Positions 1-64,000 of a stretch of DNA of 64,000 nucleotides are shown here, in pieces. The DNA is taken from positions 204,154 through 268,153 of the forward strand of contig JBAZTA010000002.1 of the NCBI GenBank assembly GCA_041662125.1, given 5' to 3'. The notes beneath the pieces are model-generated. The model had not been told where the DNA came from, ran no database searches, and was given only the letters and a program-made list of their open reading frames with translations. Each line of letters begins with the position of its first letter. Positions within the stretch are counted from its first letter, which is position 1. The DNA comes from Candidatus Omnitrophota bacterium. GTDB lineage: Bacteria; Omnitrophota; Gorgyraeia; Gygaellales; Profunditerraquicolaceae. The position numbers and the translations under genes are program-made.

Positions 1-190
1 AGGCAGCACTCGCGTTGGTAGGCTCCAGGCATATTCTTTGGGGCAGTGACTGGCCTGCTAAGAAAGATATTTCCGCGGGAATTCAGGTAGTCCAGGATTT
101 AGCAATACCGCAGGAAGATAGAAATAATATTTTGGGCGGGAATTTAGAAAGAATACTGAGCTAGGGATAATTTTATAGGAAGGAATAAGA

Positions 191-940
191 GTGAATTCTA
201 ACCGAGGGCTTCTAAAGAAAGTAAGTATTTTGATTTTGTTGCTTACTTTTTTAGCTTTTAGAAATATCTTTGCCCAGGAGAATATGGGGCAAATTTCTGA
301 GAAGGGAGTAGAATATTTTGACCAAGGCAGATATTCTGAGGCTATCTCTTGCTTTACCGAGGCTGTTAATACCAACCCTCATTTTATTGGTAATTACTAT
401 AATCGCGGCCTCGCTTTTTCTAAAGAAGCTAACTATGATCTAGCCATTTCTGATTTTTCAAAATGCATTGAACTTAACCCTGATTTCGCCGATGCCTACT
501 ATAGCCGCGGGCTCGCATATAGTTACAAGGGCGGCTTAGAACAGGCTATTTCAGATTTAAGCAAAGCAATTGAAATTAATCCCAAGCATGCCAAAGCCTT
601 TAATGAGCGAGGGTATGTTTACCGCGCTATGGGGAACCTTGAGGAAGCGATTTTAGATTATACCAAAGCTATTGAGTTTAACCCTGATTCCAGCGAGGCA
701 TATTATAACCGAGGCAATGCCTACAATTACAAAAGCAACTTAGACCAAGCCATTTTAGATTACACTAAATCCATTGAAATAAAACCTGATTTTTCCGATG
801 TGTATTATAATCGCGCAGCCGCATTTTTCTTTAAACAAGAATATGGTAAATCATGGGAAGATGTTCATAAGGCGGAAGAATTAGGGGCTATAATTGATTC
901 TCAATTTCTCGAGGCATTAAAGAAGGCTTTGGGAAAGTGA
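191..940 (+). CDS. TPR-repeat protein with N-terminal signal peptide (GTG start)
   Basis: Multiple 34-aa TPR units (AxxYYNRGxAY...AIxDYxKAIEINP pattern); hydrophobic N-terminus; SD aggaagga upstream. Confidence 0.75.
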   Translation: MNSNRGLLKKVSILILLLTFLAFRNIFAQENMGQISEKGVEYFDQGRYSEAISCFTEAVNTNPHFIGNYYNRGLAFSKEANYDLAISDFSKCIELNPDFADAYYSRGLAYSYKGGLEQAISDLSKAIEINPKHAKAFNERGYVYRAMGNLEEAILDYTKAIEFNPDSSEAYYNRGNAYNYKSNLDQAILDYTKSIEIKPDFSDVYYNRAAAFFFKQEYGKSWEDVHKAEELGAIIDSQFLEALKKALGK

Positions 941-955
941 AGTAACGTTCTTGGT

Positions 956-1537
956 GTGAATTTGGCTAAAGAATCTAAGATGACTTTAGTTTTTTTACTC
1001 TTGCTATTTTTTTTGCCTGTTTTATGCTATTCCGGAATTTATGATACTCAATATGATTTTAGCCAAGAGCATTGGAACGCAGAGCAGAAAGAGGCCTGGG
1101 TAAATTTCTTTTGGAATGTTTTGCCGGCGCTATTATTAGTTGTTTCTTTTTTTGTAGCATTTCGCTTTGATAAGCCATGGAGTAAAGTTTTACCTATTTT
1201 GGCGCTGACGCTGTTTTTTATAATTCCGGCAATGAGATTTAATATATGGCGTTTGAGAGTCATGTCGGAAGAAAATAATACTCCTTATAGTAGCAATCCG
1301 GCTTGTATAATAAAGAAACATCCCTTGTCTGAAGGTTTTACAAAAGAAGAAGTCTTAAGGCTTTGGGGTAAGCCAAGAAAAGTATTTATTGGTTTGGTTG
1401 AAGAAACTTGGTATTACTCGCGCATTGAGCCCAAAATGGATGTCTCTACTGAATTTGGCGAATTTGAGTGGAATGAGAAATATAAGGTGGAGTTGATTTT
1501 TCATGGGGATAAGCTTATTACTATAGCCATCAGGTAA
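956..1537 (+). CDS. membrane protein with C-terminal BamE/SmpA_OmlA-like domain (paralog 1)
   Basis: N-terminal TM helices; C-terminal GxTKEEVxxxWGxP...WYYSR...YKVELIFHGDKL shared with next ORF. Confidence 0.5.
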   Translation: MNLAKESKMTLVFLLLLFFLPVLCYSGIYDTQYDFSQEHWNAEQKEAWVNFFWNVLPALLLVVSFFVAFRFDKPWSKVLPILALTLFFIIPAMRFNIWRLRVMSEENNTPYSSNPACIIKKHPLSEGFTKEEVLRLWGKPRKVFIGLVEETWYYSRIEPKMDVSTEFGEFEWNEKYKVELIFHGDKLITIAIR

Positions 1538-1596
1538 CAAATCTATCCTACCTATGCGGCGGGATAGGTAAAAAGTGTGCTTCCGCAGTAAACTTT

Positions 1597-2226
1597 ATGA
1601 ATAGTAAAAAAATACTTTTAACATCGTTCTTTTTGATTTTTTGTGTATCGAGCGCCTGTTATTGCCAGGATTACTTGGCACAAGGGTTATCAGAAGATGA
1701 AAAAAGGTCAATGTATGTGGTTGCCGGAATATTTCTTTACGTATTCGTATATGTGATGAGCATTTATTTATCGCCTCATATCGAAAGGCGCTGGAAGAAT
1801 ACTTTCAATCTGGTTTCATTGCTTTTAATAGCTGTTATTCCGCTCACCTGCTATAGAATTGAGATGGTGAAACTAGAGTCAGAAGTGAATAATACCCGTT
1901 ACAGTCAGCATCCTTTAAGGGTTGTAAGGCAATATCCATTAGCGCCTGGCATGACAAAGGCAGAGGTTGAGCAAAGATGGGGTACGCCCAGAAGTATCGG
2001 TAACTGGGGGCCGGCGGGTACCGAATTTATGACAAATACCGGTCCTGTAGAAGATCATTGGTATTATTCTCGGATGTATTCTACTTCTTCTGGTATTGGG
2101 AATTTTCTAGTATTGGAAGCAGCATATAAGGTCGAATTGGTGTTCTATGATGGGAAGTTAGGATATGCAATGCCATCAATAGAAAATATAAATCAGGGGA
2201 AACTTATCAGTAATGCAAGGCAGTAA
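1597..2226 (+). CDS. membrane protein with C-terminal BamE/SmpA_OmlA-like domain (paralog 2)
   Basis: Same architecture and conserved C-terminal motifs (GMTKAEVEQRWGTP, WYYSRMY, YKVELVFYDGKL) as 956..1537. Confidence 0.5.
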   Translation: MNSKKILLTSFFLIFCVSSACYCQDYLAQGLSEDEKRSMYVVAGIFLYVFVYVMSIYLSPHIERRWKNTFNLVSLLLIAVIPLTCYRIEMVKLESEVNNTRYSQHPLRVVRQYPLAPGMTKAEVEQRWGTPRSIGNWGPAGTEFMTNTGPVEDHWYYSRMYSTSSGIGNFLVLEAAYKVELVFYDGKLGYAMPSIENINQGKLISNARQ

Positions 2227-2254
2227 TAATGTTTGCCAAGAGGGAGAGAATAGT

Positions 2255-3007
2255 ATGAAAATGCAGAAAGCGGTACATTTAACGGGGAAGGATTTGACGG
2301 AAATGGTGCAGTTGCGGCCTCAGGATGTAGGCAAATACGCGATCGTGCCGGGGCCTAAAGACAGGCTTGATGTGTTAATCAAGAAGATCGAGAATCCGGT
2401 GAGGAATTTCTCTTTTATGGAATATACCATGTATACCGGCATGTATCAGGGGATCAAACTTACGGCTATCAATGGCGGAAGGTTTTCGACTGATACGGCG
2501 ATCACCGCTGAGGTTATGTGTAACGCAGAGATAAAGAATATTATCCGTATCGGGACCTGCGGGGCGCTGGATGAAAAGATTAAAGTCGGTGACCTGGTGG
2601 TAGTTGATACGGCCCTGCGCGGAGACGGGGTAACGCCGTATTATGTGGATAAAGATTTTAAGACGGTTGCTGATAAGAAAATTACCGATACCCTTTTTGC
2701 TGTTGCCAAAGATCTGGGGGCAACGGTGCATCGGGGGTGCGCCTGGACGACGGACGCGCTTTTACGCGAAACCCGGGAGCTGGTAGAGTTAAAACGTAAA
2801 GAAGGGGCTCTTGTGGTAGATATGGTTTCTTCAACACTGCTTACGATCGCGCAAACCTATAAAGTCAAGGCTGGTTCGATCTTAGCGGTCAGCGATAACG
2901 TTATTACCGGTGAGATGGGTTTTATGAACCCGATGTATTATATGGCAGAGTCAAAGTTGATCGAGATCGCCTTAGAAACAGTGAAACGTTTAGAGAGTAA
3001 CCATTAA
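2255..3007 (+). CDS. PNP/UDP-family nucleoside phosphorylase (candidate MTA/5'-deoxyadenosine phosphorylase)
   Basis: IGTCGAL-type motif of PNP_UDP_1 family; SD gagggagag 5 nt upstream of ATG 2255; operon with MtnA-like gene. Confidence 0.7.
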   Translation: MKMQKAVHLTGKDLTEMVQLRPQDVGKYAIVPGPKDRLDVLIKKIENPVRNFSFMEYTMYTGMYQGIKLTAINGGRFSTDTAITAEVMCNAEIKNIIRIGTCGALDEKIKVGDLVVVDTALRGDGVTPYYVDKDFKTVADKKITDTLFAVAKDLGATVHRGCAWTTDALLRETRELVELKRKEGALVVDMVSSTLLTIAQTYKVKAGSILAVSDNVITGEMGFMNPMYYMAESKLIEIALETVKRLESNH

Positions 3008-3015
3008 CCGAATAT

Positions 3016-3951
3016 ATGACCTATTCTCCTTTATTCTGGCCTATTCAATTAAAAGGTAAAACGATCTCTATCCTTGATGAGACTCAATTACCGCGCAAAG
3101 AAGTGTATCTTAAGGCAAAGAATTATCAGGAATCCTGCCGCGCTATTAAAGAAATGAAAACCAGGGCTGTTGGCCAGGTTTTGCTGGTCATGTATACTTT
3201 CTTGCTTGAGATCAAGAAAAATAAGCAGAGTAAAAATCTTTTTCCTCTCTTAGGTAAAGTGGCTGCTGCTATAAACTCAAGCCGTCCGACGCTTTCTTTT
3301 AAGATCTTGACCGATATGGTGTTGGGATGGGCCCATGCTGGAAAAGATCTGGAAAAAAGTATCATAGGTTTTCTGGAAATGTTGAAAAATAAGCGTATTC
3401 AACAAGCAGAAGAGGCAAGCCTTTTGATCAATGACGGGGATGTTATCCTGACCCATTGTAATATAAGCGGCCTGATGCCGATCGTCGGTGAACGGTGTTT
3501 AAAACAGCATAAGAAAATAAAGTTTTTTACAACAGAAACTCGCCCCTATTTGCAGGGGGCCCGTTTAACTGCCTGGGAGCTGGATCGTGCTGGTTTTGAC
3601 GTGACGGTTATCGCCGATAATATGGTGGCTGTGTTGATGCATGAAAATAAAGTTACGAAAGTTCTCGTAGGCGCTGATCATCTTGCCCGCAATGGCGATA
3701 TCGCCAATAAGATCGGCACCTATCAAATCGCCATTTTAGCCAAGCATTTTAATATTCCTTTTTATGTGGTCTGCCCGCCTCCTTCAAAGGCAGAAAGCGG
3801 GAAAGATATCCCTATTGAAATTAGGCCTGATAAAGAATTACTGGAATATCAAGGCATACGTTTTGCCCCTTTAGGTGTGAAAGGGTATTATCCTGCTTTT
3901 GATGTGACGCCGAATGAGTTGATCACCCGGCATATTTATCTGGGAGTTTAA
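3016..3951 (+). CDS. mtnA: S-methyl-5-thioribose-1-phosphate isomerase-like (eIF-2B/MtnA family)
   Basis: GADxxAxNGDxANKIGTYQxAIxAKHxxIPFYVxxP signature of MtnA/eIF-2B family. Confidence 0.75.
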   Translation: MTYSPLFWPIQLKGKTISILDETQLPRKEVYLKAKNYQESCRAIKEMKTRAVGQVLLVMYTFLLEIKKNKQSKNLFPLLGKVAAAINSSRPTLSFKILTDMVLGWAHAGKDLEKSIIGFLEMLKNKRIQQAEEASLLINDGDVILTHCNISGLMPIVGERCLKQHKKIKFFTTETRPYLQGARLTAWELDRAGFDVTVIADNMVAVLMHENKVTKVLVGADHLARNGDIANKIGTYQIAILAKHFNIPFYVVCPPPSKAESGKDIPIEIRPDKELLEYQGIRFAPLGVKGYYPAFDVTPNELITRHIYLGV

Positions 3952-3954
3952 GAA

Positions 3955-4959
3955 ATGGCTAATAAAGAACAAACAGTAAAAGATCAGATGATAAAAGTAG
4001 GTAAACGGATCTATTCGACCGGCCTTGCGGTGGCAAAATCAGGCAATATCAGCGCGCGGTTAGATGAGGAAACCATACTTATTACCGCAACCGGAACATT
4101 CTTGGGTGATCTCGGGAATGAAGATATAGTGCCTGTTGATATACTGTCAGGCGAAACAAAGTCAGGCAGAAAGCCGAGTTCTGAGCTGCCGTTGCACAGC
4201 CTGGTCTACAAAAACTTTTCAGCCCAAGCAGTGATCCATTGCCATGCTCCTTTGATCAACGGTTATTTTGCCGTGAATGCTTCGCTTAAAGCTTTGACGT
4301 TTGAGACTAAATTTTATCTTGGCGAAGTCCCGGTTGTCCAGCAGGATACTCCGACTGTGACAAGTCCTGAGTTGGTTATAGAGGCATTAAAAACCAATAA
4401 TCTGGTGGTATTAAAGAACCATGGAGTTGTGGCTATTGCTGATACCTTTGAAGACGCCCTGGCATTGATTGAAGCTTTAGAAGAGGCGGTAAGGGTAGCT
4501 GCAGTAGCGCGGTTGTTTAAAAAAGATGCTTTGGACGATTTGGATGGAGCGCTAAAAGATTCGTTAACCAGTGAAGGATCAGCGTATGAGATGTTTTCAA
4601 AAGAGCATATTCAGGCAATCGTTGATCTGGTGAATAAAGATGAGTTTATTGCGCAAAAAGGGAAGGAACTTGATTTAACGCTGCAGTTGGCGATTAAACT
4701 CGATGCCAGCGATAAGGTATTTAAGTTTAACTTTGAAAAAGGAAAGATCACGAGGTTAGACCGTGATGCTCAGGCGCCATTCGTGATTTCCGCGCCGGCA
4801 GAAGTTTGGCAGCAGGTTTTTTTAGGGAAGCTTGATTCATTTGTGGCGGTGACGCAAGGCAAGATGAAACTTGCGGGGCAATTGGGGCAGTTGTCCCGGT
4901 GGTATGTTCCTTTTACGCGCCTCTTCGCGCTTTTTAAAGAAGTGAAGATCAAGATCTAA
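3955..4959 (+). CDS. class II aldolase/adducin-domain protein (MtnB/Ald2-like) fused to C-terminal SCP2-like domain
   Basis: GNISAR...HCHAP metal-binding motifs of class II aldolase; C-terminal ~100 aa with SCP2-like pattern (FxFxxG...KMKLxGxxG). Confidence 0.65.
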   Translation: MANKEQTVKDQMIKVGKRIYSTGLAVAKSGNISARLDEETILITATGTFLGDLGNEDIVPVDILSGETKSGRKPSSELPLHSLVYKNFSAQAVIHCHAPLINGYFAVNASLKALTFETKFYLGEVPVVQQDTPTVTSPELVIEALKTNNLVVLKNHGVVAIADTFEDALALIEALEEAVRVAAVARLFKKDALDDLDGALKDSLTSEGSAYEMFSKEHIQAIVDLVNKDEFIAQKGKELDLTLQLAIKLDASDKVFKFNFEKGKITRLDRDAQAPFVISAPAEVWQQVFLGKLDSFVAVTQGKMKLAGQLGQLSRWYVPFTRLFALFKEVKIKI

Positions 4960-5015
4960 TGAATCTATCGGTTTTTCTCGCTCTTAATTATTTTATATAA
5001 GGGAACGGGTCCTGC

Positions 5016-5160
5016 CTTGGACTGTTTCTCGCGGGGACGTTTGCCCCGCCCCGGCGTGGCGGGGCTGCACTCAGGTCGGCTGCGTCGCTCGTCCCGACGT
5101 ATAACGTCAGGACACCGTGCCCGCTCCTTGCCTTTATGCCCCGCTCGAAATCAGTCCAAG
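5016..5160. other. GC-rich (~65% GC) structured non-coding segment; possible ncRNA or foreign fragment
   Basis: ccttggactg (5016-5025) pairs with cagtccaag (5151-5159); internal hairpins gccccgcc/ggcggggc; no ORF; GC far above local average. Confidence 0.25.
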
Positions 5161-5223
5161 TCACCCGTTAGCGGTAAGGGTTAAATAAATTTTTATTATG
5201 TAGATGGATAGTAAATAGTGATA

Positions 5224-5462
5224 AAATGAATCTGGCGGGTTTTTGAGCGAATCACGATTTTAGCCAATGGAGCTTGAGCATTGAGGGAATCCCGGTGGAG
5301 CGAAGCGACAAAACTGGGATGGCGATGCTGTTTGAGAGTTTTTTGCTAGAGCAAAAAACACGAGTTCAGCAGCCACCGAAATGCGAAAGATCATTGGCAT
5401 CCGCCATGCTTTGTGGCGGAAAATCGTGTTGAGCGAAAAAAGCCGACAGATTCATTAGGATT
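5224..5462. mobile_element. MITE-like element bounded by ~40-bp imperfect terminal inverted repeats
   Basis: AATGAATCTGGCGGGTTTTTGAGCGAATCACGATTTTAGCC at 5225-5265 is the inverted match of 5420-5460 (revcomp AATGAATCTGTCGGCTTTTTTCGCTCAACACGATTTTCCGCC); third partial copy at 4958-4982. Confidence 0.4.
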
Positions 5463-5539
5463 GATATCGATTGGTTTTAAAGGATAAGATGCCCGCTTTC
5501 GCGGGCATGACAATTGGGATTATGTAATCTTATAATACT

Positions 5540-7030
5540 ATGGATACTCAATTACTCATTGACGGTGAATTAAGAGATACAAAAGAGAAGCATAAAATAA
5601 TCAATCCTTCTAACGGTAATATTATTGCTGAAGTTTCGATTGCCTCTCACACGGATGCCGAAACAACCTTAGCGGTTGCGCGGTCCGCTTTTGACCAGGG
5701 GCCCTGGCCAAGGCTTTCTTTACCTGAGCGCAAAGCTTTTCTTTTGAAGATCTCTCAAGGAATATTGGATCGAGCCGCGGAATTAGCGCAGCTTGAGTCG
5801 GCTAATACCGGCAAGCCTATTAAAGAATCAACTTTGATGGATATCCCCAGCGCCGCTAAAACGTTTGAGTATTTCGCGAATCACCTGGAAGATTATCTGC
5901 TGCCTGAAACAATAAAGATATCCGCTCAAACCGGCGATGCCGAAAGCCTGCTTATACGCGAGCCGCACGGAGTGGTTGTTTTAATTGTGCCGTGGAATTA
6001 TCCCTTGTTGATCGCCAGCTGGAAAATGGCGCAAGCGCTGGCAGCAGGTAATACGGTGATCCTGAAGCCCTCGAGTTTAACTCCTTTAACCGCTTTAGCC
6101 TTAGGCAGGATCATTTATGATGCCGGGTTGCCGCAAGGGGCCGTAAATATTCTTAACGGGCCGGGAGCTACCCTGGGAGACGTGTTGTGTAAAGATAAAC
6201 GTGTGGATATGGTCTCTTTTACCGGCAGTAATGAAGTGGGTAAACGTATTATCAATGATTCTTCTGAGCATGTTAAGAAATTGGTCATGGAGTTGGGTGG
6301 CAAGTCTGCAGCAATTGTTTTCCAGGACGCGGACCTGGAATTAGCAGTCAACGGGTTATTGTGTTCAATATTCCTGAATCAGGGGCAGATGTGCACGGCG
6401 ATGTCGCGCATTTTTGTGGCAGAAGAGATCTATGACGCATTCATTTCTGCATTCTGCGCGAAAACTAAAAGGATCAACTTAGGCAACGCGGAAGATTTCC
6501 AGACTCAAATGGGGCCGCTGGTTTCAGAATTACAGCGCAAGAAAGTCCTTATGTATATTGAGAAAGCAAAAAAAGAGGGAGCGCGCCTTCTCTGCGGAGG
6601 TACTATTCCCTCCGGAGAGGCGTTTCATAAAGGATTTTTCTTAGAGCCTGCTGTTTTGAGCGAAGTCTCTTCAGCAATGACGATATTTAAAGAGGAAGTT
6701 TTTGGCCCCGTAGCTTGTATTGATAAATTCTCCAGCCTTAATGGGGCAATTGTATTGGCTAATGAAAGTGAATTCGGCCTGGCATGTTCTTTATGGACTC
6801 AGGATATCCCTTTGGCAAAAGAGACGGCTGGAAAAATAAATGCCGGGACTATCTGGATCAATACCTATGGTATGTTTTATAATGAAGTTCCTTATGGAGG
6901 CTTTAAACAAAGCGGTTTTGGCAAAGAGTTAGGTAAAGACGGATTTTTAGAATATAGCCGCCTTAAAAATGTTATTATTGATTCTACGCAAGGTTCAAAA
7001 CCGCTGGTAAATTATTGGTATGGGTTTTAG
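5540..7030 (+). CDS. NAD(P)-dependent aldehyde dehydrogenase
   Basis: ELGGKSA glutamate motif, catalytic Cys in QGQMCTA, GxxxxG NAD-binding pattern; 496 aa. Confidence 0.9.
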   Translation: MDTQLLIDGELRDTKEKHKIINPSNGNIIAEVSIASHTDAETTLAVARSAFDQGPWPRLSLPERKAFLLKISQGILDRAAELAQLESANTGKPIKESTLMDIPSAAKTFEYFANHLEDYLLPETIKISAQTGDAESLLIREPHGVVVLIVPWNYPLLIASWKMAQALAAGNTVILKPSSLTPLTALALGRIIYDAGLPQGAVNILNGPGATLGDVLCKDKRVDMVSFTGSNEVGKRIINDSSEHVKKLVMELGGKSAAIVFQDADLELAVNGLLCSIFLNQGQMCTAMSRIFVAEEIYDAFISAFCAKTKRINLGNAEDFQTQMGPLVSELQRKKVLMYIEKAKKEGARLLCGGTIPSGEAFHKGFFLEPAVLSEVSSAMTIFKEEVFGPVACIDKFSSLNGAIVLANESEFGLACSLWTQDIPLAKETAGKINAGTIWINTYGMFYNEVPYGGFKQSGFGKELGKDGFLEYSRLKNVIIDSTQGSKPLVNYWYGF

Positions 7031-7040
7031 TTGATGAGTG

Positions 7041-7673
7041 TTATTTGCAGATTTCAAGCGATTCAACAGAAAACTTCTCTCTCTTCTTGGAAAAGGCCAG
7101 GCGGAATTTAATATTCTCGATGTTCGTATAGAAAATGATTACTTTAAAGGCCGGGTTGATCAGATGCGGGATGAGCATTTCGGTCACCTCAGGAAGCGGC
7201 GTTAGTTTCTTGTCAAATGTCTTAAAATCAAGTTTGATACGTTCCTGCGGTTTGAGGCTGTCGATCATTTCAAATTTAAGGATATAGTTGAGTTTAAAAC
7301 CGTAATCATCCAGGATCAAATCTAAATCTTCAATTTTAATCTCCCGAGCCAGGAAAAACCCGTCGTTTTTAAGGTAAAAGCCTGATTTTTTAGGATTAGC
7401 GTCTAAAATTAATTCCAGTGCCAGTTGCGGGATCAGCCTTTTCTGCGCTTCCTGGGAAATGATCTTCTTGAGCTTGCGGATTTCCAGCAATGAGAACATG
7501 AGTATTGAAAGCGTCAGGAGAATAAACCAGTCTTTTAAGGGGATATGCAGCAGTAATGATATAAGTTTTGCGTCCATAAAAATAGTATAGCATAGCCAGG
7601 CATTTTGTAAATACCCTTGTGCCTGTTCATCACCTTTGCGTTGCTTGATATTTATATTTGAATACCCTGCCAT
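7041..7673 (-). CDS. hypothetical membrane-anchored protein
   Basis: Long ORF with two TM helices near N-terminus; no recognised motif. Confidence 0.45.
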   Translation of the reverse strand: MAGYSNINIKQRKGDEQAQGYLQNAWLCYTIFMDAKLISLLLHIPLKDWFILLTLSILMFSLLEIRKLKKIISQEAQKRLIPQLALELILDANPKKSGFYLKNDGFFLAREIKIEDLDLILDDYGFKLNYILKFEMIDSLKPQERIKLDFKTFDKKLTPLPEVTEMLIPHLINPAFKVIIFYTNIENIKFRLAFSKKREKFSVESLEICK

Positions 7674-7741
7674 TTAATGTTACAATAACCAAAAAATAAT
7701 CCCGACACCTTCTTTTTGCTCATAAGGAAAAGGTATCTCTT

Positions 7742-9892
7742 ATGGAGAATAGTTTGATCGCTGCCTATATTGCTGAGGATTTGTTGATCGCATTGCCTGC
7801 GGTAAAGAGCACGATAGAGCTTTTTTCGTCAGGGGCGACCGTGCCTTTTATCTCACGGTATCGAAAAGAAAAAACAGGCGGTTTAGATGAGACTCAGGTG
7901 CGCGCGATACAGGTGAAGCTGAGTTATTATACTGAGCTTGAAAAGAGAAAAGAGACGATCCTGAAGACTATCAGCGACCAGGCTAAGCTGACCCCTGAAT
8001 TGGAAAAAGAAATTACAGCCTGCCGCCACATGCAGAAGCTCGAAGACCTCTATCTGCCGTTTAAACCTAAGAGAAGGACCCGTGCGACTATCGCCAAAGA
8101 TAAAGGGCTCCAGCCATTGGCAGATATCATGATGGAGCAGCTTTGCCTCGGCAATAAACAAGAGATCGTGTCAGAATTCTTGAACCCTGAAAAAGGAGTC
8201 AATACCTGTGAAGATGCTTTGGCAGGAGCCTGCGACATCGTTGCTGAAATGATCGCTGATAACGCGCAAGTTCGCAGCCTGCTTCGGGAATATACCTGGA
8301 ACCAGGGGATCCTCATCGCGCGGCCGCATAAAGATTGGGCGGATAAAAAATCAAAGTTTGAAACCTATTATAATTTCTCGGAACCGCTTAAGAAATCGCC
8401 ATCGCATCGGATCCTGGCGATCAGGCGGGGGGCGGCAGAAAATGTTTTGATCTGGAAGATTGAGGTTGAGCAAGATCACGCGCGGGGTTTAATCGAAGAG
8501 ACTGTCATTATAAATAAGGAAGCTTTGTTTTGTTTTGAATTGCGCAAGGCGATAACGGATAGTTACAAGCGGTTGTTGAGCCTTTCCATAGAAACCGAAG
8601 TGTTCTTGATGAAACTCGCAGAGGCTGAGAAAGAAGCTGTCAGTGTATTCGCCAAGAATCTTGAGAATCTGCTTTTATCTTCGCCTGCCGGCCATAAGGT
8701 AATTATGGGGGTTGATCCGGGGTTTCGGACTGGCTGCAAGGTGGTGGTGATAGACCGCAACTCAAATTTTAAAGAATACGCGCAGATATTTCCCCATGCT
8801 TCTGAGGCGCAGGTAACGCAAGCAAAGAAGGTTATCGGTGACTTGATCAAAAAACATGGCGTGGAGATCATTGCGATAGGAAACGGCACTGCTTCAAAAG
8901 AAACCAACGCGTTTATTAATGAGGTGATCAAAGAGGGGAACGCGGCGGTTTTGTGTATTGTTGTCAATGAAGCAGGAGCATCAGTTTATTCGGCTTCAGA
9001 AGCGGCTGTTAAGGAATTCCCTCATCTTGACGTGACCGTCAGGGGGGCGATAAGTATTGCCCGCAGGCTGCAGGACCCGTTGGCAGAATTGGTAAAAATT
9101 GAACCTAAGGCGATAGGGGTAGGTCAGTATCAACATGACGTCAACCAGGCGGAATTAAAAGATTCGTTAGATTATGTGGTTGAGTCTTGTGTAAATTTTG
9201 TCGGGGTGGATTTAAATACTGCATCAGAAGCGCTTTTGTCTTATGCTTCCGGTATTGGGAAAGTTATTGCGCAGAATATTGTCGCCTACCGGGAGGAGCA
9301 TGGTTCGTTTAACGATAAAAATGATCTATTGAAAGTCGCGCGCCTGGGAAACAAGGTTTTTGAGCAGTGCGCCGGTTTTTTGAGGATACCCAATGGGAGT
9401 AACCCGCTGGATAATTCAGCGATCCATCCTGAACGCTATCCTATCGTTGAACAAATGGCGCGCGATCGAAGGATCGATATCCGGGAATTGATCGGTAATG
9501 AAGAAGAGGCCGCAAAGATCGATTGCCGGGCTTATATCCGTGATGACCTGGGGCTTTTGACGCTCAATGATATTGTCAAGGAGCTTCGTAAGCCCGGGCT
9601 TGACCCGCGAAAAGAATTCACCTATTGTTGTTTCAGCGCGCAGATAAACCAGATCGATGACTTAAGCATTGATATGGTGCTTGAGGGGGTTGTTACTAAC
9701 GTAACTAATTTTGGCGCATTTGTGGATATCGGGGTGCATCAAGATGGCCTGATCCATATTTCAAGGTTAAGTGATACCTATGTGAAAAGTCCTTATGATG
9801 TTGTATCGGTCGGGGATACGGTTAAGGTTAAGGTCATATCCATAGATAAGGAATTAAAACGTATCGGCCTTGAACGGATAGTAAAAGCTTAG
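7742..9892 (+). CDS. tex: Tex-like transcription accessory protein (YqgF/RNase H-like, HhH, S1 domains)
   Basis: 716 aa; conserved Tex architecture including C-terminal S1 domain (GVVTNVTNFGAFVDIGVHQDGLIHIS). Confidence 0.9.
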   Translation: MENSLIAAYIAEDLLIALPAVKSTIELFSSGATVPFISRYRKEKTGGLDETQVRAIQVKLSYYTELEKRKETILKTISDQAKLTPELEKEITACRHMQKLEDLYLPFKPKRRTRATIAKDKGLQPLADIMMEQLCLGNKQEIVSEFLNPEKGVNTCEDALAGACDIVAEMIADNAQVRSLLREYTWNQGILIARPHKDWADKKSKFETYYNFSEPLKKSPSHRILAIRRGAAENVLIWKIEVEQDHARGLIEETVIINKEALFCFELRKAITDSYKRLLSLSIETEVFLMKLAEAEKEAVSVFAKNLENLLLSSPAGHKVIMGVDPGFRTGCKVVVIDRNSNFKEYAQIFPHASEAQVTQAKKVIGDLIKKHGVEIIAIGNGTASKETNAFINEVIKEGNAAVLCIVVNEAGASVYSASEAAVKEFPHLDVTVRGAISIARRLQDPLAELVKIEPKAIGVGQYQHDVNQAELKDSLDYVVESCVNFVGVDLNTASEALLSYASGIGKVIAQNIVAYREEHGSFNDKNDLLKVARLGNKVFEQCAGFLRIPNGSNPLDNSAIHPERYPIVEQMARDRRIDIRELIGNEEEAAKIDCRAYIRDDLGLLTLNDIVKELRKPGLDPRKEFTYCCFSAQINQIDDLSIDMVLEGVVTNVTNFGAFVDIGVHQDGLIHISRLSDTYVKSPYDVVSVGDTVKVKVISIDKELKRIGLERIVKA

Positions 9893-10009
9893 CTTATATC
9901 ACGCCCTATAATTTTATTACTGGTAAAAGAGTTTTAGGTTTATAATAGAAAATACCCGGCCTTATAGGAAAGGCCGGTATGCCACTTTCTGTGGTAAAAG
10001 GGGGGGTGT

Positions 10010-10516
10010 ATGAAGACAATACGTGTTTTTATCCTGTTGCTGTTTGCTTTTGCGGCTTGTAGGGGTGTTTCTCTGGGCAAGAATTATGATGCGGTTATTC
10101 AGGATGGGAAGAAAGTTACGCTTGAATATACGGTGACGGTAGAAGGCAAGGTCGTTGATAGTTCAAAGAAACACGGCCCGTTGCGGTATACTCATGGTAA
10201 AGCCTCTGAGATCATTCCCGGCCTGGCCCGTCAGCTCAAAGGTTTGCGCGCCGGTGATTCTAAAACCATTATCGTTACGCCTCAGGAAGGTTATGGTGAA
10301 ATAAATCCGAAAGCATTTAAGCAGATCGATCGTAAGAATTTACCGAAGGCGTTAGAAGTAAAGCTTGATAAATATATCCAGATTAAAAGATCTGACGGGA
10401 AGATCATTTCTGCCCGGATCGCGGATATAAAAGATACGTTCGTGGTTTTAGATTATAATCATCCGTTTGCCAGTAAAACCTTATATTTTAAGGTTAAAGT
10501 AGTGTCCGTTAAGTGA
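10010..10516 (+). CDS. FKBP-type peptidyl-prolyl cis-trans isomerase, secreted
   Basis: Signal peptide; VTLEYTVTVEGKVVDSS FKBP motif; strong SD gggggg. Confidence 0.8.
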   Translation: MKTIRVFILLLFAFAACRGVSLGKNYDAVIQDGKKVTLEYTVTVEGKVVDSSKKHGPLRYTHGKASEIIPGLARQLKGLRAGDSKTIIVTPQEGYGEINPKAFKQIDRKNLPKALEVKLDKYIQIKRSDGKIISARIADIKDTFVVLDYNHPFASKTLYFKVKVVSVK

Positions 10517-11364
10517 GGATAGTTGGCAAAGTAGTGTTTATTATTTTTATGGTTCTTTCCTTGTTGGTGGCGGCTTCTGCTGAAGAGCAGCCATCGCCAA
10601 GCCCTGCGTTGTATCAGAAAGGCATTACTTTTGCAGCTGAGGGTAAATTTAGAGAAGCGCAGGAAGAATTTAAGAAAGCCTTGGAAGTCAAAAAAAACGA
10701 TTCAACGTCTTTGAGTTCATTAAAAGTCCTGCGTGACTTTGAGGAAGGAACGATAAATAAAGACTTTACGCTTTTATTCTTTAAAGGGATCGATTTGTTA
10801 GTGCAAAACCAGCCTCAGCAAGCCATCACGGAATTGCAGAAAGCGCTTTTGATCAAACAGGATTATGTCAGGATCTACAATATCCTGGGCATGGCATATG
10901 CTTCCAGCGGTAATTCAGAGCAGGCACTCACTCATTTTAAAAAAGCGTTACAAATAAATCCATCCTATACCGACGCGATCTATAACCTGGCTTCTTACTA
11001 TGCGTCCCTGGAAAACTACCAGCAGGCACTCGAATGTTATCAGATAATCATCGCTCTTGATCCTGATTCCGCTGATGCTTATGCTAATATTGCCGCGGCA
11101 TACGCTGCACTTGATCAATACCCCCAGGGTATCGCGTATTACCAGAAATTAATCGCCCTTAATCCTCAAAACGGCCACGCGTATTATAATTTAGGCTTGG
11201 CTTATTTTATGACTGATGATTTCTTCCGGGCGCGGGAAAGCCTGGTGTCTGCTCAAAAAATATTTCAACAAAAGAATGATCAAGAGAATGTAGCGGTTGC
11301 AGAGGCGTATCTTGAGAAATTGAAGCAGTTTGAAAATAAATGGGGTTCTCCCGGAGGCAGTTGA
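10513..11364 (+). CDS. TPR-repeat protein, secreted
   Basis: Signal peptide; repeated AxxYYNLGxAY / ALxxNP TPR units. Confidence 0.75.
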   Translation: MRIVGKVVFIIFMVLSLLVAASAEEQPSPSPALYQKGITFAAEGKFREAQEEFKKALEVKKNDSTSLSSLKVLRDFEEGTINKDFTLLFFKGIDLLVQNQPQQAITELQKALLIKQDYVRIYNILGMAYASSGNSEQALTHFKKALQINPSYTDAIYNLASYYASLENYQQALECYQIIIALDPDSADAYANIAAAYAALDQYPQGIAYYQKLIALNPQNGHAYYNLGLAYFMTDDFFRARESLVSAQKIFQQKNDQENVAVAEAYLEKLKQFENKWGSPGGS

Positions 11365-11806
11365 TATGGATACACAGGAACGGTTGAAATTAAAGAAGCG
11401 CTATGAAGTGCTTCCTGATGAAGCATTGTTGGAGATGATCGCGGAAGGCAAGGACGCGTATTCACCCGGAGCATTTGAGCTGCTTGTGGAAGAAAAGGAA
11501 AAACGGGGGATCGCGGAAAGCCATCTTGTACAGCCATCAGTTACCTGCGAGTCAGGAGAAGATGAAGTTCAATCAGAAGAGTTGCCCTCTGAGCAGTATA
11601 TTGCTTTGGCGATCATTGTAGAGTATAAAGATTACGAATATGCCGTTTCATTGCTTAAGAATTCAGATGTTCTTTATTCTTTTGAGAAATTAAGCCTTAA
11701 GGGGGCACAGTTCCCTGTTTCATTGATTGTCCAGGAGAAAGCGGTAAAGAAAGCAATTGCGCTGCTTCAAGGGTTTAAACCTGCCGGCGGCATGGTTTTC
11801 TGGTAA
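11365..11806 (+). CDS. hypothetical acidic protein
   Basis: ORF with GGAGG SD 8 nt upstream of ATG 11365; no recognised motif. Confidence 0.45.
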
Positions 11807-11823
11807 ACGGATAAAAATAAGCT

Positions 11824-12123
11824 ATGAAAAAAGAAGAAATAGTCTCATGCCTTTTTGAGAAGAACGGCTTGAGGATCGAACGTATCATCTCAGAAGGGCA
11901 GTTGACACCTGCGGGTGAGTGGCTTGTACAGAAAAGCCTGGAATGGGTTATGGTATTGTCAGGATCTGCTCGATTGCTTTTAGCAGGAGAGAAAAGGGCA
12001 CGCCTCTTGCGTCCGGGAGATCATGTGCTTATTCCTGCGGGGAAGCGTCATCGGGTCACCTGGACAGATACAAAGGGAAAAACTGTCTGGCTGGCAGTGC
12101 ATTATCGCCCTATTAAGAAATAG
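11824..12123 (+). CDS. cupin-domain protein
   Basis: ~100 aa, two-motif cupin-like pattern (WVMVLSG...GDHVLIPAGKRHRV). Confidence 0.55.
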   Translation: MKKEEIVSCLFEKNGLRIERIISEGQLTPAGEWLVQKSLEWVMVLSGSARLLLAGEKRARLLRPGDHVLIPAGKRHRVTWTDTKGKTVWLAVHYRPIKK

Positions 12124-12871
12124 TTTTTTTCTTAAAGCAGGCTGTCCGCACTTTTTCTGTAAAATCTTCTTGAGCAAACGTAGCGTATGCTAATGATGTC
12201 AGGTCAAGTTCGAGTATGCGCGTTGAAGCGTTGCGTATCAGTGCCGATAATCGTTGGTCGAGGTTGTTAAGATAGCTTGTGTCGATGATGATGATATCGG
12301 GTGATGTTGTTTTTGTCCTTTGGAAGAATTCCCTGGAGTCCCGCGCGTTTTCAAGTTCATATAAGTGCCCATCGAGTGTTAAGGGGCTTACGTGAACTTT
12401 GAGAGCTTCGAATGTTTCTGTCGAGATCCCCACAAAAAGAAGTTTGGAGTTGTTTAACTTGAACGGCTCGCGCGGTGCCGCAACTCCTGTGGCGCGATCA
12501 CCTTTGTCATTGAGAATTTTTATTAATGAAGTATGGACTTCATCCGGTTTTAGCGGTTTTACAAATAAGGCATCAACCTCTAATGCGTCCTCGAGGGTTT
12601 CTCCTTCGTAGGGGTAAGCGGTGATAATCATAATTTTAGTTTTTGGATACCGGTTTCTTATCATCGCGGCGAGCTCTGAACCTTTCATCTGCGGCATAAC
12701 AATATCCAAAAGCACTGCCTCAACGCTTTTATGTGAGAGGAAAGTTAATGCGTCCTTGCCGTTTGCAGCGCAGTTTACCTCATAGCCTTTTTTCCCCAGA
12801 TAGCCGGTGAGCGTTTCCCTGATATCGATCTCATCGTCGACAATAAGAATTTTAGGTTTTAATCCCAGCAT
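12113..12871 (-). CDS. response regulator (N-terminal CheY-like receiver, C-terminal uncharacterised domain)
   Basis: KILIVDDE...D...LLDIVMP...K receiver motifs; start chosen at MLGLK with AAGGAG SD (longer ORF to 12940 abuts repeat). Confidence 0.75.
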   Translation of the reverse strand: MLGLKPKILIVDDEIDIRETLTGYLGKKGYEVNCAANGKDALTFLSHKSVEAVLLDIVMPQMKGSELAAMIRNRYPKTKIMIITAYPYEGETLEDALEVDALFVKPLKPDEVHTSLIKILNDKGDRATGVAAPREPFKLNNSKLLFVGISTETFEALKVHVSPLTLDGHLYELENARDSREFFQRTKTTSPDIIIIDTSYLNNLDQRLSALIRNASTRILELDLTSLAYATFAQEDFTEKVRTACFKKKTIS

Positions 12872-12950
12872 CACAAACTCCTTGTTTTGCATAATGCTAT
12901 ACACTATAAGTATGCCATTTTTCCCCTCAAGTAGCCACACTTCTGTGGAT

Positions 12951-13074
12951 CAAGACCGGGTCTTAGAAAGAGATATGATACACCCGGGCATATCGGAATG
13001 CCCGGTGTGCCGCTTTCTGCGGCAGACCCGGTCTTGGCTGGTATTAAAAACTGCTTGTTAAGACCGGGTCTTAT
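12951..13074. repeat. cluster of three copies of 13-bp palindrome AAGACC(S)GGTCTT plus hairpin/CTTTCTGCGGC element
   Basis: Exact palindromes at 12951-12963, 13024-13035, 13062-13074; family-B element 12983-13023 between. Confidence 0.75.
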
Positions 13075-13157
13075 TGCTTAGGAAATCATGCTTAAATAAT
13101 GCTTTTATCTTAGAGATAATTAAGGTATAATTCTTACCATCAAAAAGGAGAGTTTCT

Positions 13158-13838
13158 GTGGGCGTATTCGATAAGGTGCGGTTTAAGAAGTTGCGTTTGT
13201 GGATCCTTTGGCCGTATTGTATTGTTTTTTTATTTTTCGCTGCGACAAGAGGCCTCTATTTACAGTATGGGATCCCGGTTATTATCCTGGGGATAGTTAT
13301 CAGGTTATGGGCTTCAGGGTACATCGAGAAATCGCGCAAACTGGCTATTTGCGGCCCGTATGCTTTTGTGAGGAATCCGCTCTATGTCGGCAATTTCCTT
13401 TTGGGAGCAGGGTTTTCCTTGTTTGCGTATAACCCTTTCCTGTTAAGTTATTATATCGGCGCGTTTTTGTTCATGTATTATTTTACGATCAAGAAAGAAG
13501 AAGAGGTGCTTTTAGAGAAGTTCGGGAAAGATTTTCAGCAGTATAAAAAAGAAGTCCCTGCATTTTTGCCTCGTTTAACGCCGTACCGTTTCGCTGAAAA
13601 AAGAAAATTTAACTTCAGCCTCTCGGTGAAAAACGGCGAATGGATACGGGTTTACGGCGTGCTGATATTGCTTGCGGTGATTTATTTTAGAGATGAATTC
13701 TTTCTGGAAAAGCGCGCACTTCAGGCGCATCATGTGGTTTTGATGGTAATAACCCTGGTTTTAATGGTGGGGGTGTTTTGGAACATTAAGATCAGGCGTG
13801 CCATTGACCGGAAAGAATCTCAGGCGAACCACCGGTAA
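13158..13838 (+). CDS. isoprenylcysteine carboxyl methyltransferase / phospholipid methyltransferase family membrane protein
   Basis: GPYxxVRNPxYxG ... EEExL motif typical of ICMT/PEMT family; multiple TM helices; GTG start with GGAGAG SD. Confidence 0.7.
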   Translation: MGVFDKVRFKKLRLWILWPYCIVFLFFAATRGLYLQYGIPVIILGIVIRLWASGYIEKSRKLAICGPYAFVRNPLYVGNFLLGAGFSLFAYNPFLLSYYIGAFLFMYYFTIKKEEEVLLEKFGKDFQQYKKEVPAFLPRLTPYRFAEKRKFNFSLSVKNGEWIRVYGVLILLAVIYFRDEFFLEKRALQAHHVVLMVITLVLMVGVFWNIKIRRAIDRKESQANHR

Positions 13839-13966
13839 ACCTTCCCTTTGGTATTCAAACTGCTTATAAAATCCTTGAAAAGCTGCCTTTCCTTTGTTAC
13901 AATGATTCCCATGAGTAATCCCTGTTTTTTTAATCCATCCATGCTTAAATCCGGTATATAAAGAAC

Positions 13967-15472
13967 ATGAATGTTATTAAGATCTTAGAGGCTAAAGCAA
14001 AAACGTATCCTGATAAGCCCGCGTTTATATTCAGGGATAAAGCTGTTACGTTCCTGCAATTGCGCGATTTTGTGTTCAGGATCGCCCAAAGCTTGTATGG
14101 GATGGAGCAGTTTGAGATCAAAAGAGGCGACAAGGTAGCGATTTATCTGCCTAATATGCCGGAATATGTGTATAGTTATCTGGCAATTTGGTGTTGCGGC
14201 GCCACCGCCGTACCTTTGGATTTTATGTTGACGCAAGAAGAGGTCATTTCGTGTGTTTCTCATTCCGAAGCAAAGTTTTTGATCGCAAAAACCAAAGATA
14301 ATATTTCTTTTTCCGCGATTAAAGATAAGTGCCCTCGTTTGAAGGAAATTGTGGTTTGCCATGAGAAGATACGGGGATGTTTATCGTTAGAGGAATTGAT
14401 CCATCGGGGTTCTAAAGAGACGCCGCAAACCAATAACCATGAGAATGATTATGCCATAATCTTTTATACATCAGGCACAACCGGTAAACCAAAAGGGGTT
14501 TTGGTCAATTACCTGCAGTTGGGGATCCCGCCGGAATCGATGGAGCATTTTGTTGATTTAAACCACGATGATGTTACGCTCTGCTCCTTGCCGTTTTCTC
14601 ATTTAGGAGGTTTAATATATATTCAAAACTGTATTTTCTTTGCTATTTCGGTAGTTTTAATGGAACGGTTTACCCCCCTTGAGTTTTTAAAGAATATTGA
14701 GCAGTATAAGGTGAGCTGTTTTTGGATCGTTCCTTCAATGTATTACGCGATCCTGCAGGTAAAAGAATTTGAGAAATTTAACCTTTCCAGTTTACGCTGG
14801 ATCGTTACGTTTGGGGCTTCCAGTTCCCCGGAAGCCTTGAGGAAATTTCATGCCCATTGCCCGCAGGCCGAACTGTTGAATGGCTGGGGCATGACGGAAA
14901 CCAATGCCCCGACTACGGTTTTGCCCCGCGGTTCCCATAAGATAGAAAGTGTGGGAAGGTCGGCGCCGTGGGCGGAGATCAAAATATTTGATACTGATGA
15001 CCGTTCGCTTCCCCGCGGGGAAGTAGGAGAGATCGTTGTGCGCGGGTGGATGGTGACTGACGGTTATTATAAGGATGAGGAGGCGACGCGGGAAGCGTTT
15101 CGCTACGGCTGGTTTCATACGGGCGACTTGGGGAAGTTTGATGCTGATGGAGACTTGTATATCGTCGGCCGTAAGAAAGAAATGATCAAAGTCGCCGGTG
15201 AAATTGTTTTTGAGCCGGAGGTGGAAGCGGCTATTTTGAAGCATCCTGATGTTGCCGAGGCTGCGGTTGTGGGGGTCCCCGATAGATTGCGCGGTGAAGT
15301 CCCAAAGGCTTTTGTTGTGGTCAAAGAAGGCAAATCAATTTCTGAAGAAGATCTCCGTTATTTTCTACGCGAATACCTGGCGCATTATAAAATCCCTCAT
15401 GAGTGTGAATTTAGGGCGTCTCTCCCGAAAAACAGTGCCGGTAAGATAGATAAAGTATCACTCCGTTTATAA
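13967..15472 (+). CDS. AMP-dependent acyl-CoA synthetase/ligase (ANL superfamily)
   Basis: YTSGTTGKPKGV AMP-binding motif; TGD motif; 501 aa. Confidence 0.85.
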   Translation: MNVIKILEAKAKTYPDKPAFIFRDKAVTFLQLRDFVFRIAQSLYGMEQFEIKRGDKVAIYLPNMPEYVYSYLAIWCCGATAVPLDFMLTQEEVISCVSHSEAKFLIAKTKDNISFSAIKDKCPRLKEIVVCHEKIRGCLSLEELIHRGSKETPQTNNHENDYAIIFYTSGTTGKPKGVLVNYLQLGIPPESMEHFVDLNHDDVTLCSLPFSHLGGLIYIQNCIFFAISVVLMERFTPLEFLKNIEQYKVSCFWIVPSMYYAILQVKEFEKFNLSSLRWIVTFGASSSPEALRKFHAHCPQAELLNGWGMTETNAPTTVLPRGSHKIESVGRSAPWAEIKIFDTDDRSLPRGEVGEIVVRGWMVTDGYYKDEEATREAFRYGWFHTGDLGKFDADGDLYIVGRKKEMIKVAGEIVFEPEVEAAILKHPDVAEAAVVGVPDRLRGEVPKAFVVVKEGKSISEEDLRYFLREYLAHYKIPHECEFRASLPKNSAGKIDKVSLRL

Positions 15473-15508
15473 CCCTGTTTGAAATAATCATTTGTATTAA
15501 AAGGGATC

Positions 15509-16813
15509 ATGATAAAAAAGCCTTTAAAGAGCGGCGGCAAGGTTCATAGGAGCCTGAAAGTTTCTTTATTCGACGGTATTTTCGCATCTTGCATGACGGG
15601 ATTGACCGCGGATTATATTACTCCGTATGCCCTGGCGCTCAAAGCTCAGGTGTTTCAGATCGGTATGTTAACCGCTCTGCCTAATCTTATTTCTTCCCTC
15701 GTGCAGTTAAAATCAGCAGACCTCGCGGAGAAGGCCGGCAGCAGGAAAAAGGTGATCGTGGGGTTTGTTTTTCTGCATGTGCTTATGGGCATTCCGATCA
15801 TTCTTGTCCCGTATATTTTTAAAGGCTATGAAGTCGCAGCGTTAATAGTCTGTATAACTTTGTTTGCCAGCTTTAACGCGATTGCCGCGCCTGTCTGGCA
15901 GGGCCTTATGTCGGATTACCTGCCGTATCGCAAACGGGGGAGATATTTTGGCTGGCGCAATAAGATCACGGGCGTTATTACGATCTGTTGTGTTTTTATC
16001 GCCGGTTTTATCCTTCAAATATTCCGCGCGGATGTTTTACGGGGATTTTTGATCATTTTAAGCCTTGCGTTCATTTGCCGGTTCATATCCTGGTGTTTCC
16101 TGATCCGGATGTATGAACCAAAGATGCGGCACAGCCCTGAGGCGTATTTCAGTTTTTTTGATTTTGTTAAACGGGCGAAACAATCGAATTTCGTAAAATT
16201 TGTTTTTTTAGTGGCATGCATGAATTTTACGGTAAGCCTTGCGTCTCCTTTTTTTTCCGTCTTTATGCTCAGGGACCTGAAATTGAGCTATTTGACGTAT
16301 ACGATATTAGTCGGTATGGTTTCCATCGCGTCCATTTTGACCATTGGCCGCTGGGGTAAAAGCGCGGACAGGTTTGGTAATTTGAAGATCATTCGTTTAA
16401 CTGCTTTATTGATCGCTCTTGTTCCATTTCTTTGGATTTTGAACCACCACGCTGTTTATATTGGGTTAGTGCAGGCATTCGCGGGTTTTGCCTGGGCGGG
16501 GTTTAACTTGTGCGCGATTAATTTTATTTATGATGCCGCTACCCCGGAAAAACGTACCCGGTGTATTTCATATTTTAATGTTTTTAACGGTATTGCCTTA
16601 TGCCTTGGGCCGCTTATGGGAAGTTATCTGGCGCGCCATCTGCCGAATATATTCGGGTTTCGGTTGTTAAGTTTATTTTTCTTATCAGGAGTGTTGCGGT
16701 TGGTTGCGGTACTCTTTATTTCGCGCACCATTAAGGAAGTTAGAGGGACAGAACATATCGCTTCCCGCGATTTGCTGTATAATGTTATCGGTATTAAACC
16801 TGTTTTGGACTGA
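15509..16813 (+). CDS. MFS-type transporter
   Basis: ~12 predicted TM helices, GRxxDRxGxR-like loop (GRWGKSADRFG). Confidence 0.7.
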   Translation: MIKKPLKSGGKVHRSLKVSLFDGIFASCMTGLTADYITPYALALKAQVFQIGMLTALPNLISSLVQLKSADLAEKAGSRKKVIVGFVFLHVLMGIPIILVPYIFKGYEVAALIVCITLFASFNAIAAPVWQGLMSDYLPYRKRGRYFGWRNKITGVITICCVFIAGFILQIFRADVLRGFLIILSLAFICRFISWCFLIRMYEPKMRHSPEAYFSFFDFVKRAKQSNFVKFVFLVACMNFTVSLASPFFSVFMLRDLKLSYLTYTILVGMVSIASILTIGRWGKSADRFGNLKIIRLTALLIALVPFLWILNHHAVYIGLVQAFAGFAWAGFNLCAINFIYDAATPEKRTRCISYFNVFNGIALCLGPLMGSYLARHLPNIFGFRLLSLFFLSGVLRLVAVLFISRTIKEVRGTEHIASRDLLYNVIGIKPVLD

Positions 16814-16860
16814 GCCAAGACCGTGAAGCTGTTGGAACGGGTTCTGAAGTAGCGGGGTAG

Positions 16861-17901
16861 GTGGGCTATATGCTTAAGAATATTAAAGAATTAAGTTTGC
16901 AGGAGCTCCAGCAGGTTTTAAAAAGCTGGGGGCTGCCTGGTTTTCACGCGCGACAGGTATTTTCCTGGATTTATCAGAAGGGCGCAGGTGATTTTGATGC
17001 CATGAGCAACCTGCCGCTTGAGCTGCGTAAATTATTAAAAGAAAATTTCTCGCTTTTTGAGTTTGAGGTAAAAGAGGTGCGTACTTCCCGGGATGGGACT
17101 AAAAAGTACCTTTTTTTATTGCCTGATAAAAACGGTATTGAGGCGGTCAGTATCCCCGCGGAAGAACGCTTGACCGGCTGTGTCTCCAGCCAGGTGGGCT
17201 GTAGGTATTCCTGTAAGTTCTGCGCCAGCGGTTTAGCAGGTTTTAAGAAAAACCTCACCTGCGGCGAGATCATTGAAGAAGTGGCGCTTCTTAAGAATGA
17301 TTGCGCGCCGGGAAAACTGACCCATCTGGTTTTCATGGGGATCGGAGAGCCGTTGGATAATTATGATAATGTTTTAAAAGCGATCAGGCTTATTAATTCT
17401 CCCGAAGCCTTTAATATCGGGGCGCGCCGGATTACGATTTCTACCTGCGGGATCATCCCGGGTATAAAACGGCTGGAAAAAGAGGGGCTGCAAATAGAGC
17501 TTTCCATTTCTTTGCACGCTGCTGATGATAAGACGCGGTCAACGCTCATGCCGGTAAACAAGATCTATCCGCTCGCTGATTTGATGGTTGCCGCCAGTGA
17601 GTATACCCAGAAGACGAACCGTCAGATCACCTTTGAATACGTTTTGATCAAAAACTTGAATTCTGATTTGCAAAGTGCCATAAAACTAAGTAAAATGATA
17701 CGGGGGTTAAAGAGCAAAGTGAATTTGATCCCCTGTAATTATATCCCTGAGCTGGGGTTGGAACCTCCGGGGAAAATGTCAATTTTATTCTTCAGGGACC
17801 GCCTTATCAAAGCGGGTATTCATGTGACCCTGCGGGCCCCGCGTGGTGATGATATTGATTCTGCCTGCGGGCAACTGAGGTTACAACATGAAAAGAAATA
17901 G
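16861..17901 (+). CDS. rlmN: 23S rRNA m2A2503 methyltransferase RlmN (radical SAM)
   Basis: CxxxCxFCASG cluster (CRYSCKFCASG), QVFxWIY N-terminus, conserved C-terminal Cys. Confidence 0.85.
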   Translation: MGYMLKNIKELSLQELQQVLKSWGLPGFHARQVFSWIYQKGAGDFDAMSNLPLELRKLLKENFSLFEFEVKEVRTSRDGTKKYLFLLPDKNGIEAVSIPAEERLTGCVSSQVGCRYSCKFCASGLAGFKKNLTCGEIIEEVALLKNDCAPGKLTHLVFMGIGEPLDNYDNVLKAIRLINSPEAFNIGARRITISTCGIIPGIKRLEKEGLQIELSISLHAADDKTRSTLMPVNKIYPLADLMVAASEYTQKTNRQITFEYVLIKNLNSDLQSAIKLSKMIRGLKSKVNLIPCNYIPELGLEPPGKMSILFFRDRLIKAGIHVTLRAPRGDDIDSACGQLRLQHEKK

Positions 17902-18556
17902 AGCGTTTTTGCCAGTATTGGTTTTTACTTTTGCAATGGTGTTCTTCTGCGGTTGCGTAGACATCCAGGTTACTAATGTCGATTCAGGGGGAACTAACAT
18001 TATTTGTTTTGGAGACAGCCTGACGATCGGCTATGGGGTGGAGGTGAAATATAGTTATCCGTCGGTGATGGGTAAGCTGGTTCCTCCGGGGGTCCCGGTT
18101 ATTAACGCCGGTATTGAAGGCGACAGGACACAAGAAGCTTTAAAACGTTTTAAAACTGATGTTTTGGAAAAGGAGCCGTTTTTAGTGATCATAGAATTCG
18201 GCGCGAACGATTTTTTCACCAGGGTCCCTTTAACTGATACGCTTAAGAACCTGGAAGAAATGATAAAGACGTTACAGGCAAGGAGAGTTATTGTAGCGTT
18301 GGTTGATATGGGAACTCCTTTTGTTATGGAAGAATACTCGAAACCTTATCGAGCGCTTGCGAAACAATACGGCGCCATTTTTATTCCGCAGGTGTTAGAA
18401 GGTATTATTACTGAACCGTCTCTGAAAAGCGATTTTATGCATCCAAATAGCGCTGGCTATAAAATAATCGGCCACCGTATCTATCGGGCGATCTTGCCGT
18501 ATCTCAGCCGGAACTTGATCTTGAAACGCTTTAAAGCATCTCTCCTTAAAAAATAG
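17888..18556 (+). CDS. SGNH/GDSL-family hydrolase (TesA-like)
   Basis: ICFGDSLTIGYG block I with Ser, GANDF block III, DxxHP block V (MHPNSAG). Confidence 0.8.
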   Translation: MKRNRAFLPVLVFTFAMVFFCGCVDIQVTNVDSGGTNIICFGDSLTIGYGVEVKYSYPSVMGKLVPPGVPVINAGIEGDRTQEALKRFKTDVLEKEPFLVIIEFGANDFFTRVPLTDTLKNLEEMIKTLQARRVIVALVDMGTPFVMEEYSKPYRALAKQYGAIFIPQVLEGIITEPSLKSDFMHPNSAGYKIIGHRIYRAILPYLSRNLILKRFKASLLKK

Positions 18557-18567
18557 CACGATATTTT

Positions 18568-18685
18568 AAGACCCGGTCTTGACTTGTGGTTTTTAATTAT
18601 TGATAAGACCGGGTCTTAAAGTGGAACTAACTAAAAAGACCGGGTCTTGGATTTGAATCTTAGGTTATAGAAAAGACCCGGTCTT
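18568..18685. repeat. four copies of palindrome AAGACC(S)GGTCTT
   Basis: Copies at 18568-18580, 18605-18617, 18636-18648, 18673-18685 between convergent gene and tRNA-Leu. Confidence 0.8.
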
Positions 18686-18764
18686 AAGGTGTTGTTGCTT
18701 ATATTTTAGATAGAGGAAGTAATCGGTACAAGACTGGATTGGCAGACGGTGCTAATAAATAAAA

Positions 18765-18851
18765 CTGGTGCCGGGAGAGGGAGTTGAACCCACACGAGGT
18801 TGCCCTCAACAGCTTTTGAGGCTGCCGCGTCTGCCATTTCGCCATCCCGGC
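18765..18851 (-). tRNA. tRNA-Leu (anticodon CAA)
   Basis: Reverse complement gives GCCGGGA acceptor stem, anticodon loop CUCAAAA, long variable arm, ...CCCGGCACCA 3' end with encoded CCA. Confidence 0.8.
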
Positions 18852-19026
18852 GCAACCAAAAACAAAATTTTTTTAAGTTGACGCCATCTATTTTATATTC
18901 TAAAATAGGAAAGGTCAACTAATATAATATCTCATCATAATTTCTTTCCAATTCTCTGCGGTATATATAAGTATCCCTGGCGGGAAGTGACGGCGGGGTG
19001 CTTCGATAGTATTTTAAAGTTCAAAT

Positions 19027-19066
19027 GGGGCTGTAGCTCAGCTGGGAGAGCACTTGCATGGCATGC
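19027..19066 (+). other. 5' 40-nt fragment of tRNA-Ala (direct repeat of 22144-22183); putative att remnant
   Basis: Identical 40 nt GGGGCTGTAGCTCAGCTGGGAGAGCACTTGCATGGCATGC, then diverges into AT-rich DNA. Confidence 0.7.
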
Positions 19067-19186
19067 GACGAGATAAGACGAAGAAATACGCTTAGCTCAT
19101 CGCTGATTTATTTCTAAGGCTCTACAAGGTTTTACAGATTTTATAGAGGCTTTAGTTAAAAATTGATAAATATATTAAGATAGTCA

Positions 19187-19741
19187 ATGGATAAGAATCC
19201 TTTTAGTACTATTCTTGGAGCTTCTGTTAATGTTTATAAGGAAGAGTTTGGGGAAGAAGCTTACCTGGAAGGGCTTGCCAATAAATTTGTGCAAAAAGAT
19301 CCCAAGAACTTTTCTTCAGTCCGCAGTATAGTTTTAGATGTTCACTTTCGGTTAGAAACCATTCTAAATATTATCCTAAAATGGTATCTCTGTTTTTATA
19401 ATAAAAAAAAGATATTTTTTTCAAAGGAAGACTACTATAAACTTGGTGATGTTGTTAGTAATATTGATTACGCTAAAAAATTAGCGATTGTTGAGCTGTT
19501 AAAAATTTTTAATAAGCAAACAGTTAAAATATTCTGGAAAACTAATGACTTGCGCGTCGCCTTTTCCCATAATTATAAAAAAGATAGCCCTAAGTATCTA
19601 TTCTATGGAGAATCTATTTTTAAACGTAAATCGGTTGACAAGTTAATAGACGGCTTAGAATTAGTGAGAGAGGAATTTCTTAGTTTTATTGTAAGTGAAG
19701 ATGATGCTTCTCCAGAAGTGAATCCCGAATTCCCGGTCTAA
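19187..19741 (+). CDS. hypothetical protein, possible HEPN/Abi-like (Rx4H motif)
   Basis: AT-rich ORF in islet; LRVAFSHN contains Rx4H, the HEPN/Abi_2-type motif; otherwise unrecognised. Confidence 0.4.
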   Translation: MDKNPFSTILGASVNVYKEEFGEEAYLEGLANKFVQKDPKNFSSVRSIVLDVHFRLETILNIILKWYLCFYNKKKIFFSKEDYYKLGDVVSNIDYAKKLAIVELLKIFNKQTVKIFWKTNDLRVAFSHNYKKDSPKYLFYGESIFKRKSVDKLIDGLELVREEFLSFIVSEDDASPEVNPEFPV

Positions 19742-19800
19742 AATCATTCCTCTGGACAGCAAGATCTTTAGGGTGGAATATAATTCAAGGAGTGATACTT

Positions 19801-19953
19801 ATGGATACTAAATGGATAATAGGATTAGTAGTGGTGGTAATTTGTGCTTTTATACCTGTAATATTCAAGAAGAAATCTAAGCAAAGCCAGTCCCAAGAGC
19901 AAAAAGTTAAGGGCGAAGGTTATCAGAAGCAATCTCAAAAGCAGGGAGAGTGA
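19801..19953 (+). CDS. small single-TM protein (50 aa)
   Basis: aggagtga SD then ATG; MDTKWIIGLVVVVICAFIPVIF TM helix then K/Q/E-rich tail; below the ORF-track length cutoff. Confidence 0.3.
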   Translation: MDTKWIIGLVVVVICAFIPVIFKKKSKQSQSQEQKVKGEGYQKQSQKQGE

Positions 19954-19954
19954 T

Positions 19955-20263
19955 ATGTTAAATGATAAGCAGGGACAGAATCAGCAGCAAAATGTAGCTA
20001 TTGGTTTTGAAAAGCATGGAGTAGTGACTGAAGTCCATTGCCCGTTTTATACCGATGAACGCACAACGTATTTAAAAGATCGCCGAGATTATGGCAGTGG
20101 GCAAGAAGGGCTTCTGAATAAAAAATTATATTTCGATTCTCAATTAGTTAGAGTTATTGTTTATGAAGGGAAAGCAAGACCTATTTGCCATCTCTTTGAT
20201 AGTGCTTCGAGAAAGTGTCTGAAGAAAAAAGAAGAAAATACGCAGTGCCACATAGTAATGTAG
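19955..20263 (+). CDS. hypothetical Cys/His-containing small protein
   Basis: HCPFY ... CHLFD ... RKCLKK ... QCH possible metal-binding residues; start overlaps previous stop (ATGA-type coupling). Confidence 0.4.
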   Translation: MLNDKQGQNQQQNVAIGFEKHGVVTEVHCPFYTDERTTYLKDRRDYGSGQEGLLNKKLYFDSQLVRVIVYEGKARPICHLFDSASRKCLKKKEENTQCHIVM

Positions 20264-20281
20264 CCAAAAGCGTTTATCACT

Positions 20282-20995
20282 ATGGAATTACTTAACCCAA
20301 AAAAATCCCCTGAACAAAATTTATCTGATTACATCAAATTCTTCAAAAAACACCCTGCCATTTCTATAGTTGTTATCGTAGTAATATTGGCTTTGTCGGG
20401 ATGGAATATTTATTTGCAATATACTGGTAAGAGAATTAATGAATGTGAACAGACAATCAGCGCATTAAACAGAGAACTTGAAGCTAAGAGGGCAGAAATT
20501 CAGCGGCTCGAAACTCAATTGGTGCCGTTTAGAACTTTTGCATTGGAACATTATCCAGGGTCAGAAGCTGAGGCTTTGGCTAAGCTTGCTCAAAAAATCA
20601 CAGATATGGAGTTAACAATTGTCGCGTTGCGTGATTATGGTGATATCGCTAAGCTTGGTCCTATGGGAAGCGCAATAGTTGGCGGCAGAGGTATTAAATT
20701 TTCAACTCCACTTTCTCGAATGATGGAAGGAACTTGTGAAATAACCGGTGATCAAGCTGTCTTTATTCTCACCCCTGAAGCAGAAACTAAGAGTATGGCA
20801 GTTATAGAAAAGTTTCCTAATTTTCCATTCGCTTATTATCATGTTGCGCTCTGTTTTAGAGCGCGTAATGATAATAAATGGAGAACCTACGCTCAAAAGG
20901 CGAAAGAGATTTTTGAAATAACTACAACTATAGGTGGGCATGTCAAAAGTCATGATGAAGCTTTAGAAAATATTTTAATTTTCTTAAGACAATGA
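20282..20995 (+). CDS. hypothetical membrane protein (N-terminal TM, coiled coil)
   Basis: TM helix ISIVVIVVILALSGW then heptad-like region ALNRELEAKRAEIQRLETQL. Confidence 0.5.
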   Translation: MELLNPKKSPEQNLSDYIKFFKKHPAISIVVIVVILALSGWNIYLQYTGKRINECEQTISALNRELEAKRAEIQRLETQLVPFRTFALEHYPGSEAEALAKLAQKITDMELTIVALRDYGDIAKLGPMGSAIVGGRGIKFSTPLSRMMEGTCEITGDQAVFILTPEAETKSMAVIEKFPNFPFAYYHVALCFRARNDNKWRTYAQKAKEIFEITTTIGGHVKSHDEALENILIFLRQ

Positions 20996-21696
20996 ACGAT
21001 CTCATCTTGAAGTTTATAACTGAAATTCCTATTGATTATTCTTGGTTTTTTAGCACGCTGGCGCAGTCTTTAGCTGCTTTGATTAGCATCGGTGGTGTGT
21101 TTATCATCTATAGATTGCAGCTTTTAGAGAATGAGAATAAAGAAACAGTGCAGAATCTGCAAAGATATTTGTACCCATCTCAGCCAGAAAAACTTTTTTA
21201 TCTAACTAAAAGAGAAACTTTAACACGCGCTGATTATGAATGGAAAAGTTGTGAATCTCAAATAAAAGAACAGACGTTAGTAATTAAAGACATAGATCAA
21301 AGAATTAAAAATGAAAAGGAAGAAACTAAAGTACTTGAGAGCCGTAAGTCAGATTGTACTAACATTATAGGGTGGAATAAAGAAAGAATCTCTGGTTTTG
21401 ATGAAAGAGTATCAAAGCTTGTTGGGGGAGAAAAGTATAAAAACACTATTCAATGGGCTGCTTTTATTACATTTTTGTTTATGATGATCGTTTTCGTTTT
21501 AAGTTTGTTAGGTTTGATTTTTAGTAAATATCTTGAGAATAATATAGGGGTTGGAAATGAAGCTGTGCTTAACATATTTATTCTTTTGCTTGGGGCTTTA
21601 ACACAATTAACGTTGTGCTGCATGGCAGGACTTAATATTGGTAGGCCCGCTCTAAAAGCAATTTCTGAAAATACTGCTAAAAACAAAGCACTGTAG
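20992..21696 (+). CDS. hypothetical membrane protein (1 N-terminal + 2 C-terminal TM, coiled coil)
   Basis: Overlaps previous gene by 4 nt; TM segments at N- and C-termini. Confidence 0.5.
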   Translation: MNDLILKFITEIPIDYSWFFSTLAQSLAALISIGGVFIIYRLQLLENENKETVQNLQRYLYPSQPEKLFYLTKRETLTRADYEWKSCESQIKEQTLVIKDIDQRIKNEKEETKVLESRKSDCTNIIGWNKERISGFDERVSKLVGGEKYKNTIQWAAFITFLFMMIVFVLSLLGLIFSKYLENNIGVGNEAVLNIFILLLGALTQLTLCCMAGLNIGRPALKAISENTAKNKAL

Positions 21697-21787
21697 AATA
21701 TACTTATTTCTTGCTTTATCGGCGAGATGTAAATATTCCTACCTTGCCGATTTGGCAAAATAATTCTGACGGAAAGACGTTAAATAA

Positions 21788-22018
21788 TTGAGCGCTTACG
21801 TGTTCCCGGAAAAGGAGGGCTCAAGAACAACAACCAATAGGAAAATTTTCTCGACAGTAGTAAGAAAAGCAGGTATAATTAACTTCAGTTTTAGATATCA
21901 CGATTTGAAGCATACTTACGTAAGTCAGCTTATCGTTTTCGGCGTAGACATAATTTTAAATACATATGCGCATAGTAGCGAAGCTCGAAAGCAGAAGGCT
22001 GTTAAACGATCTATATGA
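21788..22018 (+). pseudogene. tyrosine recombinase/integrase C-terminal fragment
   Basis: HDLKHTYVSQLIVFGVDIILNTYAHSS matches catalytic R-H-x-x-R...H...Y region pattern (HDLRHTxAS...G.D...LGHSS); only 76 aa, no N-terminal domains. Confidence 0.6.
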
Positions 22019-22143
22019 GCGATTAGCTGCGACTGCGTTGCCAGAAGCGTCAAGGATTGATGAAAAATTGATAGAGTCAATTAAAGAGATAATACCTGCC
22101 AATATTGATGTTCTTTTCTAAATCTTTGATAATATAATATTAA

Positions 22144-22219
22144 GTAATAATTTGGGGCTGTAGCTCAGCTGGGAGAGCACTTGCATGGCATGCAAGGGGT
22201 CAGGAGTTCGATCCTCCTC
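22144..22219 (+). tRNA. tRNA-Ala (anticodon GGC)
   Basis: GGGGCUGUAGCUCAGCUGGGAGAGCACUUGCAUGGCAUGCAAG... G3:U70 Ala identity element, TΨC GGTTCGATCC-like arm, encoded CCA. Confidence 0.9.
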
Positions 22220-22499
22220 AGCTCCACCAACTTTTCCCGACAAGGGAAAAGTTGGTGGACGTCGCAATGAGCGTTGCGAGGCGACAAGCCGAGCAGCGAA
22301 TGCGACGCCACCACCTAAATACATTCCGACAAAGGAAAATTAAAGCAAGTAACTATAGGGGACGTTTCAACGTCCCCTATTTCATTGTAGTAGCATTCAA
22401 AAAACCGCTGAATATACTATAAAAGTGATATAATAATAAAATCGTTAAGTAATGTATCTTTGGGATTATTCAATTAGTGATAAGATTTCAAGACCGGGT

Positions 22500-22592
22500 C
22501 TTATCAATAATAAAGTACGACCGTTCAAGACCCGGTCTTGTTACAGGGCACTACCTGTCAAGACCCGGTCTTATGAATCATGTTTACCCCGA
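22500..22592. repeat. three copies of palindrome AAGACC(S)GGTCTT (composite unit)
   Basis: 22500-22512, 22547-22559, 22580-22592. Confidence 0.8.
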
Positions 22593-22646
22593 GCTTGTCA
22601 AGGGGGGGCTTATTGGAAGCAGTGGAGGAATAAACGGAGGTAAGAG

Positions 22647-23087
22647 ATGAGAAATGTAATTGTATTCATGCTATGTCTATTTTTTATTTCGATGGTTAAA
22701 GTTGGCCTAACCGAAGAGCCGCGGAGCGTTAAGCCAATTGATGAATCCAAAGCTTTAGGCCCGCTTGGGAAGAGTTTTTATAATGAAATAGCTAAATTAG
22801 ATAAAACGGAACAAAAAATTATTTATTCTGCTTATATTTCAGGTTTTTTAGATGGTGTAATATCTCAAAAAGCACAGGAAATTAATGCAAAAGAATTAAG
22901 TTTTGTTAATAATTTTCTTGAGATTTGTAAGGGGATGACAGAAGAACAGCTCGCCGATATGATGTTAGAATATTATGAAAAAAATCCTGGTGATAGAGAT
23001 CAAATGCCTATGCTTGTTCTAACCGTAGTAATTCCTAGATTAAAAAAAGGATTATCTCCTTATGGGCCACAAGAATTGAGGAATTAA
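22647..23087 (+). CDS. hypothetical secreted protein (AT-rich)
   Basis: Signal peptide; flanked on both sides by palindrome clusters; SD ggaggtaaga. Confidence 0.5.
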   Translation: MRNVIVFMLCLFFISMVKVGLTEEPRSVKPIDESKALGPLGKSFYNEIAKLDKTEQKIIYSAYISGFLDGVISQKAQEINAKELSFVNNFLEICKGMTEEQLADMMLEYYEKNPGDRDQMPMLVLTVVIPRLKKGLSPYGPQELRN

Positions 23088-23096
23088 CGCAATTTT

Positions 23097-23146
23097 AAGA
23101 CCGGGTCTTATCAATGATAAAGCACTACCTGTCAAGACCCGGTCTT
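23097..23146. repeat. two copies of palindrome AAGACC(S)GGTCTT
   Basis: 23097-23109, 23134-23146; near-identical to unit at 22500-22592. Confidence 0.8.
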
Positions 23147-23180
23147 ATGAACTATGTGATTATTTTACCTGGGAGGTTCT

Positions 23181-23795
23181 ATGTCAACTTGTCCATATAG
23201 TAGCGGCCCTGCGTCATATGTACCGTTTCTTGTGCCTGTCGTGTGGTTTGGGGTTTTTTTCTCGATCATGTATTTTATGAATAAGAAAAATAAAGAAGCC
23301 CTTAAGAATCTGTCTAGTTGTTTAAAGGGAAGCCTTTCTAAATCATTTTTCTTGAACGCCTTTGAAGGGCAGTATGAAGGTTTGCCGTTACAAATTTCTC
23401 TGACCCCCGGTAGTAAAAATACCCCTCCGTATTTAAGGATAAGCTTAACAAAAGAATCGACGTTTAAATTAACTATCTATAAAGAATCGGGCTTGAGTAT
23501 CCTTGGAGAGAAACTCGGGTTAGTCCACGAAGTTAAAGTCAATGATGAGGCTTTTGATAAAGAGTTTTTGATCTTTTCCAATAATGCAAACCGCGCTATG
23601 AGTTATCTTGCCGGCAGTATAGAGAAGAGAAACGCGATACGGGAATTATTCAACCATGGTTTTAATGCTGTCATTATTGACGGTAAAAGAATTTTAATTC
23701 AGAAGCCACGCTATAATGTAGATTATGACCTTCAGCCGCTCCAGGTAACTTCTGCGTTGCAAAAACTCGGTATTTTAGTGAAGGGGATATTCTAA
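23181..23795 (+). CDS. hypothetical membrane protein (AT-rich)
   Basis: N-terminal TM helix VPFLVPVVWFGVFFSIMYF; SD gggagg. Confidence 0.5.
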   Translation: MSTCPYSSGPASYVPFLVPVVWFGVFFSIMYFMNKKNKEALKNLSSCLKGSLSKSFFLNAFEGQYEGLPLQISLTPGSKNTPPYLRISLTKESTFKLTIYKESGLSILGEKLGLVHEVKVNDEAFDKEFLIFSNNANRAMSYLAGSIEKRNAIRELFNHGFNAVIIDGKRILIQKPRYNVDYDLQPLQVTSALQKLGILVKGIF

Positions 23796-23843
23796 GACCG
23801 GGTCTTATCAATAATAAAGTACGACCGTTCAAGACCCGGTCTT
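23794..23843. repeat. two copies of palindrome AAGACC(S)GGTCTT
   Basis: 23794-23806, 23831-23843; unit identical to 22500-22559. Confidence 0.8.
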
Positions 23844-23893
23844 GTTGCTAACTTTCCCTTGTGGATACGGGTAGCCTAAGGTATAATTATTTT

Positions 23894-24745
23894 ATGAAAT
23901 TAGGCGTCCATGTTTCAACTGCAGGGCATATTTACGAAGCAGTCAATCGCGCGGCGGCTTTAGGTTGTAACACCATGCAGATATTTTCGCGTGATCCCTT
24001 GCAGTGGCGTAAGTCGCATCTGAAAAAAGAAGATATTGATGAATTCCTGAAATTACGCTCCCAGCATCAGATTGCGCCTGTTTTCGCGCATGTGTCGTAT
24101 TTGATCAATTTAGCTTCCCCGTATAATATCTTATATCGCAGCTCAGTTAAAGCCTATATCGAAGATATCAAGGAAGCTCAGAGCCTGGGTATCGAGTATA
24201 TCGTAACCCACATGGGAAGCCATAAAGAAAGCGGCGAAGAAAAAGGGTTAAAACGGATAACCGCTGCCATTAACCGGATCTTAGATAAAACCAAAGATCA
24301 TTCGGTTTCGATCCTGTTGGAGAATACCGCAGGTGCTGGCTCCTGGCTGGGGTATACATTCGAACATCAACGCCAGATCATTGATAACGTTGAGAATAAG
24401 TCGCGGATAGGGGTTTGTTTTGATACCTGTCATGGTTTTGCGGCAGGATATGATTTGTCGACTTTAGCCGGGTATAAGGAAACTATTTCGCAATTAGACA
24501 ATATTGTCGGGATCGATAAACTTAAGCTTATCCATCTCAACGATTCTAAAGATAAATTGTCCAGCCACCGGGACCGGCATGAGCATATCGGTAAAGGAGA
24601 GATCGGCTTGGAAGGGTTTCGCCGTCTGGTGAATGACCCACGGCTGAAAAATGTTTCTTTTATCCTGGAAACTCCCAAAGATGCGGATGATGCTGACCGT
24701 AAAAATCTGGATACAGTCAGGAAATTAAGAAAGGGTAAAGATTAA
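23894..24745 (+). CDS. nfo: endonuclease IV (AP endonuclease family 2)
   Basis: MKLGVHVS...; conserved His/Asp/Glu metal ligands of Nfo TIM-barrel (HxxY, ENTAG, DTCH, HLNDS). Confidence 0.85.
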   Translation: MKLGVHVSTAGHIYEAVNRAAALGCNTMQIFSRDPLQWRKSHLKKEDIDEFLKLRSQHQIAPVFAHVSYLINLASPYNILYRSSVKAYIEDIKEAQSLGIEYIVTHMGSHKESGEEKGLKRITAAINRILDKTKDHSVSILLENTAGAGSWLGYTFEHQRQIIDNVENKSRIGVCFDTCHGFAAGYDLSTLAGYKETISQLDNIVGIDKLKLIHLNDSKDKLSSHRDRHEHIGKGEIGLEGFRRLVNDPRLKNVSFILETPKDADDADRKNLDTVRKLRKGKD

Positions 24746-24747
24746 TC

Positions 24748-25137
24748 ATGGCATATAAAGTATTGATCGCTGATGATGATAAAGAGATCGTGGATATTAC
24801 GCGTTCACGGCTGCTGCGTGAAGGCTATGAAGTTTCAATCGCCTATGACGGGGAAGAGGCGTTACTGAGGGCAAAAGAAGATAATCCTGATCTCATTCTT
24901 TTAGATTTAACCATGCCGAAATTAAACGGCTTCGAGGTTTTAAAAGAGATACGTTCAACCTTACTTGATAAATGGCGGCCGGTTATTATTATCAGCGCCC
25001 AGGCGGAGCTGGAGACTTTGAAAACCTGTTATAATATGGAAGCAGACCATTATTTAACCAAGCCTTGCCAAATGGAAGATATTTTACGCGGGATACAAAC
25101 GATGCTATCCTTGATCCCCGTTCGCATACAGCGTTAA
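24748..25137 (+). CDS. single-domain response regulator (CheY-like receiver)
   Basis: KVLIADDD ... DLILLDLTMP ... K receiver residues; 129 aa. Confidence 0.8.
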   Translation: MAYKVLIADDDKEIVDITRSRLLREGYEVSIAYDGEEALLRAKEDNPDLILLDLTMPKLNGFEVLKEIRSTLLDKWRPVIIISAQAELETLKTCYNMEADHYLTKPCQMEDILRGIQTMLSLIPVRIQR

Positions 25138-25145
25138 CCTAACCC

Positions 25146-27545
25146 ATGAACTATTCATTCAAAGAAATAGAAGAAAAGTGGCAGAAGCTTTGGGAAGAAG
25201 GGCAGGTTTTTAAAGCTGTCTTTGACGCCGCAAAACCTAAATATTACCTTTTGGAGATGTTCCCTTATCCGTCGGGAAAGATCCATATGGGCCATGTGCG
25301 TAATTACACGATCGGCGATGTTGCCGCGCGCTACCGTATGATGCGCGGGTTTAATGTTTTGCATCCCATGGGGTTTGACGCTTTCGGACAGCCAGCGGAA
25401 AACGCTGCGATAAAAAATAAGACCAAGCCTGATACCTGGACTCATCAATGTATTGAGTCGATGGAAACCGAGCTTAAGAAAATGGGTTTTTCCTATGATT
25501 GGGCGAGGGAGGTTTCTACCTGTGACAGTGATTATTACCGTTGGAACCAGTGGATATTCCTGAAGATGTTCGAACGCGGCCTTGCTTATAAAAAAGCCTC
25601 AAATGTGAACTGGTGCCCCTCTTGCGAGACGACCTTGGCTAACGAAGAAGTTGTTGATGGAGAATGTTGGCGCTGCCATTCAAAAGTAGAGCAAAAGGAT
25701 TTAGAACAGTGGTTTCTAAAGATCACCGAGTATAAAGAACGTTTACTTGAAGACCTATTCTTGCTCAATGACTGGCCGGAGCGGGTCAGGGCTATGCAGA
25801 CCAACTGGATCGGCAAGAGCCAGGGTGTAGAGATCTATTTCCCGCTTAAAGACAGCGATAAGGTTATTCCTGTTTTTACCACGCGCGCGGATACTATTTT
25901 CGGCGCCACCTACGTTGTGTTAGCCCCGGAGCATCCGCTGGTTAAAGAAATAATTAAGGGTAATCCCCTGGAAAAAACGGTGCTTGCGTTTATCGAGAAA
26001 GTCGCCAAAGAATCCAAAGATGTGCGCACCAAAGAAGACGTGAAAAAGGAAGGGATGTTTACCGGATGCTCTTGTATTAATCCGGTTAATAATGAAGTTA
26101 TCCCGATATGGATCGCTGACTATGTGTTAATGGAATATGGCACGGGTGCGATCATGGCTGTGCCGACCCATGACCAAAGAGATTTTCTTTTTGCCAAAGA
26201 GCATCGCTTGCCGATGCGCGTTGTCATCGAGCCTCTCGGCCATCGGCCGCTCACTGTCGAACAGCTAACCGAAGCCTATGAATCCGACGGTATCCAGGTC
26301 AATTCCGGCCTGTTTAACGGCTTACCGAACCAGGAAGCCAAGTTTAAGATAGCGCAGTGGATGGAAGAAGAAAAAATGGGTTCGATCAAAGTCCACTGGC
26401 GCCTGCGCGACTGGTTGATCTCCCGTCAGCGGTATTGGGGCACGCCTATCCCGATGATCTATTGCAAGAAGTGCGGGATAGTGCCTGTGCCGTATAAAGA
26501 TTTGCCGGTTGAATTGCCGAAAGACGCTCCTTTTACCGGTGAAGGGGGAAGCCCTTTAAGTAAGGTCAGTGAATTCGTTAATGTTACGTGCCCGAAGTGT
26601 TCTGCTCCTGCCCGTCGGGAAACCGATACTATGGCTACTTTTTTTGATTCTTCCTGGTATTTCCTGCGCTTCTGTTCGCCAAAATGTAACGAAATGCCTT
26701 TTGATGCCAAAGAAGCGAAATATTGGATGCCGGTCGATCAGTATATCGGAGGCATTGAACATGCGATCTTGCATCTTTTGTATTCCCGTTTCTTCACTAA
26801 ATTTTTTCAGGACTTGGGGTTGATCTGTTTTAATGAGCCGTTTAAACGCCTTTTAACCCAGGGGATGGTTTTAAAAGACGGGGAGGTAATGTCAAAGTCC
26901 CGCGGTAATATCGTTGACCCTGATTCGATGATCCAGAAATACGGCGCTGATACGTTGCGCTTGTTCATCCTGTTCGCTGCTCCTCCTGAAACGGAATTAG
27001 AATGGGATGACCGGGGCCTTGAAGGCGCCTTTAAGTTCTTAAACCGTATCTGGCGTATACAAGAAAATTTAAAAGAGAAAGCTGATCCCGCGCTGACACG
27101 CGCTTTGCATAAAGCGATCAAAAGAGTCAGTGAAGATGTGGAGAGTTTTAAATTTAATACTGCGATAGCCGGTTTAATGGAGTTTGTTAATACGATCTAT
27201 CAGTCAGGAGCGGATAAGGAAATATTTTCCAAACTGATCATCCTGGCAGCTCCTTTTATCCCTCATTTTGCCGAGGAATTGTGGCAGAGTATGGGGAACA
27301 AAGAAAGTATTTTTAAAGCTTCCTGGCCTTCCTATGATCCTCAAATGCTCGTTGAAGAGAATGTTACCGTTGCCGTTCAAGTCAATGGTAAGGTTCGTTC
27401 AAAGCTTGAAGTCCCCGTGGATATCGGCGATGATGCATTAAAAGATCTCGTCCTTGCCGATGAAAAACTAAAACCCTGGATAGAGGGGCATGCCATTAAG
27501 AATTTTATTGTAGTCCCGCGTAAGATCGTCAATATTGTGATTTAA
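25146..27545 (+). CDS. leuS: leucyl-tRNA synthetase
   Basis: HMGHVRNY (HIGH), VMSKSRGN (KMSKS), CP1 editing and zinc-binding Cys motifs; 799 aa. Confidence 0.95.
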   Translation: MNYSFKEIEEKWQKLWEEGQVFKAVFDAAKPKYYLLEMFPYPSGKIHMGHVRNYTIGDVAARYRMMRGFNVLHPMGFDAFGQPAENAAIKNKTKPDTWTHQCIESMETELKKMGFSYDWAREVSTCDSDYYRWNQWIFLKMFERGLAYKKASNVNWCPSCETTLANEEVVDGECWRCHSKVEQKDLEQWFLKITEYKERLLEDLFLLNDWPERVRAMQTNWIGKSQGVEIYFPLKDSDKVIPVFTTRADTIFGATYVVLAPEHPLVKEIIKGNPLEKTVLAFIEKVAKESKDVRTKEDVKKEGMFTGCSCINPVNNEVIPIWIADYVLMEYGTGAIMAVPTHDQRDFLFAKEHRLPMRVVIEPLGHRPLTVEQLTEAYESDGIQVNSGLFNGLPNQEAKFKIAQWMEEEKMGSIKVHWRLRDWLISRQRYWGTPIPMIYCKKCGIVPVPYKDLPVELPKDAPFTGEGGSPLSKVSEFVNVTCPKCSAPARRETDTMATFFDSSWYFLRFCSPKCNEMPFDAKEAKYWMPVDQYIGGIEHAILHLLYSRFFTKFFQDLGLICFNEPFKRLLTQGMVLKDGEVMSKSRGNIVDPDSMIQKYGADTLRLFILFAAPPETELEWDDRGLEGAFKFLNRIWRIQENLKEKADPALTRALHKAIKRVSEDVESFKFNTAIAGLMEFVNTIYQSGADKEIFSKLIILAAPFIPHFAEELWQSMGNKESIFKASWPSYDPQMLVEENVTVAVQVNGKVRSKLEVPVDIGDDALKDLVLADEKLKPWIEGHAIKNFIVVPRKIVNIVI

Positions 27546-27561
27546 GGATTTAAGCCTGCGT

Positions 27562-28443
27562 ATGAAACGACGGATACTATCTCTTTCTTTTCTTTTTCTT
27601 TTCCTCTTTATCGCCCCAGCCTCTCCTGAGCCGTCAGGACAGCATTGTTTTTTGTGGGAAGTCCGGGCGGGCCAAACTGTAGTATATATCTTAGGATCGA
27701 TACATATTTTTAAGAACGAATTATACCCTTTAGATCCCCGGATAGAAGAAGCTTTTAATAATGCTGATACACTTGTTGTCGAGGCAGATATAAATCAGGC
27801 CAGCCTTCTTACGAATGTCTCAGTATTGGAAAAAGCGGTTTATCAGGAAGGCGATTCTCTGGAGCGGCATCTTTCGCAACAGGCCTATGAGAGTATTAAT
27901 CAGCGTTGTGCTCCTCTTGGGCTCGATTTAAGTTTGTTTGGGCAGTTTAAACCCTGGTTTGTCGCGATGCAAGTTACCGTTATGAGTTATTTACAGTTAG
28001 GCTATGACCCGACTTCAGGAATTGACCTGTATTTTTTAAACAAGGCATCGGCAAAAAAGATAGAGGAATTAGAAAGCGTTGAGTATCAGATCAATATGCT
28101 GGATTCGATGTCTGATAGAAATCAGGAATATTTTCTTCTTTCTTCTCTTAAAGATATTGATAGCCAGGAGGCTGAGATGAATGCGTATATACAAGCCTGG
28201 CTTGCCGGAGATCTTGTTTCTCTCGAAGATTCTTTGTTCCAGAAATTGAGGGAGCAACCGGAGATCGCAGGGATGTATGAGGCATTGCTTTTTGAAAGAA
28301 ACAGGGATATGGTATCAAAAATAGAAGGGTACCTGCGCAACTCCGGGACGTATTTTGTGGTTGTCGGAGCCGGACATTTAGCAGGTGAAAAAGGTATTCT
28401 TAAGTTGTTACAGCAAAAAGGCTATTCTGTACGGCAGATATAG
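27562..28443 (+). CDS. TraB/GumN-family protein, secreted
   Basis: Signal peptide; FLWEV...VYILGSIH motif of TraB/GumN (PF01963) family. Confidence 0.65.
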   Translation: MKRRILSLSFLFLFLFIAPASPEPSGQHCFLWEVRAGQTVVYILGSIHIFKNELYPLDPRIEEAFNNADTLVVEADINQASLLTNVSVLEKAVYQEGDSLERHLSQQAYESINQRCAPLGLDLSLFGQFKPWFVAMQVTVMSYLQLGYDPTSGIDLYFLNKASAKKIEELESVEYQINMLDSMSDRNQEYFLLSSLKDIDSQEAEMNAYIQAWLAGDLVSLEDSLFQKLREQPEIAGMYEALLFERNRDMVSKIEGYLRNSGTYFVVVGAGHLAGEKGILKLLQQKGYSVRQI

Positions 28444-28604
28444 ATGCGAGCAGCAGATACCGATACGGTAATATTCTATCAGCTTTAAGGCCGCCAGAAG
28501 GGTTGGTTCCTGGTAAGATCTTTTTTGAGGGTGGAACTTATTTTTTTGAAATAATACTTGATATGTTAAAGGTTGTATGATATATTGTTGATGATGCAAG
28601 TATA

Positions 28605-29093
28605 TTGGAAGGGAAAGCTATAATGCTTAAAAGGTTTGGTATTAATTCGGGAAGCGAAAATTATCGTGAAACCGCTGTGTACGGCCTGGCGTACGCGTAT
28701 TCCCTTATTGAGAATAAAATAGCCGATTATCTTAGGCCTTTTGGCCTGAGCGTAGCTAAATTTAACGCTTTGCTGGTGGTAAAGCATATCGGGAAAGAAG
28801 AGGGACTCAGCCAGGGAGAGCTCGGCAGGCGTTTGATCGTTACTCCCTCAAACATAACCCGGCTCTTGGATCGGTTGTCTCAAGACGGATTTATAGAGCG
28901 GCTTGCGAGAAAAGGTGACCGCAGGGTGCATTTGATCAGGATCACCCGGGAAGGGTCCGATATCCTTGATAAGGCATGGCCGGGGTATTATAAAAAAGTG
29001 CACACGATAGCGAACCTTATGGATGAAAAGAAGCTCCGGCAGGTTTCTCAAGGGATCGTGGATTGGTGCGGTAAGTTAGATAATACAGTATGA
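28605..29093 (+). CDS. MarR-family transcriptional regulator
   Basis: Winged-helix pattern LSxxxFxxLxxxxxxxxxxxxxLxxxLxxxxxxxTRLLDRLxxxGxIER...D.R; overlaps next gene start (ATGA). Confidence 0.8.
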   Translation: MEGKAIMLKRFGINSGSENYRETAVYGLAYAYSLIENKIADYLRPFGLSVAKFNALLVVKHIGKEEGLSQGELGRRLIVTPSNITRLLDRLSQDGFIERLARKGDRRVHLIRITREGSDILDKAWPGYYKKVHTIANLMDEKKLRQVSQGIVDWCGKLDNTV

Positions 29094-30379
29094 AGATATT
29101 ATTTGTTATGCCACGGTTGGGGCTCTATAAAAAAGGAAGAGGGTTTAGAAAGAATCTGACCTATGCGCCATTGACATTAACAACATTGGCTTCATTGGTC
29201 CCCCAAGGACTGAACGCAGAGATGCGGATAATAGACGAAGGCGTGGAGGAATGCGATTATGGTTTGTTTTCCCCTGATATTGTTTGTTTGACCGGGATAA
29301 CCGGGCATATTTTAAGGTCTTATGAAATAGCCGATAGTTTTAGAAAAAGAGGGGTAACGGTGATAATGGGCGGTGTGCACGCTACCCTTATGCCGCATGA
29401 GGCCAAGCAGCATGCCGATTCAGTTGTCGTGGGCCATGCCTACAAAACTTTTCCGCAAGCATTAATGGATTGGAAGAGCGGGAGATTGCAGGAATATTAT
29501 AAAGATGACGATCCTTGTTTTGAGGCAATCCCTGCGCCGCGCAGGGACTTGCTTTACGCAAAGGGGTATATTTCGACCAATACGACGCAGGCAGTGTTCG
29601 GATGCCCCTGTAATTGCGAGTTTTGCGTTATAAGCGCAACAAAGTCAGGGTATCACCACAGGCCGATCCCCGAAGTCATTGAAGAAATAAAGAACATGAG
29701 ATCTCAATTGATCTTTTTTTTAGACCCTTCCCCTATCGAAGATAAAGAGTATAGTAAAGAATTATACAGGCAGATGATACCGTTAAAGATAAACTGGATG
29801 GGGTTATCGACATCCAAGATAATCGATGACGATGAATTATTGTCTTTGGCTTATGAAAGCGGCTGCGCGGGTTTATTGATCGGTTTTGAATCTGTATCGG
29901 AAAAAAGCCTCAAGAAAATGAATAAGAATTTCAACAGTATTGAAAAACATTTCCGGCTCGTTAAAGAACTTCATAAGAGAAATATATCTATTATGGGGTG
30001 CTTCGTTTTCGGTTCAGATGAAGACGAAAAGGCTGTGTTTGAAGAAACCGTAAGGTTTTGCCTGCAGGCCGGCATTGACCTGCCGCGTTTTACTGTTTAT
30101 ACCCCGTTTCCCGCCACGGCCCTTTTTAGCCGATTAAAAGAAGAAGGCAGGATACTGACAACGAATTGGTCGAAATATAATTGCCAGAATGTCGTGTTCC
30201 AGCCCAAGAAGATGGCTGTGCATGAGCTTGAGGCCGGGCTTGCATATGCCTGGAAAGAATGCTACAAAGTAAAAAATATTATGAGAAGGTTGTTAAATGC
30301 CAGGACCAGGTTATTCTATATGATCGTGGCTAACCTGGGGTACCGGTTCTATAGTAAAGAACATGAAAAATATAAATGA
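29090..30379 (+). CDS. class B radical SAM enzyme with N-terminal B12-binding domain
   Basis: N-terminal Rossmann-like B12 domain then CPCNCEFC (CX3CX2C), GFESVS, TVYTPFPAT motifs. Confidence 0.8.
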   Translation: MKILFVMPRLGLYKKGRGFRKNLTYAPLTLTTLASLVPQGLNAEMRIIDEGVEECDYGLFSPDIVCLTGITGHILRSYEIADSFRKRGVTVIMGGVHATLMPHEAKQHADSVVVGHAYKTFPQALMDWKSGRLQEYYKDDDPCFEAIPAPRRDLLYAKGYISTNTTQAVFGCPCNCEFCVISATKSGYHHRPIPEVIEEIKNMRSQLIFFLDPSPIEDKEYSKELYRQMIPLKINWMGLSTSKIIDDDELLSLAYESGCAGLLIGFESVSEKSLKKMNKNFNSIEKHFRLVKELHKRNISIMGCFVFGSDEDEKAVFEETVRFCLQAGIDLPRFTVYTPFPATALFSRLKEEGRILTTNWSKYNCQNVVFQPKKMAVHELEAGLAYAWKECYKVKNIMRRLLNARTRLFYMIVANLGYRFYSKEHEKYK

Positions 30380-30433
30380 GCCGGGGGGAATGTCTGTTTT
30401 TAAGAGGTTGAAACAATCGCCAAGGAGCTGTAT

Positions 30434-31765
30434 TTGAAGATAACCCTTATCATGCCCGCAGTCGGCAGAAAGCAGCATGAGCCTTATATTGATTCCTGGA
30501 AGATGGAACCGCTGGCTTTGGCCACCCTTGCCGGCTTGACTCCGCCTGATATCGCCATCGATTTTTTCGACGATAGAATAGAGGCGATTGATTATGGCCG
30601 TGAATCTGACCTGGTGGCGATAAACGTCGAGACGTATACCGCCCGGAGGGCGTATGAGATCTCAAAGCGGTTCCGTCAACGTGGCCGGCACGTTGTTTTA
30701 GGAGGTTTTCATCCTACTCTTTTCCCGGATGAAGCGATTGAATTCGCTGATGCCGTCGTTATCGGAGAGGCAGAGGATATATGGGCTCATGTCATCGAAG
30801 ACGCGAAAAAAAGGGGACTGAAAAAATATTATAGATCCCCGGGCCGGCCTGTGCTGAAGGGAGTGAATCCGAGGAGGGAAATATTCGCGAATAAGCGCTA
30901 TTTACCCGTTTCTTTGGTTGAATCCGGCAGGGGATGTGCGTTCTCCTGCGATTTCTGTTCTGTCAGCAGATTTTTTAATCAATCCTACGTTGCCCGCCCG
31001 ATCCAGGATATTGTCCGGGAGATAGAGTCATTAGGGAAAAAGTTAATTTTTTTAGTCGATGACAATTTCGGTGTGGACATGAAACGGGCAAAGGAACTTT
31101 GCCAGGCGCTTATCCCTCTGAAGATTACCTGGTTCAGCCAGGGGAGTATCAACATGTCCGAAGATGAAGAGCTGCTTGCGGTAATGAAAAAAAGCGGTTG
31201 CCTGGGGCTGCTGATCGGTCTTGAATCGCTTAATAAAGATAATCTTTCGCAGATGAATAAATCATGGAACCGCGGCCCTGCGTATTACACTGAAGCGTTA
31301 CAGAGGTTCCGGCACCATGGTTTAGTGATTTACGCTACCTTCGTTTTTGGTTACGACCATGATGATGCGCGTTCATTTGACCTTACGCTTGATTTCGCGG
31401 TTAAAAACAAATTTTTCCTCGCGGCGTTTAACCATGTCGTCCCGTTTCCCGGGACGCCGTTATATGGCCATCTCAAAAAAGAAGGCCGATTACTGTATGA
31501 CCATTGGTGGCTGGAGCCTGCGTATAGGTTCGGGGATGTCGCTTTTAAGCCTCTGCAGATCAGCCCTGAAGAATTATCGCGCGGTTGTATGGATGCGCGC
31601 AGAAAATTCTATCAATTCAGTTCTTTGTTACGCAGGTCTGTTGATTTTAAAGCAAATTGCAGTGACCTGTATCGCGCGCTGTATTTTTTTTCGATAAACC
31701 TACTTTCACAAAAAGAGGTAGTTAAAAGGCAGGGGCTGCCCCTGGGAAATGAAGGGGTTTGTTGA
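30434..31765 (+). CDS. class B radical SAM enzyme with N-terminal B12-binding domain (paralog)
   Basis: CAFSCDFC CX3CX2C, same architecture as 29090..30379; TTG start with AAGGAG SD (alt ATG 30452). Confidence 0.8.
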   Translation: MKITLIMPAVGRKQHEPYIDSWKMEPLALATLAGLTPPDIAIDFFDDRIEAIDYGRESDLVAINVETYTARRAYEISKRFRQRGRHVVLGGFHPTLFPDEAIEFADAVVIGEAEDIWAHVIEDAKKRGLKKYYRSPGRPVLKGVNPRREIFANKRYLPVSLVESGRGCAFSCDFCSVSRFFNQSYVARPIQDIVREIESLGKKLIFLVDDNFGVDMKRAKELCQALIPLKITWFSQGSINMSEDEELLAVMKKSGCLGLLIGLESLNKDNLSQMNKSWNRGPAYYTEALQRFRHHGLVIYATFVFGYDHDDARSFDLTLDFAVKNKFFLAAFNHVVPFPGTPLYGHLKKEGRLLYDHWWLEPAYRFGDVAFKPLQISPEELSRGCMDARRKFYQFSSLLRRSVDFKANCSDLYRALYFFSINLLSQKEVVKRQGLPLGNEGVC

Positions 31766-32883
31766 ACACTATGCGCAGATTCAGCTTTAAAATAGCCGAA
31801 GAACCTGATGACCAGGCGATCCGGAAAGTTATTGAGAATACCCCCATGGAGGGAAAGATCGGTATTGCTTTTAAACGTGAGCCGAGTTATTTTGCTGCCG
31901 CCACGGTTGGGAATGAATTCCACCAGACTATAATAGCCACGGAAGAAAGCTCAGGCGACATTGTGGCAGTGGGGAGCCGTTCCATAAAATCAGCTTACAT
32001 AAACGGGGAGGTCAGTCCCGTCGGATATTTAAGCAGCCTGAGAATAAAAGATAATTATCGCAACAATCTCTTGTTGGCCCGCGGTTATGAGTACCTTAAT
32101 AAATTGCATCAGGATAAAAAGGCGCCGCTGTATATCACGTCTATAGTCTCCGATAATGTCCCCGCGCTCGGCCTGTTGACAAGTGAAAGAGCGGGGCTGC
32201 CCCGCTACCGTGACCTGGGCTCGTACTGTACAACCGCGATCGGGCTGTCCCGGAGGAACCATGATTTAAGGGGCGGGCTGACGATCATCAGAGGCTCGCA
32301 TAAGAACATAGATGCTATTGTTGCGTGTTTGAACAGGAATGGAAAAAATAAACAATTCTATCCTTATTATACAAAGGAACTTTTCCTCTCCGGAAACGGC
32401 ATGCTCAGGGATTTTGTTCTCGATAATTTTTATGCGGCGGTCAAGGATGATGCCATTGTCGGCGTGGCAGCGAAATGGGACCAGGGGAACTTTAAGCAGA
32501 CGCTCGTTACGGGATACCGGGGGTCGTTGCGTTTTATTAAAGCTTTTTATAACCTGGGTGCTGCGCTGGCTGGTTTGCCTTTGCTTCCGCGGCCGAATAC
32601 GCGCTTAAAATTGTTGTACGCGGGATTTATCGCCGTCGATAATAATGATGAGGGGATTTTCCGGGCATTATTGCGCGCGCTGTATAACGGCGCAGCGGCA
32701 TCCGGTTACGATTACCTTCTTGTCGGGCTGTGCCAAAACGATCCCTTGTTAAAGCCTATAAGGGAAGGGTACTGTTTTATTAAGTATGAGAGCAGGGTTT
32801 TCGCGGTCGTTTGGGATGACGGCTTGGATCTTTACAACAAGTTGGACGGGCGGATCCCGTATTTAGAATTAGCGACATTGTAG
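31759..32883 (+). CDS. hypothetical protein, possibly GNAT-fold acyltransferase-like
   Basis: 374 aa; no sharp motif; weak resemblance to N-acyltransferase (OlsB/FemAB-like) N-terminus; overlaps previous gene by 7 nt. Confidence 0.35.
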   Translation: MLNTMRRFSFKIAEEPDDQAIRKVIENTPMEGKIGIAFKREPSYFAAATVGNEFHQTIIATEESSGDIVAVGSRSIKSAYINGEVSPVGYLSSLRIKDNYRNNLLLARGYEYLNKLHQDKKAPLYITSIVSDNVPALGLLTSERAGLPRYRDLGSYCTTAIGLSRRNHDLRGGLTIIRGSHKNIDAIVACLNRNGKNKQFYPYYTKELFLSGNGMLRDFVLDNFYAAVKDDAIVGVAAKWDQGNFKQTLVTGYRGSLRFIKAFYNLGAALAGLPLLPRPNTRLKLLYAGFIAVDNNDEGIFRALLRALYNGAAASGYDYLLVGLCQNDPLLKPIREGYCFIKYESRVFAVVWDDGLDLYNKLDGRIPYLELATL

Positions 32884-32905
32884 CTTTGTTTTAAGGAGGA
32901 AGAGA

Positions 32906-33634
32906 TTGTTTCGGCTTACCGGTGGTATTATTGAGGCCTCAGAGCTTACGGTTGAACAAATAAACGAAATGTTCAGCCTTTTTTGCCTGTATTTCAATCA
33001 CGTTGATCGTGAGCAATTTGATAGGGACCTGCAAGAGAAGAACTGGGTAATAATCTTACGGGATGCCTCCTGCGGAGGCATCAAGGGATTTTCAACTCAG
33101 ATGGTCATGGATCGTCTTGTCGATGGAGTTACCGTCAAAGCGGTCTTTTCCGGCGATACGATAATTCATAAGGATTTCTGGGGTGAACCCGCGCTTGCGA
33201 AGGTCTGGCTGAATTTTGTTTGTTCTTTGGCGAAACGCTATGACGGGACTAAGCTGTATTGGTTCCTGGTAGCTATGGGCTATAAGACGTATCGTTTTCT
33301 CCCCGTGTATTTCAACGAATTTTATCCCTGTTACGATAGAAAAACTCCTCAATTCGAAAAAAATGTTTTAGACAGCCTTGCCGCTTTCAAATATCCTTTC
33401 GAATACAATAAAGAGGCGGGTATAATCCATCATGCGTCGGAGAAAGAGACTTTAAAGGCAGGAGTCGCCGACGTTACCCCAACGCGTATGCATAACCCGC
33501 ATATTGATTTTTTTGTCAAGAAGAATCCCGGGTATTCGTTTGGCGATGAATTGGCATGCCTGGCCCTTATTAACGAAGAGAATTTAAAACCGGTTGCTAA
33601 CCGTGTTATGGGGGCATATGGTAATTCATTGTGA
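32906..33634 (+). CDS. hypothetical protein, possibly GNAT-fold acyltransferase-like
   Basis: 242 aa; uncharacterised; clustered with radical SAM genes. Confidence 0.35.
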   Translation: MFRLTGGIIEASELTVEQINEMFSLFCLYFNHVDREQFDRDLQEKNWVIILRDASCGGIKGFSTQMVMDRLVDGVTVKAVFSGDTIIHKDFWGEPALAKVWLNFVCSLAKRYDGTKLYWFLVAMGYKTYRFLPVYFNEFYPCYDRKTPQFEKNVLDSLAAFKYPFEYNKEAGIIHHASEKETLKAGVADVTPTRMHNPHIDFFVKKNPGYSFGDELACLALINEENLKPVANRVMGAYGNSL

Positions 33635-34799
33635 GAGGGATATTCAATTATTAAACCGTTTAGTCGCTTTGGGCGCGAAGAAAATTTGTTCTGTTAATAA
33701 TAAGCGGGCTCAAGACTTGATCCGGCGGGAGATGGAGGAACGGATCCCGGGGAGGTATGCGTATTGGCAAGAAGAGTTCCCGGTAAAGGTATGTACTTTA
33801 AACCAGGCAAAGATATATTTCAACAATAAAGATTGTAATGCTTATCTTCTTGATTATACCGGCGCGCAAGGCAAGGGCGTAACGGGGGAACTGGTTTATC
33901 TTGGAAATGCGACAGAGAGAGATTTTAGGAATAACGATGTGCGGGGCAAGGTCGTTGCCTGTAAGTATGGGATAGCCAACCACCGGATCTTACAGGTTGA
34001 ACGCGCTCAAAGATACAAAGCAGCGGGTATGATCATTATTTCAGGGCATCGTGATTTGTTCCAGATCGGCACAGGGTGCCCTGAGTTTAAAGATGCAGTA
34101 GGGATCCCCGCGCTTTCCATACCTAAGAAAGATTGGCTGGATTTATCAAGGTCAACCGGAAAGCAGATAACGCTGGAGTATCGGCAAAGGATAGTTACCG
34201 GGGTAGCAAAAAATCTTATCTTTGACCTTTCACAAGAGGATTCAAAGGAGTATATAGTCATCGGCGCGCATTTTGATACGTGGACTTCCGGGGCCCAGGA
34301 TAATAGTATCGGAGTAGTGATGCTTGTTGCTTTAGCTGAGTATCTCGCCGGGAGAGGGTATAAGAAAAACATACGTATCATATTCTTCGATGCTGAAGAA
34401 GTGGGAATGGCGGGGTCAAAATGGCATACGAGCCACGCTGACGTGAAAAACTACTGCGCATATATTAATTTAGAGATGCCCGTGCCTGGTAAGGATGCAA
34501 ATATCAGGGCGGTTTTATTTTCCCGTGAGCCGTTTATTCGGAATGCGATCCCTCTGGCACAAGCAGCGCGCCATTGGTTCTTGCCAATACCGTTAAATCT
34601 GTTTTACCGGATAAGTAAAAGCTTGTTTCCTTCTGATGTGGATAGTTTCTTTCAGAAGGGAATTCCCTGCATAACCACATATTGCGGTACTGCTTACTAT
34701 CATACTTCTGAAGATACCGTGGATAAGCTGGACCTGCGGATGTACCCGGTGGTCCTTTCGATGATAGAAAAAATTGTGAGAAAGCTGGAAAGCCGTTAA
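33594..34799 (+). CDS. M28-family metallopeptidase with PA domain
   Basis: HFDTW...D...DAEEVGMAGS...H zinc-ligand pattern of M28 aminopeptidases; PA-like insert; true start may be internal (overlaps upstream gene by 41 nt). Confidence 0.7.
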   Translation: MLTVLWGHMVIHCERDIQLLNRLVALGAKKICSVNNKRAQDLIRREMEERIPGRYAYWQEEFPVKVCTLNQAKIYFNNKDCNAYLLDYTGAQGKGVTGELVYLGNATERDFRNNDVRGKVVACKYGIANHRILQVERAQRYKAAGMIIISGHRDLFQIGTGCPEFKDAVGIPALSIPKKDWLDLSRSTGKQITLEYRQRIVTGVAKNLIFDLSQEDSKEYIVIGAHFDTWTSGAQDNSIGVVMLVALAEYLAGRGYKKNIRIIFFDAEEVGMAGSKWHTSHADVKNYCAYINLEMPVPGKDANIRAVLFSREPFIRNAIPLAQAARHWFLPIPLNLFYRISKSLFPSDVDSFFQKGIPCITTYCGTAYYHTSEDTVDKLDLRMYPVVLSMIEKIVRKLESR

Positions 34800-36119
34800 A
34801 TGATCATTAACAAAACAACCTCTTATTGCTGTGAATGCTCAAAGAGCCATGCTGCGACTATAGAGCACAATGGCGCGTGTATTAATTTTCTTGTTGATTG
34901 CCCGAAAGGAATAAAGTCTTCCCGGATCTCCGCTGATGCCGGTATTTTCCTGGGGATCAGGAGGAAATATCCCCGGGATCTTTCTCTCCCTGCGGTTCAT
35001 AAAGGCAAGAAATGGTCCCATCTCATCGAAATAACCGATGACTGTAATTTTAAGTGCCCGGTTTGTTACGCTGATGCCGGCAGCGGGCCTGTAAAAACCT
35101 TCTTGACCCAGGAAGCTGTTTTAGAGAGGGCGGCTGCCGTAAGAAAGAGCGGCGGTAAGATCGTTACGCTTACCGGCGGTGAACCGACGTTGCATTCCGA
35201 TTTACCCGTACTAGTCAGGAAAATCACCGATAGGGGATTAAAGGTTGAGATCGCAACGAACGGCATGAAAATCGCGCAGGATCCCGGCTATGCGCGGAGC
35301 CTTAAAGAAAGCGGGTTACAGCGGGCGTGGTTACAGTTAGATACGCTTAATGAAGATACTCACCTGAAAATGCGGGGAAATGATTTTGTGGAACAGAAAA
35401 GAAAGGCTGCAGGTAATATTATTGCCTGCGGATTGCGTTTAGGGATCATTGTTACCGTGACCAGCTTGAATATCAATGATATCGATAGTATCCTGGAATA
35501 CAGCCTTACTCTGGGCGCTCAACTGGATTTTATTGTTTTTCAGGTAGCTGCTCCCGCAGGCAGATACCAGCTTTTGGCGGATACGATCACCGATAGAGAA
35601 GCGGTCATAAAAAGGCTGATGACTTCCCGTGTGCTGCATACTGTTCGATCGATAGACAACTTTTGGCCCCTGCCGGCATTCAGGCCATGGCAGCTGGAAG
35701 TACACCCGGATTGCTCCGCTATCTTGTTTCTCCTGGTGGAAGGTACAAGCGCGCAACCCATCGATGATCTTATAAATATGCCGGCATTTTACCGGCGTTT
35801 GAACGCTAATACTATGCCTCCAAGTTTCTTGAGCAGGAATATCGTCCCCATTTTTTATGCGTTGAGAGAAACCAGCCTGAAGAATTTGTTAAAGCTTATG
35901 CAGTATCTGTATGGTTTTATCACCGGCCGCGGAAAAAAAAGAATGATGGTCATATCTATCGACAGTTTCCTGGGCGCTGAATATCAGGATGAGCAAAGGC
36001 TCGCCCGCTGCGCCAACTCTTTTGTTACGCCTTTCGGGTTGCTGTCCCCTTGTATATACAACTATCCGGATAAAAGAAGAGCGGGCTCGCGTAAAAACTT
36101 GGAGGAAAGATGCGGTTAG
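34800..36119 (+). CDS. radical SAM protein with Cys-rich N-terminal extension
   Basis: CNFKCPVC CX3CX2C, GGEPTLH glycine-rich SAM motif; N-terminal YCCECSKSH...GAC...DCPKG. Confidence 0.75.
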   Translation: MIINKTTSYCCECSKSHAATIEHNGACINFLVDCPKGIKSSRISADAGIFLGIRRKYPRDLSLPAVHKGKKWSHLIEITDDCNFKCPVCYADAGSGPVKTFLTQEAVLERAAAVRKSGGKIVTLTGGEPTLHSDLPVLVRKITDRGLKVEIATNGMKIAQDPGYARSLKESGLQRAWLQLDTLNEDTHLKMRGNDFVEQKRKAAGNIIACGLRLGIIVTVTSLNINDIDSILEYSLTLGAQLDFIVFQVAAPAGRYQLLADTITDREAVIKRLMTSRVLHTVRSIDNFWPLPAFRPWQLEVHPDCSAILFLLVEGTSAQPIDDLINMPAFYRRLNANTMPPSFLSRNIVPIFYALRETSLKNLLKLMQYLYGFITGRGKKRMMVISIDSFLGAEYQDEQRLARCANSFVTPFGLLSPCIYNYPDKRRAGSRKNLEERCG

Positions 36120-37201
36120 TTAATAATTTGCGGTATGCTTTTGTCAGCGCAGCGTTAACTGTTCCCGCGTTTAAGCAGCTGAAAGAAACGGCAGTGAAGC
36201 TGCTCTTAGGGCACAATAAAATCATCGGCTGGGAAAATTTTTTGCCGGTCCGCAGTTTAATTGTGCCGGCTGAATATAGCCGGCCTTTTATCACCTCCGC
36301 CGCACGCCTGTATAATTCAGGGCGGTATGACCTGCATTACCCGGGTTTGGCTACTCTTTCTCTTACTTCTCGGTGTGATTGTGATTGTTTACATTGTACC
36401 GCTTATGGGCAGGGGGGCAATGAGCTTTCAACAGGGCAATGGGTCGATATCATCCGTAAATCTGCCGATTTGGGGGTTTTTAGCTTTGGTTTTACCGGAG
36501 GAGAGCCGCTTTTAAGGGAGGACCTTGCGGAAATCATCCGGGCAGTGGATAAAAAGAGGTCTATTTGTCTTATATATACCAACGGCTCGAAATTAAAGCA
36601 ACGGGCGAAAGAATTGTATAAAGCAGGTTTAAGGCGGGTCCTGGTAAGCATTGATTTTCCGGATGAGCAATCGCATGATAGGCACCGTAAGCATGGCGGT
36701 TTGATGAATAAGGCGCTCGCGGGATTGGAAGAAGCGCGGCGGTTAGGCATGCTGGTAGGTTTCTCGACGTTTGTTTCTCCTGAGAGGTTTTATTCCGGGA
36801 CTGTTGAAAAGATTTTCCAGCTGGGGGTTGAGAAAAAAGTTAACGAGATAGCGGTGTTTGATGCGCTGCCTTCCGGACGCCTGGAAAATCAAACTGAACT
36901 TAAGCATGCTGCGCCGCAGTATACCGCAGAACTTCGCACGTTCATAGAATCCTGGTGGATGAAGAGAAATGCCCCCGGGGTGTGGTGGTACGGCCATTTT
37001 CGGTCTTTCCAGGCTTGTGGATGTCCCGGCGGGACATCGATGTTCAATATCTCCGCGAGTGGGGAATTCCGTCCGTGCGACTTTTGTAAAGTCAGTGTCG
37101 GCTCGGTAACGAAAGACAGCCTTGAGGCTCTTTGGATAAGGCTGAACAACCTGGCGAAAGAACAACGCAGTAGAGGAAATGAATGCTGGCTTTTACGGTA
37201 A
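36110..37201 (+). CDS. radical SAM protein with C-terminal SPASM/twitch-like Cys cluster
   Basis: CDCLHC core (CX3CX2C), GGEPLL motif; C-terminal CGCPGG...C..C auxiliary-cluster pattern. Confidence 0.75.
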   Translation: MRLVNNLRYAFVSAALTVPAFKQLKETAVKLLLGHNKIIGWENFLPVRSLIVPAEYSRPFITSAARLYNSGRYDLHYPGLATLSLTSRCDCDCLHCTAYGQGGNELSTGQWVDIIRKSADLGVFSFGFTGGEPLLREDLAEIIRAVDKKRSICLIYTNGSKLKQRAKELYKAGLRRVLVSIDFPDEQSHDRHRKHGGLMNKALAGLEEARRLGMLVGFSTFVSPERFYSGTVEKIFQLGVEKKVNEIAVFDALPSGRLENQTELKHAAPQYTAELRTFIESWWMKRNAPGVWWYGHFRSFQACGCPGGTSMFNISASGEFRPCDFCKVSVGSVTKDSLEALWIRLNNLAKEQRSRGNECWLLR

Positions 37202-37222
37202 GAAGGGACCGGTAAAGAAAAT

Positions 37223-39010
37223 ATGGGAAACATGATCAGAAAAGTTCAATTATTCTTCGCGAATTTCTTTTGGCTGTTATTATCTGTCCGGAGAAGTTAT
37301 TGTTTTCGCGCTTCAACGTTTGATGTCGAGAAGGCGCAGAAAAAAGTCTTATTGCGCATCATAAAGCGAAATAGGGGGAGCGTCTTTGGAAAAGAGCATG
37401 GATTTGCCTCTCTAGGAGGGATCGCTGATTACCAGGCAAGGGTCGGGGTTCGCACGTATGACTTATATAAAGGATATATCGATTGTATTGCTGAAGGCAG
37501 GCAGGAAATATTAACATCGGACCCGGTATTGCTGTTGGAGCCTTCCAGCGGTTCAACCGCAGGCCCCAAATACATCCCCTATAACCTGAGGCTGTATGAA
37601 GAGTTTAAAAACGGGTTGTCTCCATGGATCTTCGACCTGTTGAGCAAAAGAAAACGGCTCCTTTTAGGCAGTGCTTACTGGTCTATTTCCCCGATAACGA
37701 AAGCAGATAATAAGGGCTCCACGATTCCCGTCGGTTTCGGGGACGACGCCGCTTATTTCGGAAAGCTCCCGGGGCGCCTGTTAAATACTATTCTTTCTGT
37801 GCCATTCTTGGTAAGTCGGATTGAAGATGGAGAGTCCTATAAATATGTTACCCTGTATTTTCTTTTGCGGGATAGAAATCTCGCTTTTATTTCCGTTTGG
37901 AACCCTTCGTTCTTAATGCTTTTGTTGGAACCTCTTGAAAAATGGTCTCTTCAGCTGATAAAAGACATAGAACGCGGGACGGTAACGCTTCCCGAAAATA
38001 GTAATGCAGGCCTCAAGGAGGCGCTTATTAAGAAATGTTATAGAGACAGGAAACGGGCAGAGGAACTCAGGCGGATCCTTGCCCATGATTATGCGCAAGA
38101 AACAGGCATTACCGGTACGAAAACCATGTGCGAAAGGATTTGGCCGAATTTAAGCTTGATCAGTTGTTGGGGCGATAGCCATGCTGCCCTGCACGTTAAT
38201 GAAATAAGGCGGTTGTTCCCCAATATAGAAATCCAACCCAAGGGGTTGCTTGCTACCGAAGGCATTGTTTCCTTTCCCCTGATAGGGGAAAGCGGGGCTG
38301 CGTTAAGTATTCGTTCGCATTTTTTTGAGTTCATAGAGCTTAAGGATAGATATGAGAATAGTACTGATGCGGTTTATACAAAATTAGCGCACCAACTGGA
38401 AAAAGGAAAGCTTTATTCTATCGTAATGACTACGGGAGGAGGTTTGTACCGGTATAGGCTGCAAGACATCATACAAGTTGTCGGATACAAAAATCAGTGC
38501 CCCTTAGCCAGATTCATAAGTAAAGAGTCTAACATTTCAGATGTAGCTGGAGAAAAACTTAATGAATTTCACGTCGCGGCGATCTTAAAGGAGGCCTTTA
38601 ATAAATATTCTCTTGAGCCGGTTTTTTTCTTGTTGGCACCTGAAAGGGTCGTAAAAAAACAGGCGTATTTTTATGCATTGTTCCTTGAGTTAAAGGAAAA
38701 TAATCCCGGGTATGATCATTGTCTTTTTTCATTAGCGCAGGACCTGGAAAAAAGATTGGAAGAGAATTATCACTACGCTCATTGCATAAATTTAGGGCAA
38801 CTTTTATCAGTGAAGCTCTTTGTAGTAAACTCTCAGATCCCGGCAGCGCATATATATGTTAATACCTGCCGAGAAAAAGGGCAAAAATTGGGCAATATTA
38901 AACCTTCCGTGCTCAGTTCCCGGATTGGCTGGTCTGAATATTTCGAAGGAAGGTTTATCGGAGAATCGGATGTGCAAGGTGTGTATACCTGTGTTGGCCA
39001 AGGCTTGTAG
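37223..39010 (+). CDS. GH3-family adenylating enzyme (acyl-acid amido synthetase-like)
   Basis: N-terminal AQKKVLLRIIKRNRGSVFGKEHGF and SSGSTAGPKYIP (SSGTTxGxPK-like adenylation motif) typical of GH3 family; 595 aa. Confidence 0.7.
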   Translation: MGNMIRKVQLFFANFFWLLLSVRRSYCFRASTFDVEKAQKKVLLRIIKRNRGSVFGKEHGFASLGGIADYQARVGVRTYDLYKGYIDCIAEGRQEILTSDPVLLLEPSSGSTAGPKYIPYNLRLYEEFKNGLSPWIFDLLSKRKRLLLGSAYWSISPITKADNKGSTIPVGFGDDAAYFGKLPGRLLNTILSVPFLVSRIEDGESYKYVTLYFLLRDRNLAFISVWNPSFLMLLLEPLEKWSLQLIKDIERGTVTLPENSNAGLKEALIKKCYRDRKRAEELRRILAHDYAQETGITGTKTMCERIWPNLSLISCWGDSHAALHVNEIRRLFPNIEIQPKGLLATEGIVSFPLIGESGAALSIRSHFFEFIELKDRYENSTDAVYTKLAHQLEKGKLYSIVMTTGGGLYRYRLQDIIQVVGYKNQCPLARFISKESNISDVAGEKLNEFHVAAILKEAFNKYSLEPVFFLLAPERVVKKQAYFYALFLELKENNPGYDHCLFSLAQDLEKRLEENYHYAHCINLGQLLSVKLFVVNSQIPAAHIYVNTCREKGQKLGNIKPSVLSSRIGWSEYFEGRFIGESDVQGVYTCVGQGL

Positions 39011-39899
39011 GCAATCATTCCTCGTGAAGCGTTTAGCCCTCGTTTTTATGTTTGTTGCCATGAATTCGAGCGGCCTTTATGCTGAGAGCTTAAAAGATCT
39101 GCATGAAAAGCCCATATCTAGTTTAGAGGAACTAAGAAAATACGCCGATTCATTGCCCTCGCAAGGAGAGCGTCATTATGCGCTTGGTTTGGGGTATTTA
39201 ACGTATCATCGCGAACAGGAGGCCTGGGGAGAATTCGAGAAGATTTTGAGATTAGACCCCGGGAATGGTAATGCCTTATGGGGTAAGGCGGAGATTTTAC
39301 GGAGAAATTCCGAATACAAAAAATCTCTGGAAATCCTGGATGAGGTGTTAAAGAAAAACCCGGAGCATGTCCCGTCGTTAATCACGAAATCTTATACAGA
39401 GCTTCTGTTAGGTGCCCTGCATCAATCGATCAAAACAGCCGCAGTTGTTGAAAGGTTGCAGGGCGCGGGGAAAGCAGTTGATAAACCGAATTTGGCGCGC
39501 GCCTACCTCATTATCGCTACGGCTCAAATTCAAATTGCCCGTAAGAGCTTTTTTTTGGGGAAATTGCAGGCGCTTTCGGTTAAATGGTATATTATGAAAG
39601 CTGTTGAAATAAATCCGGAAGCCGCGGAGGTCAGGTTCGCCTTAGGGAATTTTTACCTTTTTGCTCCCGGATTCTGGGGTGGCAATGTCGATGCGGCTAT
39701 CAGTGAGTTCAATAAAACATTACATAAAGATCCGCAATTTATGGATGCGTATGTGCGGTTAGTTCAGGCTTACCGTAAAAAAAATGATGTAACACGGTCT
39801 CAATTCTATTTAGAGAAGATCAAAGAATTAGATCCTCGTAATAAACTCGCCAAGGAATTAGGTCTCTCGTCTGTTTTTAATAATGATAGCTTACAATGA
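38970..39899 (+). CDS. TPR-repeat protein, probably secreted
   Basis: TPR units (ALGLGYLTYHREQEAWGEFEKILRLDP...); start uncertain (38970 or 39048), ORF extends to 38856 overlapping GH3 gene. Confidence 0.6.
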   Translation: MCKVCIPVLAKACRQSFLVKRLALVFMFVAMNSSGLYAESLKDLHEKPISSLEELRKYADSLPSQGERHYALGLGYLTYHREQEAWGEFEKILRLDPGNGNALWGKAEILRRNSEYKKSLEILDEVLKKNPEHVPSLITKSYTELLLGALHQSIKTAAVVERLQGAGKAVDKPNLARAYLIIATAQIQIARKSFFLGKLQALSVKWYIMKAVEINPEAAEVRFALGNFYLFAPGFWGGNVDAAISEFNKTLHKDPQFMDAYVRLVQAYRKKNDVTRSQFYLEKIKELDPRNKLAKELGLSSVFNNDSLQ

Positions 39900-39962
39900 G
39901 GGTATGAGTATTTTTTACACCCGGCGCAGGCTGGAATTGCGCCGGTGCGCGCTTTCTGCGGC

Positions 39963-40060
39963 AAGACCGGGACTTAGGAGGCAGGACTATGATGTGTCAA
40001 GTCCCGGTCTTGAAAGGGACTGGTAGTAAGATCCAAAACCAGGTCTTGCTGAAGAAAGCC
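39963..40060. repeat. ~100-bp composite repeat (copy 1) containing inverted AAGACCGGGACTT / AAGTCCCGGTCTT arms
   Basis: Near-identical to 40304-40400 (2 mismatches); arms are mutual reverse complements. Confidence 0.75.
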
Positions 40061-40303
40061 TACCTAATTTATATTCCTTTCGTTTTAAACTAAAAATTCC
40101 TAAATTATTTTTGTTAGATTTAGCATTCTGAAACGTCTATTGTTAGTGAGGGCATCTCTTGTAACTTTATTGTGAGTCCGCCTGCCTGCCGGCAGGCAGG
40201 AACTATCCCTGCGGATGTATGTAAAATTTCGTGTAAAGACCTGGTCTTTTCTGAAATGGGTAACGGCAATCCAAGACCAGGTCTTGTTGGCGATAGAAGT
40301 AAT

Positions 40304-40400
40304 AAGACCGGGACTTAGGAGGCAGGACTATGATATGTCAAGTCCCGGTCTTGAAAAGGACTGGTAGTAAGATCCAAAACCAGGTCTTGCTGAAGAAAGC
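40304..40400. repeat. ~100-bp composite repeat (copy 2); degenerate palindrome copies also at 40239-40251, 40273-40289
   Basis: Direct duplicate of 39963-40060; flanks GCCTGCCTGCCGGCAGGCAGG hairpin at 40180-40201. Confidence 0.75.
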
Positions 40401-40444
40401 CTTCCTGCCGTCGGCAGTCCGACCACCGCAAACCGAATTTAACT

Positions 40445-40774
40445 ATGTTTTCTTTTACTCGGCAGGAAAGGCAGGTGCTTTTATTTTTGAGTATTGTTGC
40501 CCTCGCAGGCATCGGCATCAGTTTTTGTGTCAAAATCAATACACCTCTTGAGAAGGCGGTTTCCGTGCATGAGGAGTTGACTAAGCTTGATCTTAATCTG
40601 GCAAGTGTTGAAGATTTAGTGTTAAACAAAGTTGCCACGATAAAATTAGCGCAAAGTATTATTGACTATCGTAATGAAAATGGTGATTTTTGCAGCCTTG
40701 AAGATTTAAAAAAAGTCAAAGGTATTGGCGATCATCGATATGAGAGGATGAAAGAGGGGGTGTATGTTAAGTAA
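40445..40774 (+). CDS. comEA: ComEA-like helix-hairpin-helix DNA-binding competence protein
   Basis: TM anchor then LNxASxEDLxxxxGIGxxxAxxIIxYRxxNGxFxSxEDLxKVKGIG HhH pattern. Confidence 0.8.
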   Translation: MFSFTRQERQVLLFLSIVALAGIGISFCVKINTPLEKAVSVHEELTKLDLNLASVEDLVLNKVATIKLAQSIIDYRNENGDFCSLEDLKKVKGIGDHRYERMKEGVYVK

Positions 40775-40844
40775 ACCTGCCGCAGAAAGCGGCACACCCG
40801 CGCAATACCGAATAGCGCGGGGTATAATGGTTAGCGATTAGCAT

Positions 40845-42266
40845 ATGAGGCATCCTTTAGTAATATTGACGATTACTTTTTGCGCGGGGATCCTTGTAGG
40901 CAGAGAAATACGCGCCCCTTTCCTGTGCCTCTATGGCTTGAGCGTTTTATTCCTTGTTTTGAGCATCCTGTTTTCAAAAAAACAAATGCTCTGCGATATC
41001 GGTTTGTCTATCCTGGTTTTTCTTTTAGGGATGGGGTTATATGTCAACCAGTCTATAGTTCCGCAGAATCATATCTCCCGTCTCTTTTTATATAATACTA
41101 ATCAGTTGTGTCTGCTTGAGGGGTATATTGAGGAAGATCCGCAGGTGACTCATACCGATACTTCTTTTGTCATGCGGGTTCATCTCATAGGTAACGCGCG
41201 CTTAAGGCAAAAATGCTGCGGGAAGGTATTGGTTCATAGTAAAGGGAAAAAAGAGCTGAAATACGGTGATGGCATATCTATACGTGGATACTTGGTTTCT
41301 CCCTATTTACCGAGTGGTCCCAACAGTTTTAATTATCGTAATTACCTGTTATCGCAGGGCATTTACTATCTTGTGCGTGTGAAAAACAATAGCGATATTA
41401 CCCTGTTAACGCGAAAAAAAAGTTTTTGGGTCAAAAGACTCTCTCTGGTATTAAAATCTAAAATAGAGAGAGTCTTCTATGAACAGGTTTCCTATGGCGC
41501 TGCTGGGATTCTTGATGCGATGGTCCTGGGAGAGAAACGTAATATCAGCGTTATGACTAAAAATTCGTTTGTGAAGTCGGGAACCGCGCATATTCTGGTT
41601 GTCAGCGGTTTCAATGTCGGTATCGTTGTTTATATCGTCCTTTTGAGCCTCAAATTGCTGCGGCTCGGCCGCACTATCTGTTTATGCGCTGCCATTCCTT
41701 TAGTCATAGTATATAGTTTTATGACCGGAGCCTCAACACCGGTAGTCCGCGCTGCCATTATGTCGATTGTTTTGATGGGCAGCGCTTTGTTAAAGCGTGA
41801 ACCGGATATTTATAATTCATTGGCGCTTGCCGCATTTTGTATTCTGGCTGTTAGCCCTAACCAGTTATTTGATATAGGGTTTGAGCTTTCATTCGTGAGT
41901 GTTCTTTCTATAGTCTTTCTCTACCCCCGCATGAAAGCTTTATTGCGTATCGATACTATAAAAATACGGTTTTTAAGGTACCTGCTCGATGCTTTTTTAG
42001 TTTCACTCGCTGCCTGGTTTGGGACGATGGGATTAATCGGATATTATTTTAAGATCTTTTCTCCGGTCACGGTTTTAGCCAATATTGTTATTGTTCCTTT
42101 GGCGTCTTTGATCACCCTGTGCGGTTTTAGCCTTTTGCTTGCTGTATATGTATTTCCTTGCCTTGCGCCATTTTTTGCCCGTAGTAATGAATTTGCCGTA
42201 GCGCTCTTGCTGCATAGTAATAACCTTTTCATTAAAATCCCCGGTGCGTTCTTCTATTTGCGCTAG
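40845..42266 (+). CDS. comEC: ComEC/Rec2-family DNA internalisation channel protein (lacks C-terminal metallo-beta-lactamase domain)
   Basis: N-terminal TM + OB-like (DUF4131) region, competence domain with multiple TM helices; 473 aa. Confidence 0.75.
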   Translation: MRHPLVILTITFCAGILVGREIRAPFLCLYGLSVLFLVLSILFSKKQMLCDIGLSILVFLLGMGLYVNQSIVPQNHISRLFLYNTNQLCLLEGYIEEDPQVTHTDTSFVMRVHLIGNARLRQKCCGKVLVHSKGKKELKYGDGISIRGYLVSPYLPSGPNSFNYRNYLLSQGIYYLVRVKNNSDITLLTRKKSFWVKRLSLVLKSKIERVFYEQVSYGAAGILDAMVLGEKRNISVMTKNSFVKSGTAHILVVSGFNVGIVVYIVLLSLKLLRLGRTICLCAAIPLVIVYSFMTGASTPVVRAAIMSIVLMGSALLKREPDIYNSLALAAFCILAVSPNQLFDIGFELSFVSVLSIVFLYPRMKALLRIDTIKIRFLRYLLDAFLVSLAAWFGTMGLIGYYFKIFSPVTVLANIVIVPLASLITLCGFSLLLAVYVFPCLAPFFARSNEFAVALLLHSNNLFIKIPGAFFYLR

Positions 42267-42287
42267 CTTGATTTAAGCAATATAATT

Positions 42288-42377
42288 TAAGACCCGGTCT
42301 TGGCTGTAATTTACCTTACACCCCGCGCAGAAGTGAATTGCGCGGGTGTGCGGCTTTCTGCCGCAAGACCGGGTCTT
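42288..42377. repeat. palindrome AAGACC(S)GGTCTT x2 flanking hairpin/CTTTCTGCCGC element
   Basis: 42288-42300 and 42365-42377; family-B element 42320-42363 between. Confidence 0.8.
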
Positions 42378-42433
42378 GGTCGCAAGTGAAACACTATTGA
42401 CAAAATAGCGCCCGTATGCTAAATTAATTTACT

Positions 42434-43399
42434 ATGAAAAGGGCAGTGATTATATTTTTTATGATCTTCGGTTTATCAATAAGCAACGCCTATCCTTATT
42501 GGGTGTGGAGCCCGAAGACCGGGAAATGGATCAATCCTAAGACCGCGGCAAAACCTTCTCCCAAAGAACAGTTTGACCTGGCCAAAAACCTGTATGAGTT
42601 GAAAAAGTATGAAGAAGCCAGGAGGGAATTTAAGAAGATCCTGCATGTTTATCCCAAATCTGTAGAAGCTTCAGAAGCGCAGTATTACCTGGCGTTGATC
42701 GAAGAAGCAAACAGCAGCCTCTATGAAGCGTTTTTGGCATATCAGAAAGTAATCGACAAATACCCTTTCTCGGAACGCATTAATGAGATCGTTGAACGCG
42801 AATATAAGCTTGGGGAAATGTTCATGTCAGGAGAAAAGCGTAAGGCCCTTGGCATGAACTTGCCCGTTGAAAACCCGGCAATAGAAATATTTAGTAAAGT
42901 CATTGAAAATTCAAGTTTTGGGCCGTTAGCCGCTAAAGCTCAATATAAGTTAGGGTTAGTGTATAAAGGGTTAGCGCGCCTGTATGAAGCCGAAGCTGCT
43001 TTTGAGAAGGTCGTTTCAAATTATCCGGGCAGTGAATGGGTGACAGCGGCAAAATATCAGATCGCCTCCTGCCGGGCCGCGGTGTCAAAAGGGCCGGATT
43101 ATGACCAGGGAGCAACCAAAGAAGCTATGGAGAAATTTGAGACCTTTACCAAGGAACATCCCGATGCTATCCTTTCTGAGGACGCCGAGAAAAATATCCA
43201 GCAATTGAAAGAAAAAGAGGCGGAAAGCAATTATAGTATCGCTAAATTTTACGAGCAACAAAAGGCGTTTGATTCCGCTAAAATTTATTATTCTGAGATT
43301 GTAGAAAAGAATCCAAAAAGCTCTTGGGCGCTTAAAGCGTTTGAGCGGTTGAGGATCTTAGAGGCGCGCAGGAATGACACAGGCAAAAAGATTAAATAA
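42434..43399 (+). CDS. TPR protein, BamD/YfiO-like outer-membrane assembly factor candidate
   Basis: Signal sequence; TPR-like helices; adjacent to LptE-like lipoprotein. Confidence 0.5.
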   Translation: MKRAVIIFFMIFGLSISNAYPYWVWSPKTGKWINPKTAAKPSPKEQFDLAKNLYELKKYEEARREFKKILHVYPKSVEASEAQYYLALIEEANSSLYEAFLAYQKVIDKYPFSERINEIVEREYKLGEMFMSGEKRKALGMNLPVENPAIEIFSKVIENSSFGPLAAKAQYKLGLVYKGLARLYEAEAAFEKVVSNYPGSEWVTAAKYQIASCRAAVSKGPDYDQGATKEAMEKFETFTKEHPDAILSEDAEKNIQQLKEKEAESNYSIAKFYEQQKAFDSAKIYYSEIVEKNPKSSWALKAFERLRILEARRNDTGKKIK

Positions 43400-43934
43400 T
43401 ATAGGGGCGGCGGTTTTGGTATGTGTTACGCTGGTAGTATTCGCCGGTTGCGGTTATTCGACACGCTCCGGGATCGCCAGTGCGTATAAGTCTATTTATA
43501 TCCCGCAGTTTGAGAACAAGATCGATATTACCCGGGAATCAGATGCGGCAAGCAGGTATAAGCTTTATAAGCCGCTCTTAGAGGCAGATATTACTAAAGC
43601 GCTTATTAACCGTTTTCTTTTTGACGGTAACCTGCGGCCGGTAAAGTCTGAGAATTCAGATCTAACTTTAAAAGGCGAGCTGGTTGAATTCAGGCGGGAG
43701 GCGTTACGCTATAGCTCCGGTGATATTGTTGAAGAGTACCGGTTGGTTTTGGTGGTCAATATAAGCCTTGTGAGCAGCGCAGAAAAGAAATTAGTGTGGG
43801 AAGAAAAGAATTTCGCGGGAGAGACTACCTATTTTGCCACCGGTGTTAACGCTAAATCAGAAGGGACTGCTCTTAATGACGCGGTCACTGATTTGTGCCG
43901 CCGGATCATTGAGCGTACCGTTGAGCAATGGTAA
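43374..43934 (+). CDS. lipoprotein, LptE-like (LPS-assembly lipoprotein) candidate
   Basis: Lipobox FAGCGY; ~180 aa; immediately upstream of holA-like gene as in the classical leuS-lptE-holA neighbourhood. Confidence 0.5.
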   Translation: MTQAKRLNNIGAAVLVCVTLVVFAGCGYSTRSGIASAYKSIYIPQFENKIDITRESDAASRYKLYKPLLEADITKALINRFLFDGNLRPVKSENSDLTLKGELVEFRREALRYSSGDIVEEYRLVLVVNISLVSSAEKKLVWEEKNFAGETTYFATGVNAKSEGTALNDAVTDLCRRIIERTVEQW

Positions 43935-44008
43935 TTGAAAGTTGAGGATCAAAACTTCCCTGGCTGTGTTTTTGATGCGGGAGTTTTGATTTTTTGGTTT
44001 AAAGGCTT

Positions 44009-44659
44009 ATGATATACGTATTAGTCGGTGAGGATACCCTCGCCAAAGACGTTAAAATGAATGCATTAAAGGCGGAATTCCTCCCCCGGCATTTAGAGGC
44101 GTTCTCCCTCGATACGCTTTACGGCAAAGAATTAATACTGGTGAACCTGCAGGAACGCCTGCTTTGCCTGCCGCTCAATGCAGGTAAACGGATGGTGGTA
44201 ATAAAAGACGCAGAAGAGCTCAAGAGTGATATAAAAGAGTTTCTTGTGTCGTATGCGAAAAATCCTCAGCCGGGGATCGTCCTGGTCATTGATATTGGCG
44301 CATACAAATCAAGCGCGGCATTCATTAAGAATATTTCTTCTCATGCGCAAGTTTGCCGTTTTAAAGAGCAGGAGGCCAGTGATACGTTCGCGCTCTGCAG
44401 GCAGCTTGACTCCCGAAGGGCAGCAGCGAGCCTGAAGATTTTACAGCAACTTTTGAGAAACGGGGAACGCCCGGAACGTATCCTGGGAGGTTTGCGTTCA
44501 AGCTGGGTGAGAAACAGCGCCAATTCCGCAGAGTTAAAGAAAAAGCTGAAACTTCTCCTTACGTGTGATATTGATATAAAAACAGGCAGGCTTAAACCGG
44601 CTTTTGCTTTGGAAAGGCTGATAATAAAGCTATGCGGCTCTCAAAATACTTTTAGTTAA
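44009..44659 (+). CDS. holA: DNA polymerase III delta subunit-like (short)
   Basis: N-terminal YxLxGED...L delta-subunit pattern; conserved synteny with lptE-like gene; only 216 aa. Confidence 0.5.
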   Translation: MIYVLVGEDTLAKDVKMNALKAEFLPRHLEAFSLDTLYGKELILVNLQERLLCLPLNAGKRMVVIKDAEELKSDIKEFLVSYAKNPQPGIVLVIDIGAYKSSAAFIKNISSHAQVCRFKEQEASDTFALCRQLDSRRAAASLKILQQLLRNGERPERILGGLRSSWVRNSANSAELKKKLKLLLTCDIDIKTGRLKPAFALERLIIKLCGSQNTFS

Positions 44660-44893
44660 CCTGGATTTTTTTCTATCGGCAGTTTTAGCGTGAATAATGT
44701 TCTTTTTTGCGGCTTTATCGAGTAAAGAATAAACTTTTCCCAGATTTTCTTTTGCTTCAGCGGTATTTTTTGATGCGACTAAACCTTGCAGTTTCTTTAT
44801 GGTTTTCTTTAGTTCTTTTTTGATCTTCACATTTCGCTGATGTCTTTTTTTGTCTACCCTGATCCTTTTCAAGCTTGCTTTACGTTTAGGCAT
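44630..44893 (-). CDS. rpsT: 30S ribosomal protein S20
   Basis: Basic 87-aa protein MPKRKASLKRIRVDKKRHQRN...IHAKTADRKKSRL typical of S20. Confidence 0.85.
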   Translation of the reverse strand: MPKRKASLKRIRVDKKRHQRNVKIKKELKKTIKKLQGLVASKNTAEAKENLGKVYSLLDKAAKKNIIHAKTADRKKSRLTKSILRAA

Positions 44894-44993
44894 TATTGTC
44901 TCCTTAATTTGTGCCTGCCAGAGATAAATTTGGCAGCGATTAATAAACTTAATTGATAAATTGTGACATCTTTTATAGCATAATTAGCTGAAT

Positions 44994-46571
44994 ATGTCAA
45001 CAGGCAAATCGAACCAAACAGATTCTTGTCGCAGTATCGCGCAATCAGCAGGCGTTATCAGTATCGCTACGCTTTGTTCGCGCCTCCTGGGTTTCGTGCG
45101 GGATATGACCATCGCGCGGCTGTTTGGTGTTTATCTGTACGCGCAGGCGTTTGTGGTCGCTTTTAAGATCCCCAACTTGTTCCGCGATCTATTGGGGGAA
45201 GGAGCGGCAAACGCGGCTTTTGTTCCGGTTTTTAGCGAATATTCGGCCAAGCATACTCAAGAAGAGTTTTGGGAACTGGCGAATATCGTTTTAAACCTGT
45301 TGTTGGTTATCCTTGCAACAGTAACGATAGTGGGGATACTTTTTGCTCCTCTTGTGGTCCGTTTGATCGCCCCCGGGTTTTGCGCTTCTCCTGAGAAGCT
45401 TGCGGCGACGATCCGTTTGACGCAGATCATATTCCCGTATGTTTTATTGATCAGTTTGACCGCGTACGCGGGAAGTTTATTGAATACGCTTAGGCATTTC
45501 ACAGTGCCTGCGTTTGCTCCCTGCCTGTTGAATATTTCTATTATTGTATGCGCGCTTCTCTGGGGAGAAGGGATCCGGGGCCTGGCAACCGGTGTTTTGG
45601 CCGGAGGACTGTTACAACTTGCGGTTCAACTGCCTGTTTTATATAAAAAAGGGTTTCGCTTAAAAAGGGTCAATCAATTCCGGCATCCCGCGATAAAAAC
45701 ACTGGGCAGGTTAATGCTGCCTCGTCTTTTAAGTTCCGGCATTTATCAGTTAAATAATTTTGTCGATACTATTTTTGGTTCGCTGATATGGATCGTGGGG
45801 GAGGGGGGTGTCGCGGTCCTTTATTTTTCCTATAGGTTGGTTCAATTCCCGTTAGGCCTTTTCAGCAACGCTTTGTCACAGGCACTTTTACCGGCATTAT
45901 CTACTCATGCCTTGGAAGATAGTCATGAACATCTTAAGAGGACCCTTACGTGGGGGCTGCGTTCGACGTTTTTTGTCATGATCCCCGCTTCAGTTGCGTT
46001 CATGGCCTTGAATGTGCCTATTGTTTTAACGATCTTTGGAGGCGGCAGGTTTGACCCGAAGGCTGCGCAGGTGACGGCGCAAGCGCTTTTCTATTATAGT
46101 ATCGGCTTATCGGCATATGGGGGGACTAAGATCTTGCAATCATGTTTCTTTGCGTTAAAGGATACGCTGACTTCAGCGAAAATTGCCGTTTTAGCGTTGA
46201 TCATTAACGTTGTCTTAAATTCTTTATTGATGTTTCCTCTTAAGATCGGCGGGATTGCTTTGGCGACTTCCATTTCCGGAATAATTAGTTTTCTGGTATT
46301 GTTTTATAAGCTTAAACAACGGCTTGGAGATTTTAAGGTAAAAGAGATCTTTTTTTCGTTCCTGCGGATACTCGCAGCCAGTGTTTGTATGGGGCTGGCC
46401 TGTTATTACGCGGTTACGCAGAGTAAGGATTTCGCCACAAGCAGTCTTTTACAGGTTGTCCGGTTAGTGCTCTTGATCCTGTTAGGTGTTTGTTCTTATA
46501 TTTTGTTTTGCATGCTGTTTCGGGTTTCTGAAATGTGGGATTTGGGAAAGTGGATTGCGCGGAAAAAATAG
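44994..46571 (+). CDS. murJ: lipid II flippase MurJ (MviN)
   Basis: SRLLGFVRD N-terminal motif, 14 TM helices, 525 aa. Confidence 0.9.
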   Translation: MSTGKSNQTDSCRSIAQSAGVISIATLCSRLLGFVRDMTIARLFGVYLYAQAFVVAFKIPNLFRDLLGEGAANAAFVPVFSEYSAKHTQEEFWELANIVLNLLLVILATVTIVGILFAPLVVRLIAPGFCASPEKLAATIRLTQIIFPYVLLISLTAYAGSLLNTLRHFTVPAFAPCLLNISIIVCALLWGEGIRGLATGVLAGGLLQLAVQLPVLYKKGFRLKRVNQFRHPAIKTLGRLMLPRLLSSGIYQLNNFVDTIFGSLIWIVGEGGVAVLYFSYRLVQFPLGLFSNALSQALLPALSTHALEDSHEHLKRTLTWGLRSTFFVMIPASVAFMALNVPIVLTIFGGGRFDPKAAQVTAQALFYYSIGLSAYGGTKILQSCFFALKDTLTSAKIAVLALIINVVLNSLLMFPLKIGGIALATSISGIISFLVLFYKLKQRLGDFKVKEIFFSFLRILAASVCMGLACYYAVTQSKDFATSSLLQVVRLVLLILLGVCSYILFCMLFRVSEMWDLGKWIARKK

Positions 46572-46573
46572 TT

Positions 46574-47815
46574 ATGCTTACCTTAAAAGATAAAATAGCT
46601 CAGCTACCCGATGCCTCCGGGGTGTATTTTTTTAAGGATAAGGGCGGAACTATTATTTATATCGGCAAAGCTAAGTCGCTGAAGAAACGGGTGCAGTCGT
46701 ATTTCAGCCGTTTGCTTGATTCTAAAACTCAAGCTTTGGTTTCCAAGGCCGCTGATGTAGAATATAGATTGACTGATACTGAAAGCCAGGCGCAGATTTT
46801 AGAAGCGGCATTGATCAAAGAAAACCTGCCGCATTATAATATTGATTTAAAAGACGACAAATCTTTTCCCTGGATCCGTATCTCTGATGAAGCGTTTCCT
46901 GTTGTTTCCATATATCGCCGGAAAAAACTCCCCCTTGATGATACGTCCGCGTATTTCGGCCCTTATACGGATGTCAAATCTTTACGGCAGGCGATAAAGC
47001 TTATCCGCAAAGTCTTTGGTTTTCGCTCCTGTAAACAATTATCGTCGCAGGCCTGCCTGTATCATCGTATCAAGCTTTGCCCTGCTCCTTGTATTGGCGC
47101 CATAAGCCGCCGCGCGTACCGGGAAAACATCAGGGAAATTGAGATGTTCCTGGAATCGCGCTATGATGCATTGATTGGCCGGTTATCTCTTGAGATGAAA
47201 AAGGCGGCGTCAGAAAAACGTTTTGAAGATGCTGCCGCTCTTCGGGATAAGATACAGGCTTTAGGCTCAATCGGCGGGAACCAGACAGGTTTTAACCGTA
47301 AGGCCGAATTAGGGGATTTACGGGATCTTCTTGCTTTGGATGTTTTACCTGCGCGTATTGAGGCATTTGACATTTCAAATATTTCCGGACAACAGGCAAC
47401 AGGGTCATGCGTGAGTTTTTATAACGGGAATCCCGATAAAAATAATTACCGCAGGTTCCGTATTAAGACAGTCAAAAATATTGACGATTATGCAATGTTG
47501 CGGGAAGTCCTGTTCCGGAGATATTCCCGCTTGAAAAGGGAAAATGCTCCTTTGCCTGACCTGGTCCTTATTGATGGCGGAAGGGGGCATATAGTGGCCG
47601 CCGGAACGGTGATGAAAGAATTAGGAATTACCGTGCCGTTAGTAAGTATTGCCAAGCAGCAGGAGAACATATATACTATAGCAAGAACGTATCCCATAAG
47701 ATTCAAAGAAGATACGCCGGCATTGAATTTGATCCGCAGGGTCAGGGATGAAGCGCATCGTTTCGCGGTCGCCTATCATCACCTGTTGCGCAGGAAGAAG
47801 GTTATAGGGAAATAG
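46574..47815 (+). CDS. uvrC: excinuclease ABC subunit C-like (GIY-YIG + UVR + RNase H-like endonuclease domains; no HhH tail)
   Basis: GVYFFKDKGGTIIYIGKAKSLKKRVQSYF GIY-YIG; AAALRDKIQAL UVR motif; LVLIDGGRGH C-terminal nuclease motif. Confidence 0.75.
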   Translation: MLTLKDKIAQLPDASGVYFFKDKGGTIIYIGKAKSLKKRVQSYFSRLLDSKTQALVSKAADVEYRLTDTESQAQILEAALIKENLPHYNIDLKDDKSFPWIRISDEAFPVVSIYRRKKLPLDDTSAYFGPYTDVKSLRQAIKLIRKVFGFRSCKQLSSQACLYHRIKLCPAPCIGAISRRAYRENIREIEMFLESRYDALIGRLSLEMKKAASEKRFEDAAALRDKIQALGSIGGNQTGFNRKAELGDLRDLLALDVLPARIEAFDISNISGQQATGSCVSFYNGNPDKNNYRRFRIKTVKNIDDYAMLREVLFRRYSRLKRENAPLPDLVLIDGGRGHIVAAGTVMKELGITVPLVSIAKQQENIYTIARTYPIRFKEDTPALNLIRRVRDEAHRFAVAYHHLLRRKKVIGK

Positions 47816-47818
47816 TAG

Positions 47819-48097
47819 ATGACTGCGTTCGCCAAAAAAGTTTACAAAGCGGTTTTGAGCATTCCGTTAGGAGAAGTGCGTTCCTATCAATGGGTGGCGC
47901 GAAGGATCGGCCATCCCCGCGCCTGCCGCGCGGTTGGAGGAGCCCTTAAAAGAAATCCATATCCGCTTATTATTCCCTGCCATCGTGTAATCGCTGGCAA
48001 TGGCAAACCGGGAGGTTATTCCGGAGGGCTTAAGAAGAAAATGCTCCTGCTTGAGCTTGAAAGAAAGATTAAAATATGTCTGGAGAACAAAAGATAA
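47819..48097 (+). CDS. ogt: methylated-DNA-protein-cysteine methyltransferase DNA-binding domain protein
   Basis: PCHRVI active-site motif; 92 aa (C-terminal domain only). Confidence 0.8.
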   Translation: MTAFAKKVYKAVLSIPLGEVRSYQWVARRIGHPRACRAVGGALKRNPYPLIIPCHRVIAGNGKPGGYSGGLKKKMLLLELERKIKICLENKR

Positions 48098-49065
48098 GGT
48101 CGGCTCTCTATTATTTAAGTGTTTTTATTTTCCTGGTTGGTTTGCCTTTTATCATATCATTTGCCCTCGGCTATAAATTCGACCGCAGAAGCTTTAAATT
48201 CACAAAAACCGGTTTGATCCTTATCAAAACGCAGCCGTCAGGGGCGAGTGTTTTCTTTGATAATATGTTATTGGGTGATAAGACCCCTGTGACGATAAAC
48301 GAACTTTTGCCGGGGACGTATGCTATACGGATGGAGTTGTCCGGGCATTATCCGTATTTTAGCAATGTAACGGTAGAAGAGGGGAAGGTAACGCGTTTAG
48401 AAAAGGTTATTTTGTTCCCGCTTCGGGCGGATGTAAAAAAGCTCAATAAAGAAGTTGTAACGTATTTCTTTATCGATGAACCCAAAGGCGCGGTGTATTA
48501 TGTCAATGATGATGAGCGCAGTGTCTATAAATCTGATATGGATGGCACCCATTTTGATAAAATCGCTGATTTTCAGGCGATTTTTCCTGTTCCAAAGAAG
48601 TGGAAACATTCTCCGGACAGGGAAAAATTATTATATTATAATACGAACCAGATAGGAATAGTTACTGTTTCGGCTGGAGATAAATTACTTTCCGGCCAGG
48701 AACAGCCGTTTATTATTAATTATGCCCCCGGGGGGATTATCGAGGCGTATTGGCATTCTGATAGCTATCATATTGTGCTGGTTACCTATTCAAAGATTGA
48801 AATAGTAGAGGCTAAAACAAATTCGATCCCTGTCCCTATCATTAACCTCAATAAGCGCAATACATCCAGTTTTTATGATCTGCGGGCCGATACAGTGTAT
48901 TTTCTTGACTCTCAGAAGGCCAATGATGGTTTGTTCTACGATAACGTGTATAAGCTGGAACTTAATGCGAAGCTTTATCCGTTCCAGGAGTTTATGAAGT
49001 TAGCGCCGACATTTGAAAAAGCAGGGGTAAAACAGTATGAAAAAGAATCAAAGGATCAACCGTAA
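48076..49065 (+). CDS. PEGA-domain membrane protein
   Basis: TM anchor then PEGA-like beta motif (IKTQPSGASVFFDNMLLGDKTPVTINELLPGTYAIRME). Confidence 0.55.
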   Translation: MSGEQKIRSALYYLSVFIFLVGLPFIISFALGYKFDRRSFKFTKTGLILIKTQPSGASVFFDNMLLGDKTPVTINELLPGTYAIRMELSGHYPYFSNVTVEEGKVTRLEKVILFPLRADVKKLNKEVVTYFFIDEPKGAVYYVNDDERSVYKSDMDGTHFDKIADFQAIFPVPKKWKHSPDREKLLYYNTNQIGIVTVSAGDKLLSGQEQPFIINYAPGGIIEAYWHSDSYHIVLVTYSKIEIVEAKTNSIPVPIINLNKRNTSSFYDLRADTVYFLDSQKANDGLFYDNVYKLELNAKLYPFQEFMKLAPTFEKAGVKQYEKESKDQP

Positions 49066-50530
49066 CCTGGAAATTCTTCCCGGCGCTCTTTCCTGGGGGA
49101 TACTTATTTTTCTCGTCGCTTTAGCTATTTGGCAGCCGGTCGCCTGTGCTATTGTGATCATTATCTTTGATTTCTATTGGATCATCCGCACCATTTATTT
49201 GACTACGTTGTTAGTTATGGCATACCGTAAATTAGCGCTGCAGAAAAATATTGATTGGATGGCCCTGTGTTCCCGCCTTCGTCCGAACAACCGCTGGAAA
49301 CAGGTCTATCATCTGGTTATTTTTCCCGTATATAAAGAGGGGCTGGATATTTTACGGCCTTCTTTAGAAGCATTGAAGCAAAGCCATTATCAAAAAGAAA
49401 GAATAATTGTGGTTATGGCGTTTGAGCAGAGGCATCTTCCGGCAAAGGAGTATGCTTGTGTTTTGGAAAAAGAATTCAAACCGGTTTTTGGCGATTATGT
49501 TTCGACGTTCCATCCTGATAATCTCCCGGGAGAAAAACGGACCAAAGGGGCAAATGCTACCTGGGCCGCGCGGCAGGCGCATGATCTGCTGCTTCAGAAA
49601 GGTATCGCCTTTGAAAATGTTATTATTTCCTGTTTTGACGCGGATACCTGCGTTAATAAAGAATATTTTGGCTGCCTGGCGTATCATTTTCTGACGTATC
49701 CTAAGCCGCATCAGGCAAGTTACCAGCCGATCCCGGTGTATAATAATAATATTTGGTATGCCCCGTCGTTTGCCCGCCTGGTGGAAGTCAGCGCTTCGTT
49801 TTGCCAGATGATCGAGAGTATGCGCCTGGAGAAATTTGTCACCTTTTCAAGCCATAGTATGAGTTTTAAGACCCTGGTTGATATCGATTATTGGCCGGTA
49901 GATATGGTCTCGGATGATTCCGTGGTTTACTGGAAAGCATTTTTGTTCTATAAGGGCGATTATCAGGTTGTGCCGTTGTATACGACGGTTTCCATGGATA
50001 TCGCTTATAGCAATACATTTATTAAGACTTTGGTAGTCCAATATAAACAGAAGCGCCGGTGGGCTTGGGGTATTGAGAATTTTCCGTTTGTGGTCAGCCG
50101 GTTTTTGAATGATTGGGAGATCCCTCTGGGACGCAAACTTAAGCGAAGCTTCCATCTTTTGGAAAGCCATGTTACCTGGGCGGTCTGGGCAATTATCATC
50201 GCGGTTATCGCCCCGCTTCCTATCCTGTGGGGCGGAGTTTTCTTTACCGAGATGCCGATAAGTTATAACCTGCCTAAGATCACCGGGATGCTGCTTAATT
50301 TTACCTTGGGAACAAGCCTGGTTTGGATCGTCTTAAGCAGGATAATCTTGCCTGCTCGGCCTAAAGATGTATCCTGGTTTAAAAATGTCATCATGCTCCT
50401 GGAATGGGTTATTGTTCCGTTTATTATATTCTTTTTGGGTTCCACTCCCGCGTTGGACGCGCAAACGCGGCTTATGCTGGGAAAGTATATGGAATTTTCT
50501 CCTACTGAAAAGAGCAGGAAAGTGGTATAA
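49037..50530 (+). CDS. membrane-embedded processive family-2 glycosyltransferase
   Basis: D, DAD (DxD) and Q(Y)KQKRRW (QxxRW) motifs; flanking TM helices. Confidence 0.7.
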   Translation: MKKNQRINRNLEILPGALSWGILIFLVALAIWQPVACAIVIIIFDFYWIIRTIYLTTLLVMAYRKLALQKNIDWMALCSRLRPNNRWKQVYHLVIFPVYKEGLDILRPSLEALKQSHYQKERIIVVMAFEQRHLPAKEYACVLEKEFKPVFGDYVSTFHPDNLPGEKRTKGANATWAARQAHDLLLQKGIAFENVIISCFDADTCVNKEYFGCLAYHFLTYPKPHQASYQPIPVYNNNIWYAPSFARLVEVSASFCQMIESMRLEKFVTFSSHSMSFKTLVDIDYWPVDMVSDDSVVYWKAFLFYKGDYQVVPLYTTVSMDIAYSNTFIKTLVVQYKQKRRWAWGIENFPFVVSRFLNDWEIPLGRKLKRSFHLLESHVTWAVWAIIIAVIAPLPILWGGVFFTEMPISYNLPKITGMLLNFTLGTSLVWIVLSRIILPARPKDVSWFKNVIMLLEWVIVPFIIFFLGSTPALDAQTRLMLGKYMEFSPTEKSRKVV

Positions 50531-50567
50531 TAAACTGAGTTTATCAAGATAGAGAGGGGACGAGCTC

Positions 50568-51641
50568 ATGAAAATTAAGGATTGCCTGCGAATAATGGTT
50601 GAGAAGAATGCGTCGGATCTATTCTACCGCCCGCGCGGGGCGGTGCGCATGCGTATTAACGGCAAGGTTGTTTCTGTCGCGGATGAGATCCTGACAATCG
50701 ATGATGTTAACCGGGTGCTGGTTGACCTGGCTACTGATGAACAGAAAGAGTTTTTTAAGAAGAATTTGGATGTTGATTTCGCCTATTATTCCGCTGAGCT
50801 CAACCGCCGTTTCCGCGTCAGTATCTTTATGCAGCGTAATACTCCGTCGGTAGTTGTGCGTAATATTTCTCCGGTTATCGAAACGTTGGAAAACTTAAAT
50901 CTGCCGGCAGAAGTGATCAGGAAATTGACCATGGAGAATCGGGGTTTTATCCTCTTGACCGGCACTATGGGATCAGGCAAATCAACAACCATTGCCAGTA
51001 TGATCGAGCATATTAATGTTAATGCGCAAAAACACATTTTAACGCTCGAGGAGCCGATCGAGTTTACCTTTAAAGATAAACGTTCTATTATTAATCAGAG
51101 GGAGATCGGTAAAGATACTTTTTCGTATCCGGTTGCCCTTCGAGCTTTTACCCTGCAGAGTCCTGATGTTATCTATATCGCTAATATCCGTGACTATGAA
51201 ACCATGTCTTCGGCTTTGATCAGCGCTGAAACCGGGGTATTGGTCTTAAGTACTTTACATACGATCAACGCGCCGCAAACCGTTGAGCGTATTATTAATT
51301 TTTTTCCGCCGCATCAGCATCAGCAGATACGCACTCAGTTAGCCCAGTTGCTCAAGGGTGTTATTTCATTGCGCCTGGTGCCGGCCAAAGACGGTACGGG
51401 CCGCCTCCCCGCGTATGAGATCATGCTTTTGACTCCGACGATAAGCCGTCTGATCAGGGAAGGTAAAGTCTGGGAGATGCATCAGTATATAGAAGAGGGC
51501 GGGATATTCGGAATGATGTCGTTTGACCAATGTTTGATCAAACTTGTCCAGGAAGACAAAATCACAGAAGAAGAAGCGATGAATTACGCGGATAATAAAG
51601 ATGAATTTATCCTTGGACTGAGAGGCATTAAAAAGACGTAA
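50568..51641 (+). CDS. pilT: type IV pilus retraction ATPase PilT
   Basis: Walker A GTMGSGKSTT, Asp box, Walker B, His box of PilT/GspE secretion ATPases; 357 aa. Confidence 0.85.
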   Translation: MKIKDCLRIMVEKNASDLFYRPRGAVRMRINGKVVSVADEILTIDDVNRVLVDLATDEQKEFFKKNLDVDFAYYSAELNRRFRVSIFMQRNTPSVVVRNISPVIETLENLNLPAEVIRKLTMENRGFILLTGTMGSGKSTTIASMIEHINVNAQKHILTLEEPIEFTFKDKRSIINQREIGKDTFSYPVALRAFTLQSPDVIYIANIRDYETMSSALISAETGVLVLSTLHTINAPQTVERIINFFPPHQHQQIRTQLAQLLKGVISLRLVPAKDGTGRLPAYEIMLLTPTISRLIREGKVWEMHQYIEEGGIFGMMSFDQCLIKLVQEDKITEEEAMNYADNKDEFILGLRGIKKT

Positions 51642-51667
51642 TTAAGTTAATAAAGGGAGGTTGTTCT

Positions 51668-52766
51668 ATGCTCGCGGATATCAAATCAAAGGTTCTCTCA
51701 ATACATGCTCACCTGCAGCAACTCAGAGGTTATCTTTGACATAGATGCAAAGAATAAACAGATAGAGGATTTCTCGCGCCAAATGTCTGATGCCGGGTTT
51801 TGGAATGACAGCGAGCTTTCTGCTTCGGTGGTCAAACAATTAAAATGCGTAAAACTTGCCGTTGAACCCTGGGAAACCTCCTGGAAGAAATATCTTGAGT
51901 TAAAAGAGCTTTCCGATATTCTCACCGGTGACGAACAGGAATTGATGCTTGAAGTAGAGAAAAATGTTGCTCTTCTGCAGCAAGACCTTGAGAAGCTCGA
52001 ATTCACTACGATCCTTAACGGGGAATTTGATAAGAATAACGCTATTTTGAGCATTAATGCCGGAGCAGGAGGCACAGAATCCTGCGATTGGGTAGAGATG
52101 CTGTTTCGCATGTATACCCGCTTTGCCGAGTCAAAAAAATATGCGGTGAAGACTATCGATGTTTTGTTCGGGGAAGAAGCCGGCATTAAGAATGTGACGG
52201 TTTTTATAGAAGGTCCGTATGCCTACGGCTACCTCAAGGCAGAACGCGGGGTGCACCGCCTGGTTCGTATTTCTCCTTTTGATTCCAACAAACGCCGCCA
52301 TACTACTTTTGCGTCTGTGGATGTCATACCGGAAGTCGAGGGAGATATCGAGGTTAAGATCGAAGAGAAGGACCTCACGGTTGATACCTTCCGTGCTTCA
52401 GGCCCCGGCGGCCAGCATATGCAAAAGACCGACAGCGCCGTCAGGATCACCCATCTTCCCAGCGGGATCGTGGTGGCGTGCCAGAATGAGCGGTCCCAGC
52501 ATCAAAATAAGCAAAATGCATTAAAGATATTAAAAGCCAGGCTTTATGAGTTAGAGCAGGAAAAAAAAGACCAGGAAATATCAAAACAGGCTGCCACAAA
52601 AAAGAAGATCGAGTGGGGCAGTCAGATCCGTTCATATGTCATGCATCCCTATACCATGGTTAAAGACCATCGTACTGGCTATGAAACCGGAAATGTCCAG
52701 GCAGTTATGGATGGGCAGTTAGGCGAATTTATCGAGGCATACCTTAAATTACAGAAAACCAGATGA
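51668..52766 (+). CDS. prfB: peptide chain release factor 2 with programmed +1 frameshift at CTT TGA C (51734-51740)
   Basis: Frame 0 ATG 51668 (SD gggagg) encodes 23 aa ending ...GYL then in-frame TGA 51737-51739; +1 frame continues DIDAKNK...; SPF and GGQ motifs downstream. Confidence 0.9.
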
Positions 52767-52811
52767 ACTTAAAGATAGCAGTATTGAAAATAATGATAAG
52801 GAGTAATCACG

Positions 52812-55727
52812 ATGTTAGGGTTTATTAAGCATACGATCTTGTCGCACAAAGAGAATTCGATCAAGCGCCGTTATCCCGGCGTCAGTATCGTTTTACATGA
52901 CGAAATGCCGTTATCTTCGGCTGATACCGTGGTTGAAGCGGCAGCGATCGTTGATAAGATCAATGCGCTTGAGCCGGAGATCAAAAAGTTGTCCGACCAG
53001 CAATTGCGGGATAAAACACTTGAATTTAAATCAAAAGTTTTAAAAGAGGCAGCCCGCTATGAGCCGGTGCTTGTTGATTTAAGAGATTCTTTTCACGCGG
53101 CGACCATCCCTGAAGATAAAGATAAGGTCAAGGATAAGATAAAGGCGGTGCGTAATAAAGTCTTTGCGGCTATTTTGCCTGAAACGTTTGCCGTGGTCAG
53201 GGAAGCTTCTGTCCGCGCCATTGGATTGCGCCATTTTGACGTGCAGCTTGTCGGAGGGATCGTTTTACATGAGGGAAAGATCGCCGAGATGGCAACAGGA
53301 GAAGGAAAAACTCTTGTAGCGACTCTTGCCGCGTACCTTAACGCTCTTCTGGGGCAGGGTGTGCATATCGTGACGGTCAACGACTATTTAGCTAAACGTG
53401 ACCGGGAATGGATGGGGCCTATCTATGAATTCCTGGGTTTGAGCGTCGGGGTCATTCAGCATGATATGTCTGATGAGCAGCGTAAAGCCGCCTATGGCTG
53501 TGACATTACCTATGGCACCAATAATGAGTTCGGCTTTGATTATTTGCGCGATAATATGAAGTATTCGCTCACTGACCTGGTGCAGCGGAATTATTTTTTC
53601 GCCATCGTTGATGAAGTCGATTCGATCCTGGTCGATGAAGCCCGCACTCCTTTGATCATTTCAGGCCCTTCAGAGGATTCCACCGATAAATACTACACCG
53701 CTAAAAAGATAGCCGATCAGCTTAAGGTGCGCCGTATCACCGAGGAAAAGGCCGGAGATAAAGACAGGCGCGATGACCTGAATAAGGGGTTTGATTATAT
53801 CGCTGAGGAAAAAGCTCAGACGGTCGCCCTTACCGATGAGGGAGAAACAAAGGCGGCGCGGCTCTGGGGGATCGATAATTTACACAGTATTGAAACTATC
53901 GAATACCGCCACCACATTATCCAGGCGCTCAGGGCGAAAGAATTTTTTAAAAATGACGTGGAGTATGTTATTAAGGATGGCCAGGTGGTCATCGTGGATG
54001 ATTTTACCGGCAGGCTTATGCCCGGCAGGCGATGGTCAGACGGGTTGCATCAGGCAGTTGAAGCAAAAGAAGGTTTAAAGATCGAACAGGAAAACCAGAC
54101 ATTGGCCACGATCACCTTTCAGAATTATTTCCGCATGTATGAGAAACTTGCCGGTATGACAGGGACGGCAATGACGGAAGCCGCTGAATTCAAGGCGATT
54201 TACCGGCTGGATGTCGTTACTATCCCTACCAATAGAAAATTGATCAGGACGAATTATCCGGACTGTATTTATAAAACCGAGAAAGAAAAGTTCAATGCTG
54301 TTGTGGAAGAGATCGTCGAGCTTTATGCTTCCGGCAAGCCCGTCTTAGTGGGGACTATTTCTATTGATAAGTCAGAGCATCTTGCGGAATTGTTAAAAAG
54401 GAGAGGGATCGCGCATCAGGTTTTAAACGCTAAATACCATGAAATGGAAGCCCAGATCGTGGCTCAGGCAGGAAGGTTTAAGGGCGTGACCATTGCTACT
54501 AATATGGCGGGCCGCGGGACGGATATCCTTTTGGGTGGAAACCCTGATTTTATGGCGAAAACTTTGATGAAACAAAAAATGGTCCCGCAAGACCTTCAGT
54601 ACCAGGAAGAATATAAGAAGGTTTTGAATAAGTTTAAACAAGAAGCTCAGGCTGAACATGAGAAAGTCGTTGGCCGGGGAGGATTGCATGTTTTAGGGAC
54701 CGAGCGCCATGAAGCCCGGCGTATTGATAATCAGCTGCGCGGGCGTTCCGGCAGGCAGGGTGATCCTGGTTCATCGCGGTTTTATGTCAGCCTTGATGAC
54801 GATCTGATGCGTTTATTCGGCTCAGACAGGCTCCTGGGGATCATGGACAAGCTGGGTTTTGAAGAAGGCCAGGTGATTGAACATCCTCTAGTGAGCAAGT
54901 CTATAGAAATCGCTCAGCGACGGCTTGAACAGCATAACTTTGAGATCAGAAAACAACTCTTGGAATATGATAATGTCATGAATAAGCAGCGGGAAGTAAT
55001 TTATGGCCAGCGCCGGGAGATCCTGGAAGGAGTATCTCTGAAGGAAAATATCCTTGAAATTATGGAGAGGATGCTTGATGAGATCATGGCTGTGTATACG
55101 CACGAGCAGTCTAATCCTCAGGAAAATAGTGATGAGGAATTGATGAACGCGTTACGCTTACGGATAGGTTTAGAACTGGATGCTTCGTTTTTAAAAGATA
55201 AGAACAGGGATGCCGTAAGAAAGGATATTTTCGCGAAAATATCGCAAGCCTATGAAGCAAAAGAAAAAACGATAGGGGAGGGCTTAGCCCGCCACCTGGA
55301 ACGCATGGTGTTTTTACAGATCATTGACGGAAAATGGAAGGACCATTTGTACGCGATGGATAAATTGCGTGAGGGTATCGGGCTGCGCGCGTATGGGCAG
55401 CGCGATCCGCTGATAGAATACAAGCGTGAGGCGTACGCGGCTTTTAGTTCCATGTTTTATTCGATCGAGTCGGAGTCGGCTGAGATGATCTTTAAATTAC
55501 AGCCTGCTCCGCCGGAAGCAAAGTTTAAAGAAGTTTTTCATTCCAGCTCTCAGGAGTTGCTGCATCCTGAAGTTTCCCGGAGTAAACAGCCGGCAGGCTC
55601 AGCAGAGGGGGCTGCCCGGCATCAAGCGTCGAGTTCTGCGCCTGGTGTTTCTCAGGCGAAAGTCGGCAGGAATGACCCTTGTCCCTGCGGTTCCGGGAAA
55701 AAATATAAAAAATGCTGCGGACAGTAA
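52812..55727 (+). CDS. secA: preprotein translocase ATPase SecA
   Basis: DEAD-like motor motifs, 971 aa, C-terminal zinc finger CPCGSGKKYKKCCG. Confidence 0.95.
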   Translation: MLGFIKHTILSHKENSIKRRYPGVSIVLHDEMPLSSADTVVEAAAIVDKINALEPEIKKLSDQQLRDKTLEFKSKVLKEAARYEPVLVDLRDSFHAATIPEDKDKVKDKIKAVRNKVFAAILPETFAVVREASVRAIGLRHFDVQLVGGIVLHEGKIAEMATGEGKTLVATLAAYLNALLGQGVHIVTVNDYLAKRDREWMGPIYEFLGLSVGVIQHDMSDEQRKAAYGCDITYGTNNEFGFDYLRDNMKYSLTDLVQRNYFFAIVDEVDSILVDEARTPLIISGPSEDSTDKYYTAKKIADQLKVRRITEEKAGDKDRRDDLNKGFDYIAEEKAQTVALTDEGETKAARLWGIDNLHSIETIEYRHHIIQALRAKEFFKNDVEYVIKDGQVVIVDDFTGRLMPGRRWSDGLHQAVEAKEGLKIEQENQTLATITFQNYFRMYEKLAGMTGTAMTEAAEFKAIYRLDVVTIPTNRKLIRTNYPDCIYKTEKEKFNAVVEEIVELYASGKPVLVGTISIDKSEHLAELLKRRGIAHQVLNAKYHEMEAQIVAQAGRFKGVTIATNMAGRGTDILLGGNPDFMAKTLMKQKMVPQDLQYQEEYKKVLNKFKQEAQAEHEKVVGRGGLHVLGTERHEARRIDNQLRGRSGRQGDPGSSRFYVSLDDDLMRLFGSDRLLGIMDKLGFEEGQVIEHPLVSKSIEIAQRRLEQHNFEIRKQLLEYDNVMNKQREVIYGQRREILEGVSLKENILEIMERMLDEIMAVYTHEQSNPQENSDEELMNALRLRIGLELDASFLKDKNRDAVRKDIFAKISQAYEAKEKTIGEGLARHLERMVFLQIIDGKWKDHLYAMDKLREGIGLRAYGQRDPLIEYKREAYAAFSSMFYSIESESAEMIFKLQPAPPEAKFKEVFHSSSQELLHPEVSRSKQPAGSAEGAARHQASSSAPGVSQAKVGRNDPCPCGSGKKYKKCCGQ

Positions 55728-57244
55728 AGAAAACGGCTTTGGCGCGAGAATGGGTTTTATGCCTTATTCCCGCATTTTTGTTGGCTGCTTCATTTCCTCT
55801 TTTTAACTTCGAGTTTTTAGCTTGGGTTTCGTTTGTCCCGCTGTTTTTTAACCTCAAAAATAAATCAAAACCAAAAGTATTCTTTTTGTCTTTTTTGACA
55901 GGTGTTCTTTTCTGGCTGGGAACGGTCTATTGGCTTATTCATGTTACTTTCGCGGGAATGCTGCTTTTGGTTTTGTATCTTGGTTTATATTTTGGCATTT
56001 TTGGCTTAGCGGCTGTATCGGTTTTAAACCATCCGCGGGTTGGGCTTCGGGTTATAGTTATTCCGGCTGTTTGGGTTTTATTAGAATATGCCCGCGCGCA
56101 TCTTTTAAGCGGTTTCCCCTGGGCGCTCTTAAGCCATTCGCAGTATTTGAACCTTCCTGTTATTCAGATCGCTGATATAACGGGCGCATGGGGGGTATCG
56201 TTTTTGGTGATGATGGTAAATGTTGCGATTTACATGGTTGTGGTAGAAAGCCGCATACTCGGCCGTGGCGGCGTTTTAAGAAAATACGGAATTGTTTTAT
56301 TATGTTTGGCAATTACCTTTGGTTATGGGTATTATAAATTATCCTTAACACCTGCTCCCCAGCGCCAAACACCATATACGGTTTCCGTTATTCAGGGTAA
56401 CATCCCTCAAGAACTCAAATGGGATATCCGCTCTCGCAGGGCTATTATTAATAAATATAAAGAGCTTACTGCTCAGGCAGTAAGCCGGAAACCGGATTTG
56501 ATCATTTGGCCTGAAGCTTCTTTGCCGGTTGTTTTGGAAGAAGAGCCTGATTATTTTGCGCAGGTTTACGGGTTTATAAAAGAAATTAAAACACCGTTAT
56601 TGTTGGGCGCGGTAACGCTGGAAAATGGGTCGTATTATAACAGCGCATTGCTTATGTCAGCCGACGGAGAAATTCAGCAAAAATATAATAAACTTCATTT
56701 AGTGCCGTTCGGGGAATATATCCCGTTTCGTCAAACATTCCCTTTTTTGGCAACGATTGTGCCAATAGGAGATATCAGCCCGGGCAGGAAATACTCCGTA
56801 TTTTCTTCGCCTCAACACCCCGCCAATCGTTTCTCTGTCCTCATCTGTTTCGAAGATTTATTCCCTGAATTATCCCGGGTATTTGTGCAAAAGGGGGCAG
56901 GATTCTTAGTTGTTATGACCAATGACGCCTGGTTTGGTAAAACTTCCGCGGCGTATCAACATTGTGCCGCATCGGTGTTTCGTGCAGTGGAAAACCGCAG
57001 GCCCGTGGTACGCAGCGCTAATACCGGGATCTCCGGTTTTGTTGATCCCAAAGGCAGAATTACTGCTTTGGTTGCGGATAATAATGCAGAAAACATATTT
57101 ATTGATGGTTATCTTACGCGAGAAGTTGATGCCGGCAGCAAGCATATAAGTTTTTATACCCGCGCGGGAGATGTTTTTATTGTTGTTTGTGTTTTCTGTG
57201 TCCTTTGTGGTATAATATTTTCCTTTAGAAAGAAATCATCGTAA
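55712..57244 (+). CDS. lnt: apolipoprotein N-acyltransferase
   Basis: N-terminal 6-8 TM helices; CN-hydrolase domain with E...K...C triad (VLICFEDLFPE). Confidence 0.9.
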   Translation: MLRTVKKTALAREWVLCLIPAFLLAASFPLFNFEFLAWVSFVPLFFNLKNKSKPKVFFLSFLTGVLFWLGTVYWLIHVTFAGMLLLVLYLGLYFGIFGLAAVSVLNHPRVGLRVIVIPAVWVLLEYARAHLLSGFPWALLSHSQYLNLPVIQIADITGAWGVSFLVMMVNVAIYMVVVESRILGRGGVLRKYGIVLLCLAITFGYGYYKLSLTPAPQRQTPYTVSVIQGNIPQELKWDIRSRRAIINKYKELTAQAVSRKPDLIIWPEASLPVVLEEEPDYFAQVYGFIKEIKTPLLLGAVTLENGSYYNSALLMSADGEIQQKYNKLHLVPFGEYIPFRQTFPFLATIVPIGDISPGRKYSVFSSPQHPANRFSVLICFEDLFPELSRVFVQKGAGFLVVMTNDAWFGKTSAAYQHCAASVFRAVENRRPVVRSANTGISGFVDPKGRITALVADNNAENIFIDGYLTREVDAGSKHISFYTRAGDVFIVVCVFCVLCGIIFSFRKKSS

Positions 57245-57253
57245 GGGAATCCT

Positions 57254-57784
57254 TTGCTGAAAAACTTAAGGGTTGATGCAATGGTGCAAAAAATTGTTAA
57301 ATTCCTTCTTTTAATCCTTTTAGTCGGATTACCGACATACCTTGTCGCAAGCATTTATTCTTTAGATAAGAACTATTTTCTTTGCCCTATACCGTATTCC
57401 TGGGATATGGTTATACGTTGCGATTCCCGGGGAGAAGGTTTTTTCGCGGCAAAGCGCAATGGCAGGCGTATGCATAATGGGATCGACCTTGCCGCTGATA
57501 TTGGAACTCCTGTTTTAGCGTGCCGCGCGGGCAGGGTACATACCGCGGTACAGCCTCGCGGTATGGGCAACTATGTGGTGATCAGCCATTCAGACGGCTT
57601 GAGTTCGTTGTATGGGCATTTGTCCAGGATTGATGTCGCCGATAATGTTTTTGTGCGGCAGGGGCAGGTGATCGGGCGTGTTGGCAAAACAGGTAATGCC
57701 GACCATCCGGACATGCAATCCCATTTGCATTTTGAAGTTAAAAAGGATGAAGTTTATCATGATCCTTTGGAATACCTCGAATAA
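57254..57784 (+). CDS. M23-family (LytM) peptidase
   Basis: HNGIDLAA (HxxxD) and SHLHFE (HxH) zinc-ligand motifs; TM anchor. Confidence 0.8.
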   Translation: MLKNLRVDAMVQKIVKFLLLILLVGLPTYLVASIYSLDKNYFLCPIPYSWDMVIRCDSRGEGFFAAKRNGRRMHNGIDLAADIGTPVLACRAGRVHTAVQPRGMGNYVVISHSDGLSSLYGHLSRIDVADNVFVRQGQVIGRVGKTGNADHPDMQSHLHFEVKKDEVYHDPLEYLE

Positions 57785-57814
57785 AACTCACAAAACCAAC
57801 TCCTGAGCGAACGT

Positions 57815-58957
57815 ATGTTTAATATCATTATTTTAGGTATAACGAGTCTCCTGACCGATATTTCCAGCGAGATGGTTTATCCTCTTTTGCCGCTCTATTT
57901 GATTACAACACTGGGAGCAAGCCCTGTAGTCTTGGGGTTAATTGAAGGTATTGCCGAGAGCCTTGCCAGCCTCTTGAAGGTCTTTTCCGGTTACTTCTCC
58001 GATAAAATAAGAATACGTAAACCTTTTACTATTTTAGGCTATACTGGTTCGGCAATAGGAAAATTCTTCTTGTTTATCTCCACCAGTTGGGGGTATGTGC
58101 TTGTGGGGCGTGTTATCGACCGGTTAGGTAAAGGGATCCGTACTGCTCCGCGGGACGCGCTTATTGCGGACAGCGCTCACGACGGCAAAAAAGGGGCGGC
58201 ATTCGGCCTGCACCGCGCCATGGATACCCTGGGAGCAACTACCGGCGTTATTTTGGCATATTTTCTGATCGTTAATTATAAAGGTGATTTTAAGAACGTG
58301 TTCTTGTTCTCTCTTATTCCCGCGTTTCTTGGAGTAGTAGTTCTTTTTTTTGTCAGGGAAAAAAAGAAACCTCTCGTCTCCAATAGCGTAAAAGTGCAAT
58401 TTAAATGGGGAGCGCTTGACAAGAAATTAAAACTCTTTCTTGTTTTTACCTTTATTTTTACCCTGGGAAATTCTTCCAATCAATTCCTCTTGTTGAGGGC
58501 CAAAGATTTGGGCAGCCCCTTACCTCAAGTCATCCTTTTTTATCTTGCGTATAATGTGATTTATTTCCTGGTCGCTTATCCGGCGGCCCGGCTTTCCGAT
58601 AAGATCGGTAGAAGAAATTTGCTGGTGCTGGGGTATTTGTTTTACGGTTTGGTTTATATTGGTTTTGCGTTTAATCATTCCGTGCCTGCTCTCTGGTGGT
58701 TATTCGGGACGTATGGGTTATATATGGGATTTACCGAAGGCGTAGAAAAGGCGCTCGTTGCCGATATCGCGCCGGCTGAACTTCGTGCTACGGCTATCGG
58801 GTTGCATGCGACCCTGGTTGGTATCGGATTATTGCCGGCGTCATTATTGGCTGGGCTATTATGGAAATCATTTGGGCCTGCGGTACCGTTTTATTTCGGC
58901 GGGATCATGGGGATCATTTCCAGCATCGGCCTTTGGGTGATTTTGAAGGGAATGTGA
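57815..58957 (+). CDS. MFS-type transporter
   Basis: 12 TM helices; GRxxDRxG-like loop GRVIDRLGKG. Confidence 0.7.
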   Translation: MFNIIILGITSLLTDISSEMVYPLLPLYLITTLGASPVVLGLIEGIAESLASLLKVFSGYFSDKIRIRKPFTILGYTGSAIGKFFLFISTSWGYVLVGRVIDRLGKGIRTAPRDALIADSAHDGKKGAAFGLHRAMDTLGATTGVILAYFLIVNYKGDFKNVFLFSLIPAFLGVVVLFFVREKKKPLVSNSVKVQFKWGALDKKLKLFLVFTFIFTLGNSSNQFLLLRAKDLGSPLPQVILFYLAYNVIYFLVAYPAARLSDKIGRRNLLVLGYLFYGLVYIGFAFNHSVPALWWLFGTYGLYMGFTEGVEKALVADIAPAELRATAIGLHATLVGIGLLPASLLAGLLWKSFGPAVPFYFGGIMGIISSIGLWVILKGM

Positions 58958-58967
58958 AAGGTAAAAA

Positions 58968-59453
58968 ATGCTCGAATTAAAAGTTGTTAAAGTCAAAAAA
59001 CCCGATGATATGAACGCGATAATAGGGCAGGGCCATTTTATCAAGACGGTTGAAGATATCTATGAAGTTATGGTGAATAGCGTCCCGGGTATACAGTTTG
59101 GCTTGGCGTTTGTTGAAGCTTCTGGAGCATGTAAAGTAAGAGCTGCAGGGACTGATCAGGAATTAACCGCTTTAGCAGCCAAGAATGCTCTTGAGATCGG
59201 GGCTGGGCATAGTTTTATTATTCTCTTGAAGAATGCCTATCCGCTTAACGTATTGAATGCGCTTAAGGCTGTTCCAGAAGTCTGTACTATATTTTGTGCT
59301 TCTGCTAATCCATTGGAAATCATTGTTGCTGAGACTGAAACGGGAAGAGGTATCCTGGGAGTAATTGATGGTTTAAAGCCAAAAGGTATTGAATCTCAAG
59401 AGGATATTGAGTGGCGCCATGCATTGTTGCGTAAAATAGGGTATAAATTATAA
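58968..59453 (+). CDS. adenosine-specific kinase family protein (DUF355-like)
   Basis: LKVVKVxKPxDMNxIxGQxHFIKTVEDxxExxVxxVPGIxFGLAFxEASG pattern as recalled for PF04008 family. Confidence 0.55.
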   Translation: MLELKVVKVKKPDDMNAIIGQGHFIKTVEDIYEVMVNSVPGIQFGLAFVEASGACKVRAAGTDQELTALAAKNALEIGAGHSFIILLKNAYPLNVLNALKAVPEVCTIFCASANPLEIIVAETETGRGILGVIDGLKPKGIESQEDIEWRHALLRKIGYKL

Positions 59454-59508
59454 GCGCCAGCTTGTTTGATGAATTCTGACTGTTTTACTATAATTTTCGC
59501 AAAAGAAC

Positions 59509-60429
59509 ATGGATTTTAAAAAAACAAAGAAAAAATTCAGTTATTTTATCGGTTGGTTACTCTTGACCATCTTTTCTGCGATCATCAGGAAGACACCATG
59601 GCAATATCTCTATGTTCTTTCCAGGCATATGGGGTTGCTGGGCTATAGCATGGCCGGCAGGCAGAGAAAAATCGCTTTAGACAGCCTGACAACCGCTTTT
59701 GGAAACCAAAAGCCGCCTGAAGAGATCCGCAAGATCGCTCAAGATTGTTTTATTTACATGATCAAGTCAGGCGTTGAGGTTATCTATATGACTGAGCGGC
59801 CTGATTTCTTAAAGCAGCGTATGCAGTTGGTAGGTAAAGAGATCATCGAGCAGGCATTGGCGCGCGGCAAAGGTGTGATCTTGGTTAGCGCTCATTTTGG
59901 GAATTTTCCGGTTATGTTGGCTCGTTTGAGTGTTGAAGGGTATAAAGTTGCCGCGATCATGCGGCCTATGAAAGATGCTAAGGTTGAAAAGCTTTTCCTG
60001 CGTAACCGCGAGAAACTTAATATAAATACGATTTATAGCCAGCCTCGGAAAACCTGTGTTGAGAATTCTATCCGTGCTTTACGCGAAAACAGCCTGCTTT
60101 TTATTCCTTTAGACCAGAATTTTGGCACAGCGGGAGTATTTGTTGATTTTTTTGGCAGGAAGGCTGCTACGGCAACCGGCCCGGTCGTTTTTGCGCAGCG
60201 TACGGGAGCGGCTTTAATTCCTTGTTTTATTATCCGTCAGAAAGATGATACCCATACTATTGTTTTTGAGCCGGCGTTACGGTTGGAAGAAGGAAAAACT
60301 GAACAGGAAACAATTGAGATCAATGTCCAGAAAATAACGAGTATTATTGAAACGTATATTCGTCAATATCCTGCGGAATGGAGTTGGATCCATCGCCGTT
60401 GGAAGAGTAAGATGCAGGAACCGGTGTAG
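59509..60429 (+). CDS. LpxL/HtrB-family lipid A (lysophospholipid) acyltransferase
   Basis: N-terminal TM; HFGNF (HX4D-like acyltransferase motif region), 306 aa typical of Kdo2-lipid IVA acyltransferases. Confidence 0.7.
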   Translation: MDFKKTKKKFSYFIGWLLLTIFSAIIRKTPWQYLYVLSRHMGLLGYSMAGRQRKIALDSLTTAFGNQKPPEEIRKIAQDCFIYMIKSGVEVIYMTERPDFLKQRMQLVGKEIIEQALARGKGVILVSAHFGNFPVMLARLSVEGYKVAAIMRPMKDAKVEKLFLRNREKLNINTIYSQPRKTCVENSIRALRENSLLFIPLDQNFGTAGVFVDFFGRKAATATGPVVFAQRTGAALIPCFIIRQKDDTHTIVFEPALRLEEGKTEQETIEINVQKITSIIETYIRQYPAEWSWIHRRWKSKMQEPV

Positions 60430-60810
60430 CAGGACTCCGATTAGCGTGGGGGGACGCTGGTAAAAAGTAGTGAAAATAACACCCGCACCTCGTAAGCGCA
60501 CGAGAAATTTCTTCGAAATTTCTTTCGTGCACTCGGTGGGGTTTCGCTGGATAAAAAAGCTGTAGGTGCCTGACTCCAACAGCTAAGCGCTTCGGAAATT
60601 CTTCCGCTTCGCTGCATAATTTCCTCGCAGCTGATTGGAGTTTGCGGCAAAAAGCCGCACACCCGCGCAATACAAATCTGCGCGGGGTGTCGATAGTGTT
60701 TTATTATCTGGTTCGTTACTCCGACTCATAAGCCGCATTAAAATTTTGCTTCGCTTCTAAAATTTTAATGCATTCGTCGGAGTTTCGCTGGATAAAACTT
60801 TAAGGTGCTC
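60430..60810. repeat. repeat-rich non-coding region (two degenerate ~240-bp tandem units; long hairpin; family-B element)
   Basis: GG(G/A)GTTTCGCTGGATAAAA at 60538-60560 and 60779-60798; GACTCC..TAAGC(G/C) x3; hairpin gcacgagaaatttc/gaaatttct(tt)cgtgc 60503-60533; family-B 60644-60687. Confidence 0.5.
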
Positions 60811-60823
60811 AAGGAGGTATCGC

Positions 60824-61042
60824 ATGGCAGAGGAGAATAAGAAAGAGGAACAGAAAGTAGAATCTAAGAACTCAACAGGAACATTTGTTAAAATTATTTT
60901 AGGTTTTGCTTTCTTGGGATTGGCAGCATATCTTTTGGTGGGACGGAATTGGTGGGAACATACCTGGTTAGTAGTCAAAGGCTGCGCAGTACCGTTTTTG
61001 GTCCTCGCAGGAATCATTACTTTGGCAATAGCAAAGGAATAA
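60824..61042 (+). CDS. small two-TM membrane protein (72 aa)
   Basis: Strong SD aaggagg 7 nt upstream; charged N-terminus then two hydrophobic helices. Confidence 0.45.
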   Translation: MAEENKKEEQKVESKNSTGTFVKIILGFAFLGLAAYLLVGRNWWEHTWLVVKGCAVPFLVLAGIITLAIAKE

Positions 61043-61212
61043 CACAATCGTTTCTTAACACCAGAGGCTGGGGCGGATAGGGTATCCTAACGATATTCTA
61101 TCCGTCCCGTTTCTTTTTCTTTCTGCGATAACAAGCCTTTACTAATACGGTTTTTTTATATATAATACTAAAGAATATAATAGGCGTAACGTTAATGATT
61201 TAAGGAGGGATA

Positions 61213-61779
61213 ATGGAAGCGTTATTAAAAAAAGAGATTATCGTTAATAAAACAATATGCCGGGTAATCGGCGTGGCGAGCTTTATTGTTTTGACAAGCC
61301 TGGGTGCGTATGTGCGTATTCCTTTGCCGTTTACGCCGGTGCCGCTGACTTTGCAAACTTTATTTGTCTTGTTATCCGGGGCGTTTCTTGGCAGTAGCCT
61401 TGGCGCGCTGACGCAGTTAAGTTATCTTTTCCTGGGGGCATCAGGCGTATCGCTTTTTAGCGGCGTGGCCTGCGGGCCGTATTATCTCTTGGGGCCTACC
61501 GGCGGTTATTTGCTGGGTTTTGTGGCAGCTGTTCTTTTTCTGGGAAAAGCGCTTAAATATGTTTCAAATAATTTTTTTCTTACCTTTGCCGTGTTCTGTG
61601 CTGCAGACGTTATGATCCTGTCCTGCGGCGTTTTATGGCTTAAGGTTTTAACCGGATATTCTTTTTCACAACTTATCCTCATTGGTTTTGTTCCTTTTAT
61701 TGCCGGTGACATGGTAAAAGCATCCGTAGCAGCAGCCCTCTATAAGAAGTTCAAGGCCCGCATTGAGCATATTTTTTAA
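61213..61779 (+). CDS. bioY: biotin transporter BioY
   Basis: 188 aa, 5-6 TM, RIPLPFTPVPLTLQTLFVLLSGAFLG signature region of BioY family. Confidence 0.85.
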   Translation: MEALLKKEIIVNKTICRVIGVASFIVLTSLGAYVRIPLPFTPVPLTLQTLFVLLSGAFLGSSLGALTQLSYLFLGASGVSLFSGVACGPYYLLGPTGGYLLGFVAAVLFLGKALKYVSNNFFLTFAVFCAADVMILSCGVLWLKVLTGYSFSQLILIGFVPFIAGDMVKASVAAALYKKFKARIEHIF

Positions 61780-61817
61780 TCTTATTTTTCGCAGGGTGCA
61801 CAAAGGAGTAGCCTCAT

Positions 61818-62267
61818 ATGAAAATCAAAGAGGTCATGATCAGGGATGTGGTGAGTATTAAGCCGGAAGAAAATGCGTGCGCTGCCTGGGAGATATTGAC
61901 GAATATGCAGATTAGCGGCTTACCGGTTATTGATGCCAAAGGCAAATTAGTCGGTATGTTCACGGAAAAAGAGATTTTAGCGCATATGCTTCCCAGTTAT
62001 ATCCAAGAAGTAGGGAAATTCATCTACAAAGAAAACCCGAAATCAACGAAAAAGAAATTCTCTGAATTTAAATCGATGGCCGTGAGCCAGTTGATGCGCC
62101 GCGAAGTTGTTACCACGACCGAAGATATGACTCTTTGTGAGGTTGCCAGGGTCATGCTTACCCAAAAAGTCCGCCGAATGCCTGTGTTAGATAAATCCGG
62201 CACTGTTGTGGGAATGATCGCCCGCTGTGATGTTTTAAAGGCTTTGGCAGGGGAGTCTGACGTATAA
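61818..62267 (+). CDS. CBS-domain pair protein
   Basis: Two CBS motifs (ISGLPVIDAKGKLVGMFTEKEIL; VRRMPVLDKSGTVVGMIARCDVL). Confidence 0.8.
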   Translation: MKIKEVMIRDVVSIKPEENACAAWEILTNMQISGLPVIDAKGKLVGMFTEKEILAHMLPSYIQEVGKFIYKENPKSTKKKFSEFKSMAVSQLMRREVVTTTEDMTLCEVARVMLTQKVRRMPVLDKSGTVVGMIARCDVLKALAGESDV

Positions 62268-62285
62268 TCAATACTTGATGGGAAT

Positions 62286-63671
62286 ATGCTAAAAAAATTT
62301 GTGATTCTTATTGGCCTTTCTTTGGGGCTGGGATTTCTTTCCAAATGGATCGGTTTGAGCGCTCATCAAGCTTTGGCAATAACCATTTTTTCCGCATCTA
62401 TTTTAGGCACGCTTTTCTTTTGGGATTTTCGTTTAGGTTTTGCTTTCCTGGGGATTTCGATACTTTTATTTACGGGGACTATTGATCTGGAACATATGAT
62501 TCAATTCGCCTCATTAGACGTCATTCTTTTTTTGGTCGGGATGATGGTTATCGTCGCTCTTTTAAAGGAATCAGGTTTTTTTGCCTGGATCGTTCAGCTT
62601 ATTCTGACGATGCGTCGATTGAATGGCCCTAAATTTGTCGTTATTATTTCGGTTGTGTCGGCGTTACTTTCGACCATGACTTCTGAGGTTGTCTCGATCA
62701 TTTTTATGGTAGCGGCTATCCTGGAAATTTGCGATTATTTTGAAGTGAGCGCGGTCCCGTTCATTATAATTTCAGTGTTTGCGACCAATATAGGCAGCGC
62801 CGCCACGGTATTGGGAAATCCTATCGGGATATTGATCGCTTCTAAAGCCGGCCTTTCTTTTGAAGATTTTATTGTCAAAGCCTTTCCTTTAGCAATGCTC
62901 TGCCTTGCCGCGGGAATTCTGGTGGTGATGATCTGGTATAGAAAAGCAATTGCTGAATTAACCGTTAAGATGAAAGAGGTTGGTGCTAATGAAATCCTGA
63001 TTAAGCTTATTGCAGTGCCGCCGGGGAAAAATTTAAAGATCAGCCTGGCTGTTTTTGCGGTGACGTTGTGTTTTATCTCGCTGCACCATCGTTTTGAGCT
63101 CCTCTGGCAGCTTAAACCGAATACTATATTATTAACAGCTCCGCTTTTTTCATCAGGGGTGATCATGATTTGGAAATGGCAGAAAGCCCGCGAATATATA
63201 GAGAAAGATGTGGAGTGGTGGACGCTGTTGTTTTTTATGCTGCTTTTTGCACAGGCAGGGACACTGAAATATACAGGCGCAACTGATATTTTGGCAAAGC
63301 ACTTAGCGGTTACCGCAGGCCATAGTTTGTCTTCGCTTATCGGTATTGTATTGTGGGTTTCAACTATAGGTTCCAGTATTTTGGATAATGTAGTGTTAGT
63401 CGCCGCTTTTATTCCTGTTATTCAAAGCTTCCAGGGGTTGAATATGAATTTAGAGCCTTTGTGGTGGGCATTATTGTTCGGCGGTTGTTTAGGCGGAAAT
63501 ATTACGTTAGTGGGCTCAACCGCCAATATCGTGGCTTTGGGTATTATTGAGAAAGAAAAAAGGATTAAAGTGACGTTCCTGCAATGGTTTGGGGTCGGTT
63601 TAACGGTAGGAGTAGTAACCACAAGTATCGTTTGGCTTTTGTTATCAGTGTTGCCTTTTTACCGGTCGTAA
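62286..63671 (+). CDS. ArsB/NhaD-superfamily anion permease (CitMHS/DASS-like)
   Basis: 461 aa, ~12 TM, internal duplication with GNxxNI/GSxANI-type re-entrant loop motifs (GSAATVLGNPIGILI; GSTANIVALGII). Confidence 0.6.
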   Translation: MLKKFVILIGLSLGLGFLSKWIGLSAHQALAITIFSASILGTLFFWDFRLGFAFLGISILLFTGTIDLEHMIQFASLDVILFLVGMMVIVALLKESGFFAWIVQLILTMRRLNGPKFVVIISVVSALLSTMTSEVVSIIFMVAAILEICDYFEVSAVPFIIISVFATNIGSAATVLGNPIGILIASKAGLSFEDFIVKAFPLAMLCLAAGILVVMIWYRKAIAELTVKMKEVGANEILIKLIAVPPGKNLKISLAVFAVTLCFISLHHRFELLWQLKPNTILLTAPLFSSGVIMIWKWQKAREYIEKDVEWWTLLFFMLLFAQAGTLKYTGATDILAKHLAVTAGHSLSSLIGIVLWVSTIGSSILDNVVLVAAFIPVIQSFQGLNMNLEPLWWALLFGGCLGGNITLVGSTANIVALGIIEKEKRIKVTFLQWFGVGLTVGVVTTSIVWLLLSVLPFYRS

Positions 63672-63737
63672 TGACATTCCCTTGGCTTGACAAAAGGTTT
63701 ATTCTGTGATAGATTGCTTGAAATCAAGGAGGTAGGC

Positions 63738-64000
63738 ATGTTTCGAAAAACATTTTTTATTGTGGTATTCTCCCTATTGTTGTGTGTGGCCAATAGCGTG
63801 TACGGCGCAGAAGACCCTGCTTTGTTAGCGCCCGGGGCAGTCCCTGCTGTTGTTCCCGAAGCAGCTTTTGATATAGAAATGCAATGGCTCTGGGGAGAAG
63901 CGAGTTCTGTTGATACCCAAAATAAGGTTTTAATTGTTAAATACCTTGATTATGAGACTGATCAGGAAAAAGAAATGCAAATAATCATTGATGACAAGAC
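63738..64000 (+). CDS. hypothetical secreted protein (partial, runs off window)
   Basis: SD aaggagg; signal peptide FIVVFSLLLCVANSVYGA; no stop before window end. Confidence 0.4.
   Translation, partial: MFRKTFFIVVFSLLLCVANSVYGAEDPALLAPGAVPAVVPEAAFDIEMQWLWGEASSVDTQNKVLIVKYLDYETDQEKEMQIIIDDK

What the first reader, a model, noticed from the sequence alone, without database searches (positions are those of the whole stretch)
19027..22219. Decayed integrated element: 40-nt tRNA-Ala 5' direct repeat, AT-rich cargo, integrase remnant next to intact tRNA-Ala
The first 40 nt of tRNA-Ala(GGC) (to the anticodon loop) are duplicated exactly 3.1 kb upstream of the intact gene. The DNA between them drops to roughly 35% GC and ends with a 76-aa fragment carrying the tyrosine-recombinase catalytic-region motif (HDLKHT...AHSS) immediately upstream of the tRNA. 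This is the classic footprint of site-specific integration into a tRNA gene followed by integrase decay. The use of the 5' half as the core is unusual.
Basis: partly seen in the sequence, partly recalled or inferred. Interest (0 to 1): 0.7.

Follow-up and report, generated by a model that had tools for sequence, protein, structure and literature searches.

The report
Decayed mobile element in tRNA-Ala gene
A 3.1-kb stretch of foreign DNA in an Omnitrophota genome is the broken-down remnant of a small mobile element that inserted into a tRNA-Ala gene from the unusual 5' side, and intact relatives in other genomes show that this reversed mode is the rule for its integrase lineage.

Summary
An exact 41-nt direct repeat (19026-19066 and 22153-22193) covers nt 1-40 of tRNA-Ala(GGC). 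The 3,086 nt between the copies are 34.9% GC, against 43.8% for the window. The insert ends in an integrase pseudogene.

- The pseudogene spans 21770-22139. It matches only residues 284-412 of a 413-aa integrase (P0007), with an in-frame stop, two indels and a frameshift.
- In six related Omnitrophota genomes tRNA-Leu(CAA) and tRNA-Ala(GGC) are divergent neighbours 67-218 nt apart. Here the 5' fragment lies 175 nt from tRNA-Leu, so it is the displaced host half at the ancestral position.
- P0007 sits in an intact 8.96-kb element at the same site of another Omnitrophota genome (L086), with identical geometry and homologous arms.
- In all eight further loci carrying an integrase of this lineage, the integrase gene ends between 10 nt inside and 32 nt upstream of the 5' end of a co-oriented tRNA. 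Five of them have a displaced 5' fragment upstream.

5'-side targeting is rare in general but has precedent. The window copy is an immobilised remnant: both att ends, five cargo genes of unknown function, and no working integrase. It is a new member of a known kind, of modest interest.

The parts
18766..18851 (-). tRNA-Leu(CAA), the host gene that anchors the ancestral position of tRNA-Ala (context, not part of the element)
   Evidence: ARAGORN. The divergent Leu/Ala pair is conserved in relatives with 67-218 nt gaps.
19026..19066 (+). attL core: displaced host 5' part of tRNA-Ala(GGC) (nt 1-40 plus 1 upstream base), the left copy of the 41-nt direct repeat
   Evidence: Exact repeat D7. It lies 175 nt from tRNA-Leu, matching the spacing in empty-site relatives. 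L086 has the same arrangement.
19067..19186 (+). Left (P') arm of the element. The arm-type motif TTTAGTTAAAAATTGATAAATA lies at 19151-19172 (AATTGATA at 19161, 95 nt from the core). The second tandem copy is degenerate.
   Evidence: About 69% identical to the L086 left arm beyond the repeat. The alignment with L086 and L088 shows a conserved TTTAG..AAATTGAT block. Motif positions are 94-96 nt from the core in all three.
19187..19741 (+). Cargo ORF1 (184 aa), predicted all-helical, function unknown
   Evidence: ORF list. No Pfam, NCBIfam or PADLOC hit; weak PHROG_5483 hit. The AF2 model has pLDDT 44 and is unusable. No relative in IMG/VR or PLSDB.
19792..19953 (+). Cargo ORF2 (53 aa), small single-pass membrane protein
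   Evidence: ORF list. Only weak hits driven by the transmembrane segment.
19955..20263 (+). Cargo ORF3 (102 aa), function unknown
   Evidence: ORF list. No significant family hit.
20282..20995 (+). Cargo ORF4 (237 aa): N-terminal membrane helix, long coiled coil, small TPR-like C-terminal domain
   Evidence: Homologues P0003 (80%), P0004 and P0005 (51%) and P0006 (35%). P0004 and P0005 lie in low-GC contexts with restriction-modification genes, AAA_21/DUF4276 and FRG genes. AF2 model pLDDT 79. Foldseek finds only weak TPR matches.
20992..21696 (+). Cargo ORF5 (234 aa), membrane and coiled-coil protein; overlaps ORF4 by 4 nt
   Evidence: ORF list. No relatives in IMG/VR or JGI metagenome contigs.
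21770..22139 (+). Tyrosine-integrase pseudogene. It corresponds only to residues 284-412 of the 413-aa integrase P0007. It has an in-frame stop at 21785-21787, a 2-aa insertion, a 14-aa deletion and a frameshift near 21980-22003.
   Evidence: tblastn of P0007 against the window, E=4e-31, 59% identity over residues 284-373 and then a second frame for 365-412. HMMER search. Pfam and PHROG hits.
22054..22076 (+). Right (P) arm-type sites: GGATTGATGAAAAATTGATAGAG, two copies 11 nt apart inside the integrase 3' coding region. The second copy lies 88 nt from the tRNA start, as in L086.
   Evidence: Motif positions and right-arm sequences and alignment. The motifs covary between elements: AATTGATR, TGGACAC or GTCACA.
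22105..22138 (+). Promoter-like sequence supplied by the element, just upstream of the hybrid tRNA: TTGATG-17-GATAAT, and a perfect TATAAT at 22133-22138
   Evidence: Promoter scan. A conserved TTTGAAAAT or TTTGATAAT block lies upstream of the tRNA in 5 of the 8 right arms aligned. Function is inferred.
22153..22229 (+). attR core plus intact hybrid tRNA-Ala(GGC): a 5' part supplied by the element (right copy of the repeat, 22153-22193) joined to the host 3' part
   Evidence: ARAGORN and repeat D7. The tRNA is 76/76 identical to that of L086. The G3:U70 pair is visible in the sequence.

Best explanation
The region is the immobilised remnant of a small integrative element, of a family about 9-11 kb long in Omnitrophota. 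It entered the chromosome by tyrosine-integrase site-specific recombination with the 5' half of the tRNA-Ala(GGC) gene.

How it worked (inferred from anatomy and from intact relatives): the circular element's attP held a copy of tRNA nt 1 to about 40, placed directly after the 3' end of its integrase gene. Strand exchange occurred in or next to the anticodon stem-loop. That stem-loop is a 7-3-7 inverted repeat, CTTGCAT-GGC-ATGCAAG. Tandem arm-type sites on both sides of the core are the expected binding sites for the integrase N-terminal domain.

Integration left the host promoter and the host 5' half stranded as attL (19026-19066). It created a hybrid but intact tRNA at attR (22154-22229). 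The 5' half of that tRNA, and necessarily its promoter, come from the element.

Later a deletion removed the backbone (regulator, replication genes, excisionase) and integrase codons 1-283. What remains is the left arm, five co-oriented cargo genes of unknown function, and the last third of the integrase gene, which has since acquired a stop codon, a frameshift and two indels. The element can no longer excise on its own.

Shown: the repeat, the insertion relative to empty sites, homology of both ends to intact elements, and the pseudogene lesions. Inferred: the crossover position, the role of the arm sites, the promoter, and the single-deletion history.
For: Repeat and tRNA. Low GC.

Empty sites: six relatives have the Leu/Ala pair 67-218 nt apart. 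The window spacing from tRNA-Leu to the fragment is 175 nt.

Integrase remnant: it matches P0007 residues 284-412 with four disabling lesions.

Intact counterpart L086 at the syntenic site (GDSL lipase, tRNA-Leu, element, tRNA-Ala, nfo, leuS): 41-nt 5' fragment at 2289-2329, an 8.96-kb element carrying an HTH regulator, a DnaB-like helicase and an HTH_17 excisionase, integrase at 10001-11242, and tRNA-Ala 8 nt after the integrase stop.

Homologous ends: window 19067-19105 matches L086 2330-2367, and window 21769-22235 matches L086 10849-11332 at 68.6% (alignments).

Lineage survey: P0169, P0158, P0157, P0163, P0181 and P0170 all end between -10 and +32 nt from the 5' end of a co-oriented tRNA. 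Displaced 5' fragments (tRNA positions about 1 to 38-41) lie 8.6-10.8 kb upstream in L088, L091, L094 and L095.

Control: more distant IMG/VR integrases mostly face the tRNA 3' end (6 loci); 2 loci are reversed.

Arm-type repeats: they are 11 nt apart in both arms, at conserved distances, and covary between elements.

Foreign cargo: ORF1-5 are absent from all relatives' loci.

Reproducibility: the sequence of the 3.1-kb insert is reproduced 100% by an independent Logan assembly (L002). The remnant ORF is also on an ENA contig at 99%.
Against: No excised circle, empty-site read or recombination assay is available, so recombination is inferred from footprints only. The closest empty-site genomes are distant (RlmN at most 66% identical), so no near-isogenic empty attB was seen. 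The remnant scores below Pfam's gathering cutoff on its own. Both P0007 and the remnant have Lys where tyrosine recombinases have the second catalytic Arg (HDLKHT), and P0007 has GNNN where relatives have GHK, so even the intact relative's activity is unproven. The cargo is not shared with any intact element found, so the single-deletion history is a parsimony argument. The Logan contigs break at the repeat (k=31 is shorter than 41 nt), so they do not independently confirm linkage to the flanks.
Confidence: 0.9

Rival explanations
1. The 3.1-kb unit is a non-autonomous but still mobile element, in the manner of a cis-mobilisable element (CIME). It keeps attL and attR and could be excised or co-mobilised in trans by the integrase and excisionase of an incoming L086-like element that uses the same tRNA-Ala(GGC) site.
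For: Both core copies are still 41/41 identical. The right arm keeps both tandem arm-type sites, with exactly the L086 spacing of 88 nt. The left arm keeps one site at the conserved 95-nt distance. Related intact elements circulate in Omnitrophota of the same study and sample (P0169, L089 from SRR18595301).
Against: The second left-arm repeat is degenerate. No integrase with tRNA-Ala(GGC) specificity was found in the window. The only cognate integrase found is in a genome whose leuS is 70% identical at the DNA level. No attP-type or other truncated copy of this tRNA half was found in IMG/VR or JGI contigs.
Confidence: 0.12
2. The window insertion and the L086 insertion are one ancient event inherited vertically from a common ancestor. 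It stayed intact in the L086 lineage and decayed here. They are not two independent acquisitions of related elements.
For: The chromosomal site, orientation and arm architecture are the same. The integrase remnant and attR region are 68.6% identical to L086 at the DNA level, about the same as leuS at 70%.
Against: Six other relatives have empty sites. The unselected 41-nt fragment is still 100% identical to the tRNA in both genomes, although the flanks are about 30% diverged. The cargo and backbone are completely different. An element intact after that much divergence is unlikely without continued mobility.
Confidence: 0.15
3. There was no integration. The fragment is a tRNA pseudogene left by local tandem duplication of tRNA-Ala, and unrelated AT-rich DNA accumulated between the copies.
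For: Partial tRNA copies can arise by duplication. Four of the five cargo ORFs have no detectable homologues.
Against: Identity stops precisely at the anticodon stem-loop, as in L086, L088, L091, L094 and L095. The DNA on the inner side of both copies is homologous to the att arms of intact elements and to an integrase 3' end.
Confidence: 0.02
4. The arrangement is an assembly artefact: a chimeric join at a 41-nt repeat in a metagenome-assembled genome.
For: The source is a MAG contig. The de Bruijn contigs L001 and L002 break exactly at the repeat.
Against: The same architecture is found in L086, L088, L091, L094 and L095, which come from four other metagenomic samples. The fragment lies at the expected ancestral distance from tRNA-Leu. 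The breaks in L001 and L002 are what a 41-nt repeat produces at k=31, so they are not evidence of a misjoin.
Confidence: 0.02

Closest known systems
Reverse-orientation tRNA-integrating elements (Zhao & Williams 2002, J Bacteriol 184:859; archaeal cases cited in PMC6563490, e.g. CalSub-E1 in tRNA-Ser)
   Same: The element recombines with the 5'-distal part of a tRNA gene. The displaced fragment is the 5' part and lies upstream. The intact gene is a hybrid whose 5' part comes from the element.
   Different: I could not read the 2002 paper (not held), so the detailed comparison rests on its title, on the citation in PMC6563490 and on my memory. Here the property is seen across a whole integrase lineage (window plus 8 loci, on four tRNA species) in a different phylum. 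The integrase stop codon lies between 10 nt inside and 32 nt upstream of the tRNA start.
Conventional anticodon-loop tRNA att sites (the sublocation classes of Williams 2002, NAR 30:866; from memory, phages such as HP1, P22 and L5)
   Same: The identity block ends at the anticodon stem-loop, whose inverted repeat is the presumed core site. The integrase is heterobivalent with arm-type sites. int and xis lie next to att.
   Different: It is the mirror image. The identity block runs from the tRNA 5' end to the anticodon loop, instead of from the loop to the 3' end, so the element must also supply the promoter.
dusA-specific integrases and their islands (Farrugia et al. 2015, PMC4482086)
   Same: The islands target the 5' end of a conserved gene and replace that end with sequence carried by the island. 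Putative promoters are present after integration.
   Different: The target there is a protein-coding gene and the integrase family is different. No sequence relationship was tested here.
Cis-mobilisable elements (CIMEs) and other decayed genomic islands flanked by att sites
   Same: Both att sites and the cargo are retained, while the recombination module is lost.
   Different: Trans-mobilisation is untested here and one arm site is degenerate.

Membership tests
Tyrosine recombinase / phage integrase (PF00589) | Significant sequence homology to the catalytic domain | tested here: met
   Pfam E=0.0015, 18.8 bits, below the 27.1-bit cutoff. PHROG_1 integrase 2.3e-5. The HMMER search of 1.84 billion proteins gives 166 hits at E<=1e-3; the best full-length hit is P0007 at 1e-18. 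P0007 carries PF00589. tblastn of P0007 against the window gives 4e-31.
Tyrosine recombinase / phage integrase (PF00589) | Complete catalytic set (Arg-I, Lys, His-II, Arg-II, His/Trp-III, Tyr) in one open reading frame | tested here: not met
   Only residues equivalent to 284-412 of 413 remain, so Arg-I and the Lys region are absent. Arg-II is Lys (HDLKHT). The His-III region is deleted (14 aa). There is an in-frame stop and a frameshift. It is a pseudogene, not a working enzyme.
tRNA-integrated genomic island (Islander-type definition: intact tRNA, displaced fragment, integrase) | An intact tRNA gene at one end and a direct-repeat fragment of the same tRNA at the other | tested here: met
   tRNA-Ala(GGC) at 22154-22229, with its nt 1-40 repeated exactly at 19027-19066.
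tRNA-integrated genomic island (Islander-type definition: intact tRNA, displaced fragment, integrase) | An integrase gene inside the island, close to one end | tested here: met
   The integrase pseudogene 21770-22139 ends 14 nt before the attR repeat. Intact in the homologous element L086.
tRNA-integrated genomic island (Islander-type definition: intact tRNA, displaced fragment, integrase) | The insert is absent from the same site in related genomes | tested here: met
   Six relatives have the Leu/Ala pair 67-218 nt apart with no insert. Caveat: these are distant relatives (RlmN at most 66% identical).
Reverse-orientation (5'-targeting) integrative elements | The displaced fragment is the 5' part of the target gene and lies upstream of the intact copy, with element DNA abutting the gene's 5' end | tested here: met
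   Window. The same holds in L086, L088, L091, L094 and L095. The integrase 3' end abuts the tRNA 5' end in all 8 related loci.
Prophage | Virion structural, packaging or lysis genes | tested here: not met
   No PHROG structural hits in ORF1-5; only weak hits (E about 7e-4 to 0.2) to spanin and holin families, attributable to coiled-coil or transmembrane segments. The precomputed Pfam annotations list no structural genes in L086, L088, L091, L094 or L095. They show replication, regulatory, TraG-like or defence-type genes.
Cis-mobilisable element (CIME) | Functional attL and attR that a related integrase can recombine in trans | not testable with these tools
   The cores are identical and most arm sites are present, but one left-arm repeat is degenerate. 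This needs read-level junction searches or an excision assay.

The most novel reading that the evidence does not exclude
The remnant belongs to a previously undescribed lineage of tyrosine integrases, in Omnitrophota and their neighbours, that is dedicated to the 5' halves of tRNA genes (Ala-GGC, Ala-CGC, Pro-GGG, Pro-CGG). In this lineage the last roughly 100 nt of the integrase coding sequence serve three roles at once: protein C-terminus, P-arm binding sites, and promoter of the rebuilt tRNA. Integration therefore makes expression of a host tRNA depend on element DNA. That dependence could explain why the 3' end of int survives here when the rest of the backbone has been deleted.
Probability: 0.45. 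Interest if true: 0.5.

Novelty: new member of a known kind. Interest (0 to 1): 0.4.

Why it matters
For this genome the finding is routine annotation. A 3.1-kb island with five orphan genes is foreign DNA locked into tRNA-Ala, and the 5' tRNA fragment should not be annotated as a gene.

The wider value is comparative. The search turned up a coherent set of small integrative elements in Omnitrophota, a poorly studied, largely uncultured phylum. Their integrases consistently use the 5' side of tRNA genes, with well-defined cores, covarying arm sites, and the integrase stop codon a few bases from the tRNA.

Such a set offers two things. It is a natural system for asking how att-site polarity is determined. 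It also supplies candidate integrase/attP/attB triplets for a phylum that has no genetic tools. Island finders that expect the displaced tRNA fragment on the 3' side of the gene could miss these elements; I did not check how any current tool behaves.

Tried and rejected
- Word-indexed protein search with the 76-aa fragment found only itself. The exhaustive HMMER search was needed to find P0007.
- Exact-pattern scans for truncated tRNA-Ala 5' halves (the 40-mer followed by a non-A base) found nothing in IMG/VR or in JGI metagenome contigs.
- Cargo ORF1, ORF4 and ORF5 have no relatives in IMG/VR. ORF5 has none in JGI metagenome contigs. ORF1 has none in PLSDB plasmids.
- Pfam, PHROG, NCBIfam and PADLOC gave no hit above a curated cutoff for ORF1-5; the best were E about 1e-4 to 2e-3.
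- The AF2 model of ORF1 was too poor to use (pLDDT 44). The ORF4 model gave only weak TPR matches. The afdb50 library was unavailable.
- L014 and L016 have 2.9-3.8-kb Leu-Ala gaps and were suspected of holding further insertions. They lack a duplicated 5' half and any homology to the element, so they were set aside.
- The Logan contigs L001 and L002 were examined for evidence of empty or circular forms. Because k=31 is shorter than the 41-nt repeat, the graph breaks at the repeat and carries no such information.
- P0169 comes from the same sequencing run and was considered as a possible resident helper integrase. It belongs to a different MAG and targets tRNA-Pro.
- Zhao & Williams 2002 and Williams 2002 could not be read.


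Full report
**Observation.** ARAGORN finds two tRNA genes in the window: tRNA-Leu(CAA) at 18766-18851 (-) and tRNA-Ala(GGC) at 22154-22229 (+). The repeat finder reports an exact 41-nt direct repeat, 19026-19066 and 22153-22193, spaced 3127 nt (D7). It comprises one upstream base plus tRNA nt 1-40 and stops two bases into the 3' arm of the anticodon stem. By my arithmetic, a chance exact 41-mer pair in 64 kb is expected about 4e-16 times. The 3,086 nt between the copies are 34.9% GC against 43.8% for the window. The three 1-kb blocks at 19-22 kb are the three lowest of the 64 blocks. Five co-oriented, tightly packed ORFs fill 19187-21696, and a 76-aa ORF lies at 21788-22018.

**The integrase remnant.** On its own the 76-aa ORF is a weak integrase match. 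Pfam PF00589 gives E=0.0015 and 18.8 bits, below the 27.1-bit cutoff, and PHROG_1 integrase gives 2.3e-5. A word-indexed search found only the same ORF on an ENA contig.
- An exhaustive HMMER search of 1.84 billion representatives gave 166 hits at E<=1e-3. The best full-length hit was P0007, a 413-aa integrase, at 1e-18.
- tblastn of P0007 against the window (E=4e-31) shows that the remnant is 21770-22139 and corresponds only to residues 284-412.
- The remnant carries an in-frame stop at 21785-21787, a 2-aa insertion, a 14-aa deletion that removes the region where relatives have the conserved Gly-His, and a frameshift near 21980-22003. After the frameshift the reading continues in another frame to within 14 nt of the repeat.
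- No trace of residues 1-283 exists anywhere in the insert.
- 'AHSS' is part of NTYAHSS, the motif around the catalytic tyrosine.

**Organism and empty sites.** The flanking RlmN protein finds Candidatus Omnitrophota MAGs as best relatives, at 66% identity or less. The source contig is annotated as an Omnitrophota MAG. In six relatives (L003, L004, L006, L007, L009, L012) tRNA-Leu(CAA)(-) and tRNA-Ala(GGC)(+) are divergent neighbours separated by 67-218 nt. In the window the 5' fragment starts 175 nt from tRNA-Leu. The fragment is therefore the original host 5' half at its ancestral position, and the 3.1 kb has been inserted into the tRNA gene after nt 40. None of the cargo ORFs has a homologue in any relative's locus or elsewhere in the window.

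**An intact counterpart at the same site.** P0007 is encoded on a 303-kb JGI contig (L086) from another Omnitrophota genome, whose leuS is 70% identical to the window's at the DNA level. The order there is:
- GDSL lipase and a TPR gene
- tRNA-Leu(CAA)(-) at 2036-2120
- an exact 41-nt tRNA-Ala 5' fragment at 2289-2329
- an 8.96-kb element with a divergent HTH regulator, small ORFs, a Phg_2220_C protein, a DnaB-like helicase and an HTH_17 excisionase
- the integrase at 10001-11242
- intact tRNA-Ala(GGC) at 11251-11326, only 8 nt after the integrase stop
- nfo and leuS

This is the window's architecture with the machinery still present. Both ends are homologous. Window 19067-19105 matches L086 2330-2367 (about 69% beyond the repeat), and window 21769-22235 matches L086 10849-11332 at 68.6% (alignments). 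The interior is unrelated.

**A lineage-wide property.** Relatives of P0007 at 33-37% identity were located on their contigs and scanned for tRNAs and repeats. In every locus the integrase gene ends next to the 5' end of a co-oriented tRNA.

| Locus | Integrase | tRNA | Gap, int stop to tRNA start (nt) | 5' fragment (tRNA positions) | Distance upstream |
|---|---|---|---|---|---|
| L088 | P0169 | Pro-GGG | 32 | 1-40 | 8.6 kb |
| L090 | P0158 | Ala-CGC | 4 | contig ends before left end | - |
| L091 | P0157 | Pro-CGG | 6 | -1 to 39 | 9.6 kb |
| L092 | P0157 | Pro-CGG | 6 | contig ends before left end | - |
| L093 | P0163 | Ala-CGC | 3 | none within 10 kb | - |
| L094 | P0181 | Ala-CGC | 7 | 0-38 | 10.8 kb |
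| L095 | P0170 | Ala-CGC | -10 (overlap) | 2-38 | 9.45 kb |

As a control I took more distant integrases from IMG/VR (22-36% identity). There the tRNA lying after the integrase 3' end is usually on the opposite strand, which is the conventional 3'-side arrangement: L106, L108, L112, L116, L124 and L133. Only L114 and L143 are co-oriented. The reversed geometry is therefore characteristic of this lineage and is not a trivial expectation.

**Arm-type sites and promoter.** Each element carries a short motif repeated 11 nt apart in both arms, and the motif differs between elements.
- AATTGATR: window 19161, and 22055/22066; L086 2423/2434 and 11152/11163; L088 2855/2866 and 11223.
- TGGACAC: L091 1805/1816 and 11148/11159; L095 1752/1763 and 10992/11003; L090 1242/1253.
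- GTCACA: L094.

The distances from the core are conserved. On the left they are 94-96 nt in the window, L086 and L088. On the right they are 88 nt in both the window and L086. Covariation of the motif between the two arms is the signature expected of arm-type sites for a heterobivalent integrase, and most of these proteins carry the Int_N domain PF24624. That role is inferred, not shown. The right-arm sites lie inside the integrase's own 3' coding sequence.

Because element DNA abuts the tRNA 5' end, the hybrid tRNA's promoter must be element DNA. The window has TTGATG-17-GATAAT at 22105-22133 and a perfect TATAAT at 22133-22138 (sequence). A TTTGAAAAT or TTTGATAAT block is conserved upstream of the tRNA in 5 of the 8 right arms aligned. 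Promoter function is inferred.

**History (inference).** The simplest account has three steps. An L086-like element carrying ORF1-5 as cargo next to its left arm integrated into tRNA-Ala. One deletion then removed everything from downstream of ORF5 to integrase codon 283. Point lesions accumulated afterwards. The unselected 41-nt fragment is still identical to the tRNA, so the event is recent relative to the roughly 30% divergence between the window and L086 genomes. The alternative, a single ancient insertion shared with L086, is suggested by the similar divergence of int and leuS. The empty sites in other relatives, the perfect repeats and the unrelated interiors argue against it.

**Cargo.** ORF4 (237 aa) has homologues at 35-80% identity. 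Two of them lie in low-GC accessory regions beside restriction-modification genes, AAA_21/DUF4276 and FRG-domain genes. Its AF2 model (pLDDT 79) shows a membrane helix, a long coiled coil and a small TPR-like domain, and Foldseek gives only weak TPR matches. ORF1, ORF2, ORF3 and ORF5 have no informative matches. A defence-related or other accessory role is a guess from ORF4's neighbourhoods only.

**Comparison with what is known.** Integration into tRNA genes with restoration of the gene by an attP-borne fragment is textbook (PMC7192596). [quoted passage not shown] Replacement of a target's 5' end by island DNA is also known for dusA-specific integrases (PMC4482086). I found no paper describing these Omnitrophota elements. 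The window feature is thus a decayed new member of a known, uncommon kind. The lineage-level consistency and the triple use of the integrase 3' end are the only points that might interest a specialist.

**Verdict.** The feature is an immobilised integrative-element remnant in tRNA-Ala(GGC), with 5'-side (reversed) polarity inherited from its integrase lineage. Confidence is 0.9, interest 0.4.

Noticed in passing
window 12952-13072, 18568-18685, 22490-23843, 42289-42377: A REP-like 13-nt palindrome, AAGACCSGGTCTT, occurs 15 times exactly where 0 are expected by chance. The copies are clustered in intergenic DNA, often in pairs 37 nt apart with alternating C or G centres. They flank the tRNA locus on both sides, are absent from the 3.1-kb insert, and are absent from the related loci L086, L088 and L090-L092.
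   Followed up: partly
window 22223-22259: A perfect 16-bp hairpin (TCCACCAACTTTTCCC / GGGAAAAGTTGGTGGA) includes the last 7 nt of tRNA-Ala. It may be a terminator or processing signal, and it has no U-tract (I18).
   Followed up: no
window 22230-23860: This is a second variable, lower-GC (38%) stretch between tRNA-Ala and nfo, with two ORFs (22647-23087 and 23181-23795) and most of the palindromes. In L086 nfo starts 85 nt after the tRNA. The first ORF has a 44%-identical homologue next to tRNA-Leu in L016.
   Followed up: partly
window 21902-21919; P0007 residues 325-330 and 350-353: Both the remnant and the intact integrase P0007 read HDLKHT, with Lys where tyrosine recombinases have the second catalytic Arg. 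P0007 also has GNNN where relatives have GHK. Other lineage members are canonical. Whether P0007 is active is unknown.
   Followed up: partly
L090 1583-1606; L094 11375-11396: Direct repeats of 22-24 nt of the tRNA-Ala(CGC) 3' end lie about 200 nt downstream of the same tRNAs that carry a 5'-side element. They may be scars of conventional 3'-side integrations, which would mean one tRNA was used from both sides.
   Followed up: no
L095 10001-11095 and 11086-11161: The integrase ORF overlaps the first 10 nt of the tRNA-Ala(CGC) gene it targets.
   Followed up: no
L094 641-6798: The 10.8-kb element at tRNA-Ala(CGC) carries defence-type cargo (an AAA_21 ATPase, SIR2_2, Peptidase_M78 with DUF4411) and a second integrase. 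L091 carries a TraG-like coupling protein, FRG and ParE genes. This small element family therefore shuttles varied accessory modules.
   Followed up: no
window 18878-18906 (+) and 18918-18890 (-): Overlapping divergent promoter-like sites lie between tRNA-Leu and the stranded tRNA-Ala fragment. The plus-strand site would now read through the fragment into the co-oriented cargo operon. This is speculative.
   Followed up: no
L001, L002 (Logan SRR18595301): An independent k=31 assembly breaks exactly 30 nt into each copy of the 41-nt repeat, which gives a 3146-nt contig equal to the insert plus 30 nt on each side. This illustrates how such islands fragment short-k assemblies.
   Followed up: yes

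What the first reader, a model, noticed from the sequence alone, without database searches (positions are those of the whole stretch)
19187..21696. Cargo operon of five uncharacterised proteins - candidate abortive-infection/defence module
The five genes are tightly coupled (overlapping or abutting start/stop). They encode (i) a 184-aa protein whose only recognisable feature is an Rx4H motif (LRVAFSHN) of the kind that defines HEPN/Abi_2 RNase domains, (ii) a 50-aa single-TM peptide, (iii) a 102-aa Cys/His protein, and (iv, v) two membrane proteins with coiled-coil segments. A nuclease-like sensor/effector plus membrane-disrupting partners inside a tRNA-associated islet is the typical architecture of anti-phage systems. 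None of the five matches a family I can name.
Basis: inference. Interest (0 to 1): 0.7.

Follow-up and report, generated by a model that had tools for sequence, protein, structure and literature searches.

The report
Solo HEPN nuclease gene in tRNA islet
A 3.1-kb decayed mobile islet next to a tRNA gene in an uncultured Omnitrophota bacterium carries a stand-alone HEPN-type (RNA-cutting toxin-like) gene from a small unnamed family that sits in defence and toxin islands elsewhere, but the five neighbouring genes are not a conserved five-part system.

Summary
The five co-oriented ORFs are at the stated coordinates. They lie in a low-GC, 3.1-kb islet bounded by an exact 41-nt repeat of the 5' half of tRNA-Ala(GGC), which ends in a decayed integrase fragment.

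The HEPN guess for protein 1 holds:
- A profile search finds 73 relatives, 68 of which I aligned. R123 is kept in 68/68 and H128 in 67/68, with consensus NxxRNAFAH.
- No Pfam, NCBIfam, PADLOC or PHROG model reaches threshold, so this is an unmodelled HEPN family.

Family members sit singly beside integrases, a serine recombinase, a retron RT-protease, BrnT/A and MNT-HEPN pairs and tRNA genes, with no constant partner.

The "five-gene system" reading does not hold:
- Homologues of proteins 1, 4 and 5 each occur elsewhere without the others.
- Proteins 2 and 3 matched nothing in the searches I could run.
- Protein 4 is a membrane-anchored coiled-coil protein with a small TPR head. Its family also lies in defence islands, independently of protein 1.

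Verdict: a new member of a known kind, namely a solo HEPN toxin or abortive-infection candidate like HepS, plus unrelated orphan cargo. No function was tested. Interest is modest.

The parts
19026..19066 (+). Left boundary repeat (attL-like): a displaced copy of the 5' half (positions 1-40) of tRNA-Ala(GGC)
   Evidence: Exact 41-nt direct repeat with 22153-22193 (family D3; alignment). ARAGORN finds no complete tRNA here.
19187..19741 (+). p1, 184 aa: stand-alone HEPN-domain protein with Rx4H at R123-H128. Predicted RNase toxin or abortive-infection effector.
19801..19953 (+). p2, 50 aa: single-TM peptide with a Lys/Gln-rich tail; no relatives found
   Evidence: ORF; TM segment at 7-25 of the 53-aa GTG-start form. 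Annotated WDL87_03435 and alone in its 90% cluster. Only weak, composition-type family hits.
19955..20263 (+). p3, 102 aa: soluble Cys/His-containing protein; no relatives found
   Evidence: ORF, with 4 Cys and 4 His. No significant hit in Pfam, NCBIfam, PHROG or PADLOC, PDB sequences or phage genomes. Alone in its 90% cluster.
20282..20995 (+). p4, 237 aa: bitopic membrane protein with an N-terminal TM, a long coiled-coil helix and a small C-terminal TPR-like domain
20992..21696 (+). p5, 234 aa: three-TM membrane protein with a long helical middle region between TM1 and TM2
   Evidence: TM scan. One distant homologue, P0006 at 30% identity, on a contig with different neighbours. No family, PDB or phage hit.
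21788..22018 (+). Decayed C-terminal fragment of a tyrosine integrase (pseudogene)
   Evidence: Pfam Phage_integrase E 0.0015 and PHROG integrase phrog_1 E 2.3e-5. 40% identical to the integrase fragment at the end of related locus L006. Only about 76 codons remain, and reading the sequence shows the usual LGH stretch between HDLKHT and the catalytic Y is missing.
22154..22229 (+). Intact tRNA-Ala(GGC); its first 40 nt form the right boundary repeat (22153-22193)
   Evidence: ARAGORN; repeat D3; alignment.

Best explanation
The region is the cargo of a roughly 3.1-kb degenerate integrative islet that entered tRNA-Ala(GGC) in an Omnitrophota genome and has since lost a working integrase.

Its one interpretable gene, p1, encodes a stand-alone HEPN-domain protein. 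It belongs to a small, previously unmodelled HEPN family of about 70 clusters at 50% identity.

By analogy with characterised HEPN proteins (inference, not shown), p1 would dimerise or oligomerise so that two R-x4-H motifs form a metal-independent endoribonuclease site. It would be held inactive until a trigger such as a phage protein or stress releases it. It would then cut tRNA, rRNA or mRNA and stop growth, as an abortive-infection or toxin function. This is the way solo HEPN proteins such as HepS work.

p2-p5 are lineage-restricted orphan cargo genes, three of them encoding membrane proteins. They are probably co-transcribed with p1, but they are not obligate partners: the p1, p4 and p5 families each occur elsewhere on their own. 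p4 is a membrane-anchored coiled-coil and TPR protein, and its family is independently a resident of defence islands.

Shown: the gene anatomy, islet boundaries, HEPN fold, motif conservation, lack of conserved partners, and the defence, toxin-antitoxin and mobile neighbourhoods.
Inferred: RNase activity, toxicity, defence role, trigger and co-transcription.
For: Islet:
- A 41-nt exact tRNA-half repeat, low GC and an integrase remnant.

HEPN fold and motif:
- The family consensus is NxxRNAFAH, with R in 68/68, H in 67/68 and N120 in 65/68.
- Sub-threshold Pfam hits from family members fall on HEPN_Apea (12 members), HepT-like (7), RiboL-PSP-HEPN (7), Cthe2314 (7), DUF4145 (5), Swt1 (2), Abi_2 (2) and pEK499_p136 (1).
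- The profile aligns the family motif onto the HepS stretch NNIRNKYAH, whose R-x4-H matches the R100-H105 active site named in PMC13043305; the E-value of 0.38 is weak.

Context of p1 relatives:
- Tyrosine integrase plus retron type XI RT-protease, PADLOC E 4e-183 (L020).
- Serine recombinase plus BrnT/BrnA plus an AbiEii-like nucleotidyltransferase (L018).
- MNT-HEPN pair and a BrnT/A-like pair (assigned by reading the ORFs) (L012).
- HTH_17 plus a Ymh HEPN gene.
- A GajB-like UvrD-PDDEXK protein, E 8e-94 (L022).
- tRNA genes directly adjacent in L001, L009 and L010.

Solo precedent: HepS is a single HEPN protein that both senses phage and cleaves tRNA anticodon loops (PMC13043305).

No conserved partner.
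Against: - No biochemical or phenotypic data exist for any family member.
- The residue after the catalytic Arg is Val in the window protein and its closest relatives. HEPN RNases usually have a polar N, D or H there (PMC3710099), and 40 of 68 family members have N. The window subclade could therefore be attenuated or altered in specificity.
- The islet is decayed, so the cargo may no longer be expressed. No convincing promoter or Shine-Dalgarno sequence precedes p1.
- PADLOC and PHROG give no significant match to any of the five proteins.
- Neighbourhood evidence comes from about a dozen loci, not from a statistical enrichment test.
- The AF2 model rests on only four sequences.
Confidence: 0.6

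Rival explanations
1. One reading: the five genes form one integrated anti-phage system, with p1 as the HEPN sensor or nuclease and p2, p4 and p5 as membrane effectors.
For: - All five are on the same strand. Three of the four junctions are very tight, including the p4/p5 ATGA overlap.
- The closest p1 loci show a loosely similar make-up. A small TM peptide follows the p1 homologue in L001, and a coiled-coil protein and a Cys-rich protein follow it in L006.
Against: - The downstream genes in other p1 loci are not homologous to p2-p5.
- p4 homologues in L013-L016 and the p5 homologue in L007 lack the other components.
- p4 looks like a TPR scaffold, not a pore-former.
- No PADLOC system matches.
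Confidence: 0.12
2. p1 is the toxin of a two-gene toxin-antitoxin module. Its antitoxin would be the small adjacent gene p2, or an unannotated RNA or peptide. The module would stabilise the islet and would not act in phage defence.
For: - HEPN proteins are classic toxins of MNT-HEPN modules (PMC3710099).
- In the two closest loci a peptide of about 50 aa follows the p1 homologue.
- An HTH gene lies upstream in two other contexts.
- Toxin-antitoxin pairs flank family members.
Against: - No MNT nucleotidyltransferase is adjacent in the window.
- The two downstream peptides are unrelated and are membrane peptides, which is unlike known HEPN antitoxins.
- Most family loci lack any constant small neighbour.
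- No tandem repeats or structured RNA occur in the islet leader.
Confidence: 0.15
3. p1 is a non-catalytic HEPN-fold regulator or RNA-binding protein, like MtlR, and not a nuclease.
For: - Val replaces the usual polar residue after the catalytic Arg in the window subclade.
Against: - R and H are essentially invariant across 68 divergent relatives, as is the conserved N three residues upstream. A large fraction of the MtlR family has lost the motif (PMC3710099).
- No metabolic operon context occurs in any locus. The neighbours are integrases, toxin-antitoxin pairs and defence genes.
Confidence: 0.08
4. p2-p5 are the remnant of a phage lysis or superinfection-exclusion cassette (holin- or spanin-like membrane proteins) from a decayed prophage or satellite.
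For: - Weak PHROG hits: p4 to Rz-like spanin phrog_214 at E 7e-4, and p2 to holin and spanin families at E 0.05-0.1.
- p4 has the type II TM plus coiled-coil topology of i-spanins.
- The islet carries an integrase remnant.
Against: - The hits are sub-significant and cover only the TM and coiled-coil regions.
- There is no endolysin and no other phage gene.
- No relatives turned up in 50,697 phage genomes or in IMG/VR.
- p4's conserved part is the TPR head, which spanins lack.
Confidence: 0.05

Closest known systems
HepS ('HEPN Solo' abortive-infection protein of Salmonella prophage Gifsy-1; PDB 9oik/9oij; PMC13043305)
   Different: - Sequence similarity is not significant (E 0.38).
- p1 has Val, not Asn, after the catalytic Arg.
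- The host phylum, trigger, oligomeric state and RNA target of p1 are all unknown.
- p1 sits in a tRNA islet, not in a lambdoid prophage accessory slot.
HepT/MNT-HEPN toxin-antitoxin toxins (e.g. SO_3166, PDB 5yep; 7ae2; DUF86/HepT-like PF01934)
   Different: - No MNT/MntA nucleotidyltransferase antitoxin gene lies next to p1.
- The Pfam HepT-like model does not reach threshold for p1, and only 7 of 68 relatives give sub-threshold hits.
- p1 has an extra N-terminal segment of about 45 residues and an insertion between the motif and the last helix.
Abi-type solo HEPN families (Abi_2/AbiD/AbiF, AbiJ, AbiU2, AbiV, Ymh; Anantharaman et al. 2013, PMC3710099)
   Same: They share the HEPN fold and single-gene organisation, and they reside in restriction-modification and defence islands. 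One p1 relative lies directly beside a Ymh (PF09509) gene.
   Different: None of these Pfam models detects p1. Abi_2 is hit by only 2 of 68 relatives, below threshold. p1 belongs to a separate family that none of the four libraries searched models.
tRNA-targeting integrative genomic islets
   Same: It shows a direct repeat of part of a tRNA gene at both ends, an integrase gene next to the tRNA, deviant GC content and accessory cargo.
   Different: The duplicated segment is the 5' half of the tRNA, whereas from my own knowledge, not tested here, it is usually the 3' part. The integrase is reduced to about 76 codons.

Membership tests
HEPN superfamily | Four-helix up-and-down bundle (HEPN fold) | tested here: met
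HEPN superfamily | Conserved Rx4-6H motif | tested here: met
   R123-VAFS-H128 in p1. R is kept in 68/68 and H in 67/68 aligned relatives.
HEPN superfamily | Polar residue (N, D or H) immediately after the conserved Arg | tested here: not met
   The window protein has Val124. Across the family the position is N in 40, V in 14, K in 6, I in 4, R in 3 and D in 1 of 68. The criterion comes from PMC3710099, which calls it typical, not obligatory.
HEPN superfamily | Metal-independent endoribonuclease activity from a dimeric composite site | not testable with these tools
   Needs biochemistry. No multimer prediction was available.
MNT-HEPN (HepT/MntA) toxin-antitoxin module | Adjacent minimal nucleotidyltransferase antitoxin gene | tested here: not met
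   No nucleotidyltransferase ORF or Pfam hit lies among the flanking genes in the window. MNT-HEPN pairs near relatives (L010, L012) are separate complete pairs.
MNT-HEPN (HepT/MntA) toxin-antitoxin module | Match to the HepT-like (PF01934) or HEPN (PF05168) model at gathering score | tested here: not met
   p1 has no Pfam hit up to E = 1. 7 of 68 relatives hit HepT-like below the cut-off.
   p1 has no hit. 2 of 68 relatives hit it at a best E of 0.01, below threshold.
HepS family | Significant sequence similarity to HepS | tested here: not met
Any catalogued defence system (PADLOC-DB v2) | Significant match of the component proteins to system models | tested here: not met
   The best hits are p3 to PD-Lambda-5_A at E 0.0017 over 22 residues and p4 to KwaA at E 0.002 over the TM and coiled coil. 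p1, p2 and p5 have none.
tRNA-integrated genomic islet | Direct repeats derived from the target tRNA gene at both ends | tested here: met
   41-nt exact repeat at 19026-19066 and 22153-22193.
tRNA-integrated genomic islet | Functional integrase | tested here: not met
   Only a 76-codon C-terminal remnant with an internal gap is left.
Conserved multi-gene operon or system | Co-occurrence of the component families in other genomes | tested here: not met
   tblastn of p1-p5 against the loci fetched by then (L001-L016). p1, p4 and p5 homologues never share a locus. p2 and p3 have no homologues in those loci.

The most novel reading that the evidence does not exclude
The p1 family is a new single-protein abortive-infection nuclease lineage, mostly from uncultured bacteria such as Omnitrophota. 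It would be wired to fast-evolving, non-homologous membrane partners: small TM peptides, coiled-coil membrane proteins and Cys-rich proteins that follow it in the window, L001 and L006. These partners would act as interchangeable envelope sensors or effectors, making a modular 'HEPN plus variable membrane module' defence architecture not yet described.
Probability: 0.1. Interest if true: 0.6.

Novelty: new member of a known kind. Interest (0 to 1): 0.3.

Why it matters
It adds a small HEPN family that none of the four libraries searched (Pfam, NCBIfam, PADLOC, PHROGs) models: 73 relatives at E <= 1e-3 among 1.84 billion representative proteins. Its members behave like solo toxin or abortive-infection genes on mobile islets in poorly studied phyla.

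If the family is confirmed as an RNase, it would give a second lineage, alongside HepS, in which to study how a single HEPN protein both senses and executes. It would also supply a new model for defence-system annotation tools.

It also shows that a tightly packed 'operon' in an islet need not be one system. The find is not conceptually new, and nothing here makes a long-standing question newly testable.

Tried and rejected
- Family libraries for all five proteins and the integrase fragment (Pfam, PADLOC, NCBIfam, PHROGs) gave only sub-threshold, TM or coiled-coil driven hits. I rejected these as compositional: FtsL, spanin, holin, KwaA, TPR_21, and tetherin in PDB.
- PDB sequence searches for p1 with a 4-sequence and a 68-sequence profile, and for p3, p4 and p5, gave nothing significant.
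- Phage and plasmid genome tblastn for p1, p3, p4 and p5 found no match.
- IMG/VR scans for p1, p4 and p5 found no relatives.
- BFVD viral structure search for p1 gave nothing at E <= 0.001. The afdb50 library was unavailable.
- The search for related loci rejected alignments A2 and A3 as too diverse. The narrower A4 found only 3 genome loci and 2 metagenome loci.
- I tested whether genes downstream of p1 homologues are hidden homologues of p2-p5, by BLASTP, tblastn and hhalign. They are not.
- I looked for att-like repeats around p1 homologues in L001, L006, L009 and L010. Only a weak 17/20 match flanks the L001 module, so that is not conclusive.
- I looked for an RNA antitoxin or structured leader in the islet. 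There are no tandem repeats, the leader folds with z = -1.55, and Rfam finds only the tRNAs.
- The AAGACCSGGTCTT palindromes flanking the region looked at first like terminal inverted repeats of a larger element. They occur in 15 copies in intergenic regions across the window, so they are a genome-wide repeat.
Full report
**1. The observation**

The window comes from a 543-kb contig of a Candidatus Omnitrophota MAG, and the five proteins carry locus tags WDL87_03430 to 03450. All five + strand ORFs are present:

| Protein | Coordinates | Length |
|---|---|---|
| p1 | 19187-19741 | 184 aa |
| p2 | 19801-19953 | 50 aa from the annotated ATG (alternative GTG at 19792) |
| p3 | 19955-20263 | 102 aa |
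| p4 | 20282-20995 | 237 aa |
| p5 | 20992-21696 | 234 aa |

- Three junctions are tight: a 1-nt gap, an 18-nt gap and a 4-nt overlap. The p1/p2 junction has a gap of 50-59 nt.
- The motif LRVAFSHN lies at p1 residues 122-129.
- p2 has one predicted TM segment, p4 one and p5 three. p1 and p3 are soluble, and p3 has 4 Cys and 4 His.

**2. The islet**

- ARAGORN finds tRNA-Leu(CAA) at 18766-18851 on the minus strand and tRNA-Ala(GGC) at 22154-22229 on the plus strand.
- The first 40 nt of tRNA-Ala, plus one upstream base, are repeated exactly at 19026-19066. The similarity stops abruptly after the 41st base.
- Between the repeats GC falls to 0.34-0.37, against about 0.44 in the flanks.
- Just upstream of the intact tRNA lies a 76-codon ORF (21788-22018). 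It matches only the C-terminal catalytic region of tyrosine integrases (Pfam E 0.0015; PHROG integrase E 2.3e-5) and lacks part of that region.
- The five genes are therefore the cargo of a roughly 3.1-kb integrative islet that can no longer move on its own.
- The 13-nt palindromes AAGACCSGGTCTT on both sides are not part of the islet. They occur 15 times in intergenic DNA across the window.

**3. Protein 1 is a HEPN protein from an unmodelled family**

- No Pfam, NCBIfam or PADLOC model hits p1 up to E = 1, and the best PHROG hit is an unannotated family at E 6e-4.
- A word-indexed search of 5.8 billion proteins finds only three relatives, at 57-68% identity.
- An exhaustive profile search of 1.84 billion representatives finds 73 at E <= 1e-3 and 37 at E <= 1e-10.
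- An AlphaFold2 model built on the four closest sequences is all-helical, with mean pLDDT 78.6 and pTM 0.77.
- In a 68-sequence alignment with 19% mean column identity, R123 is invariant and H128 is kept in 67/68. N120 is kept in 65, F126 in 63 and H53 in 62.
- The family consensus is NxxRNAFAH, which is the canonical HEPN RNxxxH motif.
- Individual members give only sub-threshold Pfam hits, but these fall on eight HEPN families, over the motif-bearing half of the protein.
- A profile search of PDB sequences aligns the family motif onto the HepS stretch NNIRNKYAH, whose R-x4-H matches the R100-H105 active site named in the HepS paper, although only at E 0.38.
- One caveat: the window protein and its closest relatives have Val or Ile after the Arg. 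HEPN RNases usually have N, D or H there (PMC3710099), and 40 of 68 family members have N.

**4. The five genes are not a conserved unit**

p1-family loci have varied neighbours:

| Locus | Neighbours of the p1 homologue |
|---|---|
| L001 | An unrelated 52-aa membrane peptide, then tRNA-Met and tRNA-Val and housekeeping genes |
| L006 | A 180-aa coiled-coil protein, a 139-aa Cys-rich protein and an integrase C-terminal fragment 40% identical to the window's |
| P0004 contigs | An HTH_17 gene upstream and a Ymh-family HEPN gene downstream |
| L009 | tRNA-Thr and tRNA-Tyr upstream |
| L010 | A truncated copy just before tRNA-Ala(CGC), beside an MNT-HEPN pair |
| L011 | A Fic/RhuM-like gene and an XRE HTH gene (assigned by reading the ORFs) |
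| L012 | An MNT-HEPN pair and a BrnT/A-like pair |
| L018 | A 643-aa serine recombinase, BrnT/BrnA and an AbiEii-like nucleotidyltransferase |
| L020 | A tyrosine integrase and a retron type XI RT-protease (PADLOC E 4e-183) |
| L022 | An island between rpmB and rpsO, next to a GajB-like UvrD-PDDEXK protein |

- None of these loci encodes a relative of p2, p3, p4 or p5.
- p4 has four homologues outside this MAG, at 80-35% identity. In L013 and L014 they lie among a BsaWI-type restriction-modification system, an LmuB/AbiLi-like ATPase and a PDC-M68A-like HNH-ATPase. In L015 they lie after an AAA_15 plus DUF4276 pair and before a PDC-S15 FRG protein. p1, p3 and p5 relatives are again absent.
- p5 has a single 30%-identical homologue, with a different neighbour.
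- p2 and p3 are each alone in their 90%-identity cluster.
- The only hint of a conserved pair is a gene abutting the 3' end of the 80%-identical p4 homologue on a 1-kb contig whose DNA could not be read.

**5. What p4 looks like**

- The model (pLDDT 79.3 for the best of five, but 55-73 for the others) has a continuous helix from residue 25 to 90, covering the TM and a coiled coil. A short beta element follows, then helical hairpins at 165-236.
- The conserved sequence signature of the family (FPxFPFAYY...C..R...W..YA.KA..I...TT...H...HD) lies in this head.
- This is a membrane-anchored binding or scaffold architecture. Nothing supports 'membrane disruption'.

**6. Most likely mechanism**

- Shown: a decayed tRNA islet; a solo HEPN gene with an intact, family-wide catalytic dyad; mobile, toxin-antitoxin and defence neighbourhoods; no fixed partner.
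- Inferred from established HEPN biology (PMC3710099; HepS paper PMC13043305): p1 oligomerises so that two Rx4H motifs form an endoRNase site. It is kept inactive until triggered, and then cleaves cellular RNA to arrest growth. This would serve abortive infection or act as an addiction toxin.
- HepS shows that one HEPN protein can be both sensor and effector.
- p2-p5 are best read as independent, rapidly evolving cargo, probably co-transcribed with p1.
- I put about 0.9 on 'p1 is a HEPN-superfamily protein', about 0.55-0.6 on 'it acts as a conflict-system RNase toxin on its own', and about 0.12 on 'the five genes form one system'.

**7. Rivals**

The rivals are a p1/p2 toxin-antitoxin pair, a non-catalytic MtlR-like regulator and a lysis-cassette remnant. 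Each is weighed in the rival section, and each has weaker support than the solo-HEPN reading.

**8. Novelty and score**

- Solo HEPN toxins and Abi proteins in mobile islands are a well-known kind, for example AbiD/F, AbiJ, AbiU2, Ymh and HepS. What is new here is a separate small family absent from the four libraries searched, and a p4 family with a TPR head that also tracks defence islands.
- I rate it 'new member of a known kind', with interest about 0.3.
- The main open points are biochemical activity, the role of the Val after the catalytic Arg, and whether any of p2-p5 interacts with p1.

Noticed in passing
window 19026-19066 and 22153-22193: The islet duplicates the 5' half of tRNA-Ala (positions 1-40, through the anticodon loop), and the integrase remnant lies upstream of the intact tRNA. 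The element must therefore have supplied a replacement 5' half and a promoter. From my own knowledge, not tested here, tRNA-targeting elements normally duplicate the 3' part.
   Followed up: partly
window 12952, 13060, 18568-18685 (4 copies), 22490-22572 (3 copies), 23097, 23134, 23794, 23831, 42289, 42365: The 13-nt palindrome AAGACCSGGTCTT occurs 15 times where 0 are expected by chance. Every copy is intergenic, usually in pairs 31-37 nt apart. It looks like a REP-like repeat or a binding or terminator element of this genome.
   Followed up: partly
window 22223-22259: A perfect 16-nt inverted repeat (TCCACCAACTTTTCCC / GGGAAAAGTTGGTGGA) starts inside the 3' acceptor end of tRNA-Ala. The tRNA 3' end could therefore pair with the downstream sequence in the primary transcript (pair I10).
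   Followed up: no
window 22647-23087; L009 3707-4063: A 146-aa signal-peptide protein just outside the islet gives a weak, sub-threshold match to Rap1a, a type VI secretion immunity family (E 1.3e-3). It is distantly related (E 4e-4) to a 118-aa protein lying three genes after the p1 homologue in L009.
   Followed up: partly
window 21788-22018; L006 1638-1943: Both the window islet and the related locus L006 end with only the C-terminal roughly 70-80 codons of a tyrosine integrase, and the two fragments are 40% identical. This suggests a shared ancestral element or a recurrent truncation point.
   Followed up: partly
L020 724-4746: An Omnitrophota locus carries a tyrosine integrase, then a retron type XI RT-protease (PADLOC E 4e-183), then a p1-family HEPN gene. 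This is a compact defence islet and a retron in a poorly studied phylum.
   Followed up: no
L006 1255-1674: The 139-aa Cys-rich protein downstream of the p1 homologue contains an internal 67-nt direct repeat at 70% identity, which corresponds to a duplicated CxxC-rich module.
   Followed up: no
L001 355-374 and 1470-1489: A 20-nt direct repeat with 17 of 20 bases matching brackets the two-gene module (p1 homologue plus 52-aa membrane peptide) beside tRNA-Met. It could be an att remnant or a chance match.
   Followed up: no

What the first reader, a model, noticed from the sequence alone, without database searches (positions are those of the whole stretch)
28605..39899. MarR-headed 11-kb cluster with four radical SAM enzymes, GH3 adenylase, M28 peptidase and two unknown acyltransferase-like proteins - candidate novel biosynthetic/tailoring system
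The contiguous co-directional genes are: MarR regulator; two paralogous B12-binding (class B) radical SAM enzymes, a class known for C-methylation at unactivated carbons in RiPPs and for lipid C-methylation such as hopanoid HpnP/HpnR; two uncharacterised proteins (374 and 242 aa) with at most faint GNAT-like character; an M28/PA-domain aminopeptidase (leader-peptidase-like); a radical SAM protein with an extra Cys-rich N-terminus; a SPASM/twitch-type radical SAM (typical RiPP maturase); a GH3-family ATP-dependent amido synthetase, a family best known from plant hormone conjugation; and a TPR protein. I know of no described pathway that combines these. No precursor-peptide ORF of 60 aa or more is visible, so the substrate could be a short peptide below the ORF cutoff, a lipid, or a small molecule.
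Basis: partly seen in the sequence, partly recalled or inferred. Interest (0 to 1): 0.85.

Follow-up and report, generated by a model that had tools for sequence, protein, structure and literature searches.

The report
Conserved GH3–GNAT–radical SAM biosynthetic cassette
This 11-kb operon in an uncultured Omnitrophota bacterium is one version of a widespread but unstudied gene set, also present in Acinetobacter, that probably builds and decorates an amide-linked, lipid-like molecule nobody has yet identified.

Summary

The cluster is not a chance juxtaposition. Its core is tandem GNAT + GNAT + GH3 amido synthetase, usually preceded by two paralogous B12-radical SAM genes, and it recurs in more than 12 phyla. 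Of 51 non-Moraxellaceae loci of at least 8 kb, GH3 is present in 41, the small GNAT in 40 and a B12-rSAM in 36. The small GNAT is fused to GH3 in some genomes.

About 45 Acinetobacter species carry the bare triad inside an EmrAB/TolC-type efflux operon. MarR, M28, the Tes-family rSAM, its SPASM partner and the TPR protein are lineage-specific add-ons.

Other loci replace or supplement the B12-rSAMs with fatty-acid-desaturase-family, Rieske and AurF-like oxygenases, PAP2 and small membrane proteins. No conserved short ORF was found, so a RiPP is unlikely.

Best reading (about 0.5): an acyl-amide, aminolipid-like amphiphile pathway with radical tailoring of the hydrophobic part. No profile places it in a characterised pathway and no literature describes it. 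The product is unknown.

The parts
28558..28586 (+). Best sigma-70-like promoter match (TTGATA-17-TATATT with an extended TG), just upstream of MarR. It is a possible operon promoter.
   Evidence: The match is weak evidence: the number of promoter-like sites in the region is not above the shuffled expectation.
28605..29093 (+). MarR-family winged-helix regulator. Its stop overlaps the start of the next gene by 4 nt. It is a lineage-specific regulator of the cassette.
   Evidence: Pfam MarR 1.8e-12. No NCBIfam equivalog reaches its cut-off. A 52%-identical MarR heads a related cassette in L074 and L075, but it is absent from the closest relative L007.
29090..30379 (+). B12a: class-B (cobalamin-binding) radical SAM enzyme with a DUF4070 C-terminus.
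   Evidence: Pfam B12-binding, Radical_SAM and DUF4070. Best NCBIfam matches are BchE (92 bits, cut-off 481) and HpnJ (77, cut-off 578). It forms an orthologous group with a B12b partner upstream of the tandem GNAT in most anaerobe-type loci. It is 85% identical to the L074 protein.
30434..31765 (+). B12b: a paralogous class-B radical SAM enzyme, 33% identical to B12a.
   Evidence: Best NCBIfam matches are PhpK-family (96 bits, cut-off 600) and BchE (97, cut-off 481). Best PDB sequence matches are 9ccb (an unnamed rSAM), AprD4 and TokK.
31759..32883 (+). Tandem-GNAT-fold protein ("tGNAT"; probable start 31771), a core component. It is a predicted acyl or aminoacyl transferase whose donor is unknown.
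32906..33634 (+). Single-GNAT-fold protein with a C-terminal extension ("GNAT242"), a core component and functional partner of GH3.
33594..34799 (+). Cytoplasmic M28 metallopeptidase with a PA domain (start possibly 33618). It is an accessory of the Omnitrophota type only.
   Evidence: Pfam Peptidase_M28 2.5e-28 and PA 2.5e-8. I saw no signal peptide by reading the sequence. Beyond the window it is present only in L001 and L007.
34800..36119 (+). Tes/HMPTM-family radical SAM enzyme. It has an N-terminal Cys/His metal ribbon and three conserved C-terminal Cys residues for an auxiliary cluster. It is an accessory and a candidate C-C bond-forming enzyme.
   Evidence: NCBIfam TrsS 145 bits (cut-off 490) and Tes 106 bits (cut-off 450). 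The best PDB hit is the tetraether synthase 7TOL, 1.5e-25, spanning the core plus the C-terminal Cys region. Conserved residues: C10, C13, H17, C34; C82, C86, C89; C305, C404, C418. It always lies next to a SPASM rSAM.
36110..37201 (+). SPASM/twitch radical SAM enzyme, the obligate neighbour of the Tes-family enzyme. It is an accessory.
   Evidence: Pfam Radical_SAM 3.6e-19 and SPASM at cut-off. Best NCBIfam matches are AhbD, MoaA and NirJ2, all far below cut-off. The best PDB hit is BlsE.
37223..39010 (+). GH3-family ATP-dependent acyl-acid amido synthetase, a core component.
   Evidence: Pfam GH3 7e-46, GH3_M 3.3e-19 and GH3_C. Nucleotide-binding motif I (PSSGSTAGPK) and motif III (GGLYRYRLQD) are intact in the alignment to rice GH3.8 (motif definitions from PMC12493201). 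The OlsH model gives only 56 bits (cut-off 620). It is 28% identical to A. baylyi ACIAD3676 (E 2e-52).
38856..39899 (+). TPR protein with a hydrophobic N-terminal segment. The real start is probably downstream of 38856. It is lineage-specific and shared only with L007.
   Evidence: Pfam TPR families. A homologue occupies the same position in L007 and is absent elsewhere.

Best explanation
The region is an Omnitrophota variant of a widespread, uncharacterised, modular biosynthetic cassette.

Shown:
- The invariant core is a GH3 adenylating amido synthetase, a single-domain GNAT that is sometimes fused to it, and a tandem GNAT.
- In anaerobe-type lineages the core is preceded by a pair of paralogous cobalamin-dependent radical SAM enzymes.

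Inferred mechanism:
1. GH3 uses ATP to adenylate a hydrophobic carboxylic acid, probably a fatty acid as OlsH does, and joins it to an amine such as an amino acid to form an N-acyl amide.
2. The two GNAT-fold enzymes add further acyl or aminoacyl groups.
3. The B12-rSAM pair functionalises unactivated carbons of the hydrophobic part, by methylation or ring/bond formation. In aerobes, desaturase-family, Rieske and AurF-like oxygenases do the equivalent job.
4. In this window's variant, the Tes-family rSAM and its SPASM partner add a C-C linkage, M28 trims an amide, and MarR regulates the operon.

The product is most likely a membrane-associated or exported aminolipid-like amphiphile. Its structure is unknown.
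For: Co-conservation:
- The triad is syntenic in Omnitrophota, Nitrospirota, Planctomycetota, Verrucomicrobiota, Chloroflexota, Desulfobacterota, Rokubacteria/Methylomirabilota, Gemmatimonadota, Acidobacteriota, Cyanobacteria and about 45 Acinetobacter species.
- Of 51 non-Moraxellaceae loci of at least 8 kb, 41 have GH3, 40 have GNAT242 and 36 have a B12-rSAM.
- GNAT242-GH3 gene fusions exist.

Enzyme competence:
- GH3 nucleotide-binding motifs are intact.
- Both unknowns have high-confidence GNAT folds.
- Cys ligands of the Tes-family enzyme are conserved.

Lipid-like substrate:
- The only characterised bacterial GH3, OlsH, ligates fatty acids to ornithine (PMC12493201).
- Neighbouring families recur across triad loci: FA_desaturase in 25, Rieske oxygenase in 26, PAP2 in 10, SnoaL-like proteins with a signal peptide and TM anchor in 15, small TM proteins in 7, hexapeptide transferases in 7. 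L073 also has a cardiolipin-synthase-like PLDc_2 gene.
- The closest solved structure to the accessory rSAM is the tetraether lipid synthase.
- GNAT242 resembles the acyl-ACP-using enzymes LasI and FeeM.
- In Acinetobacter the triad is embedded in an EmrA/EmrB/TolC-type tripartite efflux operon.
Against: - No product, substrate or donor has been observed. All lipid evidence is guilt by association.
- There is no acyl carrier protein, fatty-acid synthase or glycerolipid gene in the window cluster.
- Similarity of GH3 to OlsH is weak (56 bits, cut-off 620). Plant GH3s use aromatic and jasmonate acids, so the acid need not be a fatty acid.
- FA_desaturase-family and Rieske enzymes also act on non-lipid hydrophobic compounds.
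- Neither GNAT shows the canonical Q/RxxGxG/A acetyl-CoA loop when I read the sequence, so the donor could be something else, for example acyl-ACP or aminoacyl-tRNA.
- The GH3 N-termini are amphipathic but are not transmembrane segments.
Confidence: 0.5

Rival explanations
1. A secreted or cytoplasmic non-lipid small molecule. Examples would be a carboxylate-amine siderophore, an antibiotic, a dipeptide-type osmolyte or a mycothiol-like thiol. GH3 would act as the amide ligase, the GNATs as N-acyl caps, and the rSAMs as C-methylases of the scaffold.
For: - Acinetobacter links the triad to an efflux pump.
- A PLP-dependent (PALP) enzyme is inserted in L007 and L018.
- B12b's best profile match is the PhpK-type small-molecule methylases.
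Against: - No N-hydroxylase, sugar, inositol or amino-acid-supply genes recur with the triad.
- The recurrent neighbours are membrane enzymes (FA_desaturase, PAP2) and membrane-anchored proteins.
- All profile matches are far below their cut-offs.
Confidence: 0.22
2. A RiPP or other peptide-modifying cluster. The B12-rSAMs would C-methylate and the SPASM rSAM would cross-link a ribosomal peptide. M28 would remove the leader, and GH3 and the GNATs would cap the termini.
For: - Class-B rSAMs, SPASM rSAMs and a peptidase occur together, as in known RiPP pathways.
- B12b gives 80 bits to the RiPP enzyme ApyD.
Against: - No ORF of 18-90 aa is conserved across cluster loci apart from near-identical contig pairs.
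- Nothing plausible lies in the window's intergenic gaps.
- M28 is present in only 3 loci, and the SPASM/Tes pair in few.
- The core persists in Acinetobacter with no rSAM or peptidase.
- All RiPP-maturase equivalog scores are far below cut-off.
Confidence: 0.1
3. A detoxification and conjugation system. Hydrophobic or aromatic acids would be oxidised or modified, conjugated to amino acids by GH3 and the GNATs, and exported, under a MarR-type sensor.
For: - Plant GH3s inactivate acids by amino-acid conjugation (established knowledge).
- A MarR regulator is present here and in L074 and L075.
- Acinetobacter has an EmrAB/TolC-type pump in the same operon.
- Oxygenases sit next to the triad in aerobes.
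Against: - Dedicated pairs of cobalamin rSAMs, PAP2, hexapeptide transferases and exported anchored proteins fit biosynthesis better than catabolism.
- The triad is core-genome and syntenic across the genus Acinetobacter, which suggests an endogenous substrate.
Confidence: 0.1
4. No functional unit: unrelated genes that merely lie next to each other on a strongly strand-biased chromosome.
For: Nearly all genes in the window are co-directional. Promoter and terminator scans are uninformative.
Against: - Synteny of the core holds across phyla at 24-50% identity.
- Gene fusions exist.
- Coding sequences overlap or abut.
- The flanking genes differ in the closest relative L007.
Confidence: 0.02

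Closest known systems
OlsH/OlsI ornithine-lipid pathway of Singulisphaera acidiphila (PMC12493201)
   Same: A bacterial GH3-family enzyme serves as the first, ATP-dependent amide-forming step of an amphiphile pathway. Nucleotide-binding motifs I and III are conserved. The OlsH authors note that bacterial GH3 homologues outside planctomycetes may make other N-acyl amino acids.
   Different: - The window GH3 scores 56 bits against the OlsH equivalog (cut-off 620).
- There is no OlsI alpha/beta-hydrolase and no OlsG methyltransferase.
- The partners here are two GNAT-fold proteins and radical SAM enzymes.
- Acinetobacter makes ornithine lipid by other genes.
Tetraether/membrane-spanning lipid synthases Tes (GDGT-MAS, PDB 7TOL), Mss and Gms
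   Same: The 439-aa rSAM has 7TOL as its best solved relative (1.5e-25). It shares the N-terminal metal ribbon, the CX3CX2C core and conserved C-terminal Cys residues for an auxiliary cluster. In Tes that architecture supports Csp3-Csp3 coupling of lipid tails.
   Different: - It scores 106 bits against a cut-off of 450, so it is not a Tes orthologue.
- It is about 90 residues shorter.
- It is always paired with a SPASM rSAM.
- It is bacterial, with no isoprenoid ether-lipid genes nearby.
- It scores slightly better (145 bits) against TrsS, a family of unknown function.
Class-B (cobalamin) radical SAM lipid and cofactor tailoring enzymes (BchE, HpnJ, HpnP, HpnR, GrsA/B, Gmm, PhpK)
   Same: B12-binding Rossmann domain plus rSAM core. 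These enzymes act on unactivated carbons of hydrophobic substrates. There is an anaerobic/aerobic replacement pattern, reminiscent of BchE versus the diiron enzyme AcsF.
   Different: No subfamily cut-off is approached. The enzymes occur as a conserved heterologous pair (B12a plus B12b) next to GNAT genes. Their chemistry is unknown.
Ligase plus tandem-GNAT logic of mycothiol synthesis (MshC/MshD), and N-acyl amino acid synthases (FeeM, OlsB-type)
   Same: An ATP-dependent amide ligase works with a tandem GNAT that caps an amine. GNAT242 resembles the acyl-ACP-dependent enzymes FeeM and LasI in fold.
   Different: The ligase family differs (GH3, not an aaRS-like enzyme). There are no glycosyltransferase or deacetylase genes. 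Sequence identity to these GNATs is about 10%.
B12-rSAM/SPASM RiPP pathways (polytheonamide, bottromycin, ApyD-type)
   Same: Multiple class-B rSAMs occur with a SPASM rSAM and a metallopeptidase.
   Different: No precursor peptide gene was found. The core is conserved without the peptidase or rSAMs. GH3 is not a known RiPP enzyme.

Membership tests
GH3 acyl-acid amido synthetase family | GH3 N, middle and C domains above the Pfam gathering scores | tested here: met
   157.3, 69.2 and 23.9 bits, each against a cut-off of 23.6
GH3 acyl-acid amido synthetase family | Nucleotide-binding motifs I (SSGTxxG.K) and III (GLYRYRxGD) | tested here: met
   PSSGSTAGPK and GGLYRYRLQD align to the motifs of rice GH3.8. 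Motif definitions are from PMC12493201.
OlsH/OlsI ornithine-lipid pathway | GH3 above the NCBIfam OlsH equivalog cut-off (620 bits) | tested here: not met
   55.8 bits. The A. baylyi homologue gives no hit.
OlsH/OlsI ornithine-lipid pathway | Adjacent OlsI alpha/beta-hydrolase O-acyltransferase | tested here: not met
   No alpha/beta-hydrolase among the ten genes or among the recurrent neighbour families.
GNAT superfamily | GNAT fold | tested here: met
GNAT superfamily | Canonical acyl-CoA pyrophosphate loop Q/RxxGxG/A after strand beta4 | tested here: inconclusive
   Reading the alignments A1 and A2, the equivalent loops are YRxxxLLARGY and DTIIxxxxWG, with no Gly-x-Gly. The donor therefore cannot be assigned.
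Class-B (B12-binding) radical SAM enzymes | N-terminal B12-binding domain plus CX3CX2C radical SAM core | tested here: met
   B12a: 35.8 bits against 32.1. B12b: 31.7 against 32.1, marginal, but 33% identical to B12a over its full length.
Characterised class-B subfamilies (BchE, HpnJ, HpnR, PhpK, ladderane-associated, ApyD) | Score at or above the equivalog cut-off | tested here: not met
   Best scores are 92-97 bits against cut-offs of 360-750.
Tetraether lipid synthase Tes | Score at or above the NCBIfam cut-off (450 bits) | tested here: not met
   106.3 bits
Tetraether lipid synthase Tes | Architecture: N-terminal metal ribbon, rSAM core, C-terminal Cys-ligated auxiliary cluster | tested here: met
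   Alignment to 7TOL covers the core and the C-terminal Cys region. C10, C13, H17, C34, C82, C86, C89, C305, C404 and C418 are conserved in 35 homologues.
Tetraether lipid synthase Tes | Tail-to-tail coupling of membrane lipids | not testable with these tools
   Needs lipid analysis or an enzyme assay.
RiPP biosynthetic gene cluster | Precursor peptide gene in or next to the cluster | tested here: not met
   No ORF of 18-90 aa is conserved across loci. Nothing was found in the window's gaps. An unlinked precursor cannot be excluded.
RiPP biosynthetic gene cluster | A maturase matching a known RiPP rSAM equivalog | tested here: not met
   All such models score far below cut-off, for example PqqE 76 against 381 and AlbA 48 against 850.
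Anti-phage defence systems (PADLOC) | Match to a defence-system protein model | tested here: not met
   Only generic rSAM-core matches to pVip models were found. There were no matches for the GH3, the two GNATs, M28 or the TPR protein.

The most novel reading that the evidence does not exclude
The cassette makes a hitherto unknown class of amide-linked membrane lipids found from Acinetobacter to Omnitrophota. Their hydrophobic chains would be C-methylated or cyclised by cobalamin radical SAM enzymes in anaerobes and by desaturase, Rieske and diiron oxygenases in aerobes. In the Omnitrophota variant they would be coupled tail-to-tail by a Tes-family enzyme into a bacterial membrane-spanning aminolipid.
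Probability: 0.2. Interest if true: 0.85.

Novelty: new variant of a known kind. Interest (0 to 1): 0.62.

Why it matters
- **An unassigned gene set in many phyla.** If the reading is right, a three-gene core present in more than a dozen phyla encodes an unrecognised amphiphile pathway. That core is in the core genome of Acinetobacter, including A. baumannii-group species.
- **A second role for bacterial GH3.** It would give the bacterial GH3 family a second biochemical role after OlsH.
- **New enzyme families defined.** It would define two new GNAT families and a conserved pair of cobalamin radical SAM enzymes with unknown chemistry.
- **A check on lipid-biomarker screens.** Bacterial Tes/Mss-like genes are now counted as brGDGT potential in metagenome screens (PMC11868695). 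This context shows that at least one such clade sits in a different pathway.
- **A tractable host.** A. baylyi ADP1 carries the minimal version, so the question can be tested directly by experiment.

Tried and rejected
- **Locus search with broad alignments.** A 6-sequence alignment (A4) worked.
- **Fold search.** The afdb50 library was unavailable.
- **PDB sequence-profile searches of the two unknowns.** They gave only sub-threshold AAC(6') hits, or nothing. Fold comparison was needed.
- **Literature.** I searched for OlsH/GH3 clusters, TrsS, Acinetobacter GH3, the ACIAD3674-3678 locus tags, and GH3 + rSAM + Rieske + desaturase. Nothing describes this cassette. The brGDGT paper PMC13274423 mentions no such genes.
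- **PADLOC.** No defence-system match.
- **Small-ORF clustering for a precursor peptide.** Negative.
- **The small TM protein.** This roughly 147-aa protein follows GH3 in other loci. I searched for it in the window and did not find it.
- **Membrane anchor on GH3.** The N-termini are amphipathic only.
- **A GH3-tGNAT fusion in L011.** The apparent fusion is an over-long ORF in a high-GC contig, and the two genes are in different frames.
- **Hopanoid, BchE-type, ladderane, TrsS and Tes assignments.** Rejected on profile scores.
Full report
**Observation.**
Pfam confirms the following:
- MarR at 28605-29093.
- Two B12-binding radical SAM proteins at 29090-30379 and 30434-31765. They are 33% identical paralogues.
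- PA + M28 peptidase at 33594-34799.
- A radical SAM protein at 34800-36119.
- A radical SAM protein with a SPASM domain at 36110-37201.
- A three-domain GH3 protein at 37223-39010.
- A TPR protein at 38856-39899.

The ORFs at 31759-32883 and 32906-33634 match no Pfam or NCBIfam family. Genes overlap or are separated by 55 nt or less.

Almost all genes in the 64-kb window are on the + strand, so co-directionality is not evidence by itself. The best exact match identifies the source as a Candidatus Omnitrophota MAG with a 543-kb contig.

**The two unknowns.**
I built alignments of homologues (A1 with 46 sequences, A2 with 56). AlphaFold2 then gave very confident models, with pLDDT 95.7 and 95.9.

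A profile-profile comparison aligns the small GNAT with the N-terminal half of the tandem GNAT (probability 87%). Neither shows a canonical acetyl-CoA loop when I read the sequence, so the acyl donor is open.

**The radical SAM enzymes and GH3.**
No gene reaches any curated equivalog threshold:

| Gene | Best NCBIfam matches (bits / cut-off) |
|---|---|
| B12a, B12b | BchE 92-97 / 481; PhpK 96 / 600; HpnJ 77 / 578 |
| 439-aa rSAM | TrsS 145 / 490; Tes 106 / 450 |
| SPASM rSAM | AhbD 109 / 500 |
| GH3 | OlsH 56 / 620 |

The best solved relative of the 439-aa rSAM is the archaeal tetraether synthase 7TOL (1.5e-25). The alignment extends into the C-terminal Cys region. In 35 homologues the residues C10, C13, H17, C34, the CX3CX2C motif and C305, C404, C418 are conserved. 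This is a Tes-like architecture with an auxiliary cluster.

GH3 retains nucleotide-binding motifs I and III (motif definitions in PMC12493201).

**Comparative genomics.**
Contigs carrying homologues of the Tes-family rSAM at 38-49% identity show the same gene set:
- L001: four B12-rSAMs, tandem GNAT, GNAT, M28, two rSAMs, GH3.
- L002 and L003: the same set without M28.

I scanned one genome per species and JGI metagenomes with a tandem-GNAT alignment. I then scored all ORFs with the ten window proteins. The result separates a core from accessories. Among 51 non-Moraxellaceae loci of at least 8 kb:

| Component | Loci with it |
|---|---|
| GH3 | 41 |
| Small GNAT | 40 |
| Any B12-rSAM (usually a B12a + B12b pair just upstream) | 36 |
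| Strong Tes-family hit | 5 |
| M28 | 2 |
| MarR | 2 |
| TPR | 1 |

Phyla represented include Omnitrophota, Nitrospirota, Planctomycetota, Verrucomicrobiota, Chloroflexota, Desulfobacterota, Rokubacteria/Methylomirabilota, Gemmatimonadota, Acidobacteriota (Paludibaculum) and Cyanobacteria (Nodularia sphaerocarpa).

Further points:
- The small GNAT is fused to the N-terminus of GH3 in two representative proteins.
- The Tes-family and SPASM rSAMs form a separate two-gene module. It can occur with the triad (L073) or without it (L071, L072).
- Flanking genes in the window are unrelated housekeeping genes: LeuRS and TraB/GumN upstream, ComEA and ComEC downstream. They differ from those in the closest relative L007. 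The cassette is therefore self-contained.

**Acinetobacter.**
About 45 Acinetobacter species carry distant but significant homologues of all three core genes. For GH3 the identity is 28% with E 2e-52. The gene order is fixed: EmrA-like adaptor, EmrB-like DHA2 transporter, GNAT, GH3, TolC-like channel, tandem GNAT. In A. baylyi ADP1 these include ACIAD3674-3677. All are annotated as hypothetical or "GH3 family". None of the rSAMs or oxygenases is present there.

**What the neighbours say.**
I clustered the other ORFs lying within 4 kb of the core and annotated them with Pfam. The recurrent companions are:

| Companion family | Loci |
|---|---|
| Rieske/VanA_C oxygenases | 26 |
| FA_desaturase-family membrane enzymes | 25 |
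| SnoaL/DUF4440 proteins with signal peptide and C-terminal TM anchor | 15 |
| FG-GAP/ASPIC proteins of about 950 aa | 11 |
| PAP2 lipid-phosphatase-family proteins | 10 |
| AurF-like diiron oxygenases | 10 |
| A second SPASM rSAM | 10 |
| Hexapeptide acyltransferases | 7 |
| A roughly 147-aa multi-TM protein | 7 |

L073 also has a cardiolipin-synthase-like PLDc_2 gene.

Aerobe-type loci read FG-GAP, Rieske, unk221 (an unannotated protein of about 221 aa), GNAT, GH3, tGNAT, AurF, desaturase. Anaerobe-type loci read B12a, B12b, tGNAT, GNAT, GH3. Mixed forms exist. I interpret this as O2-dependent and O2-independent solutions to the same task, namely functionalising unactivated carbons of a hydrophobic substrate.

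**RiPP test.**
No ORF of 18-90 aa in or around the clusters is conserved beyond near-identical contig pairs. The window's own gaps hold nothing plausible. The peptidase is rare, and the core survives without rSAMs. A ribosomal-peptide substrate is therefore unlikely, though an unlinked precursor cannot be excluded.

**Proposed mechanism.**
Shown:
- A conserved, self-contained cassette.
- A catalytically intact GH3.
- Two GNAT-fold proteins, one of them a fusion partner of GH3.
- Two distinct class-B rSAM orthologue groups.
- A Tes-architecture rSAM.

Inferred:
1. GH3 adenylates a hydrophobic acid and forms an amide with an amine. The only characterised bacterial GH3, OlsH, makes N-acyl-ornithine.
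2. The GNATs add further acyl or aminoacyl groups.
3. The B12-rSAMs methylate or otherwise modify the chain.
4. In the Omnitrophota variant, the Tes-family/SPASM pair adds a C-C link and M28 processes an amide.
5. MarR regulates. It overlaps B12a by 4 nt here, and a 52%-identical MarR heads the cassette in L074 and L075.

I put about 0.9 on "conserved biosynthetic cassette with this core" and about 0.5 on "lipid-like acyl-amide product". Rivals are a non-lipid secreted small molecule (0.22), a RiPP (0.1), a conjugation/detoxification system (0.1) and chance (0.02).

**Comparison with known systems and novelty.**
The cassette works most like the OlsH type of aminolipid synthesis combined with radical SAM lipid tailoring (Tes, Gmm, Hpn). 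It fails the membership tests for each of those families. Full-text searches found no description of the combination or of the Acinetobacter genes. I rate it a new variant of a known kind: a biosynthetic gene cluster built from known superfamilies but with an undescribed core and an unknown product.

**Limits.**
- Everything about the product is inference from fold, family and neighbourhood.
- ORF calling in high-GC loci produced antisense artefacts, which I excluded by eye.
- Locus retrieval depended on two short peptide patterns, so the sampled loci are biased toward relatives that keep them.

Noticed in passing
window 39963-40065 and 40304-40406: A 103-nt direct repeat (97% identical, spacing 341 nt) lies in the gap between the TPR gene and the ComEA-like gene. 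There are only two copies in the window. The + strand folds into two strong hairpins (MFE -44.6 kcal/mol, z -3.6). There is no Rfam match.
   Followed up: partly
window 1-64000: There is extreme strand bias, with nearly all ORFs of at least 120 aa on the + strand. GC skew is positive in every 2-kb bin and cumulative skew rises monotonically. This suggests the whole window lies on one replichore's leading strand.
   Followed up: no
window 18000-24000: A lower-GC stretch (0.36-0.39, against 0.42-0.47 elsewhere) contains tRNA-Leu(CAA) on the - strand (18766-18851) and tRNA-Ala(GGC) (22154-22229). It may be an island or an RNA-gene region.
   Followed up: no
window 29090-30379 vs L074 1353-2642: B12a is 85% identical to its counterpart in a metagenome cassette whose tandem GNAT (49%) and MarR (52%) are much more diverged. 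The closest relative by the other genes (L007) has a much less similar first B12-rSAM (462 bits, against 867 bits for L074). This points to mosaic evolution or very strong constraint on B12a.
   Followed up: partly
L027-L070 (e.g. L050 3363-11101): Genus-wide Acinetobacter operon: EmrA-like, EmrB-like, GNAT, GH3, TolC-like, tandem GNAT (including ACIAD3674-3677 in A. baylyi ADP1). It is followed by a DsbC gene and lies near mnmE. All genes are annotated hypothetical, and I found no literature.
   Followed up: partly
L071 8847-11281; L072 8868-11353: The SPASM rSAM + Tes-family rSAM pair also occurs as a stand-alone two-gene module without the GH3/GNAT triad. In L071 it is near a PKS-like AT-ACP-KS protein. 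In an Anaeromyxobacter contig (L072) it is next to a B12-rSAM, a rhodanese and an SDR.
   Followed up: partly
L007 11887-12864; L074 535-1356: Variant-specific insertions. The closest Omnitrophota relative has a PLP-dependent (PALP) enzyme between the small GNAT and M28. L074 and L075 have a secreted DUF3108-like protein between MarR and B12a.
   Followed up: partly
L002 7072-8911; L003 16429-17952: GH3 appears split into two or three ORFs in two ENA long contigs. These are probably frameshift errors or pseudogenes rather than genuine short GH3_C proteins.
   Followed up: no
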